From the IMG/VR virus record IMGVR_UViG_3300049793_000080, positions 1 through 62,550 of that record: a stretch of 62,550 nt of DNA. One strand, written 5' to 3'. The translations under genes were made by a program, and so were the position numbers. The notes beneath the pieces were generated by a model, which was given only the letters and a program-made list of their open reading frames with translations, was not told the DNA's origin and made no database searches. This DNA comes from a virus. Taxonomy: Duplodnaviria > Caudoviricetes. Of this stretch, positions 1 through 62,550 are shown piece by piece; within the stretch, counting starts at the first letter, position 1; each line of letters opens with the position of its first letter.

Positions 1-127
1 CGTTGGTCACGTTCAGCGCGATGGCCGTCACGCCGTCCTGGTGCATCTGCTTGCGCTCGGCCTCCACGCGGTCGGATTCGTCCTTGGCGTCTTTCTTGCG
101 CTTGTCCTCGGCGTCGAGTTGCTCCTG
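1..127. repeat. Exact direct repeat of 62424-62550 (circular assembly overlap)
   Basis: First and last 127 nt are identical; a minus-strand ORF continues in frame across the join. Confidence 0.97.
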
Positions 128-478
128 AAACGGCGTCTCGTGCGCCTTCGCTTCCTCGATGTACTGCTTGGCGCGGACGTTGAATTGCCGCTGCATGGTG
201 CCGAGCATCTTGCTGCCCGTATCCTGCAGCGCCTGCATCGGGTAGCGCACGGACTCGCGCAGCTCGGTGCGGATGGCGGCGATCTGGTCATAGCCCTTCG
301 TGGTGCGCACATCGGCCACCACGCCGGTGTACTTCTTCGCGAGCGCGTGGCCCAGCGCGGCCAGCTCGGTAATCTTGGTGTTGGTCTTGGTCACCTCCAC
401 CAGTGCGGTGGTCACCTCGTCGGCCGGCGGCGCGGTCAGGTCCGTCGCGGCGGATTCTTCGGCAAGTTCAATGGGCAT
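1..478 (-). CDS. N-terminal part of a 495-aa coiled-coil protein that continues at 62423-61414
   Basis: ATG at 478 ([14 protein letters not shown]...); open to position 1 and in frame with ORF 61414..62490 through the repeat. Confidence 0.85.
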
Positions 479-722
479 GGCTGCGCGCCTCCACGTACTG
501 AATCCACTCGCTGATCGGCGCCGGGGCCAGCTTGCCCGCGTCGCTGTCCGGGATTTCGATGTTGAACTCGTCCTCGATGGACATGACGGCCTCCACGGCG
601 TCGAGCGAATCGCCGCCGTAGTCGGACAGGGCGCGCTCGTCCTTGATGGTGGACGCATCCACGCTCAGCGAGAGCGCCAACGTGCTGCGCACGCGCGCCG
701 CGATGGTAGTTGCTTCTGACAT
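468..722 (-). CDS. acpP: Acyl carrier protein
   Basis: Acidic 84 aa with phosphopantetheine site [24 protein letters not shown]; GGAG RBS. Confidence 0.92.
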
Positions 723-743
723 GCAAGTTTCTCCAGTGGTGAA

Positions 744-920
744 TCAGTAGCGAACGCGCGGGCCCACCAGCTTGTTGCGCGCGATCACGTTCTTGTTGAT
801 GTAGGGGCTGGTGGGGCGCATGCCCCAGGCCGAGATGGCGATGCACACAGAGATGGCGCCGCGCAGGGGCTGGGCGATGCTCTCCCACGTCTCGGCGGCC
901 GCGCGCAGCAGGCGCCTCAC
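744..920 (-). CDS. Hypothetical 58-aa protein (MRRLLRAAAETW...)
   Basis: GTG start overlaps the upstream TGA; fills the gap in the operon. Confidence 0.55.
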   Translation of the reverse strand: MRRLLRAAAETWESIAQPLRGAISVCIAISAWGMRPTSPYINKNVIARNKLVGPRVRY

Positions 921-1099
921 GCGAATTCACCCATCATGCCGGCGCAGCCCATGCCGGCGGCGCGCACGGCAGACACATCGCTGTCATCGCCCTCGTCCTC
1001 GTACTGCGGGCCGATGCGCTCCAGGCCGCTGCGCACCTCGTCGTCGTGGTGCTCGCGGATAGCTTCCTGTTCTTCGGGTGTGCGTTCGGGGTCGAACAT
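917..1099 (-). CDS. Small acidic early protein (60 aa)
   Basis: AAGGAG RBS; first gene after the leftward promoter; 17 D/E vs 5 R. Confidence 0.7.
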   Translation of the reverse strand: MFDPERTPEEQEAIREHHDDEVRSGLERIGPQYEDEGDDSDVSAVRAAGMGCAGMMGEFA

Positions 1100-1126
1100 G
1101 CTCGCTCCTTGTGGAATTAGGCCGCC

Positions 1127-1155
1127 ATGATGAACCATGCCAATCCGCGCGTCAA
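1127..1155 (-). promoter_or_regulatory. Leftward sigma70-like promoter
   Basis: TTGACG-N17-CATCAT on the minus strand. Confidence 0.65.
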
Positions 1156-1182
1156 CAACTTTTGGCACATTTCGGCACCGGC

Positions 1183-1211
1183 TTGTTTTTGTGCCAGCAG
1201 CGTGGCAGAAT
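1183..1211 (+). promoter_or_regulatory. Rightward promoter (extended -10) with TGCCA-N6-TGGCA palindrome
   Basis: TTGTTT-N17-CAGAAT preceded by TG; ATG lies 8 nt downstream, so the mRNA is probably leaderless. Confidence 0.55.
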
Positions 1212-1219
1212 CGCCCCCC

Positions 1220-1405
1220 ATGAACAAAACCCAAATCCGCGCCCACTTCAAGACGATCAACGTGTCGCGATTCGGGGAGCGTCACGGCATCCCGCTGCGA
1301 ACACTGTGGCGCGTCAAGAAGCGAGGCGAATCCGTAAGTTCGCGCACACTCGCGCGCGTCTCCAGAGCCATCGCGGCAGACGTGGCCGCCGGGATCGTGG
1401 AATGA
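1220..1405 (+). CDS. Cro-like/XRE helix-turn-helix regulator (61 aa)
   Basis: VSRFGERHGIPLRTLWRVKKRGESVSSRTLARV HTH pattern; first rightward gene. Confidence 0.7.
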   Translation: MNKTQIRAHFKTINVSRFGERHGIPLRTLWRVKKRGESVSSRTLARVSRAIAADVAAGIVE

Positions 1406-1620
1406 GCGCCGAGCCCGATGAATTCTGGCCCGGCACCACGGTGAAAAAGTCACTCCATACCGGCTTCACGGTGGGCTTTGGCGACAAGCCGCACGGGTAT
1501 GTGCCGGGCTCCGCGTCGACGCAGGGCAAGGGCGCGATCCGGGGCACGGCGGGCCTGCGCCAGCACCGCGCCTTCGGCTCCATCAACGGCACGATCAATT
1601 TCAAGAAGACGCCAGCATGA
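1402..1620 (+). CDS. Hypothetical protein
   Basis: ATGA overlap with upstream stop. Confidence 0.6.
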   Translation: MSAEPDEFWPGTTVKKSLHTGFTVGFGDKPHGYVPGSASTQGKGAIRGTAGLRQHRAFGSINGTINFKKTPA

Positions 1621-1672
1621 GCAAGCGGCGGAAGTAGACGCGCCCTGCACAACGAGGACTTGAGGAGTGACG

Positions 1673-1996
1673 ATGAGATACCCGCATTCAACGGCGTACA
1701 CGCTGGACGTGATCAAGAACGGCGCGAGCACATTCAGGCCGGAATTCCTGGGCTGGGTGGCGAATAACTGGGGCGTGTGGCTGCGCTTTTGGGAGGAGTC
1801 GCAGAAGGTTCGGGCGACCGGGCGCACGCATTACAGCGGCCGCACCATTGGCGAATACATCCGCCACCAGACAGCGCTCAGCGAGCCCACGGGCGACTAC
1901 AAGGTGAACGATCACGCATGGCCGGACTGCTGCCGCCTGTTCATGGCGCTGGACCACACGGCCGAAGGCTTCTTTGAACTTCGCGGGAGAACATGA
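1673..1996 (+). CDS. Phage hypothetical protein (YSGRTIGEYIRH...YKVND), possibly DNA-binding
   Basis: GAGGAG RBS; GC3-rich codons. Confidence 0.7.
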   Translation: MRYPHSTAYTLDVIKNGASTFRPEFLGWVANNWGVWLRFWEESQKVRATGRTHYSGRTIGEYIRHQTALSEPTGDYKVNDHAWPDCCRLFMALDHTAEGFFELRGRT

Positions 1997-2362
1997 ATGG
2001 CAATGGCACCGAAAATTGAGCCTCGACACGTGGCGAAGATCAAGGAGTGGATCGCTAACCTGGGGCCGTCGACCACGGCGGCGCGATACGTCGATGCGCT
2101 GCCGAACACCTACGCGATGGAGCTGCTCGTCGCGTATCGCATGGGCAGCGAATCGGCCGGCTGGATCTTGTGCAGGTACGAGCGCGAGGAGCAAGAGCAG
2201 GCCGCGTTCAACGCGGTGGCCAATGCGGTGCCGCCCAGCCTGGAGCTTGAGGTGCTCGGCTGGCGTCCGGGCTCGCGCCTCGACTGGGTGTGCATCCCAT
2301 CCTTGCCGGCCTCCAACGACCCGCTGGGTCAGTACGGCTACATGGGAGCGAAGTGGAAATGA
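1997..2362 (+). CDS. Hypothetical protein
   Basis: Tightly packed operon ORF (alternative start 2003). Confidence 0.65.
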   Translation: MAMAPKIEPRHVAKIKEWIANLGPSTTAARYVDALPNTYAMELLVAYRMGSESAGWILCRYEREEQEQAAFNAVANAVPPSLELEVLGWRPGSRLDWVCIPSLPASNDPLGQYGYMGAKWK

Positions 2363-2535
2363 GCAACCACGACGAACACGCGCAGATGGTCACCGACTGC
2401 GAGAACCGCGAGAGCAAGCTGACCGAGTGGGAGGCCGGCTTCATCCAGAGCTGCCGCGAGCGCATCGACGCTGGCCGCGCGTTGAGCCCGCCGATGGAAG
2501 AAACCCTCAACACGATATGGGACCGGATCACATGA
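2359..2535 (+). CDS. Small phage protein (LTEWEAGFIQS...LNTIWDR)
   Basis: ATGA overlaps at both ends. Confidence 0.7.
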   Translation: MSNHDEHAQMVTDCENRESKLTEWEAGFIQSCRERIDAGRALSPPMEETLNTIWDRIT

Positions 2536-2807
2536 CGAAACTACGCTGCTGGCCGGGCGCGCTGGCCGTCATCCTGCGCGGCGAATTGAAGGGCAAGACC
2601 ATCGAGTGCGATGCAGTCAGCTACCGCCCTGACGGCCGCGCCCAGTGGTCCTACAAAGGCGACCGCCTCTATGCCTATGTGGACGGAAAACTATGGGAGT
2701 GCGGCGACATCGCTGACGACAACCTGCGGCCCATCACGCCGCCGCCCACCGACAAGGTTCACGAAGAACCCATCACTCAACTGACACCCGAGGACGCAAC
2801 GACATGA
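2532..2807 (+). CDS. Hypothetical protein (KOW/SH3-like start)
   Basis: ATGA overlaps at both ends. Confidence 0.65.
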   Translation: MTKLRCWPGALAVILRGELKGKTIECDAVSYRPDGRAQWSYKGDRLYAYVDGKLWECGDIADDNLRPITPPPTDKVHEEPITQLTPEDATT

Positions 2808-3223
2808 GCACCACGATGAACCGCGCCGAGAGGCGCAAGGCATCCAAGCACATCGCCCGCGAGAGCAAGAAATTCGATGACGAGTTCGTGGTGGTGCCGA
2901 TCAGCGACGCCATCGCCCCGCCGAACCAGATCCGCGCGCTGCGCAACCGCAAGTTTCTGGTGCAGGAGTTCATGCCGGCCCTGGGCACCGAGGACATGGT
3001 GCTGTGCCGCCTATCCGTCAACATCATCGCCCTGGACGGCGACCAGTGGGTGGACGGCATCGGCTGGGAGGAGCTGCAGCACATCAAAAGCGCGCTCGGC
3101 TACGCGGACATGGAGGCGGTGGAGATTTACCCGCGTGATCGTGATGTCGTGAATGTTGCGGCTATTCGACACATTTTCGTGCTGCGCGGCCTGCTGCCGT
3201 TCACGTGGCGCCGCGGGGTATGA
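2804..3223 (+). CDS. Conserved phage protein (WEELQHIK...AVEIYP...VVNVAAIRH)
   Basis: Motif pattern I recognise from phage hypothetical proteins; ATGA overlap. Confidence 0.75.
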   Translation: MSTTMNRAERRKASKHIARESKKFDDEFVVVPISDAIAPPNQIRALRNRKFLVQEFMPALGTEDMVLCRLSVNIIALDGDQWVDGIGWEELQHIKSALGYADMEAVEIYPRDRDVVNVAAIRHIFVLRGLLPFTWRRGV

Positions 3224-3229
3224 ACCCCA

Positions 3230-3259
3230 TTGCGTTGTTCATTGTGGCTCAGCCATAAT
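3230..3259 (+). promoter_or_regulatory. Promoter upstream of the replication genes
   Basis: TTGCGT-N18-CATAAT in an intergenic gap. Confidence 0.55.
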
Positions 3260-3264
3260 GAAAG

Positions 3265-3360
3265 CTGGAACCCCGGCTAGTGGAGGCTTGATCACCTCTG
3301 CGAAAAGCGTACTCCCCGCCTGCCGGACGTTCTTTCCTTGGGAGTGCGCGGAGTGCCTTT
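3265..3360 (+). ncRNA. Candidate structured leader RNA before the replication initiator
   Basis: GAAC-CCGGC...GCCGG-GTTC closing stem, internal GGAGG/CCTCT hairpin, and GCGTACTCCC complementary to downstream GGGAGTGCGC and GGAGTGC. Confidence 0.5.
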
Positions 3361-3364
3361 TTAT

Positions 3365-4201
3365 ATGAAACGTCCAGCGTTCCAGTTCTACACCAAGGAC
3401 TGGCAGACGAATCCGAAGCTGCGTCGGTGTTCACCGGGAGCGCGTGGCGTGTGGATGGACGTCCTGTGCCTGCTGCATCAGTCCGAGGAATACGGCGTCC
3501 TGCGCTGGCCCCTGCGCGAACTGGCCAATGCCGCCGGCTCCTCGATGGCCCACATGCGCGAGCTGATCGACAAGCGCGTTCTCAAGGGAAGCGACGAGCA
3601 CTGCGACCCCTACATTTACACCCCGCGTCACGCCGGAAAGCTGGGCGATCCGGTGGTGCTGCTCGAGGCCACGGATGACCCGTGCTGGTACTGCAGCCGA
3701 TTCCTAAGGGACGAGTGGGTGCGCGGCAGACGCGGCGCAGCGACCCGTTTTGACGAGGAAAATCAGCCACCGACCCGTTCACCAACCGGTCGGGTGGGTG
3801 AACGGCAGGGTGACGGCCCTCCTAACTCCTATTTGCATACTGCTACCTCCGGTATTCCTCAGGGCCCTGCGGGCCCTTCGGAGCCGACGACAAAAAGACC
3901 AAGCCGGAAATGCCCAGAGAGCTTCGAGGTGACTGCTGCACTCGTGGAGTGGGCGAACACCACGGTGCCGAGCATCCCGCCTGACGGCCTGCGCCGGGAA
4001 ACCGACAAGTTCCGCGATCACACGTTCGCGCACAGCATCACCGACTGGCAGGGAGCATGGCGCAACTGGATGCGGCGCGCGGCCGATGGGCGGTCCTATG
4101 CCGGGCACGGAACGGTGAACCGGCAGGAGGCTCAAGAAACCCGAAACCGCGCGGTCGTGGAGGCCGCTTTACGCAAAGGAAATGCCCATGAAGCCGAATG
4201 A
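3365..4201 (+). CDS. Phage replication initiator (YdaU/DUF1376-like N-terminus)
   Basis: MKRPAFQFYTKDW...ARGVWMDVLCLLH N-domain, Pro-rich linker, C-terminal KFRDH...DWQGAWRNWMRR. Confidence 0.8.
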   Translation: MKRPAFQFYTKDWQTNPKLRRCSPGARGVWMDVLCLLHQSEEYGVLRWPLRELANAAGSSMAHMRELIDKRVLKGSDEHCDPYIYTPRHAGKLGDPVVLLEATDDPCWYCSRFLRDEWVRGRRGAATRFDEENQPPTRSPTGRVGERQGDGPPNSYLHTATSGIPQGPAGPSEPTTKRPSRKCPESFEVTAALVEWANTTVPSIPPDGLRRETDKFRDHTFAHSITDWQGAWRNWMRRAADGRSYAGHGTVNRQEAQETRNRAVVEAALRKGNAHEAE

Positions 4202-4835
4202 AAAGGCCGAGCTTTTTTCGCTGCTCGGCGACGTCCACGCCTACTACCGGCAGGACGTGAGCGAGTTCACGCTGGAATTGTGGTGGGGCGCGTGCAAGCG
4301 CTTCGACCTGGAGCAAGTGCGCGAGGCGCTGACCGCGCATGCCATGGACCCGGAGCGCGGCCAGTTCGCGCCCAAGGTGGCCGATGTGGTGCGCGTGCTG
4401 GCGGGCACCACCACTGACCGCGCCGCGCTGGCCTGGGGCAAGGCGATGGACGCTATGCGACAGGTGGGCGCCTACCGCGATGTGGTGTTCGATGACCCCG
4501 CCATCCATGCCGTGGTCGAGGACATGGGCGGCTGGCCGAAGCTGTGTCGCACGGAGCTGAAGGAGCTGGGCTTTCGCCAGCACGAGTTCTGCGAGGCGCA
4601 CCGCGCGTACACCGGGCGCGGCAAGTTCGCCTACCCGACGCAACTGCAGGGCGACCGCGACCCGGACCACGAGTACACGCGCCGCGGCCTGTCCGCGCCG
4701 GTGCCCGTGTTGGTTGGGAGCCCGGCCGTGTGCGCACAGGTTCAGGCCGGAGGCGCGGTGGGCGGCAAGACGGCCATCAGTTTCAACGTCGCGGCGCTGC
4801 TGCCCGCACAACTTCGCAATGGAGGTGGAGAGTGA
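4188..4835 (+). CDS. DUF6475-like protein, putative helicase loader
   Basis: FAPKVADVV and VVFDDPAIHAVVEDMGGWPKLC motifs; directly follows the initiator. Confidence 0.75.
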   Translation: MKPNEKAELFSLLGDVHAYYRQDVSEFTLELWWGACKRFDLEQVREALTAHAMDPERGQFAPKVADVVRVLAGTTTDRAALAWGKAMDAMRQVGAYRDVVFDDPAIHAVVEDMGGWPKLCRTELKELGFRQHEFCEAHRAYTGRGKFAYPTQLQGDRDPDHEYTRRGLSAPVPVLVGSPAVCAQVQAGGAVGGKTAISFNVAALLPAQLRNGGGE

Positions 4836-5323
4836 TCGAGGACAAGCTGACGCTTCAATGGCTCCTGGACCGCGCCGAGGACGATGGCGGCGGGTGCTTG
4901 GTGTGGACTGGCTCGGCCAACAACGGCAAGGAGCCGCGCACGATGCTGGCTGGCCAGCGCATTCTGGTGCGCAAGGAAATCTGGCTGCTGGCGCACGAGG
5001 GCTGCACGCCGCCCGCCGGCGCATTCTTCGGGGTGAACTGCCGGACACCCAAGTGCGTGCACCCGGACCATGTGGTGGCCAGGACGCGCCAGCAGGCGCT
5101 CAAGGGCTGTGCGCGCAACCCGGACGCGGCGCTGCGGGCCACGCTGACCATTCGCGCCAAGTCCAAGCTGCAGCAGGATCGCGTCGACATGATCCTTGCG
5201 GACGAGCGGCCCGCCACGCAGGTGGCGCCGGAGCACGGCATCAGCGCGGCGATGGTGAATTTCATCCGGGCTGGCAAGATGCGCCGCCCGATTGGTGGCC
5301 TGTTCTCCGGGTTGATGCGATGA
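4832..5323 (+). CDS. Degenerate HNH-type protein with C-terminal HTH
   Basis: GCLVWTG...CRTPKCVHPDH lacks the usual His before the first Cys; ATQVAPEHGISAAMVNFIR HTH. Confidence 0.65.
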   Translation: MIEDKLTLQWLLDRAEDDGGGCLVWTGSANNGKEPRTMLAGQRILVRKEIWLLAHEGCTPPAGAFFGVNCRTPKCVHPDHVVARTRQQALKGCARNPDAALRATLTIRAKSKLQQDRVDMILADERPATQVAPEHGISAAMVNFIRAGKMRRPIGGLFSGLMR

Positions 5324-5667
5324 AAGTCACCATCCCCATGATGACGAAGGGCTCCAATGCCCGCGAGCATCACATGCAGCGCTCCAGGCGCGTGAAGGCC
5401 GAGCGCAGCAACGTGGCCTGGATGCTGAACACGTGCAAGCTGGGCGCGCCGCCATTTCCGTGCACCGTCACACTGACGCGCCTGGGCCCGAACACAAAGC
5501 CGCTGGACGAGGGCGACAACCTGCCGCAAGCGCTCAAGGGGGCGCGCGATGAGGTGGCGCATTGGCTGGGCGTGGACGATGGCTCCAAGCTGGTGGCGTG
5601 GAAGTACGCGCAGCGCCGCGAGAAATATTGGGCGGTGGAAATCGAGATTGAATGGAGCGCGCCATGA
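5320..5667 (+). CDS. rusA: RusA-like Holliday junction resolvase
   Basis: LDEGDNLPQALKGARDEVAHWLGVDD fits the DxDN..K...D.......DD motif. Confidence 0.75.
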   Translation: MKVTIPMMTKGSNAREHHMQRSRRVKAERSNVAWMLNTCKLGAPPFPCTVTLTRLGPNTKPLDEGDNLPQALKGARDEVAHWLGVDDGSKLVAWKYAQRREKYWAVEIEIEWSAP

Positions 5668-6110
5668 CGCAAGACGACGCCATTGTTTCCGGCGCCACCG
5701 CTGGCCTGCGCATGCTGGCAGACGGCACCATCCGGCTGAGCGTGGACTTCGAGCCGGGCGACGCGCAGGCCGCCATGCAACTGTTCGGCAAGATCGGCCA
5801 GCCGCTGGGCGTGGCCGCGCTCAAGGTGGGGCACGCGGCGGCAGGCGCGAAGAAGGACGACCCGCGCGGGCCGCTGTGCATGGAGGCGATCAGCCTGTGC
5901 GCCAACCAGAAGTTTCAGGAGTGGATAGCGCACGCCGCAGACGCCGGATTCAACTGGAAGCCGACCGCCGACGCCGCCAAAGGGTTCATTCTGAGCCGGT
6001 GCGGCGTCGAATCTCGCAAGGAGCTGGACGAGAGCCACATTGCGGCGAACCTGTTCCGCAACATCACGCGCGCGTTTCAAGAGTGGGTTCGCAACGTGGA
6101 CCGGGCATGA
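5664..6110 (+). CDS. Phage hypothetical protein (CGVESRKELD)
   Basis: ATGA overlaps; typical nin-like region position. Confidence 0.7.
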   Translation: MTQDDAIVSGATAGLRMLADGTIRLSVDFEPGDAQAAMQLFGKIGQPLGVAALKVGHAAAGAKKDDPRGPLCMEAISLCANQKFQEWIAHAADAGFNWKPTADAAKGFILSRCGVESRKELDESHIAANLFRNITRAFQEWVRNVDRA

Positions 6111-6586
6111 AAAATTCTGGCTTCAAGAAAGCGGTGTACGTGCCGCCCGCGCCGGCGCCGATCCGCCCGCTCGAGAGCCCGCCGAACTACGGCCGCAACA
6201 CCGCCATGGCCCCGGTGCCCAAACGCCCAGCGCTGCGCAATCAGTACCTGCGCGATCTGGCGCGAGGCGAGGAGTGCTCGGTGAAGATCGGCGGCGCCTG
6301 CGCGTGCCAACCCGAGACGGTGGTGTGGGCGCACACGAACACCTTGGCCGACCAGAAGGGCTTGGGCTACAAGGCGAGCGACGAACAGGGGTTCTTCGCA
6401 GGCCACGAGTGCCACACCGCAATCGACGCTCGGAAGCTGAGCCCCGAGGCGGTGGATCTGTTGGTAATCACGGCGCAACTGCGCACGCGCGAGCGCCTGC
6501 GCGAAATCGCGGACAGCTATTCGGCTCCGCAGTGGAAGCAGAAGGCGGCCATGTGGGCGCTGACCAACCTGGAGAGAAAGCCATGA
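6107..6586 (+). CDS. DUF1364/YbcO-like Zn-binding nuclease
   Basis: ARGEECSVKIGGAC...ETVVWAH...KGLGYKASD...CHTAID. Confidence 0.8.
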   Translation: MKNSGFKKAVYVPPAPAPIRPLESPPNYGRNTAMAPVPKRPALRNQYLRDLARGEECSVKIGGACACQPETVVWAHTNTLADQKGLGYKASDEQGFFAGHECHTAIDARKLSPEAVDLLVITAQLRTRERLREIADSYSAPQWKQKAAMWALTNLERKP

Positions 6587-6903
6587 GCGCATTTCGCCCC
6601 GTCGAAGCCTACGCCACCAGCATGCTCGTGATGCTGGGATCGCGTCTGGAGGAGCACCAGGAGAAGTTCAGCGGCAAGAAGCCGCGCTGCTTTGTCCTGC
6701 ATCGCCCCAGCATTGACGCGCTGGACGCGGAGTGCATGGACCGCTTCGGGATTCTGGAGCGCGGAGAGTTTCCGACCGGGCCCTTCGGGACAGCGCGCAC
6801 GCACCGCGCCTTCATGGGGGTGCTCATCGGCCTATGCGCAGACACCTCACCCACCTGCGAAGACATGATGATCGACTGCAACAACGAGCCGCAGCCGCTT
6901 TGA
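6583..6903 (+). CDS. Hypothetical protein
   Basis: GGAG RBS, ATGA overlap. Confidence 0.65.
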   Translation: MSAFRPVEAYATSMLVMLGSRLEEHQEKFSGKKPRCFVLHRPSIDALDAECMDRFGILERGEFPTGPFGTARTHRAFMGVLIGLCADTSPTCEDMMIDCNNEPQPL

Positions 6904-6947
6904 AAAATCTGCCGGCGGATATTCACCGGCGCCACTGGAGAGAAGCT

Positions 6948-7253
6948 ATGTCGAAGATCCTGCCCACCGTGGGCCGAAACCTGTACTACCAGCCGGGCCC
7001 GGGGGAGATACTGGAAATCATCCAGCACCCGCCGAAGGACGACGAGGACAAATCGCAGCCGCTGCACGCGCACATCCTGTACGTGCACGACGAGCGCCAC
7101 GTCACGCTGGAGGTGGTCGACCACATCGGCAACCGTCACGCGCGCGGCGACGTGGTGCTGTGCCAGGACGGCGAGGTGCCCGACGAGGGCGGTGAATACT
7201 GCTACTGGATGCCGTATCAGACCTCGACAGCGAAAGAGGCCAAGCAATCATGA
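6948..7253 (+). CDS. Small phage protein (PTVGRNLYY...QPLHAHILYV...CYWMPYQ)
   Basis: GGAG RBS; motif pattern seen in phage accessory proteins. Confidence 0.75.
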   Translation: MSKILPTVGRNLYYQPGPGEILEIIQHPPKDDEDKSQPLHAHILYVHDERHVTLEVVDHIGNRHARGDVVLCQDGEVPDEGGEYCYWMPYQTSTAKEAKQS

Positions 7254-7942
7254 ACAACATCGAATCCCCCAACAACACCGACTCCAGCATCGAGCAGGAG
7301 ATTCAGGCCAAGGGCAAGACGGCGCCGCGCGTCACGCAGGCCGACTTCGACGCGAACATCATCAGCAGCGAAATCGTCAAGCATGTGTCGCCGTCAGGGC
7401 AGATCCTGCGTTGGGCCGTCATCACCACCGCCAGCGGCTTTGCCGTGACCGGCGACCCCTCGGCCGCAGTGTCGGCTGAGAACGACGACGCCAGCATCGG
7501 CGAACGCATCGCCATCGACAACGCGCGCAACAAGTTGTGGCCGATGATGGGCTACGAGCTCAAGCAGCGGCTGCACGAAGTCAGCAACGGCAATCTGGTG
7601 CGCCGCATCGCCCGCATGTGCCATGAAGTCAACAAGGCGTACTGCGAGGCGCTGGGCGACTTCAGCCAGCCGGCATGGGAAGACGCGCCGCAATGGCAGA
7701 AGGACAGCGCGATCACCGGCGTGTGCCTGCACATGATCAACCCGGACGCTGGCCCGCAGGCATCGCACGAGAGCTGGATGGCGCAGAAGGTGGACGACGG
7801 CTGGGTGTACGGTGCGGTGAAACGCCCGGAGGCCAAGGAGCACCCTTGCATCGTGCCGTTTGCCGATCTGCCGACCGCACAGCAGGCCAAGGACTTCATC
7901 TTCCGCGCCGTGGTGCACGCGGCTGTGGCTGACGCGCCATGA
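7250..7942 (+). CDS. Fusion of N4 gp49/Sf6 gp66-type domain with RyR domain
   Basis: N-half TAPRVT...GFAVTG..SAAVSAENDDASIGERIA..NARNKLWPMMGYELK; C-half SHESWMAQKVDDGWVYG...KEHPCIVPFADLP...KD. Confidence 0.85.
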   Translation: MNNIESPNNTDSSIEQEIQAKGKTAPRVTQADFDANIISSEIVKHVSPSGQILRWAVITTASGFAVTGDPSAAVSAENDDASIGERIAIDNARNKLWPMMGYELKQRLHEVSNGNLVRRIARMCHEVNKAYCEALGDFSQPAWEDAPQWQKDSAITGVCLHMINPDAGPQASHESWMAQKVDDGWVYGAVKRPEAKEHPCIVPFADLPTAQQAKDFIFRAVVHAAVADAP

Positions 7943-8205
7943 GCTTCGCTGTTCTCACCTTCCCCGAGGCCATGACGCTGGCGCTTGCCACCGGCGCCAA
8001 GGTGGCCCGCCAGGGCTGGAACGGCAAGGGGCAGCACGTTCGCATGACGCAGGGCACCCAGCGCTTTCGATTTACGCTGGAGGACTTCGTGGAGTACGTG
8101 GACGCGGACCCGTTCATGGTGCTGTGCAACGCGCAGGGGCGCTACGTGCCGTGGGCGCCAAGCCAGGGGGATTTGGTGGCGGTCGATTGGATGGAACTGC
8201 CATGA
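7939..8205 (+). CDS. tad2: DUF2829/Tad2-like nucleotide-signal sponge
   Basis: TFPEAM...GAKVARQGWNGKG...VPWAPSQGDLVAVDW signature. Confidence 0.85.
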   Translation: MSFAVLTFPEAMTLALATGAKVARQGWNGKGQHVRMTQGTQRFRFTLEDFVEYVDADPFMVLCNAQGRYVPWAPSQGDLVAVDWMELP

Positions 8206-8495
8206 GCGACGGCGCCTTCTATGCGATGGACCAACGACCGCGGTGGAGGCGCCTGCTTTCGCGTCTCTTCCCGCGCGATGCGTTCCAGGGGCTGGACGCG
8301 CCGACTCCCGGCATGTGCGTTGGCGAGATTTACACGCACGTCGAGGTGGATCTCGGTTGGCGTGATCTTCTGCGGCTGCTGGTGAGTGGGCGCGCGCACA
8401 TCGAGGTTCGCCTGGAGACGGACGCGCTGGTGAACAAGACGCGCAGCAGGGCGATGTTCACGGCGCTGCCGCCGAAGTGGCTGGAGCGGCAATGA
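8202..8495 (+). CDS. Hypothetical protein (WRDLLRLLVSG)
   Basis: ATGA overlaps at both ends. Confidence 0.7.
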   Translation: MSDGAFYAMDQRPRWRRLLSRLFPRDAFQGLDAPTPGMCVGEIYTHVEVDLGWRDLLRLLVSGRAHIEVRLETDALVNKTRSRAMFTALPPKWLERQ

Positions 8496-8845
8496 ACCGG
8501 CGCGGCTTTCTCGGCGGGCTCGCTGGATGCTTTGCAGCGGCGGCCGCGCCAGGCATCCTCGCGCAAGGCGTCATCATGCCGGTGCGCCGCATCGCGTTGC
8601 CCAGCGACACGATTGTGTTTCGGCGCTGGCTTCCTTACGGCAGCGAGGACCACTTTGTTGATGCGCTGCGGTACGGGCTCGGCGTGCGGGAGATGGAAGT
8701 CGGGAGGATAGATAATTTCCGGTTCATCGATGATCGCGAGGCGCCCAATGATCTGCGTAGCATCGAGTACATGAAGAATGCCATGTGGCGCAACATGATG
8801 GACAACATGACGATGGCCATCCCAGCGATTTGGCGCCCGCGATAG
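8492..8845 (+). CDS. Twin-arginine-leader protein made of capsid, terminase and portal motif copies (putative decoy)
   Basis: MNRRGFLGGLAG leader; FRRWLPYG, DHFVDALRY, EVGRIDNFRFI and NAMWRNMMDN match this genome's MCP, TerL, MCP and portal. Confidence 0.8.
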   Translation: MNRRGFLGGLAGCFAAAAAPGILAQGVIMPVRRIALPSDTIVFRRWLPYGSEDHFVDALRYGLGVREMEVGRIDNFRFIDDREAPNDLRSIEYMKNAMWRNMMDNMTMAIPAIWRPR

Positions 8846-8948
8846 ACTGCAACATGGAAACCGGGCCGGGCCTGCGCATTAGCACCGTGGGCACGGAGCA
8901 TCCTCACTGGACTAAACCCTGCTTCATGGGGGCCGGCCCGGCGACCTA

Positions 8949-8977
8949 TTGCGAATACTGGCGCAGTCTGTCACAAT
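8949..8977 (+). promoter_or_regulatory. Promoter of the moron-like gene 9014-9376
   Basis: TTGCGA-N17-CACAAT with TG extension. Confidence 0.55.
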
Positions 8978-9013
8978 GACACCGCTTCGATTTTGAAGTG
9001 ACAGGAGAACCGA

Positions 9014-9376
9014 ATGAAGACCTCACGACTTTGGGCCTTTGCCGCCTTGTGCGCGCTGGCCATGGCTTCCACCATCGCAGTGGCCCAGCCCGAGCCCACC
9101 CCCGCGCACCAGCGAATGTCGATCACCGCACCTGCCAGCACCAGCCCCGCCGTTCTCTACGTCACCGACGCCACCCCCACCGGCCAGCTCGCCGCGTTCT
9201 ACCTGGGTGACCAGTCCTGCGATGCCAAGCCGGCGCCGATGGCCCCGGGCAAGGGGAAAGGCAAGGACGGCGGAAAAAAGAAGTGCATCACGGCCAACAC
9301 GCCACTGGATGACGGCTACATGCAGGCGAAGTTCAAGAAGGGCAGCAAGGGTGGGAAGAAGCCGCCCTCGACGTGA
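9014..9376 (+). CDS. Secreted protein with Lys/Gly-rich tails
   Basis: AGGAG RBS; Sec-type signal MKTSRLWAFAALCALAMASTIAVA. Confidence 0.75.
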   Translation: MKTSRLWAFAALCALAMASTIAVAQPEPTPAHQRMSITAPASTSPAVLYVTDATPTGQLAAFYLGDQSCDAKPAPMAPGKGKGKDGGKKKCITANTPLDDGYMQAKFKKGSKGGKKPPST

Positions 9377-9401
9377 GCGGGCGCTAACAACGCGATTCAG
9401 C

Positions 9402-9424
9402 AAAGGGGCCTGCGGGCCCTTTTT
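9402..9424 (+). terminator. Rho-independent terminator
   Basis: AAAGGGGCC-TGCG-GGCCCTTTTT. Confidence 0.8.
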
Positions 9425-9445
9425 CATTGGTGTGCCAAATTGTGC

Positions 9446-9474
9446 TTGCGCGCCCGAAAAGCCTTCTATAAGAT
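9446..9474 (+). promoter_or_regulatory. Sigma70-like promoter of the second accessory operon
   Basis: TTGCGC-N17-TAAGAT right after the terminator; TGTGCCAA upstream at 9431. Confidence 0.6.
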
Positions 9475-9507
9475 GCAGTCTCCTTTAACCACTTTTAGGA
9501 CTCTGAA

Positions 9508-9930
9508 ATGATGTTTGAACCCCGCACCGACCTTGTTGCTCCACCGGAGCTGACCGACGATGACCGCGCGTTCTTCGCGAAATCGCACTGCGCCGACAGC
9601 GTTCGTTTTCGCATCCTCACCGAGCGCGCCATCGCGCGCAAGACTGCCCAGGCGCTGATCGCCGCCGGGTTCTTTGTCCGCGTGCATGACGGCGAAGACT
9701 GGGCATGCGAGCGCACCACCAAGCTGCCCGTCATCATGGCCGCCATCATGGCGACGGACGAGGAAACGCTGCACGTGTACCGCGAGGACACTGGCGCCGC
9801 GCGCTACGGGTGGGTGCAGTTCGTGTACGGCAATGGCGGATGGGACGTCACGAGCGACCACACGACGAACCTGGAAGAAGTGCTGCAGCCCGTGAGCGAC
9901 TACGCCGAGCAACTGAGCGCGTGGTGCTGA
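9508..9930 (+). CDS. Hypothetical protein (VHDGED...WVQFVYGNGGWDVTSDH)
   Basis: AGGA RBS; GC3-rich ORF. Confidence 0.75.
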   Translation: MMFEPRTDLVAPPELTDDDRAFFAKSHCADSVRFRILTERAIARKTAQALIAAGFFVRVHDGEDWACERTTKLPVIMAAIMATDEETLHVYREDTGAARYGWVQFVYGNGGWDVTSDHTTNLEEVLQPVSDYAEQLSAWC

Positions 9931-9932
9931 AC

Positions 9933-10841
9933 ATGATGGCCACATTCAATCCCAAAGCGCCGGAGGACGCCCAGCGTTTCTCCGGCGGCTTCGATGACAT
10001 GCAGGACGACGACCTGGGCGCAGCGGCCCCGGCCGCTGGCGCACCTGCAGCGCCGCGCAAGGTGTACGTCGAGCAGTGCGGCAAGTGCCACGGCACCGGC
10101 CGCTACCACGGGCCCAGCTCGCGCGGCAGCGATTGCTTCGAGTGCCACGGCCAGGGCAATCACACGTACACCACCAGCCCCGAGCAGCGCGCCGCAGCAC
10201 GCGAGCGCGCAGCCGCCAAGAAGCAGGCGCTGCTCGACGCGAAGTGGTTGAAGTGGGCCGCGCTCCACGAGAACGAGGCCGGCTGGATCTTGGCCAACAT
10301 GGAGAGCAACGACTTCGCGCGCGCCATGCGCATCGCCGCGGGCAAGTGGGGATCGTTGACCGATGGCCAGTTGCGCGGCGTGCATCGCTGGATGCTGACC
10401 GACGAGGACCGCGCCGCCGAGCGCATGCGCGCCGAGCTGACGGCCAAGCCGGTCAACACCGTCAACCTGGGCGCGGTGGAGACGGCGTTCAACCGCGCGA
10501 AGTCGCAGGGCATCAAGTGGCCCAAGCTGACGCTCGACGGCTTCACCATCAGCATGGCCGGCGCCGCGAGCAAGAACCCGGGCGCGATCTACGTGAAGCA
10601 GGGCGCGCGCGATGGCACCTACCTGGGCAAAGTGCTGAACGCCGGGTTTCAGCGCTCGCGTGACTGCGACGACGCCACCGAGGCGGCCGTGCTCGCTGCG
10701 ATGGCCGACCCGCTGGCCAGCGCCGTGGCCTACGGCAAGAAGTTCGGGCGGTGCGCCGTGTGCCACCGCGAGCTGAGCGACCCGGAAAGCATCGCTCGAG
10801 GCATCGGCCCCATTTGCCAAGACAGATTGTTCGGAGGCTGA
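9933..10841 (+). CDS. DUF6011-family protein with N-terminal DnaJ-type Zn finger
   Basis: CGKCHGTG...CFECHGQG and C-terminal CAVCHRELSDPESIARGIGPIC. Confidence 0.8.
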   Translation: MMATFNPKAPEDAQRFSGGFDDMQDDDLGAAAPAAGAPAAPRKVYVEQCGKCHGTGRYHGPSSRGSDCFECHGQGNHTYTTSPEQRAAARERAAAKKQALLDAKWLKWAALHENEAGWILANMESNDFARAMRIAAGKWGSLTDGQLRGVHRWMLTDEDRAAERMRAELTAKPVNTVNLGAVETAFNRAKSQGIKWPKLTLDGFTISMAGAASKNPGAIYVKQGARDGTYLGKVLNAGFQRSRDCDDATEAAVLAAMADPLASAVAYGKKFGRCAVCHRELSDPESIARGIGPICQDRLFGG

Positions 10842-10842
10842 C

Positions 10843-11091
10843 ATGGCAACACCGAACGAATATCTTGCAGCCCGCGAGGCCGCCCAGGACGACAGCCTGC
10901 CGTTGGCTGGCACGGTGCTGGTGCGCGAGGTGAGCCAGTACGGCGTGTGGGTGCTGCAGCCGGCCAACAAGCTGGCCCGCGCCGTCCTGACGCTGACCGG
11001 CAGGAAGACGATCACGGCGACGGACACGGGCGCGCTCAAGGCGATGGGCTTCACTGTGCAAACAACGGGCGAGAGCCCAAGGAGACTTTGA
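10843..11091 (+). CDS. Hypothetical protein
   Basis: GGAGG RBS. Confidence 0.7.
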   Translation: MATPNEYLAAREAAQDDSLPLAGTVLVREVSQYGVWVLQPANKLARAVLTLTGRKTITATDTGALKAMGFTVQTTGESPRRL

Positions 11092-11441
11092 TGGCCAAGA
11101 AGATCGGAGAGTTTCAATCGACGCGCTGGTGCGTCGTGGACGTGGTTCAGTCGACGTATCTCTCGGCGGATGGGCCCACGGCCATCCTGCTGGAATCCGG
11201 CGAGCACGGGCCGCTGTGCAGGCTCAGCGTGAATATGTACCGCCCGGACTGCTCGCAGGACTCGCGCGAGCTGCCGCCCAACTGCTTCTACATGAAGGAC
11301 TGGGGCCAGGAGGATCTCGCGGCCGAGGCGCAGGCCAGCGGCTTGTTCAAGCTGCGCACGGACCTTGCGCCCGCCGAGAGCGGCCACGTCCAGGCGCAGG
11401 CGTGGGAAATCATTGCGACGAAGAAGGCGGGCTGGCCGTGA
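11091..11441 (+). CDS. Hypothetical protein, DUF4313-like
   Basis: LSVN...LPPNCFYMKDW...SGLF...SGHV pattern; AGGAG RBS, TGATG overlap. Confidence 0.65.
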   Translation: MAKKIGEFQSTRWCVVDVVQSTYLSADGPTAILLESGEHGPLCRLSVNMYRPDCSQDSRELPPNCFYMKDWGQEDLAAEAQASGLFKLRTDLAPAESGHVQAQAWEIIATKKAGWP

Positions 11442-11686
11442 ACAAGCCCGATGACGGCTACGACTTCTACCGCGCTGTGGCTCGCTCCGGCCGGTGGCGT
11501 CTCACCCCGTACCGCCTCGGCCTGTACGTGGGCGCCGCTGGCGCGGATCTGCCTGGGCCCTACACGAACGCGGTGGTGGCAGCCACCTTTCGCGGCGGTG
11601 TGCAGGTGGGCCGTCGCAATCCAGGGGGCTTCGTGGATGACATCCTGTGGTACGAGCTGCGTTCCGGTGTATGGGAGACGAAATGA
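11438..11686 (+). CDS. Hypothetical protein
   Basis: GTGA overlap. Confidence 0.6.
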   Translation: MNKPDDGYDFYRAVARSGRWRLTPYRLGLYVGAAGADLPGPYTNAVVAATFRGGVQVGRRNPGGFVDDILWYELRSGVWETK

Positions 11687-12303
11687 CCGACCCGACCAAC
11701 GATGCCATCCAAAAGCTGGCGGCCGAACTGCCCGAGGGGTTCAATGTGGAGTTGAGCATCGAGCGCGGCTACGGTGGCGTGGAGTTGATCCTGCCGGGCG
11801 GGATGGCCGTGCCGGTGGAGAAGGACGGCGGCGGCATTGCCGGCCAACTGCTGGCCGCGCTGCGCATGGCGCGCGACGAGCACATCAAGACGAACATCAA
11901 GCACCAGGAGCCGTGCGAAGTGCTCGGCGTGCCGCCGGCCGTGGTGCTTGGCCCTGCACCTGTCTCGCTTCGACGGCAACCCAAGACGATCCCGCGTGAC
12001 ATAGACGCGAAGTGGGCCGAGCGCGAGGGCTACGTGCCCATGCCGCCCATCGTCATCAGGGTCCGGCCCGAGGCGCTGGCGCGCATCCAGTACGAGCGCA
12101 TGAGCACGAAGCAGTTGCGCATAGCGGTCAGCATGCTGGAGGAAGCCGGGCCCGAGTTCACCACATCCTTCATCGACGGCACAGGCGAGAAGCACAAGCT
12201 GCTCGGCACCACGGCCCACGCCATCGCCTTCGCGGTGCTGGCCGACCGTCTCAATCCCCCATTCCAACCACCGGCCAAGAAGGCCAGAAAGACGAAGCCA
12301 TGA
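11683..12303 (+). CDS. Hypothetical protein, probably two-domain
   Basis: GGAG RBS, ATGA overlap. Confidence 0.65.
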   Translation: MTDPTNDAIQKLAAELPEGFNVELSIERGYGGVELILPGGMAVPVEKDGGGIAGQLLAALRMARDEHIKTNIKHQEPCEVLGVPPAVVLGPAPVSLRRQPKTIPRDIDAKWAEREGYVPMPPIVIRVRPEALARIQYERMSTKQLRIAVSMLEEAGPEFTTSFIDGTGEKHKLLGTTAHAIAFAVLADRLNPPFQPPAKKARKTKP

Positions 12304-12437
12304 AACGCGCCATCATCACCGCCACTCTGCTCCTGTGCTCCCAGATCGCCCTCGCGACGACCGACTGGAAGTGCATGTCCGACTGCAGCCAGTCGGGCTA
12401 CCAGTACGGCTACTGCAAGAAGATTTGCACCTTTTAA
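12300..12437 (+). CDS. Small secreted Cys-rich peptide (45 aa)
   Basis: Signal MKRAIITATLLLCSQIALA plus TTDWKCMSDCSQSGYQYGYCKKICTF; ATGA overlap. Confidence 0.75.
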   Translation: MKRAIITATLLLCSQIALATTDWKCMSDCSQSGYQYGYCKKICTF

Positions 12438-12471
12438 CCACCCACCGGCGCGAGCCAGAAAGACCCACCCC

Positions 12472-12888
12472 ATGAGCGAACAGATCCACAACGGCGACAC
12501 GCAGATCCAGCCCGGCGAGGCGAGCGCCATCCACGCCGTCGACGCCAGCACGACGCCGCCCGAGGGCATCCAGATGGTGGAGCAGCCCAACCCGAACGAG
12601 CCGCTCAAGGCCGTGACCGTGGACGAGGAGGCCGCCAACGCTGACGTGCTGATCGTCATCAAGGAGAACCAGGGCGGCCTGTCCTTCGGCGTGCGCATCG
12701 CCGCGCCCGTGGCCGACACGCTGAACAACCCCTGCCACTTCTTCGCGGAGTACCTGTCCAAGAACTTCGCATGGCTCATGGAGCAGGCGATGACCGAGTT
12801 CAACCTGCGCCAAGCGCTCGAGCAGGCCCAGTCGCGCCAGCGCCTGAAACTGGTGAGCGCGGACGGCAAGACGCCGCTGGGAGACTGA
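12472..12888 (+). CDS. Hypothetical protein
   Basis: GC3-rich ORF. Confidence 0.7.
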   Translation: MSEQIHNGDTQIQPGEASAIHAVDASTTPPEGIQMVEQPNPNEPLKAVTVDEEAANADVLIVIKENQGGLSFGVRIAAPVADTLNNPCHFFAEYLSKNFAWLMEQAMTEFNLRQALEQAQSRQRLKLVSADGKTPLGD

Positions 12889-12890
12889 GC

Positions 12891-13049
12891 ATGGTCACGC
12901 TGGCTGCAAATGATCCTATTAAGGTCGCGCTGATCGTCTTCTACCTATGCGTCGCTGGCACCTGCTTTGTCGTCGCCTGCCTCGTAGGGTACAAGGCGTT
13001 CATGGACTGGCGCGCGGCGCGGCTGATCAAAAAACACGGAGACTTGTGA
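12891..13049 (+). CDS. Small single-pass membrane protein
   Basis: GGAG RBS; hydrophobic VALIVFYLCVAGTCFVVACLVG. Confidence 0.6.
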   Translation: MVTLAANDPIKVALIVFYLCVAGTCFVVACLVGYKAFMDWRAARLIKKHGDL

Positions 13050-13288
13050 TGCCAGCATTTAGCGAAGAAGACCGCGCCGCCCAGGCGGCCAAGGCCCAGC
13101 GCGCCGCGGAAGGCACGTATCAGCGCGTGCTCGCCGCGGTGCGCGCGGCCGGCGGCGCGAGCATGAACCTGATGCGCCAGCAGGGATGCAGCCACAACGG
13201 TGCGATGGCGTTCATCGAGCGCATGCAGCAGGAGGGCGTCATCGGTGAGGCCGACGAGAGCGGGCAGCACCCGTTGATCGCGCCATGA
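13049..13288 (+). CDS. Stand-alone FtsK gamma (winged-helix) domain protein
   Basis: YQRVLAAVRAAGGASMNLMRQ..SHNGAMAFIERMQQEGVIGEADESGQH resembles FtsK-gamma Y..A...V.....ASIS.LQR....GYNRA..IE.ME..G.V. Confidence 0.7.
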   Translation: MPAFSEEDRAAQAAKAQRAAEGTYQRVLAAVRAAGGASMNLMRQQGCSHNGAMAFIERMQQEGVIGEADESGQHPLIAP

Positions 13289-13641
13289 TGCTGACCGACA
13301 TGGACCTGCAGGCGCCGCCGGGCTCGCGCTGGCGCGCCTATCGCATCGACCCCGCGACCGGGTACCCCGACATCGAGTGCTTCGCGCCGGACGAGCGCGA
13401 GGCGGTTTACATGTTCGGGATCTGCGAGTGGATGATGGACGCTGGGCCGGGCGACCGCGCGCCGCTCGATGCGCCCAAGCCGCGCTTGATTGCGTCGCAT
13501 GGCCATGTCGCTCGCCTGCCCGCTCCACCGTCTATCGACATCGAGATTCTGCCGCTCGCCGACTTGATGCCGCCACCCGCACCAACACCACCACCGAAAG
13601 TATCGACATGGCAGAAGCTGCTCAACCTGCTCGGACGCTGA
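13285..13641 (+). CDS. Hypothetical Pro-rich protein
   Basis: ATGA overlap. Confidence 0.6.
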   Translation: MMLTDMDLQAPPGSRWRAYRIDPATGYPDIECFAPDEREAVYMFGICEWMMDAGPGDRAPLDAPKPRLIASHGHVARLPAPPSIDIEILPLADLMPPPAPTPPPKVSTWQKLLNLLGR

Positions 13642-13820
13642 CCGAGGAAGACTACTTCCGCATGGCGCGCGCGCCGATCCGCTCGCGGCAGGTGGGGATG
13701 ACGGCGGGCTTTCGGCTCCTGTTCAACGCCGGCCGCGCCTTCCAGCGCCAACAGGACGCCGCGATCTGCGACCGCCTCGGCGCGGACGAGGCCGCCCAGG
13801 CGATCAGGGGCGAGACGTGA
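13608..13820 (+). CDS. Hypothetical protein (...DAAICD...AAQAIRG)
   Basis: C-terminal pattern common in phage accessory proteins; start uncertain. Confidence 0.5.
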   Translation: MAEAAQPARTLTEEDYFRMARAPIRSRQVGMTAGFRLLFNAGRAFQRQQDAAICDRLGADEAAQAIRGET

Positions 13821-13977
13821 ACGCCGGAGCCCTTGTGTTTGTGTGGATCGCCGCCGGGCTGCTGGGGTACGGCAATTACCCGGCCGCCCAAGCCGCCGCG
13901 CTCATCGCCGTTGCGTTCGGCTGCTCGGACAAGCGGGGGTAAACCCGTGGCCGTAGGACAACGACCGTAGGAATCTC

Positions 13978-14007
13978 TTGATCAGTATGTAAGCACTAAC
14001 CTACAAT
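13978..14007 (+). promoter_or_regulatory. Putative late promoter of the morphogenesis operon
   Basis: TTGATC-N18-TACAAT in an AT-richer gap. Confidence 0.6.
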
Positions 14008-14040
14008 CCCGGCGCGGGCTACCTCAGCAGCTCCCGCCCC

Positions 14041-14067
14041 AAAGGCCCGCTTCATGCGGGCTTTTTG
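14041..14067 (+). terminator. Terminator in the late leader
   Basis: AAAGGCCCGC-TTCAT-GCGGGCTTTTTG. Confidence 0.8.
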
Positions 14068-14082
14068 CTTTGGAGGCAGTGC

Positions 14083-14451
14083 ATGGCAGTCGCAGCAACC
14101 CCGGTCAAGGACGAGAACGAGCCGGAAACCATCGTCTGGAAGTGGGTCTTCGGCACTACCGCCACCGACACCGGCGCGGCCATCAAGCTGCCCCAGCATG
14201 CGGACGTCACGTGGCAGGTGGAGGGCACCCCAGGCGGCGCTACCGTCTCCATCGACGGCTCCAACGAGGGCACCACCTTCTCACCCCTCAACCACGCCGC
14301 CGGCGGCACCGCCTGCACTTTCGCCGCGGCCGGCATCAAGACCACGCTGGAAAACCCGGTCTACAAGCGCCCCAGCATCAGCGGCGCCACCGGCACCACC
14401 GCGCTGACGGTGACCGGCCACTTCCGCAAGGGTTACAGGAGCTTTCGATGA
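14083..14451 (+). CDS. Putative virion protein (beta-rich)
   Basis: GGAGG RBS; T/G/A-rich; first late gene. Confidence 0.7.
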   Translation: MAVAATPVKDENEPETIVWKWVFGTTATDTGAAIKLPQHADVTWQVEGTPGGATVSIDGSNEGTTFSPLNHAAGGTACTFAAAGIKTTLENPVYKRPSISGATGTTALTVTGHFRKGYRSFR

Positions 14452-14990
14452 GCATTGACGCCAAGATCGCGCAGCAGGGCGCGGACACCATCCTGCGCCT
14501 GGGCGTCATGCTCCAGGGCATCCCCGAGCTGGCCGGCATGCTGCAGCGGCTCGGCTCGCTGGAGGATGCGGCCGCCACCATGGAGCAGCGCCTGGAGCGC
14601 GTCACGGCGCTGGCCGATGCCGCTGACGGTCGGCTGGCGGTGGCCAATGACGGCGTGACCAGCGCCAAGGAGCAGGCCGCGCAGATCCTGGAGGACGCGC
14701 GCGCCAGCGCCGAGCGCACCACCGGCGAGGCCATCGCCAAGGCCAGCGCCATCACCGCCGAGGCCGAGGCCGCTGCCAGCAACGCGCGCATCCGGGCCGC
14801 CAACGACGCGGCCGACGCGCTCGCCAAGGCCACGCAGGCCAGGAAGACCGTGCTGGACGAGCGCGACGTCGCCCGCCTCGAGGCCATCACCGCGCAGGAT
14901 CAGGCCAAGGCCGCCCGCGACGATCTGGCCGACATCAACGCCAGGATCGCAGAGGCGCGTTCGGCGGCCAAGAACATCCTGGGCGGGTAA
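14448..14990 (+). CDS. Ala-rich coiled-coil protein
   Basis: AGGAG RBS, ATGA overlap. Confidence 0.7.
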   Translation: MSIDAKIAQQGADTILRLGVMLQGIPELAGMLQRLGSLEDAAATMEQRLERVTALADAADGRLAVANDGVTSAKEQAAQILEDARASAERTTGEAIAKASAITAEAEAAASNARIRAANDAADALAKATQARKTVLDERDVARLEAITAQDQAKAARDDLADINARIAEARSAAKNILGG

Positions 14991-14996
14991 GCGCGC

Positions 14997-16184
14997 ATGG
15001 CCCTGCAGCGCGCGGACTCGATTGGTGACTCCTGTACCACTGTCGGCACGGGAGCCCTCACCCTTCTTGGCGTTGCGCCGCAGGGGCACCTGCCCATCGT
15101 CGGCAACATCACGGACGGTGCGACCATCCGTGTGCGGATCTTCAACTACGACGCCAGCAACCCGAGCCTGACGAACACGGATTGGGAGGTGGTGGAGGGC
15201 GTCTACACCGCCGCAGGGCAGACCCTGACCCGAGTAACGGTCTACGAATCCTCGACAGGCGGGGCTCCGATCAACTTCGCGGCCGGGACGAAGGCTGTTG
15301 TTGTCGTTCTGACGGCGCAGGACTTGGCCGACAAGCAGGATGCGGGCTCCTATGCCACGCTGGGTGCAAACGCCTTCACGGCAACGCAGACGGTGCAAAA
15401 AGCCGTTGCCGCCACATCGACAGATGGCGCGGCGCTTGAGACGACGGCTGCGGCCACTGTTGGCGCGCAGAAGTGGTCCCCTCGCTTTCGCTGGACTGGC
15501 TCGGGATGGAAGACTGATGCAGTAGCGGCTGCGCAGGCGGTCGATTTCATCGCCGAGGTTCAGCCGGTCCAGGGCTCGGCGAATCCCTCGGGGAAATGGG
15601 TCATCTCCAGTCGGGTAAACGGGGGGGCATACACAGAACGCATGAGGGTCGAATCGGGCGGCGCGTTGGTGCTTGCCAACGGCCTGTTTTTCTCCCCGAT
15701 TTCTGCGTCGCGGCTTGGGATCGGGACCACGTCCGGGGCCGTTGACGGCTTTATTGAGGCGGCTCGATTTCGCGACGACACCAACAACGTCGCGGTCGGT
15801 GGGGTCAACTCTGTCACAGGGCACTTTTGTGGCACCAACGCAGGCATGTGGTGGGGCTCAACGAACTGGTACGACACCCCGAATCTCGGGTTGGTCAAGA
15901 ACGCCAGTGGGGTTGCCGCACTGGTTAAGAGCACGTCCACCAGCGACTTCGGCGACATCAAGCTGCGCAACGTCTTGGCTGCAGGCGGCAACGGCTCCTA
16001 CGTCCAGACCCCGAGCATGACGGTAGCGAACCTCGCTGTCGCCTCGACGGCCGGTGCGGGCGCGAGGGCATTCGTCACGGACGCATCAACCACCGTCATT
16101 CTCGGACTCGGGCTCGCCGTCACTGGTGGCGGCGCAAACAAGGTGCCCGTTTACAGCGATGGCACGAACTGGCTGATTGGATAA
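14997..16184 (+). CDS. Tail/head fibre protein
   Basis: N-terminal TTVGTGALTL...DWEVVEGVYT...LTRVTVYESS...INFAAGTK adaptor; ERMRVESGG repeat; C-terminal VPVYSDGTNW. Confidence 0.75.
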   Translation: MALQRADSIGDSCTTVGTGALTLLGVAPQGHLPIVGNITDGATIRVRIFNYDASNPSLTNTDWEVVEGVYTAAGQTLTRVTVYESSTGGAPINFAAGTKAVVVVLTAQDLADKQDAGSYATLGANAFTATQTVQKAVAATSTDGAALETTAAATVGAQKWSPRFRWTGSGWKTDAVAAAQAVDFIAEVQPVQGSANPSGKWVISSRVNGGAYTERMRVESGGALVLANGLFFSPISASRLGIGTTSGAVDGFIEAARFRDDTNNVAVGGVNSVTGHFCGTNAGMWWGSTNWYDTPNLGLVKNASGVAALVKSTSTSDFGDIKLRNVLAAGGNGSYVQTPSMTVANLAVASTAGAGARAFVTDASTTVILGLGLAVTGGGANKVPVYSDGTNWLIG

Positions 16185-16187
16185 ACC

Positions 16188-16409
16188 ATGGCAACCTTCA
16201 ACTTGACGATCACTTACCCCGACGCCCAGCAGACTCGCATCCTGGCGGCGATGAAGGCGACGTATGCCAGCAACGGCACGCCGAACCCGACGAACGCGCA
16301 GGCCATCGAGGCATTGCGCCTTGAAGTCGCCCAGCGCGTCAAGAACATCGTTCAAGGCTATGAGCAGCAACAGGCTGCTGCCGCAGTCGTTCCGGTGGAC
16401 GCCGTATGA
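16188..16409 (+). CDS. Small fibre-associated protein
   Basis: Directly follows the fibre gene. Confidence 0.65.
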   Translation: MATFNLTITYPDAQQTRILAAMKATYASNGTPNPTNAQAIEALRLEVAQRVKNIVQGYEQQQAAAAVVPVDAV

Positions 16410-16552
16410 ACGTCGGAATGATCGGCTACGGCTCTGTTGCCTACGGCATGGCGGGCTTCGGCGCTGTCGTGCTCGGCTCTGAGCCCCAGCCGGCATCCGG
16501 CGGCGGCCTGAGTTTCTGGCTGACCATCGCCCGTCGCCGCGGCCGCTGCTGA
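16406..16552 (+). CDS. 48-aa Gly-rich peptide ending WLTIARRRGRC
   Basis: ATGA overlap; translated by hand. Confidence 0.55.
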   Translation: MNVGMIGYGSVAYGMAGFGAVVLGSEPQPASGGGLSFWLTIARRRGRC

Positions 16553-16580
16553 ACCCCAAACACCCACGAAAGCCAACCCC

Positions 16581-16898
16581 ATGCCCGCCATCATCATCAG
16601 CACCAACGAGGACGGCAGCGTCACGCTCGCGCCCATTGACGCCACCCCGGAGATGCTCCAGGCCGGCGAGCAGTTCGCCTCTATGGACGAAGCCATGCAG
16701 GCGGTGGGCGAAGTGATGGGCGAAGCCCCAGGCGGTGATCAAGCAGGCGCTGGCGGCCAGGGCGGCGACGGCAACCTCGCGCCCAACCCGGACGAAGGAG
16801 CCGAACCGGCGGGGCTCCCCCCGGACGACTCCGAAGCCCCGACCGAGGACGACGAGCAGATGGGCGCAGGCTACAAGCGCGCTCGCCGCGGCCAGTAA
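16581..16898 (+). CDS. Acidic hypothetical protein
   Basis: GC3-rich ORF before terS. Confidence 0.65.
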   Translation: MPAIIISTNEDGSVTLAPIDATPEMLQAGEQFASMDEAMQAVGEVMGEAPGGDQAGAGGQGGDGNLAPNPDEGAEPAGLPPDDSEAPTEDDEQMGAGYKRARRGQ

Positions 16899-16913
16899 GC
16901 CGAGCACCAGACG

Positions 16914-17672
16914 ATGACCGAGCGCAAGAAGCCCATCCCGAAGCCCGAACCCGGCGCGAAGCGCCCGCGGGCCAAGGTGAAGCCTGCGCCGAAGAAGAAG
17001 GCCAAAGGCACGAAAAAGCAGGCTTTGCCGTGCGATACCGCCAAGTTCCCGCTTGCCGTCATCCCCGAGCCGCCACCTCCCCCGCCCTTTGTTCCGCCCA
17101 CCCCGAACGAGTTGTTCCGGGCGTGGCGCGACCAGGACGAGGCTGGAAACATCGCCATGGCTGATCTGGCCGATTACATCGTCTCGGAAGGACACCTGCC
17201 AGGGTTCTGCCGTGAACGCGGCTTTCCGTACAGCACTGTCCGGTCCTGGATTGAAGCGTCCGAGGCCCGAGTCGCCTTGTACGCGCGCGCACGCGAGGAC
17301 CGCGCGGACGTTTTCGCAGACAACACCCAGTCCATTGCCGACGAGGAATGCAGCGCGCCGGTGATCGTGCAGGGCGTGCTGGTGGGCTATGCGGTGGACT
17401 CTGCTGCGGTGCAGCGCAACAAGCTGCGCGTGGAAACCCGCAAGTGGCTGGCCGCGAAGATGAAGCCCCGGGTTTACTCCGACAAGCTGGACGTCACGGC
17501 CAACGTGACCCACGACATTCGCACGGTGTCGGACGAGGATCTGGTGCGCACGCTCAACGCGATGGGCGTCGCGGTGCCGGCACTGGGATCCAAGCCCGGG
17601 CAGGACGCGGCCAACGACCAGAAGGTGGGCATGCCTTCGATGCACACCAGCGTTCCGGTGAGGGCGGCATGA
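16914..17672 (+). CDS. terS: Terminase small subunit (Sf6-like)
   Basis: YARAREDRADVFAD...IADE...VQRNKLRVETRKWLAAKMKPRVYSDK. Confidence 0.9.
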   Translation: MTERKKPIPKPEPGAKRPRAKVKPAPKKKAKGTKKQALPCDTAKFPLAVIPEPPPPPPFVPPTPNELFRAWRDQDEAGNIAMADLADYIVSEGHLPGFCRERGFPYSTVRSWIEASEARVALYARAREDRADVFADNTQSIADEECSAPVIVQGVLVGYAVDSAAVQRNKLRVETRKWLAAKMKPRVYSDKLDVTANVTHDIRTVSDEDLVRTLNAMGVAVPALGSKPGQDAANDQKVGMPSMHTSVPVRAA

Positions 17673-19168
17673 GCGGCTTTAACCCCCTGGAGCTCAACGC
17701 GGTGCAGCGCGCCGAACTGATGTCCGCGCTGGCCGAGTACAAGCGCCGCCGCGGCATGCGCCTGATCGACCAGTTGTTCCCCGACGAAGGCCCGTACCGT
17801 CGCGAGCTGTATCCGAAGCACCTCGAATTCTTCGCCGCCGGCAAGAAGTACAAGCACCGCGTGTTCATCGCCGGCAACCGCGTGGGCAAGACCGTGGCGG
17901 CTGGCACCGAGTGGAGCTACCACCTCACGGGCCTGTACCCGGCATGGTGGGATGGCTACCGCTTCGACCGGCCCATCACGCTGCTGATCGCCGGCGACAC
18001 GCACGAGACGACGCGCGACATTTTGCAGGTCAAGATGGTGGGCGGCACGCGCGACCAGCCCGAAAAGCTGGGGACCGGCCTCATCCCCGGGCGCTGCATC
18101 AAGGGCTACGTGCCACGCATCCACGTGCCGGGCGCCATCGAGAAGGTGTACGTGCGCCACTACAACGCACATGGCGAGGAAGACGGCGAGAGCGTCATGT
18201 GGCTGCGCTCCTACGTCCAAGGCCGGGAAATCTTCCAGGGCTTCGAGCTCGATGGCTTCTGGCCCGACGAGGAGTGCCCGCCCGAGGTGTACCAGGAGGG
18301 GCAGGTGCGCCTCATGACCACGCGCGGCCTGTCCACCTTGTCGTTCACGCCGCTCGAGGGGCTGACTGAGCTCGTCTCCGGCTTCATGGGCCCGCCCGAG
18401 GACAACGAGAACGCCAGCCGGTTCGTCGTGTCGTGCGGCTGGGACGATGTTCCCCACCTGGACGAAGTCGCCAAGCGCGAGCTGCTGGCCAACCTGCCGC
18501 CGCATCAGAAGGACGCTCGCTCCAAGGGCATCCCGCAACTGGGCGCCGGCGCGATCTACCCGGTGCTGCCCGAGGACATCGAGGTGGACGACTTCGAGCT
18601 GCCCACGCACTGGCACCGCGGCTACGGCATGGACGTGGGCTGGAACCGCACCGCATGCCTGTGGGGTGCGTGGGACCGCACGGCAGACGTGATCTACGTC
18701 TACTCCGAGCACTATCGTGGGCAGGCCGAGCCGATCCTGCACGCTGCTGCCGTCAAGGCGCGTGGGCAGAGCATGCAAGGTGCCATCGACCCGGCATCGA
18801 AGGGCCGCCAGCAGGCTGACGGCAAGCAGTTGCTCAAGATGTACCGCGACCTGGGCTTGAACCTGCACGAAGCGAACAACGGTGTCGAGGCCGGCATCTA
18901 TGACGTGTGGCAGCGCCTGTCCACCGGCCGCCTCAAGTTCTTCAAGTCGTGCCGCAACACGATGGCCGAGTTCAAGATTTACCGCCGCGACCTCAACGGC
19001 AAGATCGTCAAGGCCAACGACCACGCGATGGACGCGCTGCGCTACCTGATCGCCACCCCGCGCGTGTTCGCGCCCGTGGTCAGCGAATACGAGCGCCAGC
19101 AGATCCTCGAACAAGAAACCGCCGACCAGGGTGTATTCATCCCGTTCGATCCGGGCATGAACATGTAA
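17669..19168 (+). CDS. terL: Terminase large subunit (P22-like)
   Basis: Walker A AGNRVGKT, Walker B FWPDEE, SFTP coupling motif, nuclease GMDVGW and DHAMDALRY. Confidence 0.95.
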   Translation: MSGFNPLELNAVQRAELMSALAEYKRRRGMRLIDQLFPDEGPYRRELYPKHLEFFAAGKKYKHRVFIAGNRVGKTVAAGTEWSYHLTGLYPAWWDGYRFDRPITLLIAGDTHETTRDILQVKMVGGTRDQPEKLGTGLIPGRCIKGYVPRIHVPGAIEKVYVRHYNAHGEEDGESVMWLRSYVQGREIFQGFELDGFWPDEECPPEVYQEGQVRLMTTRGLSTLSFTPLEGLTELVSGFMGPPEDNENASRFVVSCGWDDVPHLDEVAKRELLANLPPHQKDARSKGIPQLGAGAIYPVLPEDIEVDDFELPTHWHRGYGMDVGWNRTACLWGAWDRTADVIYVYSEHYRGQAEPILHAAAVKARGQSMQGAIDPASKGRQQADGKQLLKMYRDLGLNLHEANNGVEAGIYDVWQRLSTGRLKFFKSCRNTMAEFKIYRRDLNGKIVKANDHAMDALRYLIATPRVFAPVVSEYERQQILEQETADQGVFIPFDPGMNM

Positions 19169-19176
19169 GGACCACG

Positions 19177-21666
19177 ATGGCCAAAGAATCATTCGCAAGC
19201 ACCGTGGCCGACTCATTCAACGACGAGGCGCCCGAGGACTCGGTGCATGCACAGCGCATCGCCGCCGCCCAGGCGCTGGGTGACGAGCTGCTGCCCAAGC
19301 GCAAGGAGGCCATCGACGGCAAGAAGGCGACTAACATCGAGCAGGACTGGCAGGAGGACGAGGAGTTCTACCAGTCCATCGATGCGGCCAACCCCGAGGG
19401 TGAGACGAACGTGGGCAAGCCGGTCAGCACCGAGGGCGGCCCCATCGGCGTGCAGAAGACTGCGCCGCGCCGCTCCAGCGTGTTCCTGCCGCTGACGCGC
19501 CCCTACGTCGACGCCGCGGCCGCACGCATCGCGGACATGCTGCTGCCCAACGACGACATGCCGTGGAGCCTGAAGCCCACGCCGATCCCGGAGACAGGCT
19601 CATCGCCGGACATGCAGCCTCCAGGCAAGCCCACCGCCGTAGCTGCAGCTGCGACTGGTGGCGACCCGGCCGCATCGATGATGGGCACGCCCCCGCTGGC
19701 GGCTGACATGATGAATGCGGGCCCGGCTGCACCCTCCACTCCGGCCATGGGCAGCACCACGGGCATGGCCGGGCCACTGTCCATGGGCGCGCCAACCGCG
19801 ATGGCGCAGCCGCCCATGAACCCGGCGCAGGCCATCATGGCGCAGCCGGCCGCCGTGGCCACCGCCGCGCCCGACGAGGACGGCGTGGAGAAGACGCCCG
19901 AGGACAAGGCCGCCGACGCTGCGACGAAACAGATCACCGACTGGCTGATCGAGTGCCAGTACCACGCCGAATTCCGCAAGATGCTGGAGAACGCGGCGAA
20001 GCTGGGCACCGGCATCCTCAAGGGCCCGATCCCCTTCAAGCGCGTCAGCCAGAAGATGGTGCGCAACAAGGACGGCACGCAAACGCTCACGCGCGTGGAG
20101 ATGACCGTTCCCATCTCGGTCAGCATCGACCCGCGCAACTTCTTCCCCGACCCGGCATGCGGCGAGGACGTGCAGCGTGGCGGCTACACCTGGGAGTACG
20201 ACACTCTCTCGGCGCGCGTCGTGCAGGAGCTGCTCAAAGACGACAGCTACATCCACGAGCAACTCAAGAAGGTGCTGCGCGAGGGCCCGGCAAAGCAAGG
20301 CGAGGCACCGCGTAGCCCCCAGGCAGATGGTGCCCAGCGCTCCCTCATCGGCTCGTCCTTCGGCGTCTGGTACTTCCACGGCATGGTGGAGCGCGAGGTG
20401 CTGATCGCCGCGGGCATTGAGCCGGACGAGTTCAGCCCCGAGATGGCCGAGATGATGAGCGTGCCGGCCATCATCACCATGATCAACGACACGGTGGTGA
20501 AGGCGGCGCTCACGCCGATGGACATGGGCGGCTTCCCGTATGACGTCATGCCGTGGCAGCGCCGCGCTGGCATGCTGTGGGGCATGGGCGTCGCGCGCCA
20601 GATGCGCACGCCGCAGCGCATCGCCAACGCCGCCATGCGTGCGCTCATGGACAACGCCGGGTTCACCTCCGGGCCGCTGTGGGCCGTGCGCAAGGGCTGG
20701 GTCAAGCCCATCGACGGCTCGTGGGAGCTCACGCCGCGCAAGGGTTTCGAGATGACCGACAAGGCCCCGGACACGGCCAAGATCGGCGACGCCATCACCT
20801 TCACTAACGTCCAGGCGGCGCAGGCCGAGCTCGAGCGCATCGTGCAGTTGGCCATGAAGCAGGCCGAGGATGCCACCGGACTGCCGATGCTGATGCAGGG
20901 CCAGCAGGGCGCCGCGCCGGACACGGTAGGCGGCATGACGATCCTGAACAACAACGGCTCCACCGTGCTGCGCCGCATCGCGCGGCAGGCCGACGACTGC
21001 GTGACCGAGCGCCACATCCGGCGGTACTACTACTGGCTGCTGGAGAACAGCAACAACGAGGCGGCCAAGGGCGACTTTCAGATCGACGCGCGCGGCAGCA
21101 CGGCGCTGGTGGACCGCGAGCTGGCCAATCAGGCGCTGGTGCAGCTCGCGCCCATCCTGGAAGCGGACCCGGACATCCACAAGGAGCGCTTCCACACCGA
21201 ACTGCTCAAGGCGCACCGCATCGACCCGAAGAACCTGTTCATGACCGCTGCCGAGAAGAAGGCGCGCGACGCCAAGGGCGCTCCGGTCGACCCGCGCGTG
21301 CAGGTGGCGCAGATCAACGACGCCGGCGAGACGACGCGCCACGAGAAGGAGTTGATCGCCAAGCACGTCGACGCGACCGAGGACCGCAAGGTGGACCTCA
21401 AGAAGATCGAGGCCGAGTACGAGGCCTTCCTCGGCAAACTGGCGCTCGACCAGGGAGTGAGCAAGGACAAGATCAAAGAGTCCCTGTTCAAGACCACTTC
21501 GACGCTGAACACGCAGGTGGCCCTGGCCAACGCCGCGCGCGAGCACCAGTCGAACGAATCGGGCGCCGACCGCGCGCAGGGCGACGCGCACAAGGCCATC
21601 GACGTGGCCACCGCCGCAGCCGAGCCCCCCGACAAGGCCAAGGCAGGACACGCCTTCGAGCAATGA
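19177..21666 (+). CDS. Portal protein
   Basis: 829 aa after terL; AAKLGTGILKGP, IDPRNFFPDP, WGMGVARQMRTPQ...NAAMRALMDN. Confidence 0.9.
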   Translation: MAKESFASTVADSFNDEAPEDSVHAQRIAAAQALGDELLPKRKEAIDGKKATNIEQDWQEDEEFYQSIDAANPEGETNVGKPVSTEGGPIGVQKTAPRRSSVFLPLTRPYVDAAAARIADMLLPNDDMPWSLKPTPIPETGSSPDMQPPGKPTAVAAAATGGDPAASMMGTPPLAADMMNAGPAAPSTPAMGSTTGMAGPLSMGAPTAMAQPPMNPAQAIMAQPAAVATAAPDEDGVEKTPEDKAADAATKQITDWLIECQYHAEFRKMLENAAKLGTGILKGPIPFKRVSQKMVRNKDGTQTLTRVEMTVPISVSIDPRNFFPDPACGEDVQRGGYTWEYDTLSARVVQELLKDDSYIHEQLKKVLREGPAKQGEAPRSPQADGAQRSLIGSSFGVWYFHGMVEREVLIAAGIEPDEFSPEMAEMMSVPAIITMINDTVVKAALTPMDMGGFPYDVMPWQRRAGMLWGMGVARQMRTPQRIANAAMRALMDNAGFTSGPLWAVRKGWVKPIDGSWELTPRKGFEMTDKAPDTAKIGDAITFTNVQAAQAELERIVQLAMKQAEDATGLPMLMQGQQGAAPDTVGGMTILNNNGSTVLRRIARQADDCVTERHIRRYYYWLLENSNNEAAKGDFQIDARGSTALVDRELANQALVQLAPILEADPDIHKERFHTELLKAHRIDPKNLFMTAAEKKARDAKGAPVDPRVQVAQINDAGETTRHEKELIAKHVDATEDRKVDLKKIEAEYEAFLGKLALDQGVSKDKIKESLFKTTSTLNTQVALANAAREHQSNESGADRAQGDAHKAIDVATAAAEPPDKAKAGHAFEQ

Positions 21667-21731
21667 ATCCAGTGAGAGCCCTTTGACATTCCAAAACGTC
21701 ACCTGATTAACAGACAAAGGAAACCAGCACC

Positions 21732-22307
21732 ATGAATCTCTTCAAATCCGCCGACAAGCTCAGGATCACCGAGCGCCTGTCGTTCTCCTTCAACGCGATG
21801 GTCCGCGCCTACAAGCAGGGCGGCTCCTACGACGAGTGCAACGCCATGGAGGTGGTGCGCGCCTGCGATGCGTCGAGCCGCATCGTGAGCGCGACGGCCG
21901 CCACATTGGTAGTCACCGAAGCACTGCACAACGATCGCATCATCTTGCTGGATCGCGCCGCCGGGATCGCTGCGACGTTGCCAGCGGCTGCCATTGGCCT
22001 GCGCTTTCGCTTCATCGTGAAGACCACCTTCACCGGCGCTGCCAGCATCAAGAGCGTCGTGGGCAGCGACATCATGATCGGCCACGCGATCATGGGTAAT
22101 GACTCGGACAACACGGTGGTTGATTGGCAGTCCATCGCGGCGACGACCAACGACACCATCGATCTGTTCGGCGCGGCCAACTCCACCGGCGGCATGGCGG
22201 GCCAAGAAATCGAAATCATCGGCTTGGCCGCGGGCTTGTGGTTCGTGTCGATTCGCGGTGACGCGGCTGGCACGGAGGCCACGCCGTTCGCCAACACGGT
22301 GGCGTAA
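21732..22307 (+). CDS. Virion structural/decoration protein
   Basis: AAGGA RBS; TLPAAAIGLRFRFIV beta-sandwich motif. Confidence 0.7.
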   Translation: MNLFKSADKLRITERLSFSFNAMVRAYKQGGSYDECNAMEVVRACDASSRIVSATAATLVVTEALHNDRIILLDRAAGIAATLPAAAIGLRFRFIVKTTFTGAASIKSVVGSDIMIGHAIMGNDSDNTVVDWQSIAATTNDTIDLFGAANSTGGMAGQEIEIIGLAAGLWFVSIRGDAAGTEATPFANTVA

Positions 22308-22367
22308 CCCGGGTCAGCTTGCGCAAGGGGCGTGACAGGCCCCTTCCCCAATGCACCAGGACACGAC

Positions 22368-22655
22368 ATGGAAATGACGCAACCCATCGAGGCAGAACGC
22401 GAATTCGCGCTGACCCGCGCCGAGGTGATCAGCCCGTTGTGGCAGCGCCTAAGCGCGTACCTGACCGATGAACTGCAGTCGCTGCGCGAGCGCAATGACA
22501 ACGTGCAGGACATCCGAGACACGACCCTGCTGCGCGGTGAACTGCGCGCGGTCAAAAGAATTCTTGCCCTGGCCGACGAGGCGGGACAGGAATCGCGGCA
22601 GGCCGATGAAGAGAGCTTCACCGAGCTTGCAATTCCCCGCCTCAATGGCGGATAG
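22368..22655 (+). CDS. Small head-module protein (Bbp19-like)
   Basis: WQRL...LRERND...TTLLRGELRAVKRIL; lies between portal and scaffold. Confidence 0.65.
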   Translation: MEMTQPIEAEREFALTRAEVISPLWQRLSAYLTDELQSLRERNDNVQDIRDTTLLRGELRAVKRILALADEAGQESRQADEESFTELAIPRLNGG

Positions 22656-22674
22656 GCCAACTGGAGAGACTTAG

Positions 22675-23610
22675 ATGGGCGAAGAAGTTATCGATGATCT
22701 GCAACCACTGACAGGAACGGCGCTCGACAGCCTGGGTGATGGAGGCGTTGACGACGACTCCGACATGATGGCTGGCTACGAGGGTGCTGGTGGCGGCGAA
22801 GGCGTGGACACCGTGGCGCGCGAACCCATGAAGGACGCAAACAGCGTTCCCGAAGGCGACGACGACATCCCGGGCGTACCTACTGCAGCCAAGCCCAAGC
22901 CCACCGCAGCACCGACGGCGGCCGCAGCCCCCGAGAAAATTGGGGACTGGACAGTGGCCGAGGTGCGCGAGCGATTCGCAGCGATGGACGCAGTGGTGAA
23001 GGGCCACGCCACCGTCGCTGGAACCGTGGGCAACCTCAAGCAGCGCCTCGACGGCGAAGCGCGCCAACTCACCGCCGCCGATTTCCCCGGCGTGGTGGAG
23101 GAGTTTGGCGAGCAGTACGCCACCGCCCTGGCCAACGACTTCAACAAGGTCCGCGGCCTGGGCGTAGCAACTCAAGGTCCATCGAAAGACGAACTCGAAG
23201 CGCTGATCAGCACCCGAGCTTCCGAACAGGCGACCCTCCTCGAGCAAAAGCTGGAGAAGAAGGCCGTCCTGCGCGCGCACAAGGATGCAGACGATCACTT
23301 CACCACGTATGCGCCCGATGGGAGCGTGAAAGCTGGAGCGAAAGCCGAAGCCTTCCACGCCTGGGTGGGTGCGCTCCCGCAGGACCGGCAATCGCTCATC
23401 GCGAACAGCTGGGACTCGGACGTGATGATTCAGGCGCTCGCCGACTTCAAGACTCACGAGAAGGCTCAATCCGCTCCCGCCGGAGGTGCAGCGGCATCCC
23501 GACAAAAACGACTGGAGCGCGCCGCCACCCCGCAAGGAAGTGGAGCAGGCGCCCCGGTCGCTGAAGACGATCTGGCCGCCGGCTACGACTCTGCCAAGGG
23601 ACGTCGCTGA
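22675..23610 (+). CDS. Scaffolding protein
   Basis: Acidic N-terminus, helical body; immediately before the MCP. Confidence 0.75.
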   Translation: MGEEVIDDLQPLTGTALDSLGDGGVDDDSDMMAGYEGAGGGEGVDTVAREPMKDANSVPEGDDDIPGVPTAAKPKPTAAPTAAAAPEKIGDWTVAEVRERFAAMDAVVKGHATVAGTVGNLKQRLDGEARQLTAADFPGVVEEFGEQYATALANDFNKVRGLGVATQGPSKDELEALISTRASEQATLLEQKLEKKAVLRAHKDADDHFTTYAPDGSVKAGAKAEAFHAWVGALPQDRQSLIANSWDSDVMIQALADFKTHEKAQSAPAGGAAASRQKRLERAATPQGSGAGAPVAEDDLAAGYDSAKGRR

Positions 23611-23654
23611 ACGGCTCACACCCTCAATCGGAAATCAATTAAGGAGCTGCCACC

Positions 23655-24698
23655 ATGGCAATTCAACTCACTACCACCCAGACCGCGCGGGTAAACAAGC
23701 TCAAGGGCGAAATCATCGCCCACGCGGAGCCCAAGGAAGTCCTGGGCATCACCGGCGACCAGAAGGACATGGCGAAGAACGTGGGCAACACCTACATCTT
23801 CCGACGCTGGTTGCCATACGGCGGCGTCGACAACAAGTGGGTCACCGGCGCCAACGTTGCCGCGTTCGCGACCAACCACCTGGGCGTCGAAGGTCAGACC
23901 CCGGCGGCCGACACGCTCACGGCAGTGGACATCACCGTGGTGCTGAACCAGTACATGTGCCTGTACGCGGTGACCGACCAGACCGTCGACCTGTACGAGG
24001 ACAACATCCCCACGGAGATGAAAGTCCAGACCGGCCAGCGCATCGGGCTCGTGCGCGAGATGGTTCGCTACGGCGTGCTCAAGGGCATGACCAATGCCTT
24101 CTTCGCCGGCGGCACCACGCGCGGCACCGTGGCGGCATCGTTGACGCTCAACATGGTGCGCAAGGTCACGAAGTCGCTCCAGGCCAGCCACGCCGAGATG
24201 ATCGGCAAGGTCATCGCCGCGGGTCCGCACTTCAACACCAGCCCGGTGGAGGAGACGTATCTGGTGTTCTGCCACACCGACATGGCACCGGCCATCCGTG
24301 ACCTGCCGGGCTTCACCAAGGTGGTGGAGTACGCCGGCATGAAGCGCATTCACCCGCTGGAAATCGGCGCGTGCGAGTCGTTCCGCTTCATCCTGTCGCC
24401 GGAATTGGCCCCGTACATCAACGCCGGCGCCGCAGTGGGCACGCTGGGCCTGTACTCCACGGGCGGCACGCTGATCGACGTCTACCCGGTGATCGTGGCG
24501 GCCGAGAACGCATGGGGCCAGATCGCGCTCAAGGGCAAGAAGTCGCTGGACGTGACCTGGATTCCCCCGGGCACGAAGGACACCAACGACCCGCTGGGCC
24601 AGCGCGGCTACATCGGCGCCAAGACGTACTTCAACTGCACGATGCTCAACCAAGGTTGGGCAGCGGTGGTTGAGTGCGGCACGCCGGATCTGGCGTAA
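23655..24698 (+). CDS. Major capsid protein, N4-gp56 family
   Basis: AAGGAG RBS; FRRWLPYG, EGQTP, EIGACESFRFI, DVYP, DPLGQRGYIGAK. Confidence 0.93.
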   Translation: MAIQLTTTQTARVNKLKGEIIAHAEPKEVLGITGDQKDMAKNVGNTYIFRRWLPYGGVDNKWVTGANVAAFATNHLGVEGQTPAADTLTAVDITVVLNQYMCLYAVTDQTVDLYEDNIPTEMKVQTGQRIGLVREMVRYGVLKGMTNAFFAGGTTRGTVAASLTLNMVRKVTKSLQASHAEMIGKVIAAGPHFNTSPVEETYLVFCHTDMAPAIRDLPGFTKVVEYAGMKRIHPLEIGACESFRFILSPELAPYINAGAAVGTLGLYSTGGTLIDVYPVIVAAENAWGQIALKGKKSLDVTWIPPGTKDTNDPLGQRGYIGAKTYFNCTMLNQGWAAVVECGTPDLA

Positions 24699-24766
24699 GC
24701 GTCATGGGCCCGGGGTGACCTGGGCCCGCTTCAACAACCTCACGAAACTCTCAAGGAGCCACGAAC

Positions 24767-25132
24767 ATGGCAACCAATATCGTTTACACCGCCACTGGCG
24801 GCGCCGGCGACGGCACCAAGCACCACGCGCTCGGCAAAGTGGTCTTCGACGCGACGGCCATCGTCGCCGCCGACTCGGTGATCATCCTGTGCGGCTTCAA
24901 GCCGCGCCGGGTACGCTGGGTCAACATCACCGACCGCGTGGAGGGTGAGTGGTTTGAAGGCATGGCCGACGACTCGTGCCTGAAAACGGTCGCGGCCGGC
25001 ACGCGCACCCTGGAAGTGACCGGCGGCAACGGCGGCATCACCGTGGGCGAGCGCGGGTTCAGCGTCCTGCAAAACGCCACGCTGGCGCTGATCCTGGCCA
25101 GCAAGACCATCCAGTACGAGGCCTGGGCCTAA
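24767..25132 (+). CDS. Virion-associated protein
   Basis: AAGGAG RBS; CGFKPRRVRWVN...EWFEGM. Confidence 0.75.
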   Translation: MATNIVYTATGGAGDGTKHHALGKVVFDATAIVAADSVIILCGFKPRRVRWVNITDRVEGEWFEGMADDSCLKTVAAGTRTLEVTGGNGGITVGERGFSVLQNATLALILASKTIQYEAWA

Positions 25133-25141
25133 GCGGCATCC

Positions 25142-25169
25142 GGGGCTCGCTTCGGCGGGCCCCTTCTTC
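25142..25169 (+). terminator. Rho-independent terminator after the head genes
   Basis: GGGGCTCGC-TTCG-GCGGGCCCC-TTCTT. Confidence 0.7.
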
Positions 25170-25189
25170 ATTCACTTCAAGGAATCGAC

Positions 25190-26008
25190 ATGGCAGCTCC
25201 CAAAGACGACAAGGCAACGGGTCAAACGAACGCCCCGCGCCAGATCGCAGGATCGCAACCGCCCGCCCCGCCCGCAGCCGCTGGCGACGCACTGAACATC
25301 CCGACGCTGGGCGCGAAGACCGCCGATCCCAGCGCCAAGAACACCGACCCCGGCTACGACGCCACGACCGAGAACAGCGCGCTCGCGCAAGCCCGGCCCG
25401 GCAATGCTCCCGACGCGGCGCCGACCATCGCACAGATGCAGCAGCTGATCGAGAGCAGCCAGCTGTCCACGCTCAACGCGGTGGACCGCATGTTGCGCGC
25501 CGCCGAAGAACGTTGGGCCCGCGACCGCCCCGCGATGATCACGCACCAGCAGGACGCGATTTCCACCACGCCGGACAAGATCCTGGACATGTCGGTGGAC
25601 TCCTCGCTCGACTCGATGATGCGCAGCGACCTGGAGATGGCGCAGGCCGACCCGGTGACGTTCGCCGACCACGCGGCCATGCTCACGTTCCTGAACGAGC
25701 CGATCATCATCAACGTGGCCGAATCGACCGACCCGAACGACCAGATGGTGTTCCGCCTGTCCGTCAACGGCCGCGAGGTGTGGATCAAGCGCGGCGAGAA
25801 CACCAAGCTGCCGCGCTACTACGTCGAGCAGCTGTTCCGCGCCAAGCCGCAAAAGGTGCAGATCACCGTGGGCCGCGACGCCAACGACAACGTGGTCAAC
25901 CGCGCGCGCAAGACCTCGGCGCTGGCCTTCCCGTTCCAGATCCTGCACCACGGCCAGCAGCGCGAGAAAAGCGTGCAGTGGGCCAACAAGCTGATGCGCG
26001 AAGGCTAA
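25190..26008 (+). CDS. Virion-associated protein (SVNGREVWIKRG...FPFQIL)
   Basis: AAGGA RBS; position in head-tail module. Confidence 0.75.
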   Translation: MAAPKDDKATGQTNAPRQIAGSQPPAPPAAAGDALNIPTLGAKTADPSAKNTDPGYDATTENSALAQARPGNAPDAAPTIAQMQQLIESSQLSTLNAVDRMLRAAEERWARDRPAMITHQQDAISTTPDKILDMSVDSSLDSMMRSDLEMAQADPVTFADHAAMLTFLNEPIIINVAESTDPNDQMVFRLSVNGREVWIKRGENTKLPRYYVEQLFRAKPQKVQITVGRDANDNVVNRARKTSALAFPFQILHHGQQREKSVQWANKLMREG

Positions 26009-26012
26009 GCCG

Positions 26013-26714
26013 ATGACCGCGCCCGCCGCCCCTTCCACCTTCCTCGAGCTGGTCAAGCGCACCTACCGGGAGTGCAACTTGGTCAACTCGCCGCCGAGCA
26101 CCTGCCAAAGCCAAGTCAATCTGGCCGGCAGCGTGGTGAACTGGGTTCTCGCGGCCGCGGCCGAAATCGAGGACGACCGCGATTGGAGGTTCAAGTGGGC
26201 GACGGTCAGCAAGGTGCTGCAGGCCGGCGTGGACACCTATGACCCGGTGGCCGACTGGGCGATCCAGGTCAAGGAGTGGGTGACGCGCCCGCTGGCCTCG
26301 TACATGTACCTCACGAGCGTGGGCGTCAGTTCGCGCCAGTGGCTCACCTTCATGCACTGGGAAATCTTCCGTGGCCTGAACGTGCCAACCATCAGCAGCG
26401 CGGTCACCACGCCGATCTACTGGACCATCAACCCGCTGGGCCGGGTGGTGTACTTCCCCACGCCCGGTACCGCGCTGTGGACCGTGGTGCACGAGTACGG
26501 CACCGACTCCACGCCGATGGCCGCCGACGACGACACGCCCGCGGTGCCGGCCAAGTACCGCATGGCCATCGTGTGGCGCGCGGTGATGTTCTACGCCGGC
26601 GGCAAGACGCACGGCCCGCTGTACCAGCACGCGCAAAACGAGCTGAGCAAGATCATGAACCGCATGGAGTTTCAGGAACTGCCCAAGATGCTCAGCCCCG
26701 GGAGCCTTGCATGA
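26013..26714 (+). CDS. Head-tail adaptor protein
   Basis: TFLELVKR start; DDDTPAVPAKYRMAIVWRA motif. Confidence 0.75.
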   Translation: MTAPAAPSTFLELVKRTYRECNLVNSPPSTCQSQVNLAGSVVNWVLAAAAEIEDDRDWRFKWATVSKVLQAGVDTYDPVADWAIQVKEWVTRPLASYMYLTSVGVSSRQWLTFMHWEIFRGLNVPTISSAVTTPIYWTINPLGRVVYFPTPGTALWTVVHEYGTDSTPMAADDDTPAVPAKYRMAIVWRAVMFYAGGKTHGPLYQHAQNELSKIMNRMEFQELPKMLSPGSLA

Positions 26715-28804
26715 AGCTGGACACCCGCAGCTGGCCGGAGCCGCACGACAAGTACGTGCCCTACGGCGGCGGCGTCGACCTCGCGAGCAGCCCGCGCGCC
26801 ATCAAGCCGGGCCGCCTCACGCAATGCCTGAACTTCGAGGAGGCGTTCGGCTTCCAGGGCTACCGCTCCATCTACGGCTACGAGCGCAAGGACGGCCGCA
26901 CCTCGCCGAGCAGCCAGACTTACTACACCCAGCCGTTCGACGCGGGCAGCATCGCCATCGTGGCGGGCGAAACCGTCACCAACGCGACCACGGCGACCGG
27001 CGAGGTGGTATCCGTCACGCTCACGTCCGGATCTTGGGCCGGCGGCGACGCGGCGGGCTACCTGATCCTCACGTTGGTGGACGACACCTGGACCGACAAC
27101 GACCCGATCCGCGTGGGCGGCATCCAGCGCGCTCTGGCCAGCGACGACAGCGCGCCCGGCACGCAGACGGACGACGACTACGAGACGAACCTTGCCGCGG
27201 CCTACAACGCAGTGCGCGCTCACATCACCAAAGTGCCGGGCGATGGATCGGTACTGGGCGTGGCCGTGTACCGCGCCACGGTGTACGCCGTGCGCAACAT
27301 CGTGGGTAGCCTGAGTGCAACCCTGTGGAAGACTTCGGCGGCCGGCTGGGTCAGCGTGAAGACCGGGCTCATCCCCTCCGGCGCGTGGGAGTTCGTCGTG
27401 GCCAATTTCAGCGGCGCGTCGACCACGCTGGCCCTGTTCGGCGTGGACGGCAAGAACCGCCTGCTGAAATACGATGGAACGACTGTCACCCAGGCCGCGC
27501 CCATCTACGGCAGCGAGGCCACCAGCACGAGCAACATCACCATCGGCACCGGCGCCAAGGTGTTCACCGTGGAGGCCGCGCGCAGCTGGGTTGCCGGGGA
27601 TGCGCTCGTGATCTGGAGCCAAGTCGACGCAGCCAACAGCATGATCGGCACCGTCACGTCGCTCGTGGGCACCACGCTGACCGTGAACGTCACGGCCGTG
27701 ACCGGCGCGGGCACCCTGGCATCGTGGCAAATCGGGCGCGCGGACTTTCAGGACAAGCCCTACCTGCTGACCGAGCACAAGGACCATATGTTCCTGGGCT
27801 ATCCGCTGGGCCAGCTGCAGACGTCCAACCTGGGCGATCCGATGGTCTACACCACCACGGCCGCCCTGTTCGGCCTGGGCGCTGACATTACGGGCCTGAC
27901 CTCCATGAAGGGCACCCTGCTGGGCGTGTTCTGCCGCGAGAAGATCAGCCTGCTGTCGGGCTCCAGCTCGCTGGACTGGGTGATGAACCCGCACAGCAAG
28001 GGCGCGGGCGCGATCCTGGGCACCGTCGTGGACAACGTGGGCAACGCACTGTTCCTGGACGACAAGGGCGTGCTCAGCCTGCAGGCGACGCAGGCGTATG
28101 GCGGATTTGAGCCGGGCATTCTGTCGCGCGACGTGAAGCCATTCCTGGACGCGCGCATCGGCACCGTGATCGGAGCGCGCATGGTCAAGGGCACCAACCA
28201 GTACCGCCTGTACTTCGCGGACGGCACCCTGCTGCGCTTCACCATCATGTCGGGCAATCCGGTGCTGCAACCGCGCGACGTCAGCGCGACGCGCCAAGAG
28301 TACCCGCACATCCCCACCTGCTTTGCCACCGGCATCATGGAGGACGACGCAGAGGCGATGTTCTTCGGCACCACGGACGGCTACGTGATGCAGGAGGACA
28401 AGGGACCATCGTTTGACGGCGAGGCCATCGAATTCGTGATGCGCACGGCGTTCGGCCACTACGACACGCCCAGCAAGGACAAGCAGTTCGGCAAGCTGGA
28501 CTTCGAGCTCGACTCGCCCGACGCGATCACCGTGAGTTTCCGCATGCTGTTCGACTACGACGATGGCGTGCGCGGCGCGAGCGAATCGCAGGACGCCGAA
28601 GTGATCGGCAAGGGCGGCGCCTTCGACGTCTCGATGTTCGACACCTTCCGCTATGACCTGCCGGTGTACTCGCGCGCCGAGGTGAACGTGGAGGGGACCG
28701 GCCAGAACATGGCGCTCCTGATCTACATCACCACCGCCACCGCACGCCAGTTCACCTTCCAGGGGTTGACGGCGCAGTTCTTCATTCTCGGAACGCAAAG
28801 GTAA
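26711..28804 (+). CDS. Tail nozzle/stabilisation protein (P22 gp10/T7 gp12-like)
   Basis: 697 aa, beta-propeller-like, follows the adaptor; GGAG RBS. Confidence 0.75.
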   Translation: MKLDTRSWPEPHDKYVPYGGGVDLASSPRAIKPGRLTQCLNFEEAFGFQGYRSIYGYERKDGRTSPSSQTYYTQPFDAGSIAIVAGETVTNATTATGEVVSVTLTSGSWAGGDAAGYLILTLVDDTWTDNDPIRVGGIQRALASDDSAPGTQTDDDYETNLAAAYNAVRAHITKVPGDGSVLGVAVYRATVYAVRNIVGSLSATLWKTSAAGWVSVKTGLIPSGAWEFVVANFSGASTTLALFGVDGKNRLLKYDGTTVTQAAPIYGSEATSTSNITIGTGAKVFTVEAARSWVAGDALVIWSQVDAANSMIGTVTSLVGTTLTVNVTAVTGAGTLASWQIGRADFQDKPYLLTEHKDHMFLGYPLGQLQTSNLGDPMVYTTTAALFGLGADITGLTSMKGTLLGVFCREKISLLSGSSSLDWVMNPHSKGAGAILGTVVDNVGNALFLDDKGVLSLQATQAYGGFEPGILSRDVKPFLDARIGTVIGARMVKGTNQYRLYFADGTLLRFTIMSGNPVLQPRDVSATRQEYPHIPTCFATGIMEDDAEAMFFGTTDGYVMQEDKGPSFDGEAIEFVMRTAFGHYDTPSKDKQFGKLDFELDSPDAITVSFRMLFDYDDGVRGASESQDAEVIGKGGAFDVSMFDTFRYDLPVYSRAEVNVEGTGQNMALLIYITTATARQFTFQGLTAQFFILGTQR

Positions 28805-28808
28805 CTCG

Positions 28809-30617
28809 ATGGCTACCAATTCCTTTTTCGACTGGAGCGCCGCAACGCGCTTTGTCCGCTTCGACACCGTGCGCTCGTCCGATGCGAATGCGGCGCTGGA
28901 TCTGGTGACGGTCGGCTTCAACAAGCTGCCCACGCCCTACGAGCTGCACGGCGGCACGGCCAACTATGCGGCGGCCAGCGGCGCGGTAAACGCCTTCGCG
29001 GTGACGCTCGACGCCAACGTGACCTCGCTGGTGGACGGCCTGGAGGTGCGCTTCAAGGCGAACCTCGCCAACACCGGAGTAGCCACACTCACCGTGACCG
29101 GCTCCGGCGCGTTCGCGGCCAAGACCATCGTGCGGCCGACCGGCAACGCGCTCGAGGCGGGCGATATTGCGCTCGGAATGCTGGTCACCTGCGTCTACGA
29201 CGCGACCAACGACCGATTCCAGCTCGCCACGCTGTCCAGCGGCGGCGCCGCGCCCACCACAGTGTTCTCCGGCACGGCTGGCGGCACCATCGACCTCCTC
29301 TCGGGCGTTCCTATTGCCAGCGCGGCGACGATCAACCTGAACACGGCCACCGGCAACCGCGTGCACGTCACCGGCACAACGCCGATCACGGCCGTGACGC
29401 TCGCGCGCGGGCCGCGCGAAGTGATCTTCGACGGCATCCTGACGCTGACGCACCACGCCACGAACAACAACCTGCCGGGCGCGGCCAACATCACCACCGC
29501 AGCGGGCGACCGCGCTATCTATAGCAGCGACGGCACCACGGTGTATTGCATGGCATACACACGGGCGAGCGGCTTGTCTGTCGTCGCGCCACCGACACCA
29601 TTCACCTATGACGCGCACACTGCCAACGTGCAATTGACGGCGGCCAACTTCGCATCGAGCACGCGCATCTTTCGCGACATCACGGCCAATTCGTTCACGC
29701 AGACTCTCGTGGCCGCTGCCACTATCGGCGTGGGCTGGATGCGAATTCGCAACAGCGGGGTTGGCGACATCACCATCGACCCGAACGGCGCGGAGCTGTG
29801 GGATGGCCTGAGCAGTTTCATCATGTACCCGGGCGAGTGCCGCGATGTGTACTGCGACGGCGCGGCTTTCCGATCTGTCGTCGTTTCGCCCTTCGCCAAA
29901 ACGTTCACCGCGAATGGGACCTACACCAATCCGCCAGGGTACAACTACTACGGCGGCTTGCTATGGGCTGGTGGCGGCTCTGGATCGCGGACAAGCGGGT
30001 CTGCTACTGGCGGCGGCGGTGGAGCCTGTGTGCCATTTTCCCTGCCCGCTGGCAACTTCGGGACGACTGAGGTTGTGACGATCGGGGCCTTGGCTGCTGG
30101 GCCAACTACGAACGTCGCTGGAACGAATGGCAACAACAGTACGCTCGGAGCGCTGGTGACGGCTTATGGAGGAGCTGGAGGCCTCTTGGGCAATAGTGGT
30201 GGCGGCGGCGGCGGCCCGCTGTCAGCTGGTTCTACATCAGCAGGAGGCAGTCCTGCAGGCGGGGCTGTTGGTGCCACCAGTCCTGGCGGTGATTCCAGCT
30301 TTGGCGGTGGTGGTGGCGGCAATGGTAACGGTGGCGCAGGCGGCAAGTCATTCTACGGCGGCGGTGGCGGCGGAAGCAGCGGCGGCGGCGGCTCCACAAA
30401 CGGCGGTCAATCTGCCTATGGTGGCGGTGGCGGCGGGGGAGGTGGACAGACGACTACTGGCGGCCAGTCACTGTGGGGCGGTGCTGGCGGTGGCGGCAGC
30501 GCTGCATCGAGCGGCACAGACGGTACGGCGCCTGGAGGCGGCGGCGGCGGCACAGGAACAGGCATCAAGGCTGGTGATGGCGCGCGTGGAGAACTTCGCA
30601 TCTGGGGCATCGTTTAA
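28809..30617 (+). CDS. Tail fibre with glycine-rich C-terminal domain
   Basis: DGLEVRFKANLANTGVATL adaptor; long poly-Gly region ending GDGARGELRIW. Confidence 0.8.
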   Translation: MATNSFFDWSAATRFVRFDTVRSSDANAALDLVTVGFNKLPTPYELHGGTANYAAASGAVNAFAVTLDANVTSLVDGLEVRFKANLANTGVATLTVTGSGAFAAKTIVRPTGNALEAGDIALGMLVTCVYDATNDRFQLATLSSGGAAPTTVFSGTAGGTIDLLSGVPIASAATINLNTATGNRVHVTGTTPITAVTLARGPREVIFDGILTLTHHATNNNLPGAANITTAAGDRAIYSSDGTTVYCMAYTRASGLSVVAPPTPFTYDAHTANVQLTAANFASSTRIFRDITANSFTQTLVAAATIGVGWMRIRNSGVGDITIDPNGAELWDGLSSFIMYPGECRDVYCDGAAFRSVVVSPFAKTFTANGTYTNPPGYNYYGGLLWAGGGSGSRTSGSATGGGGGACVPFSLPAGNFGTTEVVTIGALAAGPTTNVAGTNGNNSTLGALVTAYGGAGGLLGNSGGGGGGPLSAGSTSAGGSPAGGAVGATSPGGDSSFGGGGGGNGNGGAGGKSFYGGGGGGSSGGGGSTNGGQSAYGGGGGGGGGQTTTGGQSLWGGAGGGGSAASSGTDGTAPGGGGGGTGTGIKAGDGARGELRIWGIV

Positions 30618-30634
30618 TCATAAGGAAACAGAAC

Positions 30635-32632
30635 ATGGCAACCACCCTTCCACCCCCGATCCAGACCACCGGCACCGGCCTGCCGCCGCCCGTTGTTCCA
30701 ACGCCCACACCCTCCCCGAGCCCGACGCCCGCGCCGGGCGGGATGATGGGCCCGGCCGTCACGCCTGCACCATCGCCAACGGGGTTCGTCCCAGGCTCCA
30801 CAGGCCTGACGCCCGCGCAAGTCTCGCAATACAACGCGATGAACGCGGCCAGCCCGTATGCGCAGAACCCTGACTGGATGGCCTTGTCCGATGAGGAGCG
30901 CGCGGGCCGCATGTCGGGTGCTATCGCGGGCCCGGGTCCAGGCGGCAACGTGCTGCAGACCTACGGCAACCCGGACAACAACCACCCCAATGGCGTGTAC
31001 GAGGGCCCGTATGACCCGAACTTCGGGACGCCCAGCGCACGCGCCCCGATGACGGCGCAGCAGTCTGCCGATCACTACCAAAGCATCGCGACCAGTGCAG
31101 GCATGCAGCCGCGCGGCGCGCCGGCCCCAGCGCCCACCGGCATGGCGGGCATCCCACCGGCACCCTCGCCGCTGGCCAACGCACCGGCGAACCCGCAGCG
31201 CACCGCGGAGATCCAGGGATGGCTCACCGCACACCCTGGCGCCACGGACGCGGACATGCGCGCGGCGATGGTGCAGTTCGGCGTCACGCCGCAGGAGATG
31301 GCCGATGCCACCGGCGTGCCCCTGGCCGCCGTGCAGCAGCGCTTCAACGCGGCGGGCGGCACCACCCCCGGCGCGACGCCAGCGCCCGCAGCGGCCCCCG
31401 TGCAGGCCGCGCCAACGCCCGGCAACGTGACCGACGATCAGGTGCGCGCGTGGTTCACCGAGCACCCGAACGCGACCGACCAGCAGATTGCCGCGGCGAT
31501 GAACCAGTGGCAAGTCGGCGCCGGGCAGCTGTCGCGCGTCACCGGCGTGACCACCAGCGAAGTGCAGCGCCGCTACCAGCTCGCCACCAACCCGATACTG
31601 CCGGCAGGCACGCCCGCCACGCCCGCCGGCGCTACGAGCGGGTTCATTCCGAACCTGATTCAGCAGCTGCCGGTCGACGCGACCATCCAGGGCCGCCTCA
31701 CCGAGCTGCTGGCGCGCGACGCGAACGGCACCTACACCAGCGACGTGGTGCGCCAAGCCGTGGACCGCGCGATGCAGACCTTCGCCACGCGCGGCCTGCT
31801 GAACACCTCCATGGCGGTGCAGGCCGGGCAGGAGGCGGCGATCAGCAAGGCCATCGAGATTGCCGGGCCGGATGCCCAGCGCGCCTTCGAGCAGTACCGC
31901 GCGAACCAAGACGCCAACAACGTGTTCGCGCGCGATGAAATCAACCAGAGTTACACCGAGCGCAACAACGCGCAGCAGTGGGCGCACCAGGACGCCACGC
32001 AGGCGAACGACCAAGCGTTTCGCGAGCGGATCTTGACCCAGGAACAGTCCCTGACGCTGCGCCAGAACTACGTGGAGGCACAGGACCACGCGAATGCCCG
32101 CTACAGCGCCCAGGTAAACCAGATCAATGCCTCGGACATGACGCCGCAGGACAAGAGCGTCGCGATCCAGCAGGCCAGCGCGGTGCGCGATGGCGACTTG
32201 GCCTACAACAACAACCTGTTCGCCTCGCAGCCCGGCTTTGCGCGCGAGTGGCTCGCCATGGCCGTGCCCACGGCCGGCGTGGACGTCGCCCATGTGAACA
32301 ACCTGGACACGCTATCGAACATTGCCAACGACCCGGCGCAGAGCGCTGAGGTGCGCGCCGCGGCGACGGCCCGCCTGCAGGAAGTGCGCGCCGCCGGCCC
32401 GAGCACGCAGGCGGTGACGACGCAGGCGCAGGCCAGCACTTACGACGCCTATCAGGCCGCTGGCGGCACCATGACGCAGGTGCAGTGGAACGCCGCGCGC
32501 AGCGTGGGTATCGTCGCGGTCGGGAACGCTGGAGGCGACGCCAACGGCAGCACGTCGGGCGGCGCGCCCGGCGACAGTGCGGGCAACAACGCCAACGGCG
32601 ACGCGGCCGGGGTTGGTGCCGGGCCGATGTAG
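30635..32632 (+). CDS. Putative internal virion/ejection protein with two helical repeats
   Basis: AAGGA RBS; P/A/Q/N-rich; RGLLNTSMAVQAG; repeated W...HP.ATD....AAM.Q..V units. Confidence 0.7.
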   Translation: MATTLPPPIQTTGTGLPPPVVPTPTPSPSPTPAPGGMMGPAVTPAPSPTGFVPGSTGLTPAQVSQYNAMNAASPYAQNPDWMALSDEERAGRMSGAIAGPGPGGNVLQTYGNPDNNHPNGVYEGPYDPNFGTPSARAPMTAQQSADHYQSIATSAGMQPRGAPAPAPTGMAGIPPAPSPLANAPANPQRTAEIQGWLTAHPGATDADMRAAMVQFGVTPQEMADATGVPLAAVQQRFNAAGGTTPGATPAPAAAPVQAAPTPGNVTDDQVRAWFTEHPNATDQQIAAAMNQWQVGAGQLSRVTGVTTSEVQRRYQLATNPILPAGTPATPAGATSGFIPNLIQQLPVDATIQGRLTELLARDANGTYTSDVVRQAVDRAMQTFATRGLLNTSMAVQAGQEAAISKAIEIAGPDAQRAFEQYRANQDANNVFARDEINQSYTERNNAQQWAHQDATQANDQAFRERILTQEQSLTLRQNYVEAQDHANARYSAQVNQINASDMTPQDKSVAIQQASAVRDGDLAYNNNLFASQPGFAREWLAMAVPTAGVDVAHVNNLDTLSNIANDPAQSAEVRAAATARLQEVRAAGPSTQAVTTQAQASTYDAYQAAGGTMTQVQWNAARSVGIVAVGNAGGDANGSTSGGAPGDSAGNNANGDAAGVGAGPM

Positions 32633-32640
32633 GACGCCAC

Positions 32641-33027
32641 ATGGTCTACATGCCCGACTTCTATCAGGTGCTGGTGCGCTGCGGCATGAAGCCGCCGCCC
32701 TATGAGCAGTGGCGCGCGCACTACTCCCACAACAGCGACCTGTGGCCGATCACCGACCGCGACACGCAGCGCCTGATCGGCGGCCTGCTGTTCAAGGGCC
32801 ATCTGGTGCACATCGCCATCGAGCCCGAGTGGCAGGGCCGTTGGATCAGCAAGACACTGCTGCGCGCCGAGCGCGAGTGGACCCCGCAGGCCGACGTCAT
32901 CGCCGCCATCCCGCCCGACAATGCGAAGGCCATCGAGTTGGTGAGGCGCCTGGGGTGGAAGCACCGTGGCCAAGAAGAAGGTTTTGAAATCTACGCGAAG
33001 GAGAAGGCACCATGCCCGCAGCCCTGA
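32641..33027 (+). CDS. GNAT-fold acetyltransferase-like protein
   Basis: HIAIEPEWQGRW...NAKAIELVRRLGW; typical podovirus position. Confidence 0.7.
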   Translation: MVYMPDFYQVLVRCGMKPPPYEQWRAHYSHNSDLWPITDRDTQRLIGGLLFKGHLVHIAIEPEWQGRWISKTLLRAEREWTPQADVIAAIPPDNAKAIELVRRLGWKHRGQEEGFEIYAKEKAPCPQP

Positions 33028-33818
33028 TCACCCCCGTGCTTATCGGCGCCGCAGTCGGCGCTGTAACAGCGGCCGTCACTGGCGGCAGTATCTTGAAGGG
33101 CGCGCTGCTCGGCGCGGTGGGCGGTGCCATTTCCGGCGCGTTCACCGCCATGGCCGGCGCGGGCAGCAGTGCGGCCGGAGGTGTGGCCGAAGCGGGCGCC
33201 AGCGCCGCCGCCTCCACCGTGCCGGAGGCGGCGGCTGGCGCGGTGACCGAAGCCCTGCCCACGGCCGCATCGAGCGCCACCGATGCGTTCAGCGCCAGCA
33301 CCATGGGCGATCCGGCCGCCTTCACCGCCAGCACGCCGGGCACCGGCATGGCGGGGTTGAACAACCCGTCGGCCTACTCGGCGGGCGGCGCAGACACCGG
33401 CTTGTCTCCAAGCGTCGCGACCACCGGGCTCTCCGGCCCCGGCGCGGGCTCCACCAGCATCGGCGCCACGCCTGCAACTACCGGGCTGGGCCCGAACGTG
33501 GGCAACACCGGCATCGGCGGCACGCCCAATGCCATGGACGTGCGCCTGGGCGCGGGCGCAGGTGCCGCGCCGGGCGCCGCGCCGCAGTCGTTCCTGGACA
33601 AGCTCCTGAGTGCCGGCTCCGGGATGATGAACAACCGATTCGCGGTCGACTCGCTGGGCCGCGTGATCAGCGGCTACGCGCAGGGCAACCAGCAGCAGGC
33701 GATGCTGGACTGGAAGCAAAAGCAGATCGTGGATGCCCGCAATAACGCGCGCTTTGGCGCCACCGGCTCGCGCTACAACACGGGCGGCATGATGGGCCCG
33801 ACCACCTACCCCACCTGA
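33012..33818 (+). CDS. Ejection protein (P22 gp7-like)
   Basis: Hydrophobic G/A-rich N-terminus. Confidence 0.65.
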   Translation: MPAALITPVLIGAAVGAVTAAVTGGSILKGALLGAVGGAISGAFTAMAGAGSSAAGGVAEAGASAAASTVPEAAAGAVTEALPTAASSATDAFSASTMGDPAAFTASTPGTGMAGLNNPSAYSAGGADTGLSPSVATTGLSGPGAGSTSIGATPATTGLGPNVGNTGIGGTPNAMDVRLGAGAGAAPGAAPQSFLDKLLSAGSGMMNNRFAVDSLGRVISGYAQGNQQQAMLDWKQKQIVDARNNARFGATGSRYNTGGMMGPTTYPT

Positions 33819-33828
33819 AAGACACCAC

Positions 33829-34296
33829 ATGGCCACCACTCCCGCGCAGGCCCAGGGCCTGGACCCGACGCAGCAAAAGGCGATGCAGATCATGGTCAAG
33901 CAGGCCATGAGCCTGCTGCTCAAAGACGAGACGGCGAAGCACATCGTCGCCAAGGCGCAATCGGCCGACCCGAAGCACACCGTGCTGGAGGCCGTGGTGC
34001 CGCTGCTCACGCAGATCTACCAGATGGCGCAGGTCGCCGGCGCCAAGGTGGAGATGGTCACGCTGCTGGCCGCTGGCATCCAGGTGATTGCCGTCATGGC
34101 CAAGATGCTCGAGGCCGCTGGCGTGATCACCGAGCAGGAGGTGCCAGCGTTCTGCGCGGACGTCGCGAAAATGGCCGTCGACCAGCACAACCTGGGCGTG
34201 TCGAAGCAAGCACCCACTGCGCCGCAAGGCCAGCAGCCACAACAATCACCGGGCGGCGGCATGATGGGCGCCGCGCCTCAACTCCAAGGAGCCTGA
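33829..34296 (+). CDS. Hypothetical virion-module protein
   Basis: GC3-rich ORF. Confidence 0.7.
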
Positions 34297-34297
34297 C

Positions 34298-35920
34298 ATG
34301 GCAAGCATGGGCATGATGGGCGCGCTCGGCGGCCTGGGCAGCGGTCTGGTGAACGAGGCCGGCGTGATGCTCAAGGACGAGGAGCGCGCGAAGGAAGACG
34401 CTTCCAAGAAGTCGTTCCAGCAGTGGCTGATGGCCGCGCAGCAGGAGTACAAGGTGGGCGACGAGACGCGGGCCGAAGCGCGCGACGTGCGCAAGGAAGG
34501 CCGCGCCACCGATGCCGACATCGCCAAGGACCAGCGCACCTTCGACAACAAGGTGAAGCGCGCGCCGACCGAGCGCGCCATGAAGGTGGACGACGAGACG
34601 GCAAGCGCCGAGGGCAAGCTGGGTTTCGAGTCGAAGAACCTGCGCACGCTGGCCGAGAACAAGGGCGCGATGACCGAGGCAGGCGTGACCGACAGCCAGA
34701 AGCGCGAGCAGTCGGCGCGCGCGGATCTGTACGAGGCCAGCGCAGCGGACGTGAAGGCCAACGGCAAGCGCGGCGGCAAGCTCGACCCGCTGATGAAAGA
34801 GCAGATCGACGCCCTGGACACGGAAATCAAGGCGAAGGCCGACAAAATCGACGCGGCGCGCGCAAACGGCAACTGGGTGACCGGCAAGGACAAGGACGGC
34901 AAGGAAATCTCCGGCTCGCCCGAGCAGCGCGCCATGCAGTCCGAGTTGGTGGCCATGCGCCTGCAACGCTCCGCGCTGTACGCGCGCGGCACCCGTGGCG
35001 GCGGCGATGCCCTGCCGGACCCGCAGGGCCTGCGCAGCAAGGGCAAGCAGCCGGACCCGCTCGGCCTGGACCCGAGCAAGCCGGCCAGCGCCACGCCGCG
35101 CGGCCAGTTCGCCTCGACGGACGACGAAAAGGACATGGACCTGACCTACAACGACGCCTACAAGCAGCAGGTGGGGTTCAGGGACGCGGCCAAGACGCCA
35201 GTGGAGCGCCAGCGCGCGGAAACCGACATTGCGGCCATCCGCAACGAGGCCAAGCGCGCTGGCGTGACGCTGCGCGAGGACGGCGCGGCGCCGGCGGCCC
35301 CAGTCGTGGCCGGCGGCGGCATGATGGGCCCGCCGCGCCCGCCAAGCAACATCAAGACTGCTCCGGCCGGCTCGGTGGCGCTGAAAGGTACCGACTTTGT
35401 GGCCGCCACCAGTGCGACGCCGAGCGTGCCTGCCGGGCAGACCGAAGCGGGCAACATCAACCTGAACGACCGCCCGCGCGTGAAGAACAAGGACGGCTCC
35501 ATCAGCACGGTGCGCAGCATTTCCATTGGCACCGACAAGGGCGAAGTGCTGATCCCCACGGTGAGCGATGACGGCCGCGTGATGACCGACGATGAAGCCA
35601 CGGCGCAGTACCGCAAGACCGGGCGACACCTGGGCATTTTCAAGACGCCGGAGCAGGCCACGGCTTACGCGAAGTCGCTGCATGACGATCAGGCGAAGTT
35701 GATCGACACGCCTCTCTCCGATGGAACGGACCCGGCGATGGAGGCGCGCAAGAACAACGAGTCGCGCGAAATCGTGGACATGAAGCGCGCCGATTTCAGC
35801 CCCGAGGTGAAGGCGTACAAGGACAAGGTGAAGTCGCTGAAACAGAAGCTCGAGGAGCGTCGGCGCGGCGAGTATTCGCAGCGCGAGTTCCGGCGCTCGC
35901 AGGCCAGCATCGGCTTGTAA
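34298..35920 (+). CDS. Ejection protein with inserted GNINLNDRP...HLGIF domain
   Basis: AAGGAG RBS; G-rich amphipathic start and coiled coil. Confidence 0.7.
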
Positions 35921-35943
35921 CTCTGCATTTCCGAGGCGACAAT
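35915..35943 (+). promoter_or_regulatory. Candidate dedicated promoter of darB
   Basis: TTGTAA-N17-GACAAT. Confidence 0.5.
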
Positions 35944-35975
35944 CCCCACGGGCACAGAGGCCCAAAAGGAACGAC

Positions 35976-38900
35976 ATGGACATCACCGCGGCACGCAGCT
36001 TGCCCGAACTCGCCGGCCTGGACGACGATCAGATCGTTGACGCACTCCATCAGGCCTATTACCCCGACCTCCCCCGAGATGAAGTAGCCAAGTCGCTTGG
36101 CATCAAGCCCACGGCCGCGCCGCGCCCGGAGACGACCTGGGGCGACCGTGCGAAGGACACCGGCATCAGCTTGCTGCAAGGCGCCGTGGCGGTGCCCCAG
36201 GCGGCGGTGGGCGTTGCGGATCTGGTGACCGGCGGCGCGGCGGGCAAGCTGGCCGAGGATGTCGGGTTCCGACCGAAAGAGGCGACCGACTTCCTGGGCG
36301 AGCGCTTGAGCGACGCGCAGAAGGGCGCGAACAAGGAAGTGCAGGACGCCGAGGGCTTTTGGGGCACCTTCAAGGCCGCCGTCTCCAATCCTTCGGTGGT
36401 GTTCCAGTCGGTGGTGCAGTCGCTGCCTTCCATGGGCGCGGGCGGCGTGGTGGCGCGCGGCGTGCTGGGCGCGAGCATGACGCCGCGCCTGCTGGCCAAG
36501 CTGTCGGCCATGGCCCCCGAGGCGCGCGAAGCCGCCATCCTGGGCATGCAGACCACCGCCGGCGCCGTGGGCGAGGGCGCCGTGCAGGCCGGCAGCGCCG
36601 CCGAACAGGCGCGCACCGACAACCCGCTGGGCACGCTGGACGGCAAGGGCGCGCTGTCGGCCGTGGCCAGCGGTGTGGGCGACACCATCATCGCCCGGTT
36701 CAGCGGGCGCCTCGCCAACAAGCTGGGCATCGCGGACGCGGACACCATGCTCGCTGGCGCCGCGGTGAACCCGCGCGCGGCCAAGAGCGTGGTGAAGGCC
36801 GCGCTCGGCGGCATGGTGACCGAGGGCTTGCTCGAGGAACTGCCGCAGTCGGTGCAGGAGCAGGTGTGGCAGAACCACGCAGCCGGCCGCCCGCTCGATG
36901 AGGGCGTGAATCAAGCCGCCGTGCTGGGCATGCTGTCCGGCGCGGCGATGGGCGGCGGTGCCAACCTTCTGAACGCGGCTCGAAAGCCGAAGCCCGACGA
37001 CATCCTGAACGCGCCGGACGTCGACGCCGCGCTGCAGACCGCGCAGGACGCGCTCCTGTTGCCCCCGCCGACGATCAGCGTCACGCTGGGCGGTACCGCC
37101 GTCACGCCGGAGCAGCGCGCGGATCTGGTGCAGCAGGAAATCACGCGCCGCGCCGCCGGCATGATGGGCGGCGAGGACGTCACCGATGTGCAGGCCAAGG
37201 GCACGCCGCCGGTGGAAGTGCCTCCGACGACGCCACCCTCGACCCCCCCAGCCTTCCCGGACCCGTTCAGCGCCGCCAAGCCGGTGGACCTGGACGCGAA
37301 CGAAGCGCGCATGCACCGCGACGCCGACCGCGACGCCCAGGCGCTCAAGGAGCACGACCCGCTGACCCTGCCGCGCAAGGGTCTGCCGGAGCTGGACGCC
37401 GAGTACGGCAAGGGCGAGGGCGACACGATCCAGAAGAACGGCGCGCCGTGGCCCAGCGAAGCGGCGGCGATGCTGTCGCTCAAGATGGCCAAGAAGAAGG
37501 GCCGCGCCGTGCCGGTGGCCGGCGGCTTCATCGCGCGACCGAACAAGGAGACACCCAATGCAGCGCCCACCCCTGAAAACAAGCCTGACGGCGCTCGCGG
37601 CGCACAGCCTGCTGCAGCAGCACCGGCCACCGACGCCGCCACTGCCCAGCGACCCGACGATCAGCATGGAGGACTTCCTGCGCCCGACACGGGAATTGCA
37701 GGCGGCAGTGCGGCGGCTGTCGCGACCCAGCCCGCGCCCGGCGGGCAAGTCGTGGGCGCAGGCGACGCTGCGCGCACACCTGGAGACGGTGTACTACGGC
37801 CAGTCAATGACGCGGCTGTGGATGGAAGAGATGAACGGCCAGCCGATGGCCGAGCGAGTGGACCCGTATCCGCACCCGTGGCAGCGGGAGCAAATGACGC
37901 GGGAACAACTACTGGCGCTGCAAAAACCGGAAGTGAGCAATCACTAACCGAAGCTGGCGCGCAATGGACCCGCATGACGGAAATCGAGCGCCGCGCCGTT
38001 GCGGGCCGCACGGCAGGTAAGGCGAAGGCGCTAGATCGCATCGTCTCGCAGAAGTGGGAAGACCTACATTCCGGCTGGCAGAAATCCCTCGCGCGGGTGA
38101 TGAACACGCCCGGCGCGCCGATTGCTCCACGTGAAACGTCAGCGCCCACTTCGCACCCAACCGCCAGCGCAGGTCCGCGCGTCATCATCAATCGGCTCGG
38201 CCCTGATGGTCTAACCGACGCCGAGCGCGCGGCTGGCAAGCCGTCCTATGCCGACAAGCCCGCCGAGGTGACGAGCGAGACGGCGCGACGCGGCGATTTC
38301 AACGTCAAGAACCACCTGGGCAAGATGGAGCGCGCGACCGTGACCGAGGGCGGCACACGCGGCCGGTTCGCCGTCAAGATCGGCGGCGAGTCCATGGGCC
38401 AGTTCCAGATGGACGACCAGGGCGCGGTGAGCCGCATCGAGGCGCGCGCCAACTGGGCCGAGGATTCCGTGCGTGACGCGGCGATGCAGTTCGTCGCGCA
38501 GGAGCGCGCCAAGACGGCACCGGCCGCCGCCGAGCAGCCGCGCGACCAGGACACCGGGCAGTTCGCGGAAGCCCCGGCCGACACGCTCCCCGCTGGCGTG
38601 CGTCGCCGCGAGAAGGGTGTGGCAAACACCAAGGCGCGCATCGCAGCCGAGGCGGCCCGCGCGGCGTACTTCACGCCCGGCAACGTGGTGCGCGGCTATG
38701 GCGGCTTCGATGAGGTGCTTGCGTACAACCCGCCCACCGAGCCCGGAGGCGCATGGAGCGTGCGCGTGCACGAAGTCAAGGAAGCCACGCCCAACAACTG
38801 GGTGCGCGTGGGCCGCCCCCAGGACGCGCGACAGCACAGCACCGAGCCGGAGGAGCGCGAGCTGCGCAACGGGCCGCGCGCCCAGTTGTCGGCCCTGCCC

Positions 38901-41900
38901 GCCAGCGAAGTGCCGTACACCGTGCCGCGTGCCGATGGCAAGGTGCACCCGGATGCCGAGCCGCGCAGCAACCCGCGCGCCGCAGCCGAGCCCGCCAAGA
39001 TCGTGACCGACAAGGCCGAGATTCGCCCATACCGCCGCTCGGACGGCAGCGTGGGCTACGAGGCCGTGCCGATCCAGCCGCCGGCCGCGCCGAATGACGA
39101 ATTGATCGTTCAATCCATTCGACCCGGCTCCAAGCCGCACGTTGTCAAGGTGGAGCCTGCGCCCGCCGCTAGCACAAACAAGGTGTTCACCGACGAGATG
39201 GCCGCCGCAGCGCGCGCCCGCCTCAAGGCCAAGCTGGGCCGGCTGAATTCGCTGCTGGACCCGCAGGACATGCTCGACGGCATCACGCTGGCCGGCTACC
39301 ACGTCGAGAAGGGCGCGCGCAGCTTCGCCGCCTTCGCGCAGGCCATGCTCGCGGATCTTGGCGAGGGTGTGCGCGCCCACCTCAAGAGTTTTTACATGGG
39401 CGTGAAGTATTCGCCCGCCGCGGCCGAGTTCTCCAAGGACATGAGCAGCGCCGCGTTCGTGGAGGAGTTCGACCTGTCGCATATCGCGGCGCCGTCCGAC
39501 ACGGACACCCTTGAAACTCAGCCGCCCGCGGCAGATACTGGAGCCAATGATGGAAGCAGCAGCCCAACACTCGACGTGGATCGCGCAGGCCCGGGGCCAC
39601 TGGAAGGAGCACCTTCCGGGGATGTACGCGCGCCTGCAGGAGAGCGGAAAACTGGAGACGGCACTGGCCGAAGCAGCGACGGCGACCAGCGAGGGGATGC
39701 ACGCCCTGATGCAGCAGGGGGCAACGTGGCAGGAGGCGTGGGAGCAGGTGCGGGAACAGTACCTGTTTCCACCGGAGGAGCCGAGCAAGGAAAAGGCCCC
39801 GCCAAGCCAAGGGTACCGCGTACACCGCGAGCTGATGGCGGGCCTGGGCTCTTTGACGATGCCGGGGGAACGGGAGGAGTAAACCCGGCCCCGAACGCCG
39901 CGCCCACGCCGGCGCCGCAGTTCAAGCCGTCCGAGGACTTCACCATCGAGGATGACCTCGCGCTGGGTGACGGCGGCGAGAAAACCAAGTTCAAAAACAA
40001 CGTGGCGGCGATTCGCCTGTTGCGCGAGCTCGAAGCGGCCGACCGCATGGCGACACCCGACGAGCAGCGCACGCTCGCCCAATACGTGGGCTGGGGCGCC
40101 TTGTCCAAGGCATTCGACGCTGACCGCGCGGAATGGGCCAAGGAGCACGCCGAGCTCAAGGATCTGCTGTCGCCCGAGGAGTTCGCCGCAGCGCGGCAAT
40201 CCACCCGCTACGCGCACTACACCAGCCGCCAGATCATCCAGGACGGCGTTTATGCCGCGCTGCATCACTTCGGCTTCACCGGCGGGCGCGTGCTCGAGCC
40301 GGGCGCCGGCGTGGGCAACTTCATCGGCATGATGCCCGCCGACATGCGCAGCGCGGGCCGCATCACGGCCATCGAGCGCGAGCCCATCGCCGCCGGCATC
40401 GCCAAGAACCTGTACCCGCTGCAAAACGTGCAGCAGGCCGACTTCACCGCGTTCAAGGGCACCGATGGCTATTTCGACGCGGTGGTGGGCAACCCGCCGT
40501 TCGCCTCCGACCCGCAGACCGACACCAGCGGGCGCAAGCACCTGGGCGGCCTGACCCTGCACAACTACTTCTTCGCCAAGAGCGTGGACCTGATGCGCGA
40601 GGGCGGGATCTTGGCGCAGGTGGTGACCAACTCGTTCATGGACGCGGCCGGCGACCGGGCCCGCAAGTACATCAGCGACCGCACCAAGCTGATGGGAGCC
40701 ATCCGCCTGCCGAACAACGCATTCAGCAAGAACGCGGGCACCGAGGTGACGACCGACATCATCTTTCTGCAAAAGCGCCCGGAGGCCGAGTGGGGCAACA
40801 AGGCGACGCGCCAGGAAGCCAAGGCGTGGCTGGACGTGGTGAAGCAGACCGACCGGCGCAACGGCGGGCAGTACAACCTCAACCAGTATTTCATCGACCA
40901 CCCGGAGATGATGCTCGGCGACTTCGGCGCGCACGGCACGATGTACGGGCCCAACCAGCCGGCGCTCATCGCCCGGCCGGGGCAGGACACGCTCGCACTG
41001 CTCCGCGAGGCGGTGCAGCGCCTGCCGGGCAATGTGTTCGTGGACCGTGCGGTGCTCGGCACCGACGCGGCCATCGAGAACGCCACCAAGGCCCTGACGA
41101 ACCCGCCGGTGCAAGAGGGCGGCTTCTATGTCGAGGGCGACAAGCTGATCCAGCGCGTACCCGACATTGCCGGCGAGCCGCGCGGCCGGGAAATCAACGC
41201 CGCAACGCAGTGGACTGCCAAGACGCCGCTGGGGGAGGCGGGCTACCAGAAGATCCGCGCGCTCACGCAGATGCGCACCACGCTGCGCGGACTGCTGGCG
41301 GCCGAATTGTCCGGCGACAAGGACATGGACGCCCTGCGCACGACGCTGGGCAAGCAGTACGACGACTACACCAAGGCGCACGGCCTGCTGGGCGACCCGG
41401 GCACCGCGCGCGTCTTCGATGACGACCCGGATTTCCCGCTGCTGCTGTCCCTGGAGCACGAGTACCGGCCCGGCATCGGCATGGCCGCGGCCAAGCGCCA
41501 GGGCATCAAGCCGACCAAGAGCGCGGCGAAAAAGGCGCCGATCTTCATGCGCCGCGTGGTCGACGCGCGCAAGCCGGTGCAGAAGGTGGAGACGCCCGCC
41601 GACGCGCTGGCCGTCTCGATGGCCGAGCGCGGCAAGCTCGATACCGTCTACATCGGCCAACTGCTCGGCAAAGACCCGCAGGAGGTGTTGAAGGAGCTGA
41701 GCACCGGCGACAAGCCGCAGCTGTTCCTGGACCCGGCGACCGACGAATACGCGCTGCGCGACGCCTACCTGTCGGGCAACGTGCGCGCGAAGCTGGAGCA
41801 GGCCAAGCAGTCCGGGCTGAGCATGAACGTGCGCGAGCTGGAGAAGGTGCAGCCCGAGGACGTGGGCGCGCATGAAATCTCGGCGCGCATCGGCTCGCCG

Positions 41901-44900
41901 TGGGTGCCCACCAGCGTCTACGAGGACTTCGCCAAGGAATTGTTCGGCGAAGGCTCGACGGCCCGCGTGCACTACATGGCGCTCAATAGCTCGTACACGA
42001 TCAGCACGTCCGGCACCAACGAGGTGAACACCACCAACAAGTGGGGCACGCCGCAGTACTCCGGCCCGGAGCTGATGTCCGCGCTGCTGAACAACCGCAC
42101 CATCCGCGTGATGCACCCGAAGGTGGGCGACACGCCGGCGTCGCTGAACGTGGAGGCCACCGATATGGCCAACACGAAGGCGCAGGAAATCCGCGACCGC
42201 TTCCAGGATTGGCTCTTTGCCGAGCCGGAGCGTTCCGAGCTGCTCGTGCGCACGTACAACGACACGAACAACAACTACGTGACGCGCAACTATGACGGCT
42301 CGTGGATGACGTTTCCGGGCAAGGTGCCCAATTCCGTGTTGCCGGGCGACGGCGGCATTTCGTTTCGCCGCCACCAGCGCAACGCCATCGCGCGTATCGT
42401 GCAGGACCGCACCGCGCTGCTCGACCACGTAGTCGGCGCTGGCAAAACCTTCACCATCGTCGCCGCGGCAATGGAGCTGCGCCGCACCGGGCTGGCCAAG
42501 AAGCCGCTCGTGGCCGTGCCGAACCACCTTGTGAAGCAGTGGGCCGCCGACTTCTACCGGCTGTACCCGGGCGCCAACATCCTCACGGCCACGAAGAAGG
42601 ACTTCGAGAAGGTCAACCGCCGCCGCTTCCTTGCCAAGATCGCAACGGGCGACTGGGACGCCGTGGTGATCGCGCACAGCTCCTTCGGCTTCATCAAGCC
42701 GGGCGCGGAATTCGAGGCCGAGTTCAACGAGCGGCAGGTGAAGATGATCATGGACACCATCGCCGCGGTGCAGGACGGCGATGGTGAGAAGGCGCAAAAG
42801 AAACGCACCGTCAAGCAACTCGAGGGCATGAAGGAGCGGCTGCAAAACCGCATCAAGAGCCTGCGCGACAAGGCGATGGACGACCTGCTGGACTTCGAGC
42901 AGCTCGGCGTCGATCAACTGTTCGTTGACGAAGCCCACATGTTCAAGAACCTGATGTTCACCACGAAGATGCAGGGCGTCTCAGGGCTGGGCGATGGGTC
43001 GGGCTCGCAGCGCGCCTACGACATGTACGTGAAAAGCCAGGAGGTGCTGGAGAAGAACGGGCGCGGCCAGGGGCTGGTGTTCGCGACCGGCACGCCAGTG
43101 TCCAACTCGCTGGGCGAGAAGTACCACATGATGCGGTACCTCATGCCCCGGCAGATGGAAGAACTGGGCTTCCAGTCGTTCGACGCCTGGGCCAACACCT
43201 TCGCCGCCGTGCAGCAGGTGTGGATGCAGAAATTCAGCGGCGACGGCTACAAGCCGCAAAACCGCATGAGCGATTTCGTGAACGTGCACGAGCTGCTGAA
43301 AATGTTCGATCAGGTGGCCGACACGGTGACGCTGGACGACATCAAGAAGGCGTACAAGGAGGAGAACAACGGCGAGGAGTTCCCGATCCCGCGCGTGAAG
43401 ACCGGGCGGCGCCAGCCGGTCAGCCTGGAGAAGTCGGCCGCGCAGATCGCCTACATGGAGCACATTGCCGCGCGCGCCAAGATCCTCGAAGCGCGCAGGG
43501 GCCCGCCGCGCAAGGGTGATGACAACGCGCTGGTGATCATGGGCGACGCACGCAAGGCGGCGATGGACATTCGCCTGATCAGCCCGGCCAAGCTGCGCAA
43601 GGCCATCGGCTATGACGTGGACGGCCGCGACCCGGGCGGGCGCATCGACCGCAGCGCGCAGGAAATCCACCAGCGCTATCAGCAGTGGAACCACGTGAAG
43701 GGCACGCAGCTGGTGTTCGCGGACCTGGGCACGCCCGTCGAGCACGCGGCCACCGAGTTGAAGGAGTACGAGGCGCTGATGGAGCGCATCAACGCCGCGA
43801 CCGATGATGTTCGCCTGCGGGCCGAGCTTGGGGCGGAAGACGCACTGGTGATCGTGAATGATGCCGAGGACGCGCAAGCCGACATCGACGTGAAGGGCCA
43901 GGACTGGCTCGACGGCATCGAGGCGGCGCAACGCGGGTTCAGCATCTACGACGACTTGAAGGCGGCGCTGATCGAGCGCGGCATGCCCGAGGACCACATC
44001 GCGTTCATCCACGACTACGGCAACGATGAACGCAAGGCGACGCTGTTTCGCAAGGTGAACGCGGGCGACATCCGCGTGCTGATCGGCTCCACCGCGAAGA
44101 TGGGCGCTGGCACCAACGTGCAGGAGCGCATCGTGGCCGAGCACCACCTGGACGTGCCGTGGCGCCCGAGCGACGTGGAGCAGCGCGAGGGCCGCATCGA
44201 GCGCCAGGGCAATAGCCTGCTGTGGACGCCGCAGAACCCGAACGGCATCAAGGACTTCGAGGTGGAAATCTTGGCCTACGTGACCAAGGACACCCTGGAC
44301 ATGCGCATGTGGCAGATCCAGGAGGTGAAGCTCAAGATGATTCACCAGCTGCGCACGCGGCAGATTTCGCGCGACATCGACAACGCTTTCGAGGACATGG
44401 AAATGTCGGCCGGCGAGATGCAGGCCGCGGCGACCGGCAACATGGACCTGTTGCGCGAGATTCAGGCGCGCAGCGATATCAAGAAGCTGGAGCAGAAAAA
44501 GCGCAGCTTCGACGCCCAGCGCTCGGACCTCATCAACCGCAAGAAGCGCGCCGCCGAAAAGCTCGCGCAGCTGCCCGCGCAAATCAAGGGAGCCGAGGTG
44601 TTGGCCGAGGGCTCGCGGGAGTACCGCAAGGCACTGGAGGACAACGCCGAGAGCTTCAAGGTCACCATCGACGGCAAGGACTTCACCGACCGCCATCTGG
44701 CCAGCGCCTACCTGCTGGACAAGATCGACGGCAAGATTTACGTGCGCACGGTGGAAAAGGACGGCAAGAAGCTGCGCGAGGAAATCAGCGCCGAGCAGTG
44801 GGCCGCGCTGCCCACCGGCGACGAGCGTGCGTTCTATGACCCGAAGGCCGCGCCGCTGGACCTGACCATGAACGGCGATCTGTTCACCGCCCGCGCAAAG

Positions 44901-47900
44901 CTGCAGGAGGCGTGGAGCAACGTCGCGGGCGACCGCGAGCCCATCGTGTGGGAGTACCAGGGCAAGACATTCAACCGGCGCACCGCGCTGGCCGTGGCGC
45001 AGCGCCAAGCCGTGGCCGACGCCGTGGCAGACGAGAAGGAAGTGGACCTGGGAAAAGTCGGCCCGTTCGCGGTGACGGCCGAAGGGCAGACCGGCAAGTG
45101 GGGCAAGTTCCTGGACGTGGTGATGACGTACAAGGGCCGCAAGATCGAGGGCGACATCGGCGTGCCCGAGGGCGACGTCTCCACGCAACTGGCCGAGCGG
45201 ATGGCGTCTTGGGCCAGCCGCAAAGCCGAGCACGCGGCCGATGACCTGCAATACCTGAAAGGCGACCTCGAGCGCGCGCAAAAGCAGAAGGCCGAGCTCG
45301 ACGCGGCCGACGATGTGGGCGACGTGTGGCCCGAGCAGAGCAAGCTGGAGGAAGCGCGAAACCGCCACAAGGCCATCCTCGCGCGTCTGGGCGGCCAGAA
45401 GGACGCGCCGCCAGCCACCGGCGACGAGCCGGCGTTCGGGCAGGGCGCAGCCACCGGCGGCATGAGCCCCGCGCTCGCGCAGCACGCGGCCGACACGGTG
45501 GCATCCGTGTGGGACAACGCGCCGCAGATCGTGGCGCTGCCCTCCATCGCGCGCGCACCGCAGAAGGTGCAGGACGACGCACGCCGGCGCATGGAGCGCG
45601 GCGGCGGCAAGCCCAAGGCCGTCTTCTATGACGGCACGGTGTACCTGTTCGCTGACGCGCTGGCCAGCCCGGCCGAGGCGGTGGAGTACACCTATCACGA
45701 AGTCCTGGGTCACTTCGGCATGCACGGGCACCTTGGCCCCGAGTTGGACAAGGAATTGAAGGCCGTCGCCACGCTGCGCAAGGAAGACATCAGCGCGATG
45801 TACGAGCGCACCGGCAAGGAGCGCAGCGCCGCGATGGATCTGCGCATGGCCGAGGAGGTGGTGGCCTACATGGCGCAGACCAAGCCCGAGCTGTCGCTGG
45901 TGCGCCGCGTCATCGCTGCCATCAAGAACTTCCTGCGCGACCACGTGCCGGGCTTCGGCTCGCTGAACATGAGCGACGCGGACATCATCCAGAAATTCGT
46001 ATTACCTGCTCGCCAGTTCGTGGAGGGCGCCCCAACGGACCCGAATGGCGGCGGCGAGTTCGATCCTGCGTTCGGTCAAGCGCGAGGCTTGAATTCACGA
46101 GAAATCCAGGTCAATGGAAAGTGGAGGCCCATCGAGACGGCCGGCGGCGAACTGATCGCGCCCACGTTCCATGGGCAAAGCGAATTTTGGAAAAAGCACG
46201 CCGACGCCTTCGCGCTGGATGACAAGGGCCGGCCGAAAGCAACGCCGGCAGAAATCAAGGCGCTGATGGGCGACAACCCTGACGATGCGATGTTCGCCCA
46301 GGGTGCGCCGCTGAACGATCCGCGCGCCTTGTGGGGACGCGCCAAGCAAAGCCTTGCGGACATGAGCAGCGCGCCGGGCACGATGCACTGGTGGAATAAA
46401 AGCATTGGCACGGAATATCACCTTGCGCAGAAGTACCCGGCGTTCAAGGCCGTGTTCGACCGCGTGCAGGACTTCATCAACGACTCCAGCCTGTACGCCA
46501 ACGAGGCGGCCGATCTAGCCCGCACCATCCTGCCGAAACTAGAGGGCTGGCGCGATGTGGTCCCGAAGCTGCTGGGCGGGAGCGGCAAGTCGCCTATTTC
46601 TGCCGCGTTCAATCGGCAGATCCAGGCGCCCATCAACGAGGGGACGCTGATCTGGACGCGCGGGGAGGACGGCAAGCCCGTGCGAGTAGATGAGTTGGAG
46701 AAGGCTGCCGACAAGATGAGCGCCGACCAGAAGGCGCAGGCCATGTTGCGCGCGGGCAAGCTGCCTGAGAGCGTGTTGAAAATGTGGCGCGGCCTTCCGC
46801 TGGATCAGTACCAGCAGGCCGTCTCCACTGCCTACAAGAACCGGATGTTGACCCCGGGCATCGTGTGGACGGACGCGGAGTTGCGCGAGAAATTCGGACT
46901 CGGCGCCGCACAGATCGCCCTGTACCGCGAGTTCCGCGCCGCGGTGGACCGCAGCATCACGCAGCTCGCCGTGAGCGACTTGGTGCGCTTTGTCGGGCAG
47001 GATGGCGACTTCATCCGCGATCAGGTGCTGGCTGCGCCGGATGTGATGACGGCCGCCAAGATGCTCGTGCAGCAGATCGACCAGCTTATCGTGGACAACC
47101 CCGAGCGGCAGGACGTTCTCAACGACACGGCCGCCAAGGTCAAGTTGAAGGCCGACAAGGCGCATGAACTGATCCAGCGCGGGTATGCCCCGCTGTCTCG
47201 CTTCGGGCACTACACGATCACCGTTCGGGCAAAGAGCGATGACGGCGAGCCCGGCGAGGTGCTGTACTTTGGCATGTACGAGAGCCGCCCGGAAGCCGCG
47301 AAGGCTGCGCGGCAGCTCGCCGCGGAAGAAGACTTCCAAGGCGCAACGCTGGTGCGCGGCACGATCAGCCACGAGCAATACAAACTGTTCGCCGGCGTGA
47401 ACCCCGACACCATTGAGCTGTTCGGAGAAATGCTCGGCCTGGAGGGCGCGGGCAATGCAGCATCCGATCAGGCGTTCCAGCAGTTCTTGAAGTCGGCGCG
47501 CAGCAACCGCAGCACGATGAAGCGGATGATTCATCGCAAGGGCACGGCGGGATTCTCCGAGGACGTTCCGCGCGTGCTGGCGTCCTTCCTTTACAGCAAC
47601 GCACGCCAAGCCAGCCGGAACCTGCACTCTCTGGAAATCGACCGCATGGGCAACGAGATTGCGCAGGCAGAGGGCGAGTTGAAGGATCATGCCGTCAAGC
47701 TGATCGACTACGTGAAGAACCCCGTGCAGGAGGCGCATCAGTTGCGTGGACTGCTATTCGCGCAGTTTCTTGGCGGGAGCATCGCATCCGCCATGGTCAA
47801 CATGAGCCAGCCCTTCATGATGACGCTGCCCTACCTGTCGCAGTTCGGTGCACGCGAGGCCGTCTCGAATTTCAAGTGGGCGTTGCTTCACGGATGGAAG

Positions 47901-49232
47901 GACACCACTGGCGACCCGACCTTGGACGCGGCGATCAAGCGGCGCGTGGAGGACGGCACCATCGCGCCCCATGAAGTTCATCAACTCCTTGCGCAATCGC
48001 TGGGCAAGGCCGAACTGAAATCAGGCGACGGCACGCTCACCGGCGATGCGGCGGCACAGGCGAATAACGCGCTCGCGCGGCTGCAGCTCGGATGGGGAAA
48101 GTTCTTCTCGACCGCCGAGCTTTTCAATCGGCGCGTCACCTACGTGGCCGCCTACCGCCTCGCCAAAGAAAAGAAGATGGCCGACCCGGACGCCTTTGCC
48201 AAGAAGGCGGTGGACGAGAGCCAGGGCGTTTACAACAAGGGCAACAAGCCTGTATGGGCCCGCGGCGCGGTGGGCAGTGTCGCGATGACGTTCAAGCAGT
48301 ACAGCATCGCGTACTTGGAGTTCGTCGCGCGCATGTGGACCGCAGGAGAGCCGGGAAGCCCGGAGCGAGCGGCCGGTCAGCGCGCGGTGTACTTCGCTGC
48401 CGCCATGCTGCTGATGATGGGCGGCGCCGGCGGCCTGCCGTTTGAAGACGATGTGGCCGATGTGGTGGACGGCATCATGCAACGCCTGGGCTACAACTGG
48501 AACACGAAGCAAAAGCGCCAGGAGATGCTGGAGAAGGCATTCGGTCGCGGCTTCGGGCACGTGCTGGAGAAGGGTGTTTCTGGTCTGCCGGGCGTGCCGA
48601 TTGATGTCGCCGGCCGCTTCGGTATGGGCAACCTCATCCCCGCCACCGGGCTGCTGCAAAAGAAGGCCGATCACACCAGCGACGTTCTGGAAATCGGAGG
48701 CCCGGCCGCGAGCCTCGCCAAGCGATTCTTCCAGGCCAGCAACCTCGCGGCGGAAGGCCGAATCGTGGACGCCGGCTTGCTGGCCTCGCCGGTCGCCGCG
48801 TCCAACATCGCCAAGGCCATCGACATGGCATCGAGCGGTATCTACAAGGACAGTGCGGGCAAGAAGGTGATGGACGTCGACGGCTGGGATGCCATGTCGA
48901 AACTGATCGGGTTCCAGCCTTCTGCCGTGGCGCGCGTCCAAGATGCCGACCGATCCGCGCAGGTGATGGTGGAGCAGGTGAAGATGCGCGAACGGGAAAT
49001 CTCGCAGCAGTGGGCGCAGGCGCTTGCTGACGGGGATCGGGATGGTGCGACCAAGGCGCGCGAAGCCATCGCGGCGTGGAATGCCAAGAACGAGGACACC
49101 CCCATAAAAATCAAACTTGGAGATGTGCTGCGCCGCGCGAAAAACATGCGAATGGATCGCGCGACGCGCATCGAGAAAAGTGCGCCAAGCGAAGTTCGCG
49201 GAACCGTTCGGGAAATGCTGCGCGAACCGTAG
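35976..49232 (+). CDS. darB: DarB-like large polyvalent protein (4418 aa): N6-adenine MTase, SNF2-like helicase, zincin-like motif, PLxRFG region
   Basis: VLEPGAGVGNF (~40290), NPPF (40491), VGAGKT (42432), DEAH (42927), TGTP, QREGRIERQGN, HEVLGH (45696), PLSRFG (47190). Confidence 0.92.
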   Translation: MDITAARSLPELAGLDDDQIVDALHQAYYPDLPRDEVAKSLGIKPTAAPRPETTWGDRAKDTGISLLQGAVAVPQAAVGVADLVTGGAAGKLAEDVGFRPKEATDFLGERLSDAQKGANKEVQDAEGFWGTFKAAVSNPSVVFQSVVQSLPSMGAGGVVARGVLGASMTPRLLAKLSAMAPEAREAAILGMQTTAGAVGEGAVQAGSAAEQARTDNPLGTLDGKGALSAVASGVGDTIIARFSGRLANKLGIADADTMLAGAAVNPRAAKSVVKAALGGMVTEGLLEELPQSVQEQVWQNHAAGRPLDEGVNQAAVLGMLSGAAMGGGANLLNAARKPKPDDILNAPDVDAALQTAQDALLLPPPTISVTLGGTAVTPEQRADLVQQEITRRAAGMMGGEDVTDVQAKGTPPVEVPPTTPPSTPPAFPDPFSAAKPVDLDANEARMHRDADRDAQALKEHDPLTLPRKGLPELDAEYGKGEGDTIQKNGAPWPSEAAAMLSLKMAKKKGRAVPVAGGFIARPNKETPNAAPTPENKPDGARGAQPAAAAPATDAATAQRPDDQHGGLPAPDTGIAGGSAAAVATQPAPGGQVVGAGDAARTPGDGVLRPVNDAAVDGRDERPADGRASGPVSAPVAAGANDAGTTTGAAKTGSEQSLTEAGAQWTRMTEIERRAVAGRTAGKAKALDRIVSQKWEDLHSGWQKSLARVMNTPGAPIAPRETSAPTSHPTASAGPRVIINRLGPDGLTDAERAAGKPSYADKPAEVTSETARRGDFNVKNHLGKMERATVTEGGTRGRFAVKIGGESMGQFQMDDQGAVSRIEARANWAEDSVRDAAMQFVAQERAKTAPAAAEQPRDQDTGQFAEAPADTLPAGVRRREKGVANTKARIAAEAARAAYFTPGNVVRGYGGFDEVLAYNPPTEPGGAWSVRVHEVKEATPNNWVRVGRPQDARQHSTEPEERELRNGPRAQLSALPASEVPYTVPRADGKVHPDAEPRSNPRAAAEPAKIVTDKAEIRPYRRSDGSVGYEAVPIQPPAAPNDELIVQSIRPGSKPHVVKVEPAPAASTNKVFTDEMAAAARARLKAKLGRLNSLLDPQDMLDGITLAGYHVEKGARSFAAFAQAMLADLGEGVRAHLKSFYMGVKYSPAAAEFSKDMSSAAFVEEFDLSHIAAPSDTDTLETQPPAADTGANDGSSSPTLDVDRAGPGPLEGAPSGDVRAPAGERKTGDGTGRSSDGDQRGDARPDAAGGNVAGGVGAGAGTVPVSTGGAEQGKGPAKPRVPRTPRADGGPGLFDDAGGTGGVNPAPNAAPTPAPQFKPSEDFTIEDDLALGDGGEKTKFKNNVAAIRLLRELEAADRMATPDEQRTLAQYVGWGALSKAFDADRAEWAKEHAELKDLLSPEEFAAARQSTRYAHYTSRQIIQDGVYAALHHFGFTGGRVLEPGAGVGNFIGMMPADMRSAGRITAIEREPIAAGIAKNLYPLQNVQQADFTAFKGTDGYFDAVVGNPPFASDPQTDTSGRKHLGGLTLHNYFFAKSVDLMREGGILAQVVTNSFMDAAGDRARKYISDRTKLMGAIRLPNNAFSKNAGTEVTTDIIFLQKRPEAEWGNKATRQEAKAWLDVVKQTDRRNGGQYNLNQYFIDHPEMMLGDFGAHGTMYGPNQPALIARPGQDTLALLREAVQRLPGNVFVDRAVLGTDAAIENATKALTNPPVQEGGFYVEGDKLIQRVPDIAGEPRGREINAATQWTAKTPLGEAGYQKIRALTQMRTTLRGLLAAELSGDKDMDALRTTLGKQYDDYTKAHGLLGDPGTARVFDDDPDFPLLLSLEHEYRPGIGMAAAKRQGIKPTKSAAKKAPIFMRRVVDARKPVQKVETPADALAVSMAERGKLDTVYIGQLLGKDPQEVLKELSTGDKPQLFLDPATDEYALRDAYLSGNVRAKLEQAKQSGLSMNVRELEKVQPEDVGAHEISARIGSPWVPTSVYEDFAKELFGEGSTARVHYMALNSSYTISTSGTNEVNTTNKWGTPQYSGPELMSALLNNRTIRVMHPKVGDTPASLNVEATDMANTKAQEIRDRFQDWLFAEPERSELLVRTYNDTNNNYVTRNYDGSWMTFPGKVPNSVLPGDGGISFRRHQRNAIARIVQDRTALLDHVVGAGKTFTIVAAAMELRRTGLAKKPLVAVPNHLVKQWAADFYRLYPGANILTATKKDFEKVNRRRFLAKIATGDWDAVVIAHSSFGFIKPGAEFEAEFNERQVKMIMDTIAAVQDGDGEKAQKKRTVKQLEGMKERLQNRIKSLRDKAMDDLLDFEQLGVDQLFVDEAHMFKNLMFTTKMQGVSGLGDGSGSQRAYDMYVKSQEVLEKNGRGQGLVFATGTPVSNSLGEKYHMMRYLMPRQMEELGFQSFDAWANTFAAVQQVWMQKFSGDGYKPQNRMSDFVNVHELLKMFDQVADTVTLDDIKKAYKEENNGEEFPIPRVKTGRRQPVSLEKSAAQIAYMEHIAARAKILEARRGPPRKGDDNALVIMGDARKAAMDIRLISPAKLRKAIGYDVDGRDPGGRIDRSAQEIHQRYQQWNHVKGTQLVFADLGTPVEHAATELKEYEALMERINAATDDVRLRAELGAEDALVIVNDAEDAQADIDVKGQDWLDGIEAAQRGFSIYDDLKAALIERGMPEDHIAFIHDYGNDERKATLFRKVNAGDIRVLIGSTAKMGAGTNVQERIVAEHHLDVPWRPSDVEQREGRIERQGNSLLWTPQNPNGIKDFEVEILAYVTKDTLDMRMWQIQEVKLKMIHQLRTRQISRDIDNAFEDMEMSAGEMQAAATGNMDLLREIQARSDIKKLEQKKRSFDAQRSDLINRKKRAAEKLAQLPAQIKGAEVLAEGSREYRKALEDNAESFKVTIDGKDFTDRHLASAYLLDKIDGKIYVRTVEKDGKKLREEISAEQWAALPTGDERAFYDPKAAPLDLTMNGDLFTARAKLQEAWSNVAGDREPIVWEYQGKTFNRRTALAVAQRQAVADAVADEKEVDLGKVGPFAVTAEGQTGKWGKFLDVVMTYKGRKIEGDIGVPEGDVSTQLAERMASWASRKAEHAADDLQYLKGDLERAQKQKAELDAADDVGDVWPEQSKLEEARNRHKAILARLGGQKDAPPATGDEPAFGQGAATGGMSPALAQHAADTVASVWDNAPQIVALPSIARAPQKVQDDARRRMERGGGKPKAVFYDGTVYLFADALASPAEAVEYTYHEVLGHFGMHGHLGPELDKELKAVATLRKEDISAMYERTGKERSAAMDLRMAEEVVAYMAQTKPELSLVRRVIAAIKNFLRDHVPGFGSLNMSDADIIQKFVLPARQFVEGAPTDPNGGGEFDPAFGQARGLNSREIQVNGKWRPIETAGGELIAPTFHGQSEFWKKHADAFALDDKGRPKATPAEIKALMGDNPDDAMFAQGAPLNDPRALWGRAKQSLADMSSAPGTMHWWNKSIGTEYHLAQKYPAFKAVFDRVQDFINDSSLYANEAADLARTILPKLEGWRDVVPKLLGGSGKSPISAAFNRQIQAPINEGTLIWTRGEDGKPVRVDELEKAADKMSADQKAQAMLRAGKLPESVLKMWRGLPLDQYQQAVSTAYKNRMLTPGIVWTDAELREKFGLGAAQIALYREFRAAVDRSITQLAVSDLVRFVGQDGDFIRDQVLAAPDVMTAAKMLVQQIDQLIVDNPERQDVLNDTAAKVKLKADKAHELIQRGYAPLSRFGHYTITVRAKSDDGEPGEVLYFGMYESRPEAAKAARQLAAEEDFQGATLVRGTISHEQYKLFAGVNPDTIELFGEMLGLEGAGNAASDQAFQQFLKSARSNRSTMKRMIHRKGTAGFSEDVPRVLASFLYSNARQASRNLHSLEIDRMGNEIAQAEGELKDHAVKLIDYVKNPVQEAHQLRGLLFAQFLGGSIASAMVNMSQPFMMTLPYLSQFGAREAVSNFKWALLHGWKDTTGDPTLDAAIKRRVEDGTIAPHEVHQLLAQSLGKAELKSGDGTLTGDAAAQANNALARLQLGWGKFFSTAELFNRRVTYVAAYRLAKEKKMADPDAFAKKAVDESQGVYNKGNKPVWARGAVGSVAMTFKQYSIAYLEFVARMWTAGEPGSPERAAGQRAVYFAAAMLLMMGGAGGLPFEDDVADVVDGIMQRLGYNWNTKQKRQEMLEKAFGRGFGHVLEKGVSGLPGVPIDVAGRFGMGNLIPATGLLQKKADHTSDVLEIGGPAASLAKRFFQASNLAAEGRIVDAGLLASPVAASNIAKAIDMASSGIYKDSAGKKVMDVDGWDAMSKLIGFQPSAVARVQDADRSAQVMVEQVKMREREISQQWAQALADGDRDGATKAREAIAAWNAKNEDTPIKIKLGDVLRRAKNMRMDRATRIEKSAPSEVRGTVREMLREP
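37558..37947 (+). CDS. Candidate nested gene in the +1 frame of darB (129 aa)
   Basis: AAGGAG-N7-ATG; darB frame is low-complexity linker here. Confidence 0.45.
   Translation: MQRPPLKTSLTALAAHSLLQQHRPPTPPLPSDPTISMEDFLRPTRELQAAVRRLSRPSPRPAGKSWAQATLRAHLETVYYGQSMTRLWMEEMNGQPMAERVDPYPHPWQREQMTREQLLALQKPEVSNH
39550..39882 (+). CDS. Nested gene in the +1 frame of darB, TnpV-like (110 aa)
   Basis: GGAG-N6-ATG; ARGHWKEHLPGMYARLQESGKL...AWEQVREQYLFPPEE. Confidence 0.65.
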   Translation: MEAAAQHSTWIAQARGHWKEHLPGMYARLQESGKLETALAEAATATSEGMHALMQQGATWQEAWEQVREQYLFPPEEPSKEKAPPSQGYRVHRELMAGLGSLTMPGEREE

Positions 49233-49384
49233 AATGGACGAAGCCCCGGCGCACTGACATGCGGGCGGGGCCTCTTACCACCAACCTTAGAAGGGAAGGC
49301 CGATGGCTGACGCAATTCTACGCGCGCCGCTCACCTATGTGGCCGCCAAGCGCCTGCTGCACGCGGGCAATACGCTGTAGCCCG

Positions 49385-49454
49385 AAAAGAAAGCCGCCCG
49401 GTTACAACGCCGGGCGGCTTCAAAGGGGAGGGAGGATGTTGAAGGAGGCTGAGA
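49385..49454 (-). ncRNA. Candidate ~70-nt sRNA with anti-Shine-Dalgarno (CCUCC) tracts
   Basis: Minus-strand TTGTGC-N17-TAGGAT (49489-49461), CU-rich body, 11-bp perfect stem plus U tract. Confidence 0.6.
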
Positions 49455-49492
49455 GCGCCCATCCTACCGCTTGCGTCGCCCGAGCACAACGA

Positions 49493-49549
49493 GTAAACCC
49501 GGGATGAAACATTCTGTAGGAATTGACCGACTGCGACCGTAGAATCCCG
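49493..49549 (+). promoter_or_regulatory. Putative lysis promoter region
   Basis: TAGAAT-CCCG -10 element; shares GTAAACCCG, GTAGGA and CGACCGTAG with 13939-13975. Confidence 0.5.
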
Positions 49550-49598
49550 CCTACACCTGCTCAGCTTGACAGTGGGTGCCCACCAACAAAAAGGAACA

Positions 49599-49679
49599 AT
49601 GGGCATGTCGGCGGCCAGCATTTCTATCGCATCAGGGCTGTTTTTCGTCCTGCTCAGCGCCTTGCGGGGCTGCTCGTGA
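49599..49679 (+). CDS. 26-aa hydrophobic peptide coupled to the holin
   Basis: AAGGA RBS; MGMSAASISIASGLFFVLLSALRGCS; GTGA overlap with the holin start. Confidence 0.5.
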   Translation: MGMSAASISIASGLFFVLLSALRGCS

Positions 49680-50080
49680 AAGAGCCGGAGGCCACCGTCA
49701 CATTCACTGCCGTGGGCGGTGCTGCTGCCATCCTTGGGCCCGTTATCGGGCCCTTTGCGTTGGTGCTGTTCGCCGCTGTGATGGGGGGCATGCTGGCCAT
49801 GTCCAAGGAGCGCGGCAAGGACGATCTGCCAATGACGCGCCTGGAGGGCGTGCAGTTCGTTGCCGTGAGCGCCGGCGTGGCGATTGTGCTGAGCGGGTTT
49901 TGCGTGTGGCTGGTGGAGCGCTACACCGACATCCCCGGAAACATCGCGCTGATGCCGGTGGCCTTCTTTCTCTCGCTGGGCCGCGGCTTCATGCTCGGAT
50001 TGGTCGAGCGCATCGTGGGCGTCATCGGTGACGTGTTCGCGGCCTATGCCCAGCGCCGCACGGGGGGTGACGGCAAATGA
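49676..50080 (+). CDS. Putative holin
   Basis: About three hydrophobic segments and a charged C-terminus; in lysis cassette; start uncertain. Confidence 0.7.
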   Translation: MKEPEATVTFTAVGGAAAILGPVIGPFALVLFAAVMGGMLAMSKERGKDDLPMTRLEGVQFVAVSAGVAIVLSGFCVWLVERYTDIPGNIALMPVAFFLSLGRGFMLGLVERIVGVIGDVFAAYAQRRTGGDGK

Positions 50081-50412
50081 ACCTCTTGGTCCTGCAATTC
50101 GCCTTGGGCTGCGCGCTGTTCTATTCGTGCTTTTGCCGCCTGACCAAGACCAACGCGGACACCGTTCGCGAGATTCGCTGGGCCATTTTGCTGGAGGCGG
50201 TGGCCGCCGGACTGGTGGCTGGCGCGCCGCTGCTGCCGCTGATGGTGCCGCAGCTTCACGGCACATCGCCGCTGCAGTGGATGCCGTGGACCACGCCCTG
50301 GTGGATCTGGCTGGTGCTGCTGCTGGCCGCCACGCTGGTGCAGCTGGCCACCGCGCGCTACTGGCGCTTCAACGTGCCCGAGGACTTCCAGACAAGGGGA
50401 TTCCTGCCATGA
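50077..50412 (+). CDS. Second membrane protein (holin/antiholin partner)
   Basis: About three hydrophobic segments; ATGA overlaps. Confidence 0.65.
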   Translation: MNLLVLQFALGCALFYSCFCRLTKTNADTVREIRWAILLEAVAAGLVAGAPLLPLMVPQLHGTSPLQWMPWTTPWWIWLVLLLAATLVQLATARYWRFNVPEDFQTRGFLP

Positions 50413-51038
50413 GCCTGATCGAACGCGCAAGCGAAGACTGGGACCGGATCTTGACGTTGTGCGGCTGTCAGCCGCGCGAGGCTATCTCATGGTCGGGCGT
50501 CTTCGCTGAATACCTCGCCGGCGACGCGCTCAACATGGGTGAGGAGGAGCTGGACGACTTCCTGGGGCAAGTGCTGCACGAAAGCGGCATGCTGCGCGCG
50601 ACGGTCGAGAACCTGAACTATTCGGCCGAAGGGCTGATGCGCACGTGGCCCTCGCGCTTTCCCGATCTGGCCACGGCCAACCAGTACGCGCGCCACCCGG
50701 TGGAAATCGCCAATAAGGTGTACGGCGGCCGGCTGGGCAACTGCAAGCCGGGTGACGGATGGAAGTACCGCGGGCGCGGCCTGATCATGGTGACGGGGCT
50801 GGATGGCTACACGCACCTGGGCGCGCTCATGGGGCTGGATCTGGTGGACGAGCCGGAACTGCTCGAGCAGCCCGAACATGCGCTGCGCGCGGCCATCCTG
50901 TGGTGGGAGGGACGTGTTCCTGACGCCTTCATCAACGATCTGGTGAAGGTCACCCGGCGCGTCAACGGCGGCGACATCGGCATCAAGCACCGGGCCCAGG
51001 TGACGGCGGCGGCGGCCGGAGCATTGGCGGTCGCATGA
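50409..51038 (+). CDS. Endolysin, glycoside hydrolase family 19
   Basis: FLGQVLHESG, ENLNYS, DGWKYRGRGLIMVTG, VTRRVNGG. Confidence 0.92.
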   Translation: MSLIERASEDWDRILTLCGCQPREAISWSGVFAEYLAGDALNMGEEELDDFLGQVLHESGMLRATVENLNYSAEGLMRTWPSRFPDLATANQYARHPVEIANKVYGGRLGNCKPGDGWKYRGRGLIMVTGLDGYTHLGALMGLDLVDEPELLEQPEHALRAAILWWEGRVPDAFINDLVKVTRRVNGGDIGIKHRAQVTAAAAGALAVA

Positions 51039-51610
51039 ACGCCGTCCTCGACTGGTTCAGCCCCACGCGCATCATCATCGTGCTGGGGCTCGCGCTGGCC
51101 CTGCTGGCGTCCGTGCTGGGGTACGGCGAGGTGCGCTACAGCGCCGGCGAGAAGGCGGCCGAGCAGGTAGCCGAAGCCGCCATCCTGAAACTCAAGACGC
51201 AGGCCGCCATGGATCTGGCCACCGAAACGCGCAAGGTGCTGGCGCTCGAGCGGGCGCTGGCCAACGTCACGGCAAAACTGGAGGCCGACTATGAAAAACG
51301 CAGGATGGACAGCCGCGCGGCTGAAACGGCTCTGGCCGCTGATGCTGCTCGCAATGGCGGGCGGCTGCGCGACCCGAACGCCGGACGTGGGATCTGTGGT
51401 GGTGGCGCCCCAGGTGCAGCTGCCGCCGGTGCCGCAAGCAGTGCTGCGCCTGGAGCCGAAGCCCCCGGGCTTTTATCCGAACCTCTTACGCGACTACTTC
51501 AACGAGTCGCCAGCGAAGCCCAAGGATGGAATGACGCCTTCGCCCTCTGCAGGGCCCACGCCATCGAGGTGAACGGGATGATGAATTCGCCGTTGTCTCC
51601 CCACCCCTGA
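51035..51610 (+). CDS. Rz: Inner-membrane spanin
   Basis: N-terminal TM plus coiled coil, after the endolysin. Confidence 0.85.
   Translation: MNAVLDWFSPTRIIIVLGLALALLASVLGYGEVRYSAGEKAAEQVAEAAILKLKTQAAMDLATETRKVLALERALANVTAKLEADYEKRRMDSRAAETALAADAARNGGRLRDPNAGRGICGGGAPGAAAAGAASSAAPGAEAPGLLSEPLTRLLQRVASEAQGWNDAFALCRAHAIEVNGMMNSPLSPHP
51291..51572 (+). CDS. Rz1: Outer-membrane spanin lipoprotein embedded in Rz
   Basis: GGAGG RBS; lipobox LLAMAGG-C; Pro-rich; +1 frame. Confidence 0.8.
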   Translation: MKNAGWTAARLKRLWPLMLLAMAGGCATRTPDVGSVVVAPQVQLPPVPQAVLRLEPKPPGFYPNLLRDYFNESPAKPKDGMTPSPSAGPTPSR

Positions 51611-51677
51611 GCCGGAGGCCGCAAACCGTCCGGCGGGCCCTTATTGGATTGGGGGCCTTCTCCAGCAGGGGTTTCAT

Positions 51678-51710
51678 AGGGCCGCTCGGAGGCAACCGGG
51701 CGGCCCTTTT
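51678..51710. terminator. Terminator between the convergent arms
   Basis: AGGGCCGCTCGG-AGGCAA-CCGGGCGGCCCT-TTT. Confidence 0.7.
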
Positions 51711-51714
51711 CTCG

Positions 51715-51906
51715 TCAGCGGGCGGTGATGTGGATGCCGCGCTCGGCCAGCAGCTTGGCGCGGCCTTCGGGGCTGGCGATGCGATACAGCCAGTCCTGGC
51801 CCAACTCCTCGATGGCATCGATCACCCGCAGGTATTCGGCGGCGGTGACGTCTTGGTGCGCGCGTGCGGGTGGCTGCGCGGTGCGGGTGACTTCGAGAGT
51901 AAGCAT
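51715..51906 (-). CDS. Small independently promoted protein (63 aa)
   Basis: AAGGA RBS; own promoter. Confidence 0.7.
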   Translation of the reverse strand: MLTLEVTRTAQPPARAHQDVTAAEYLRVIDAIEELGQDWLYRIASPEGRAKLLAERGIHITAR

Positions 51907-51968
51907 GTTCGCGTCCTTTCCATGGTGCGGCCAACCTTGTAAGTGGCCGCTCACTTGCGGTGACGCGG

Positions 51969-51997
51969 AATGTAATATGGGAACTTTCAGCCGTCAA
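51969..51997 (-). promoter_or_regulatory. Sigma70-like promoter
   Basis: TTGACG-N17-TACATT on the minus strand. Confidence 0.65.
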
Positions 51998-51999
51998 GC

Positions 52000-52500
52000 T
52001 CAGGTATTGCCGCCGGATCGATCCCCCGGGGGTGCGGATGCAGATGGAGCGGCGCCGTCGATGAGGCTGGTGAACTTGGCCCACGTCAGGCACCAAGCGC
52101 ACGGCTTGCCCGCCTTCGCGCCGTTGTCCGAGTCCCAAATGCCGGGAACCTCGTGTCCGTGGCCGGGAGCGTTTCCCCCATCGTCCTCATCCATCTCGCG
52201 AAACACAGCCTCAAGAATCGCGCGATCCTCGGCCGAAAGCGAAATGGCCCGCGCATCGGGTGCTGCTGGTGCAGGCGTGGCGAGTGCGACGACTGCATTT
52301 AAGTCGGCAAGGCCCACGCGATCCAGCGCCAGCTTCGCGCGCCCGTCGATTTCGTTGTCCGGGTAGGCTCCCATGCGCAGCTCGTGGAGGAACGTCGCCA
52401 GAATCGCCAGCTTGTGCGAATCCTGCCGCGCCTCTGGTAGCGCTCCTACCTGACCAACTTTCAGCGTTGCATCTTCGGATTGGAGAGGTTGATAAGTCAT
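52000..52500 (-). CDS. Hypothetical protein (PGHGHEVPGIWDSDN...CAWCLTW)
   Basis: AGGAG RBS. Confidence 0.7.
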   Translation of the reverse strand: MTYQPLQSEDATLKVGQVGALPEARQDSHKLAILATFLHELRMGAYPDNEIDGRAKLALDRVGLADLNAVVALATPAPAAPDARAISLSAEDRAILEAVFREMDEDDGGNAPGHGHEVPGIWDSDNGAKAGKPCAWCLTWAKFTSLIDGAAPSASAPPGDRSGGNT

Positions 52501-52506
52501 GTCGGC

Positions 52507-52713
52507 TTACTCCTGTGGCTGTATGGTGGGCTGGGTAGATGCAAGGGCGGCGTGCCTCTGCACACACTTGGCGTCCTTGACGCGGATCCGAGCTGCGGTA
52601 AAGGACTTCATCGATTCGCATTCAGCGAGAGAAGCAATGCCCGGGATCGATCGCATTTCGCTCTGTCCAGATAGCAGCGATACCACCACGTAAAAAAGGG
52701 TGTATGAGGTCAC
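52507..52713 (-). CDS. Small hypothetical protein with hydrophobic N-terminus
   Basis: AAGGAG-N8-GTG. Confidence 0.55.
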   Translation of the reverse strand: MTSYTLFYVVVSLLSGQSEMRSIPGIASLAECESMKSFTAARIRVKDAKCVQRHAALASTQPTIQPQE

Positions 52714-52751
52714 GGTGTCGGCTCCTTCGGGGTCTGTAGGGAAATGGATTT

Positions 52752-53069
52752 CTAAGGAGCCGTTGGGTCCATGGTGACGAAGGTCATTTCCCACCATGGA
52801 CCAGTTAGCAGTTTGTTCTCGTTCACCGGATACACAAGTTTGAGAGCGGCCACTGGCAAGCCCCGCTCACACGCAACACCGAACGCCTTGAACCCCGCGG
52901 CCACGGGCCCGAAGAAGCGCACGGTAGGCTCCGCAAACGGGTGCCCCTCTCCGCCCTGACAGGATTCAAAGGTTTCTACGCCGCCTTCCTGCAAGGCAAG
53001 TACATAGGACCGTATGCCGGAGTCCAACGCCATATCCAGCCCAGCTTCAAATGATTCACGAGCTGTCAT
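52752..53069 (-). CDS. Hypothetical protein (GVETFESCQG motif)
   Basis: ATGA overlap. Confidence 0.7.
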   Translation of the reverse strand: MTARESFEAGLDMALDSGIRSYVLALQEGGVETFESCQGGEGHPFAEPTVRFFGPVAAGFKAFGVACERGLPVAALKLVYPVNENKLLTGPWWEMTFVTMDPTAP

Positions 53070-54565
53070 TCCGCCCCCTCAGAGGTAGCTGCAACACCGC
53101 TTGCGCTATCCCGGGCGATGATGGCGCGGGCGCTGGATTTTGCTTGCCTTACGCGCTCGGCGGCTCGGACGATGCGAATATCGGACGCCGCTGCGGACGA
53201 CCGAAGGCTGAAATGCTCGTCCTCTGCCGCCACCAGCTCCCGCAGCACTTCCATGGGCTCGCTCACTGCCACTGGTTGAGATGCGCGAGCTGCGTAGAAG
53301 TCTGCGATTTCATCGGCCAGCAATTCGATCTGCGCCTTGCCGGGGCCAATGTCGCCGCCCGATGTGATGCGATCCACCAGGAGCGAGCCGTCGCCCATAT
53401 CGTCTACCCAGTTCGACAAGCGGAAGCCTGCGATCAACTCGGCCAACTTCGTGCGCTCGTCTGCATCTATAGGCTGCGCGACTGGGGAGGCTGCAACGAT
53501 AGGCTCCCCATTGAGGTCTAGAGCCGTCCGATTTCCCCAATCGGGATCGGCTGGGGATGCCAGCTCGGCTCGGATGATGGGGAGGGCAGCACGGCTCGCC
53601 TCTTTTGCGCGAGCGGCGATCCTGATGAAGTTCCATGCTTGCCGCGCGTGGAAGCGGTCTGCGGCGGCGTCGTCGTTCATCGCTTCCATCGGCAGGCCCA
53701 TCCCGGCAAGCGCGATTTCGTCCAGCGCATCGAGCGCGATGTCGAGGCGTTGCGCCAGCACTTCCATGGGCTCGCTCCCTGCTACTGGTTGAGCAGCGCG
53801 AGCGCGATAGCCGATCCATGCAAAACAAATCGAGGCATCCGCGTATTCCTCCGGGTCGGAAGCGTCGCGGATGAAGTTGGCACCAGGATGCCGAGCGGAC
53901 CAGAATTTCTCGAACTTCGCCCGCTCGTCTTCTTGCCCCACTGGCCCCACTGGCTGCGAGGCGACGGTCAGATAGCCCGGTTTGGTTTTGTGCCAAGCAG
54001 CGCGAAAGGCTTCGCGGGCGGTCGCTGGAGCGCCGTTGAGATTCCGCAGATACTGCCGGTACTGAGCATCGCACTCGTCGGAATCAAGGCCCAGCATGAC
54101 GCGCTCCTGCATTGCGGCTTTCGGGCTGCAGTCCGGGCATGGCTCGCCACCTTCGCCCGGCTCGTAAAAGCTCGGGCCGCCAAGCCATCCTGACCCGCCG
54201 CACGACAGGCAGCGCATCGCTGTATCAATCGCATGGTCGGCGGTTTCCTCGGTGAGGTAGTAGCCGCTGTTCATTCCGTTGGGCATGGCGATGCACGGCT
54301 GGCCCGCAATCCCGGTGCGCTCTATAGCCAAGTTGCGCAGGTGGCGGTAACGCGCCGCATCTGTCAGATCGCTCGCCTGCGGCCCCACTGGCTGCGAGGA
54401 TTCAAGAACTGCGCGCTCAATGGCTCGGGCAAAGTCGTGGGTGAATGGGCGCGGCTCTGTGATGTCGTATGGGCCAACTTCCCGAGTCAACACGGCTCTA
54501 ACCTTATCGTCTTCGTTGCGCAGGAAATCAAGAATCACGGCGTCGATCTTTTCAGCGGTGAGCAT
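53066..54565 (-). CDS. Modular Ea22/Eaa-like accessory protein with repeated SQPV linkers
   Basis: GGGAG RBS; DAARYRHLR, CLSCGGSG..CPDC and DERAKFEKF modules. Confidence 0.7.
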   Translation of the reverse strand: MLTAEKIDAVILDFLRNEDDKVRAVLTREVGPYDITEPRPFTHDFARAIERAVLESSQPVGPQASDLTDAARYRHLRNLAIERTGIAGQPCIAMPNGMNSGYYLTEETADHAIDTAMRCLSCGGSGWLGGPSFYEPGEGGEPCPDCSPKAAMQERVMLGLDSDECDAQYRQYLRNLNGAPATAREAFRAAWHKTKPGYLTVASQPVGPVGQEDERAKFEKFWSARHPGANFIRDASDPEEYADASICFAWIGYRARAAQPVAGSEPMEVLAQRLDIALDALDEIALAGMGLPMEAMNDDAAADRFHARQAWNFIRIAARAKEASRAALPIIRAELASPADPDWGNRTALDLNGEPIVAASPVAQPIDADERTKLAELIAGFRLSNWVDDMGDGSLLVDRITSGGDIGPGKAQIELLADEIADFYAARASQPVAVSEPMEVLRELVAAEDEHFSLRSSAAASDIRIVRAAERVRQAKSSARAIIARDSASGVAATSEGAE

Positions 54566-54851
54566 GGTTGTCTCCCTTCATGGTTACGTCGATAGCGAAC
54601 ACGCGCACAGGCTTATCGCCAAAGTGGGGATGGGTGATCGTCTCGATGCCGTAGCCGTTCCACACGCGATGTAGGCGGCGCTCGTGGTCATCGCGGGCTG
54701 GGTAGCCCTTGGTCAGAACGATTTCGCTGTAGCTGCGGCCGATGAGGCGCTTGCTCCAGTAGTCGTTGACCAGCCGATATTCCTTCGGCTTCGACCCATC
54801 GCGGATCGCGTCGAAGTATTCGGCTTTGAGTGACAGGACAAGTGCGGTCAC
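54552..54851 (-). CDS. ASCH/PUA-like domain protein
   Basis: LSLKAEYFDAIRDGSKPKEYR signature. Confidence 0.8.
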   Translation of the reverse strand: MTALVLSLKAEYFDAIRDGSKPKEYRLVNDYWSKRLIGRSYSEIVLTKGYPARDDHERRLHRVWNGYGIETITHPHFGDKPVRVFAIDVTMKGDNHAHR

Positions 54852-55252
54852 TTCGCACCCCCAGCCATGGCAGAACGGATGGCGGCGCGAACAGTGGGAC
54901 CGTGTCCGAGTGCACGCCCCCATGCGGGGCACCTAATGATGTAGTGCGTCTTGCCTTCGCGAAGGAAGTAGTCGATGTGAAAATCCTCGCGAGACTCCAG
55001 CCAATCCAGCAGCATTTCCGCATCCCCTGTAGACGGTGCTGCGCCTGATTGATCGGCAGGGGTGGCGCGACGGCTACGGTCGTAGTTCGCGCCAAGGTGG
55101 AAGCCTCGCTTGAAGAGGCTGTATTCCGTGCCGTGCCCTTCATCGACAACTGCTTTCCAGTCGGCGTCGAGTTGCCGTTCCAGAGCTTTGCGCTCGGCGT
55201 CGTCCTTGCGGAATTTCGCCTCCATCGGGTGAATGTCGTAGCGGCCGCTCAT
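54848..55252 (-). CDS. Hypothetical protein (DAEMLLDWLE...TVRAAIRSAM)
   Basis: GAGGAG RBS, ATGA overlap. Confidence 0.7.
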   Translation of the reverse strand: MSGRYDIHPMEAKFRKDDAERKALERQLDADWKAVVDEGHGTEYSLFKRGFHLGANYDRSRRATPADQSGAAPSTGDAEMLLDWLESREDFHIDYFLREGKTHYIIRCPAWGRALGHGPTVRAAIRSAMAGGAK

Positions 55253-55977
55253 GACAGGCTCCTCTTGAAATTCTCAGCCCGCGCAATCATTCCTTGCAGG
55301 CGGTTGCGCGGCTCAAGTTCGTTATCGAGGCCGTGCGAGATCGCGTCATCAATGAACGCGAGAACGGCATCCTGCGGCACCAAGGCGGGCACCCCAGGTG
55401 AAGCAACACCCACCTGTTCCGGCTGGGCAGTTGTCAAGAAATCCTTGACAGGTGGGGCGGGGAGATGAGGTGCGTAGAGGGGGAGCCAGCCTGCGTTTTC
55501 CTCGGGCGGCTCCTTGTCCCAATAGAACTCCGGCTCGTCCATGCCGATGGGCCTGCCGGTGCCGTCCTCGTAGATGAAGTCGCGCTTCATCCACGCCACT
55601 GGCAGCACTTCATCTCCTGCGGCCCCCGAAGGGCGAGCGGCTTCCTGCGGCGATGGCGCAGCACGGCCAACCTGCAAGGCGTCGGACATGCCAGCGGTGT
55701 AGCCCGCATCAAAGCTGCCGTACTCGTAGCAGGAGCCGTCCGCGATGCTCTGGCTGAAGGCTGCGACCATCTTGTGATACCAGAACTTCACGTCCCGGCC
55801 CCACTGATCGAATGAGGTAGTCGGCTCATCTGGCGCAGCAGGGAGAGCGAGGGCTTCTACTTCGTCGGCCCAGCCGTTCATGCGAACGGACAGCTCGTGC
55901 TCCGCGACGAATTGCGCGCGGGATCGCAGATAGTCAGCCAGTCCTTGCAGCGGTGTCGGTACGGGGGACTCAGACAT
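55249..55977 (-). CDS. Modular hypothetical protein (PVAW...PLY)
   Basis: AAGGAG RBS. Confidence 0.65.
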   Translation of the reverse strand: MSESPVPTPLQGLADYLRSRAQFVAEHELSVRMNGWADEVEALALPAAPDEPTTSFDQWGRDVKFWYHKMVAAFSQSIADGSCYEYGSFDAGYTAGMSDALQVGRAAPSPQEAARPSGAAGDEVLPVAWMKRDFIYEDGTGRPIGMDEPEFYWDKEPPEENAGWLPLYAPHLPAPPVKDFLTTAQPEQVGVASPGVPALVPQDAVLAFIDDAISHGLDNELEPRNRLQGMIARAENFKRSLS

Positions 55978-56305
55978 TGCTTGCTCCTTCGGATACGACG
56001 AGCTTCGCGCGTGCAAGGCGCTTTGCGGCGAACTCGGTCAGTGGTTCGATGAATCGGCGGCGGATTTCATCGCTGAAACACTCGGGGTCCGTCTTCACGA
56101 TGGCCGCGCCGATCTGTCGCAGTTCCTCGGCGCGCAGATCGTTGCCATGACACTGGAAGTCCATGCTGTCGGCCTGATCCTGCTGCATGTCGTGGTAGTC
56201 CATCAGGATCAGCAGCGCATCGGGATTGCCCAGCAGGTACTTCTGTTCGGCGGGCGTCAGGGTCGGTACGGGGGCGGTGGGGGTGGGGGAGACGGGGGAG
56301 TTCAA
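55970..56305 (-). CDS. Hypothetical protein
   Basis: GGAG plus TTG start overlapping the upstream stop; start uncertain. Confidence 0.55.
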   Translation of the reverse strand: MNSPVSPTPTAPVPTLTPAEQKYLLGNPDALLILMDYHDMQQDQADSMDFQCHGNDLRAEELRQIGAAIVKTDPECFSDEIRRRFIEPLTEFAAKRLARAKLVVSEGASNV

Positions 56306-56748
56306 AGCGGTAGCTCCAGGTTGTTGCGCTTGGCCACGCGCGTTGCGTAGGCCGTCTCGATGTGGTGCTGCTGGTCGTAGGCGAGGTGATGGCGCTGGCA
56401 CGCGACAAAGAGGTTATCCGGCGCGCAGTTGGTCGGGTCGTGATCCAGGTGTGCCACGGTGAGCACAATGACGATGATGTCCGGCTCGCCCTTCGGCGCT
56501 GGCCCATCGCCGTAAGCCCTGAAATGGAGTTCGGCGGCAAGTTGCCGCGCGTAGGCGTACTCGTGCACGCGCTCGGCCTTGGCCATCCAAAATGGGCCGG
56601 ACCTAGACCGCATCCACATGCCTACATCGTATTGCTGCGCGGTGCAGCCCTCGTGCTGGCATCGCCATGCCGCCCGCTCGCGCGCCTGCAGGCTGATCGT
56701 TGGCCAGTCCTTGGGATATTTGCCCTTGTTTTCCTTTTTTATGGGCAT
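56302..56748 (-). CDS. HNH-like protein (MPIKKENKGKYPKDW...)
   Basis: GGAG RBS; VLTVAHLDHDPTNCAPDNLFVACQRHH. Confidence 0.8.
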   Translation of the reverse strand: MPIKKENKGKYPKDWPTISLQARERAAWRCQHEGCTAQQYDVGMWMRSRSGPFWMAKAERVHEYAYARQLAAELHFRAYGDGPAPKGEPDIIVIVLTVAHLDHDPTNCAPDNLFVACQRHHLAYDQQHHIETAYATRVAKRNNLELPL

Positions 56749-57389
56749 TGCAGTCTCCCGCTCCAATCGCGGTCTCGCTTCGCTGAGTTGCATGACTTGC
56801 AAGCCGGAGCGACATTTCGCGCGGTGTGCCGGCCACCTTTAGATAGTGGGGTAATGTGGTCAACCGTGAGTTTTTTTGGTTCCCCGCAATACGCGCACCT
56901 ATTTTTGTACCGCTGGCAAACGTCTAGCCATTCTGAATGCGTCAGATCACCATCATGTTCAGCAGCACGGCGGCGCGCCTTGAAGTTGGCCTGTGCGAAT
57001 CTATACTTCTCCCCTTTCGCGTGCCGCCGCGCCACCGCCCTCCGCAATTCCATTTGCGACGGGCTGCTCTTTACGCGGGCAGCCCTGCTCGCGTTTTTGC
57101 AAACGCCTGAACAATACGCGGCCTTTGCAGACTTCTCGGGTTTAAAAGAATTGCCACAGTGCACACATGGCTTGCTTGGCTTGATGAGCGCCCTACGGGC
57201 AGCGCAATAGCTTGCCCTCGCGCAGGCGGGCGTACAAAACTTCGCGCCCGCAATTAGGTGCGGGCGGAATGGTATTTTGCAGTGCGCGCACGGGATGGGA
57301 ACCCCGCGCTCCTGCCGCGCCGCACGCGCTGCGGCATTGAGTGTTCTGTTTTGGCCCGGCAGCGCTCGGTTCTCTTTTTTGATCGGCAT
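56739..57389 (-). CDS. HNH homing-type endonuclease with N-terminal Zn fingers
   Basis: CAYCG...TVDHITPLSKGGRH...NVAPACKSCNSAK; AT-richer than flanks. Confidence 0.88.
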   Translation of the reverse strand: MPIKKENRALPGQNRTLNAAARAARQERGVPIPCAHCKIPFRPHLIAGAKFCTPACARASYCAARRALIKPSKPCVHCGNSFKPEKSAKAAYCSGVCKNASRAARVKSSPSQMELRRAVARRHAKGEKYRFAQANFKARRRAAEHDGDLTHSEWLDVCQRYKNRCAYCGEPKKLTVDHITPLSKGGRHTARNVAPACKSCNSAKRDRDWSGRLQCP

Positions 57390-57445
57390 GGTGGGTTGAA
57401 TTTGTTGCCGCAGAATCCGCTGCGGCGCCGGAGCACGCCGAAGTG

Positions 57446-57685
57446 TTACGCAGTTTCCTGCGCGAAGATCACACCATCCGTCGTGGGCTGGGCACCGCCG
57501 ACTTCGACGTAAGGCACGCTGGTCCTGGCTTCAAAGGAGCCGTTGTGGAAGCGGCGCATATCCACCTGCGTGTCGCTGCTCACGCCCGTGATGAAGGCGA
57601 ATTCGACGTTGATGTAGGTAGGCACTCCCAGCTTGGTTTCGCACTTGATCGACTGGACAGTTTGTGAGATGAAGGGTGCTGTCAT
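57446..57685 (-). CDS. Hypothetical protein
   Basis: AGGA RBS. Confidence 0.65.
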   Translation of the reverse strand: MTAPFISQTVQSIKCETKLGVPTYINVEFAFITGVSSDTQVDMRRFHNGSFEARTSVPYVEVGGAQPTTDGVIFAQETA

Positions 57686-57714
57686 TTGAAGTTTCCTATT
57701 TGATTTCAGTTGGT

Positions 57715-57736
57715 GCCAGTGGCCGACTGGCGGCGG
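57715..57736 (-). repeat. Conserved intergenic hairpin, copy 1
   Basis: CGCC-GCCAGT-CGGCC-ACTGGC; near-identical copy at 59170-59189. Confidence 0.7.
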
Positions 57737-57791
57737 TTTTTCTGAATCTCAGTGTGGAGCCGGCGCGTTGGCACCGGCTCGGGGCTGGGCT

Positions 57792-58703
57792 TTAGGTCGC
57801 GAACATCGGCACGCTGGTGCCGTCTTCAATTTCCGCACGCACCGCCTCGAAGGCGTGCTCCAGGCTCTTGTGCGGGCGCACCAGCTCGTACCACAGCATC
57901 AGGCCGCCAGCCGACACGCGGTAGCGCAGGTTCGCCGCGATGACGTAGGGCGCGCCGCCCCTGAACACCGGGATGGTCACCTCGAATTGCGACGGCAGGG
58001 CCAGCGATCCGGCCGGGGTCTGCTGCTCGGTGTTCTCGGCGTAGGCGAACTGCACATCGCCGTTCTCCAGGCGCCGGGCGCTGGCGAACTTCACATCCTT
58101 CTTCGCCTCGAAGGAGCGCACCGCGGCCAGCATCGCGCCGCTGGCCGGCAGCGTGATGTCCAGCAGGTTGTCCTCGATGAACTGGATGAAGTCGGCGTGC
58201 TTCATGCCGCGCTTGGCGTCGACGCTTGCCGCGTGCTGGCTGTTGCCGTGCCAGCGCATCCATTCCTCGGACAGCGGGCAGTCGTAGGTGGCGGTGAAGT
58301 CGCCCCAGCCCGGCGCACCATCGGCGCCGCTGCTGCTCGAGCCATCTGCGACGGGCGGCGCGGGCTGCACGTTCGCCGCGTGCCCGTTGAAGATCGCTTT
58401 GAAGTCCGTGCTGAATTCCTTCGCGTAGATCACCGTCTCCGGCGTCTTGTTGCGGTTCACCCAGTCGATGAACGACGCGGCCGTGGTCAGTGTGACATTG
58501 CCCTTCTTGCGGTTCGGAGCGAGCTGGAACTTTTCCAGGTCGACGTTCACCTGCTCGAGCCGCGAGCCGGCGGGCACGACGATGCCCATGAGCTTGACGG
58601 AGCCCTGCTCGCCCAGGGTGTGCGGGGTGCCCAGCGCTTGGCCGGCGTTGATGGCCGACTGGATGTTATCGACGGCAACGGTGGGGGTTGTGGTTGGAGT
58701 CAT
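57792..58703 (-). CDS. DUF2303 (YfdQ-like) protein
   Basis: AAGG-like RBS context; SFIDWVNR, LSEEWMRW, FIQFIEDN, IPVFRGG...LRYR. Confidence 0.82.
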   Translation of the reverse strand: MTPTTTPTVAVDNIQSAINAGQALGTPHTLGEQGSVKLMGIVVPAGSRLEQVNVDLEKFQLAPNRKKGNVTLTTAASFIDWVNRNKTPETVIYAKEFSTDFKAIFNGHAANVQPAPPVADGSSSSGADGAPGWGDFTATYDCPLSEEWMRWHGNSQHAASVDAKRGMKHADFIQFIEDNLLDITLPASGAMLAAVRSFEAKKDVKFASARRLENGDVQFAYAENTEQQTPAGSLALPSQFEVTIPVFRGGAPYVIAANLRYRVSAGGLMLWYELVRPHKSLEHAFEAVRAEIEDGTSVPMFAT

Positions 58704-58732
58704 GTTTTCTTTCGGAGTTGCGGGAGGGTGGA

Positions 58733-59143
58733 TCAGGCGACGCGCACGCCGGCCTGCTGCTGCGGTTCTTCCATGCGCACGCCTTCGCCGCGCGGCTTGT
58801 CGACCACGCGCAGGCCGTCGATTTCCATCTGGCGCGGGTCGCGGTTCGTCAGGTTGCCGTCCGGGCCCACCCACATGATGGCGGGCTCCACGTCCTTGGC
58901 CGGCAGCTTGTTCTTCACGTCGATGGTGACGTCATAGCGCCCGGCGCCCATCTTGCCCACCGGCTTGATCTTCATGGTGACGATCACCTCGGTGGCCTTG
59001 CCGCTGCGTTCGGAGGCGTCCAGGGCCTCCTTGAGCTTGTGGGTCGCCTCCTCGGCGGTGTAGCCGAAGTGGTGATCCTGCAGCGTCTGCGCGAACGTCT
59101 TAGGCCCTCGCGTCGGGGGCTTTTCTTCTGTCGCTTCGTTCAT
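58733..59143 (-). CDS. Conserved partner of DUF2303 (YfdP-like)
   Basis: GAGG RBS; WVGPDGNLTNRDPRQ. Confidence 0.72.
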   Translation of the reverse strand: MNEATEEKPPTRGPKTFAQTLQDHHFGYTAEEATHKLKEALDASERSGKATEVIVTMKIKPVGKMGAGRYDVTIDVKNKLPAKDVEPAIMWVGPDGNLTNRDPRQMEIDGLRVVDKPRGEGVRMEEPQQQAGVRVA

Positions 59144-59169
59144 TGAGCTTCCTCGTTGTGGTTGGAATT

Positions 59170-59189
59170 GCCAGTGGCGACTGGCGGCG
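59170..59189 (-). repeat. Conserved intergenic hairpin, copy 2
   Basis: CGCC-GCCAGT-CGCC-ACTGGC. Confidence 0.7.
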
Positions 59190-59498
59190 TTAAAACTTCG
59201 GCAGATTGGGCGCGGGCACGACGCGCGGCGCCGGGCGCAGCATTGGGTCTTGCATGAACCGCTCCTCCACATCTTGGCAGTGGACGGCGAGATTCCACGC
59301 CAGCGCGGTGTGGAGGTCTTCGCCCGACAAGCCTTGCGCCTCGGCCCAGCAATAGACGTTGCGCAGGATCGGGCTCGACATGGCGAGGTTGGCATAGTGG
59401 CCGCCGTCCAGCAGCGGCCGCCCGGTACGTGCCGAGCGCATCAATTCCTGCCGCATCTCGCGCGGATCGGTCAGGGCCAGGGCTTCGGAGCGGTTCAT
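59190..59498 (-). CDS. Hypothetical protein
   Basis: ATGA overlap. Confidence 0.65.
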   Translation of the reverse strand: MNRSEALALTDPREMRQELMRSARTGRPLLDGGHYANLAMSSPILRNVYCWAEAQGLSGEDLHTALAWNLAVHCQDVEERFMQDPMLRPAPRVVPAPNLPKF

Positions 59499-60577
59499 GG
59501 GTTGAACTTCTTCAAGCACTCGTCGTAGTGCTCGCCCAAGTTCATGCGCACGGCATCGTCCGGGTAGGCGGCGGCCGTGATCCAGCCAGCCAGGACGTCG
59601 AGCGTGTCCTTGTTCTTGGCCTTCTTCATTTTTTCGATCAGCGCCTCGGGTGTCGGCGGCTTGGGCGCACCGGCGTCGGCCACGGGTGACCCCGCGAGGT
59701 CGGTGGTCGGGCCCGGCGCGGGCGTCGGCGCCGGCGTGGCCGCGGGCGTGCCGCGCTTCTCCAGATCCGCGAGCGAGGTAGCCTCTCCCGCCTTTGGCGC
59801 GGGCGGCGGCATATCGAACCACTCGGCGGGCGTGCTCATGTCGTCTCGCAGGCTCACGTAGATGCGCTTCAACTGCACCATCTGCGCTGGCGTGATGGCA
59901 TCGAGCCGGCGCTGGATGCGAGTCTCGATGTGCTCCTTGGTCACGCCCCAGCGGTCGAACGTCTCGAGTAGCTTCTTCTGCGCCTCGGGCGATACATCGG
60001 CATGGGTGTTGAGCGTGGTGCCGGCCTGCTTCATGGCCATCTCGATCACGTCGCCCGGGATGTTGGCCAGGATGCACTGGCGCAGGCGGCGCTGTGCCTG
60101 ATTGGCGCACAACTCGTAAATGTCGCGCTCGTCCTTGAGCTTGTAGCCGCCGCCCTTGGTGTCGCGCCAGTGCGGGACCATGAACTGCAGCGCCTTGCGG
60201 TTGGTCGATTGCAGGTCGATGCAATACGCCTGCACCACGCTGTACGGGATGCCCTTGGCGTCGATGCCCCGATCCACCTCTTTCCAGCCGGTATCCAGGT
60301 TGCCCCACTCCTGCGCGATGGCCTCGGCCGCGCGAATGCTCGGCCCGGTGATGTCGGTGCCGCCGCGGGAGAACTGGTACTGGCTGACTTCGGCCAGCGT
60401 CGGGCGGGCGAATGCGTTCAGGATGCGGTCCATGCACTCGGCCTGCACGCGCGGGAACTTCTTCGCCATCATGACCATAGCGAATACTTCGGTTTCCTCG
60501 CGCTTTTCCATTGCCTGCACGGCCCCGGTGGGACGCGCAGCCACGGCGAACATGTTGGTGATTTTGTCGTCTTCCAT
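59495..60577 (-). CDS. Putative recombination/annealing partner of the exonuclease
   Basis: AKKFPR...RGGTDITGPSIRAAEAIAQEWGN; adjacent to recE; function inferred from position. Confidence 0.65.
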   Translation of the reverse strand: MEDDKITNMFAVAARPTGAVQAMEKREETEVFAMVMMAKKFPRVQAECMDRILNAFARPTLAEVSQYQFSRGGTDITGPSIRAAEAIAQEWGNLDTGWKEVDRGIDAKGIPYSVVQAYCIDLQSTNRKALQFMVPHWRDTKGGGYKLKDERDIYELCANQAQRRLRQCILANIPGDVIEMAMKQAGTTLNTHADVSPEAQKKLLETFDRWGVTKEHIETRIQRRLDAITPAQMVQLKRIYVSLRDDMSTPAEWFDMPPPAPKAGEATSLADLEKRGTPAATPAPTPAPGPTTDLAGSPVADAGAPKPPTPEALIEKMKKAKNKDTLDVLAGWITAAAYPDDAVRMNLGEHYDECLKKFNP

Positions 60578-60583
60578 TGCAAG

Positions 60584-61417
60584 TTACTCCAGGTGATAAG
60601 GGGGAACGACGATGGTTTTCAGGTCATCGCCGTGGCCGGGCCACACGTTGGTGGTGCGGCATTCGTGGTAGGTGTCCAGCGCGCGCCGCACCTTGCGCTG
60701 TGCCGATGCGCGCGCCTCGGGCGCAAGTTCCATCTGCGCCGTGACGTGCGGGTACTCGGCCTCGATCACAATGAAGATGAAGCCGAGCACCTCCATGCCG
60801 CTGGCGCGCGCGTACACGTCGCTGTAGAGCACGTCCTGGATGTCATAGCCCATGGAAACCACCTGCACGCGGCCGAAGTCTTCCTCGTCGCAGCTCTTGT
60901 AGGTCTTCACGTCCGCCAGGATCACCTGCTTGTCGTTGACCGGGTACACGTGGTCCGGGCGCACCTTGATCTTCACGCCGGTGGTCGGGTCGATGGCGCA
61001 TGCGGTCACCTGCCCGAAGCCCTTGGAGAACAGCCGGGCAATGTCGGGCACGCGCATGGCGCCGGCGCGGGCGGCCTTCGCGCGCTTGAGCGCATCGGCA
61101 TCGACGGCCTGGGCGCCAGCCGCGACGCACTCTTTCTTGAACGCCTTCCATTCGTTGGTGTTCTTGTTGACGTCCGGCCCGACGAGATAGCGCGTGTTGA
61201 GCGCGGCCGGCTCGGTCATCGCGCAGTCCACCATGTTGCCGAACAGGCGCGCGGCCGATTCGGTGTCGGACTCCGGCGGGCAGGCCGGGTCCAGGTACTG
61301 CCCGTAGTAGTAGGCTGGCGAGCGCAGCATGGCCATGAGCCCGCTGCGCCCAACCGCTGACCGATCTGCGTGGTACTCGTCGTTGCTGATGTTGAAGTGA
61401 ATGCCGGGTTCCATCAT
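60584..61417 (-). CDS. recE: RecE/exonuclease VIII-like PD-(D/E)XK nuclease (DUF3799)
   Basis: ISNDEYHA, KVRPD, ADVKT, YDIQDVLY, FIFIVIE. Confidence 0.88.
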   Translation of the reverse strand: MMEPGIHFNISNDEYHADRSAVGRSGLMAMLRSPAYYYGQYLDPACPPESDTESAARLFGNMVDCAMTEPAALNTRYLVGPDVNKNTNEWKAFKKECVAAGAQAVDADALKRAKAARAGAMRVPDIARLFSKGFGQVTACAIDPTTGVKIKVRPDHVYPVNDKQVILADVKTYKSCDEEDFGRVQVVSMGYDIQDVLYSDVYARASGMEVLGFIFIVIEAEYPHVTAQMELAPEARASAQRKVRRALDTYHECRTTNVWPGHGDDLKTIVVPPYHLE

Positions 61418-62550
61418 GCGTCTCCTTCGATTTCGTTGATCAATGTCTCCACCTCGCCGGCCAGCTCATTGCCGTCCTCGGCCAGTGCCGCGCACGCGCG
61501 CACGAGCATGTCGAACATGCGCGGCGCGGCGGCCTGCATGCGCACCAGCTGCTGCGTCTCGGCCTGCTTGCGCTCCGTCTCGATGCGCCGGGCTTCGGCT
61601 TCCTCGGCCTCGCGCTGCTCGCGGGCGACGGCTTCGCGCTGGGCGGCGCCAACAGCATCCAGCACGGCGAGGTGCAGCGCCAGGGCTTCCTGCAGCCGGT
61701 CGCCGTAATACTCCTCGGTCAGCGGTTCATCGTTCAGCGCCTCGATGCGGTCAACAAAGAATTGCGCGCTGGCATCCGGCTCCCAGTTGCCATAGGCCGC
61801 GAGGTTGTTCAGGTTCACCTGGATCTGCGCGGCGACAGCTTGCTTGCGCTCCTCGGCTTCGCGGGCCACGGCCGCATCGAACACCGCGCGCAGCCGCTCG
61901 AGGGCTCCGGCCCTGGCGGCTTCGGCCTCGGCCACCCTGTCGTCGTACTGGCCGTGGTAGAGCAACGTATCTTGCAGCGTGCGAAGATATATCTCGATGT
62001 CCGCCGATGCTGCCATGTAGCTGAAAGCCGCGCCGTAGTTGGCCAGCGCGTCGATGCGCGCCTGCACCGCCTCCTTGCGCTCTTGAATCGCGCGCTCCTG
62101 CTGCTCGCGCTGCGCGTTCAGCGCTAGCTGCTGCAGCGCCATCTCGTTGCGCTGGCGCTGCAACTCGGCGGCCTGTTCGCCCAGCAGCTTCTGCTGGGCG
62201 GCCTGCTGCTCGCGAAACTGCGCTTGCCGCGTGCGCTCCTGCTCCAGCTCCATGCGTTCAGCCGCATCTATCCGTTCGGCCACCAGCATGCCATTGAGCT
62301 GGCGCAGCGCTTCGTCCTTGGCCTGCTGCGCCTGCCCTTGGTACTCCTCCCACTGTTCGTCAATGGCGATGGCTTCCACCGCCGCGATGCGGCCTTCCAG
62401 CCCGGCCACGTCCAGCCCCATGGCGTTGGTCACGTTCAGCGCGATGGCCGTCACGCCGTCCTGGTGCATCTGCTTGCGCTCGGCCTCCACGCGGTCGGAT
62501 TCGTCCTTGGCGTCTTTCTTGCGCTTGTCCTCGGCGTCGAGTTGCTCCTG
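61414..62550 (-). CDS. C-terminal part of the 495-aa coiled-coil protein starting at 478
   Basis: E/Q/A/R-rich; frame open to the window end. Confidence 0.85.
   Translation of the reverse strand, partial: QEQLDAEDKRKKDAKDESDRVEAERKQMHQDGVTAIALNVTNAMGLDVAGLEGRIAAVEAIAIDEQWEEYQGQAQQAKDEALRQLNGMLVAERIDAAERMELEQERTRQAQFREQQAAQQKLLGEQAAELQRQRNEMALQQLALNAQREQQERAIQERKEAVQARIDALANYGAAFSYMAASADIEIYLRTLQDTLLYHGQYDDRVAEAEAARAGALERLRAVFDAAVAREAEERKQAVAAQIQVNLNNLAAYGNWEPDASAQFFVDRIEALNDEPLTEEYYGDRLQEALALHLAVLDAVGAAQREAVAREQREAEEAEARRIETERKQAETQQLVRMQAAAPRMFDMLVRACAALAEDGNELAGEVETLINEIEGDA
62424..62550. repeat. Exact direct repeat of 1-127
   Basis: 127 identical nt. Confidence 0.97.

Follow-up and report, generated by a model that had tools for sequence, protein, structure and literature searches.

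A leader-bearing small phage protein with a string of short copies of the phage's own head-protein segments

Results

We describe P0001, the product of a genuine accessory gene that lies upstream of the late genes in a complete 62.5-kb N4-gp56-type phage. The protein is composed of an N-terminal leader and a cargo in which sequence comparison identifies two capsid beads, a nuclease motif of the large terminase (TerL) and a fourth bead of uncertain origin. Beads of this kind are copies, both old and diverged, of those segments that are best conserved in the head-making proteins of the same phage. P0001 is one of the members of a phage protein family, large, fast-evolving, widespread and undescribed, which join such a leader to shuffled beads. 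We tentatively suggest, with a probability of about 40%, that P0001 is a self-mimic in the conflict between phage and host, most likely serving counter-defence.

Gene and genome context

The window (the whole stretch of 62,550 nucleotides that was analyzed) contains the following genes and sites that are relevant to P0001.

7250–8495, plus strand: upstream cluster genes, from the gp49/RyR gene to the 97-aa gene
7250–7942, plus strand: gp49/RyR gene (Pfam PF13876, PF02026)
7939–8205, plus strand: Tad2-like gene (anti-Thoeris; PF11195, E 6.6e-19)
8202–8495, plus strand: gene for a 97-aa protein without a family match in profile searches
8483–8495, plus strand: start region with a GGAG Shine-Dalgarno-like box at 8483–8486, read from the sequence
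8492–8845, plus strand: open frame of P0001, the leader-plus-motif-string protein of 117 aa, last gene of a same-strand overlapping cluster
17666–19168, plus strand: TerL (PF03237, PF17289), source of bead T (19013–19045)
19177–21666, plus strand: portal protein (PF23899, SU10_portal), possible source of bead 4 (20602–20655)
23655–24698, plus strand: major capsid protein (MCP) of N4-gp56 type (phrog_1357, E 2.5e-51), source of beads M1 (23787–23834) and M3 (24348–24392)

The codon-position GC of the 8492–8845 frame (0.61/0.46/0.77) resembles that of the neighbouring genes and is unlike that of the other two frames. Its ATG (8492–8494) overlaps the TGA (8493–8495) of the upstream gene in the sequence ATGA, and translation of the frame is probably coupled to that of the preceding gene. 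The original prediction had placed P0001 at the end of a cluster with the gp49/RyR and Tad2-like genes and upstream of the late genes; this arrangement is indeed present, with the 97-aa gene directly upstream, the ATGA overlap at the start of P0001 and the late genes downstream. No intrinsic-terminator-like site was found after the frame.

The window's MCP has 1406 homologues, which one source names the N4-gp56 family. No counterpart of the P0001 frame is present in the nearest GenBank relative (nearest by MCP), and a word-based search returned no close P0001 homologue, despite the existence of MCPs that are 88–89% identical to that of the window. The gene is thus apparently both accessory and fast-turning.

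Beads in P0001 and their significance

It had been claimed that four adjacent segments behind the leader match late proteins of this phage. All eight peptides of these matches, with their codons, are present where they had been placed. The segments, hereafter called beads, are as follows.

8606–8653, plus strand: bead M1, DTIVFRRWLPYGSEDH, copy of MCP residues 45–60 (HSP 64; hhalign; 12.4 bits with the MCP HMM)
8642–8674, plus strand: bead T, SEDHFVDALRY, copy of the TerL nuclease motif at TerL 450–460 (at chance when taken alone; recurs in relatives)
8693–8728, plus strand: bead M3, MEVGRIDNFRFI, copy of the MCP hairpin 235–246 (HSP 40; invariant MCP columns)
8753–8806, plus strand: bead 4, LRSIEYMKNAMWRNMMDN, of uncertain origin, either portal 476–493 or an MCP helix bead (HSP 42)

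The synonymous codon differences reported between the two sides are genuine (67% nucleotide identity, pS 0.67 and pN 0.24 for the 16-residue MCP match), and the similarity of P0001 to the late proteins is preserved at the protein level.

The match between M1 and the MCP has an ungapped BLOSUM62 HSP score of 64, which was reached by none of 2000 shuffles of P0001 (mean 27.4, maximum 52), and six-frame scores of 60 shuffles peaked at 56, compared with 64 for M1. Comparison of a 50-sequence MCP alignment with P0001 by hhalign gave a probability of 93% (E 3.2e-7) and paired MCP 31–60 with residues 21–54. For bead T against TerL (HSP 40) and bead 4 against the portal protein (HSP 42), the scores were reached by 41 and 31 of the 2000 shuffles, respectively. 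Since about 4.35 HSPs of at least 40 are expected per shuffled query in six frames, segments 2, 3 and 4 are individually at chance. The shuffle control therefore divides the original claim: the capsid match FRRWLPYG exceeds chance on its own and the four matches do so jointly, but the other three do not when taken one by one. In the joint test, which was run against a curated list of 64 genes (19,356 aa, of which MCP, TerL and portal make up 8.7%), the top four HSPs of the cargo (residues 36–117) all fell in MCP, TerL and portal; four of four was obtained in 0/500 shuffles and three of four in 1/500.

The residues matched by P0001 are invariant columns of the MCP (R50, R51, L53, P54, G56, E236, G238, R244, and F245). 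Bead M3, which recurs in relatives, scores 5.5 bits with the MCP HMM at MCP 232–250. The portal origin proposed for segment 4 proved weak, with an HSP of 42 at chance level and family hits that cluster only weakly on portal 460–505; intermediates among the relatives suggest that bead 4 may be derived from the MCP helix bead REMVRYG.

P0001 is not a full-length N4-gp56 MCP, as it has 117 aa compared with about 350 aa and aligns over 30 columns (MCP 31–60) plus the weak 232–250 piece. Nor does it contain a Terminase_6C domain (PF17289): there is no Pfam match at E ≤ 10, and the likeness is confined to a motif of 9–11 residues. Searches of Pfam, PHROGs and NCBIfam with P0001 returned only sub-threshold Tat models. 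When P0001 and two relatives were compared by tblastn with 50,697 GenBank phages, cargo matches were absent or weak, in a search whose low-complexity filter may hide the leader; one cargo match falls under a major capsid protein (E 0.3).

A family of leader-plus-bead proteins

A phmmer search with P0001 against 1.84 billion representatives (clusters at 50% identity, E ≤ 0.001) gave 87 matches, 85 of which are small proteins aligned from residue 1. The family proteins are 75–164 aa long and start with the leader MNRRGFLG..AAP..(L/I)MP(V/I)(R/K). We propose to define the family by this N-terminal leader on a protein of roughly 60–170 aa whose cargo consists of copies of head-protein segments; P0001 has both the leader and short copies of segments of its own lineage's head proteins. 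In the nearest relatives, the leader is almost identical while the beads are different and reordered. Bead counts made with regular expressions were composed after the sequences had been viewed and are descriptive only.

The MCP HMM matched 15 of the 87 cargos at 6 bits or more, compared with 0.1 per shuffled set, and these matches lie on six discrete MCP segments (4–33, 35–63, 82–117, 119–147, 229–252, and 311–344). The TerL motif DHxxDAxRY recurs in 13/87 family members, and DH..DA.RY is present in 47/58 TerL homologues. Among the 25 best TerL-HMM hits in the family, 14 are located on TerL 439–473, the DHxxDAxRY helix, compared with 0–2 in each of ten shuffled sets. For the portal HMM, nine of the top 25 family hits are located on portal 460–505, compared with 1–6 in shuffled sets. 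The epitope-string architecture of the original prediction was thus borne out, with 87 relatives that have a shared leader and cargos of shuffled MCP and TerL beads.

PHROGs assigned none of ten other leader proteins to a family and gave two weak fragment matches, to head-tail adaptor and baseplate wedge profiles. A metagenome scan for leader proteins found at least 2 loci, and a genome scan for the leader pattern gave 121 pattern matches and 6 loci.

Cargo and the phage's own proteins

When cargos were ranked across 113 viral records, the own record came first of about 113 for 15 of the 85 leader proteins (14/75 clusters) and 2nd to 6th for a further nine. The tracking of a phage's own proteins by leader-protein cargo, which had been put forward as a check, is therefore positive in these 113 records and far above expectation. 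The partners comprise MCPs that span at least five families (P22-coat, HK97, Phage_capsid_3, Phage_capsid_4, SU10-like, and N4-type), the Gp80 head fibre, a TerL, and a Mu-type portal with 87% identity over 45 aa. At a threshold of 36 bits or more, leaderless small genes gave 5/600 hits compared with 7/85 for leader proteins, where the latter count excludes eight self hits at 100% identity and one of the control hits proved to be a leader protein whose start is extended. Many leader proteins have no detectable match in their own phage, and many of the records concerned are incomplete.

Fine-scale tracking of the own MCP variant by the P0001 beads was not found among 50 related MCPs, in which the own MCP ranked 16 and 32. 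These ranks suggest family signatures rather than co-evolution with the own variant, and the match of P0001 is apparently to the protein family and not to the exact variant.

Selection and predicted structure

In 11 pairs of cargo and source, pS was 0.58–0.83 in seven and computed as 1.09 in an eighth, while pN was 0.2–0.44. Saturated synonymous sites together with kept residues in most pairs imply that the copied residues have been under selection for a long time. A single pair stems from a recent duplication, with 89% nucleotide identity to the portal gene. A role as a DNA-level recombination cassette was considered and set aside, the nucleotide identity being 47–71% in all but that one pair.

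The Atlas model of P0001 has a pLDDT of 0.53 and a pTM of 0.19, and the cargo is predicted to have no confident fold; the ESM Atlas gave no usable feature match for P0001. AlphaFold2 gave a poor MCP model (mean pLDDT 55.7), which was used, with caution, for its secondary structure alone; at this low confidence, the beads coincide with core strands and helices.

The leader

Two features precede the beads.

8492–8569, plus strand: leader, residues 1–26, MNRRGFLG followed by an Ala/Gly-rich hydrophobic stretch ending in AQG (sub-threshold Tat models; common to the family)
8570–8605, plus strand: post-leader motif VIMPVRRIALPS, the 'LMPV+xIxxP' of the family (conserved in the leader alignment; paired with MCP 31–44 by hhalign)

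Residues 2–8 (N-R-R-G-F-L-G) follow the twin-arginine consensus (S/T)-R-R-x-F-L-K. The P0001 leader scores 15.2 bits with TIGR01409 (cut-off 16.7) and 10.5 bits with PF10518 (cut-off 22.7). Across 19 aligned leaders, R3, R4, G5, F6, and L7 are invariant and M26 and P31 are invariant or nearly so; TIGR01409 matches seven of the 19 at E ≤ 1, the best at 16.6 bits compared with the cut-off of 16.7. The conserved leader extends over about 38 residues in the family, and most relatives have in it a small-x-small site preceded by a basic residue (VRA, VKA). The leader looks like a twin-arginine export signal or a signal anchor, export being a prediction. By eye, the composition of residues 6–25 could also fit a weakly hydrophobic, Gly/Ala-rich N-terminal helix of the signal-arrest-release (SAR) type, which is able to leave the membrane.

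A lipobox, LAGC at residues 10–13, is probably coincidental and was set aside because the Cys is missing in most relatives. The same start is found in other phage proteins that are plainly exported enzymes, one of them lysozyme- or chitinase-like by eye.

Discussion

If P0001 is a self-mimic, its beads would act as independent short linear motifs that present, in unfolded form, the segments exposed by nascent capsid and terminase chains, and they would compete with these chains for a binder that reads such segments. Candidates for this binder are motif-reading defence sensors such as Lit, CapRel or SecB-like chaperones and, alternatively, a chaperone or a protease. The leader would tie the string to the inner membrane or pass it through. 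Host factors of this kind have been described: for Lit and CapRel, detection of the MCP is said to rely on short sequence motifs (PMC13581612). HigC, a SecB-like chaperone, recognises aromatic patterns in gpV, a tail protein of lambda that is said to compete co-translationally for HigC, and HigBAC is triggered once its chaperone recognises the phage protein (10.1101/2024.02.24.581848).

Several points speak against the self-mimic. The leader predicts export or an outward topology, away from cytoplasmic nascent chains and from the sensors cited, three of the four P0001 segments are individually at chance, and the leader misses the Tat cut-offs. Moreover, Lit and CapRel, like HigBAC, are switched on by binding, so that a plain copy could trigger a sensor rather than blind it. 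A more far-reaching form of the self-mimic, which we regard as rather unlikely, is a programmable class of counter-defence across many tailed-phage lineages, in which the phage's most immutable capsid, terminase and portal peptides would be strung together behind an export leader. Here the strings would intercept host readers of nascent or unfolded structural proteins and sequester or evict them at the Tat translocon via the leader, and beads would be swapped as host sensors change.

It is also conceivable, albeit with a low likelihood, that P0001 is a homotypic assembly ligand. The beads would then attach to capsid, portal or terminase subunits of the same phage, or to their scaffold, at the docking sites of the original segments. 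The leader would tether head assembly or packaging to the inner membrane, make lysis timing or another membrane event depend on the late proteins available, or mark a small virion-internal protein. All partners are head-morphogenesis proteins that meet at the portal vertex, and the coincidence of the beads with core strands and helices in the low-confidence MCP model is consistent with such a ligand. In modules of P22-coat type, leader genes precede the capsid gene by about 1.2 to 3.6 kb and share its strand, with recurrent neighbours of 474 and 810 aa that are terminase- and portal-like by eye. A leader class of 162–171 aa appears, by eye and in one weak alignment, to join N- and C-terminal capsid segments in the manner of a mini-capsid protein. 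P22 gp7 offers a precedent of a virion protein with a host-cleaved leader (PMC4992974). However, at least five unrelated MCP families are accompanied by the same leader, which suggests that its partner is probably a host component rather than the capsid. The beads are spread over the entire MCP, buried elements included, and extend to a catalytic helix of TerL, with no obvious docking surface; shuffled bead order and fast turnover would be unusual for an assembly factor, and the gene is missing in the closest GenBank relative.

We consider it unlikely that P0001 is an exported or membrane effector, from a set of small proteins exported by Tat or Sec, for which duplicated head-gene pieces from the same genome repeatedly served as raw material only. 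Its role would then lie in superinfection exclusion or envelope remodelling, or be that of a secreted pro-peptide, and its likeness to head proteins would not serve mimicry. The RRxFL motif, the short Ala/Gly-rich region and the small-x-small site in most relatives argue for such an effector, as do the TIGR01409 matches of seven leaders, the plainly exported enzymes with the same start and the recent duplication from a portal gene. On the other hand, synonymous sites are saturated while residues are kept in most pairs, leaderless small genes rarely show head-protein fragments, and the same beads, drawn from invariant columns of the MCP and from the TerL motif, come back in many shuffled arrangements, which argues against random raw material.

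The original prediction itself was that of an early cytoplasmic multi-PAMP decoy that occupies Avs/STAND and CapRel-type sensors without activating them. In its favour, there are dedicated Avs families for MCP, portal and terminase alike, and the MCP is a target of CapRel as well (PMC13581612); the gene is adjacent to the Tad2-like gene and upstream of the late genes, and the string architecture was confirmed. Avs/STAND sensors are reported to wrap the folded core of monomeric targets via large shape-complementary interfaces, and MCP-sensing Avs to bind the A-domain capsomer interface (PMC13581612), which short unfolded pieces cannot reproduce. Since Avs sensors read folds, for which disordered pieces of 10–25 residues are a poor mimic, this exact model is very improbable, the portal bead is weak, and the export-type leader, left out of account in the original prediction, speaks against a cytoplasmic sponge. 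Finally, chance resemblance in a non-functional or untranslated frame, to which the three individually insignificant matches would point, is close to refuted by the M1 match and the joint test against shuffles, the hhalign result, the 85 small-protein relatives and the gene-typical codon-position GC.

The family bears on the question of how phages protect proteins that they cannot mutate, as each member joins an export-type leader to shuffled copies of immutable head-protein segments, and it is spread over 85 small-protein representatives and dozens of examples on viral contigs. If the strings are decoys or baits, they would point to the peptide epitopes read by host factors, with the leader as a handle for finding more; if their targets are instead the head proteins of the phage itself, a hidden, membrane-linked layer of head assembly or lysis timing would come to light. 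Should the reading as counter-defence at the Tat translocon be true, this would be the first virus that shields itself by copying its conserved epitopes, and immune evasion in bacteria would for the first time be seen to employ the Tat pathway. The analysis also indicates that 'orphan' phage genes can be decoded by comparison with the structural genes of the same genome, and, whichever reading holds, it replaces a loose notion with concrete genes that can be put to the test.

Comparison with known systems

Literature searches, supplementary files excluded, returned no description of leader-plus-bead-string proteins. With Tat signal peptides, the family leader shares the M-x-R-R-x-F-L N-terminus and a moderately hydrophobic, Ala/Gly-rich region of 12–18 residues. 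It differs in that the conserved block (LMPV+xIxxP) extends beyond the putative cleavage site and in that family leaders score just below the curated cut-offs of the Tat signal models (TIGR01409, PF10518). Tat substrates are typically folded and often cofactor-bearing, whereas the cargo of P0001 is a short string without a confident predicted fold.

The phage protein P22 gp7 has, to our knowledge, no similarity to head proteins. Like P0001, it is a small phage protein with an N-terminal leader, in this case of a podovirus, and a host protease removes its N-terminal 20 residues before assembly (PMC4992974); gp7 differs in having 229 aa and in joining the virion.

Virion assembly or DNA packaging is also the target of other small proteins, among them the tail assembly blocker Tab and PLE Gpi, which binds TerL (PMC10884400; 10.1101/2024.04.22.590561), as well as SaPI CpmB. 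These are encoded by competitors (satellites, prophages), are aimed at another phage, and have neither an export leader nor a multi-protein bead string, both of which are found in P0001. CpmB has the same C-terminal capsid-binding helix as the scaffold of the helper and acts as a copy of a short assembly-protein segment.

Lit, which reads the Gol peptide of T4, CapRel and HigC recognise short or unfolded segments of phage structural proteins (PMC13581612; 10.1101/2024.02.24.581848), and the beads of P0001 are such objects; these sensors, however, are encoded by the host, whereas P0001 is encoded by the phage. The encoding frame of P0001 lies in the same operon-like cluster as that of Tad2, two genes downstream of it. 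We know of no phage-encoded motif copy that counters Lit, CapRel or HigBAC.

In Tad2, a folded domain binds a signalling nucleotide, whereas P0001 has no Tad2 domain by Pfam and its presumed ligand would be a protein. Both are small accessory proteins, and the sponge-like, competitive mode of Tad2 is the one that we suggest for P0001.

Genomic context of P0001

The record, of 62,550 bases, is complete and bears direct terminal repeats; its genes lie on the plus strand as far as about 51.6 kb, beyond which they are on the minus strand. The original prediction placed the ORF in a cluster with Tad2-like and gp49/RyR genes upstream of the late genes, and both the coordinates and the PF11195 match agree with this arrangement.

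Genes of the cluster and late genes downstream
7250-7942, +, gp49/RyR, first of four overlapping cluster genes
7939-8205, +, Tad2-like gene (PF11195, E 6.6e-19)
8202-8495, +, unknown gene, 97 aa, directly 5' of the P0001 ORF
8492-8845, +, ORF of P0001, 117 aa, last gene of this overlapping cluster
17666-19168, +, large terminase (TerL)
19177-21666, +, portal
23655-24698, +, major capsid protein (MCP), N4-gp56 type

The ATG of the ORF overlaps the TGA of the 97-aa gene and is preceded by GGAG, and its codon-position GC (0.61/0.46/0.77) matches that of the neighbouring genes, the other two frames being different.

A 168-base gap 3' of the ORF (8846-9013) carries GC-rich inverted repeats (CCGGGCCGGGCC ... 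GGGGCCGGCCCGG); a terminator scan returned nothing within it. The next gene (9014-9376, +) encodes a 120-aa protein bearing a classical Sec-type signal (MKTSRLWAFAALCALAMASTIAVAQP); its tail is rich in Lys and Gly, and a Pfam search found no family for it. Further downstream are a CxxC-repeat protein (9939-10841, +) with weak cytochrome-c and DnaJ zinc-finger matches and a C-terminal DUF6011 (E 4e-13), and a 45-aa ORF from a relaxed leader scan (12300-12437, +), whose signal-like start and six cysteines are reminiscent of a secreted Cys-rich peptide. One open frame of 4418 aa spans 35976-49232 (+); at the equivalent place the closest GenBank relative (L001) has a 3145-aa 'coil containing protein' (3686-13123). 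The strand switches near 51.65 kb, and the minus block (51650-62550) encodes a RecE-like exonuclease VIII (60584-61417, phrog_412), with no integrase among five genes tested. Homologues of TerL (59-63% identity) appear by name in genome records of Comamonas, Variovorax, Rhodoferax and Pantoea, a hint of a betaproteobacterial (Comamonadaceae) host and of prophage relatives.

Matches of P0001 to head proteins

The strings and codons on which the original prediction was built were all found in place. Its first capsid match scored 64 (ungapped BLOSUM62), which none of 2000 shuffles of P0001 attained against the MCP, and a six-frame search with 60 shuffles reached 56 at most. The TerL and portal matches (40 and 42) were attained by 41 and 31 of 2000 shuffles, respectively, and the second capsid match scored 40; since a six-frame search with a shuffled query should give about 4.35 HSPs of at least 40, each of these three is unremarkable singly. 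In a curated 64-gene proteome, where MCP, TerL and portal make up 8.7% of residues, the cargo's four best HSPs all fell in these three proteins, while 0 of 500 shuffles gave four of four and 1 of 500 gave three of four. Thus the first capsid match and the four matches jointly exceed chance, whereas the other three, taken one by one, do not. P0001 copies residues that form invariant columns in an alignment of 50 MCP homologues, and when the MCP profile was aligned to P0001 with hhalign the probability was 93% (E 3.2e-7).

A family of leader proteins

A word-based search with P0001 found only three weak relatives, which have the leader in common and the same motifs in another order, and three broader collections were therefore made. 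Scanning IMG/VR for the MNRRGFLG DNA pattern yielded 110 stretches, most of them small ORFs that continue with hydrophobic residues and have highly diverse cargo. The identical exact start occurs at only 121 places in 596 billion bases of species-representative genomes. With phmmer, 1.84 billion representatives gave 87 hits (E <=0.001), of which 85 are small proteins aligned from residue 1; two long repetitive proteins were left out. The resulting set comprises 87 proteins, namely P0001, P0005-P0007 and 83 newly found members, whose lengths range from 75 to 164 aa (median 109). Neither Pfam nor PHROGs holds a model for them and no comparable proteins were found described in the literature; we regard them as a novel type of phage protein.

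Leader genes are often tandem or multicopy, with two or three in eleven records (e.g., L211 8323-9026 (+); L066 6792-7865 (-)). A class of 162-171 aa, located just upstream of the coat gene (L100 3502-3996 (-), L142 13074-13559 (-), L186 1262-1774 (-)) and without a PHROGs family, appears to join N- and C-terminal P22-type coat segments into a mini-capsid-like protein.

An MCP HMM from the 50 homologues (1406 exist at E <=1e-10) matched 15 of the 87 cargos at >=6 bits, compared with 0.1 per set of shuffled sequences. Six separate stretches of the MCP account for these hits (4-33, 35-63, 82-117, 119-147, 229-252 and 311-344), and in a low-confidence MCP model they correspond to a strand at 46-54, helices at 120-138, a hairpin at 236-247 and strands near the C-terminus. 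With a TerL HMM from 58 homologues, 14 of the best 25 family hits lay on TerL 439-473, where each of ten shuffled sets had 0-2; this stretch contains DH..DA.RY, which is present in 47/58 TerL homologues and, under a relaxed pattern, in 13/87 family proteins. The proposed portal segment fared worse, as portal hits clustered weakly (9/25 versus 1-6 in shuffled sets) and, by eye, intermediates in relatives appear to lead from bead 4 of P0001 into an MCP helix bead.

In the nearest relatives the leader is almost as in P0001 and bead content and order differ, which argues that the beads are independent short modules and not a folded domain; for P0001, the Atlas gives a model with a pLDDT of 0.53. 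P0001 is a typical family member.

Relation of the cargo to its own phage

The original prediction proposed to check whether cargo follows the structural families of each phage. In a pool of 113 records (44 whole IMG/VR records plus other loci; 2.6 Mb) with 85 leader proteins in 75 clusters, the own record was the best cargo match (rank 1 of about 113) for 15/85 proteins (14 clusters), and ranked 2nd to 6th for nine more, the window being 2nd. The partners are capsid proteins (P22-coat, Phage_capsid_3, HK97 fused to its protease, Phage_capsid_4, SU10-like and N4 types), a Mu-type portal (87% identity, 45 aa), a large terminase (62%, 16 aa), a Gp80 head fibre and three large proteins without known family. 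After removal of 8 self hits, own-genome matches of >=36 bits were found for 7/85 leader proteins versus 5/600 leaderless small genes (three being tandem paralogues), and of >=28 bits for 13/85 versus 16/600.

Synonymous sites of copy-source pairs are mostly saturated (pS 0.58-0.83; pN 0.2-0.44), in keeping with the earlier view that the match is at the protein level and no recent DNA duplication; judged by these sequences, the bead copies are old and conserved, one recent copy (89% nucleotide identity) apart. Among 50 related MCPs, the phage's own came only 16th for one capsid bead of P0001 and 32nd for the other, so that tracking, as read from sequence, is at the protein-family level.

In one collected locus (L245, G037:C1:37664-40525), a stop-free 954-aa frame carries a Mu-type portal domain and sigma-70 regions 2 and 4, either as a fusion or as two genes without a stop between them. 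In a leaderless 62-aa ORF (G005 51797 (+)), 34 residues are a copy, at 59% identity, of part of a 1024-aa protein encoded in the same record; self-fragment genes thus exist beyond the leader family too.

The leader and possible function

The alignment of nineteen leaders reads MNRRGFLGxxLAxxAAPAIVRAExLMxIxVP; R3, R4, G5, F6, L7, A16, P17 and M26 do not vary. They resemble a minimal twin-arginine signal in having RRxFL, a short, weakly hydrophobic region and a basic residue before a small-x-small site. P0001 (15.2 bits) and one of 19 relatives (16.6) narrowly missed the cut-off of the curated Tat model (16.7), which matched 7/19 relatives at E <=1. We show that the family, which is new and large, couples an export-type leader to shuffled, selected copies of the phage lineage's most conserved head-protein segments.

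The main rival is an assembly-directed role, which has a precedent in the leader of P22 gp7, described in PMC4992974 as cleaved by the host. As one leader accompanies at least five unrelated capsid families, however, its partner is more probably host machinery than the capsid. We favour a role of the family in phage-host conflict: it turns over fast, the closest GenBank relative lacks the gene, a Tad2-like gene adjoins it, and there are host factors that read segments of this kind. Among these, Lit and CapRel read short MCP motifs (PMC13581612), and the SecB-like HigC recognises aromatic patterns in a tail protein (10.1101/2024.02.24.581848). The beads may act as linear motifs and would then mimic segments exposed by nascent capsid and terminase chains. 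Against this reading, the leader should export the cargo, and Lit and CapRel are triggered by recognising the phage protein. Phage-protein recognition is also the trigger for HigBAC according to 10.1101/2024.02.24.581848, and Avs sensors, targets of the decoy proposed originally, are reported to read folded monomers (PMC13581612); both count against it.
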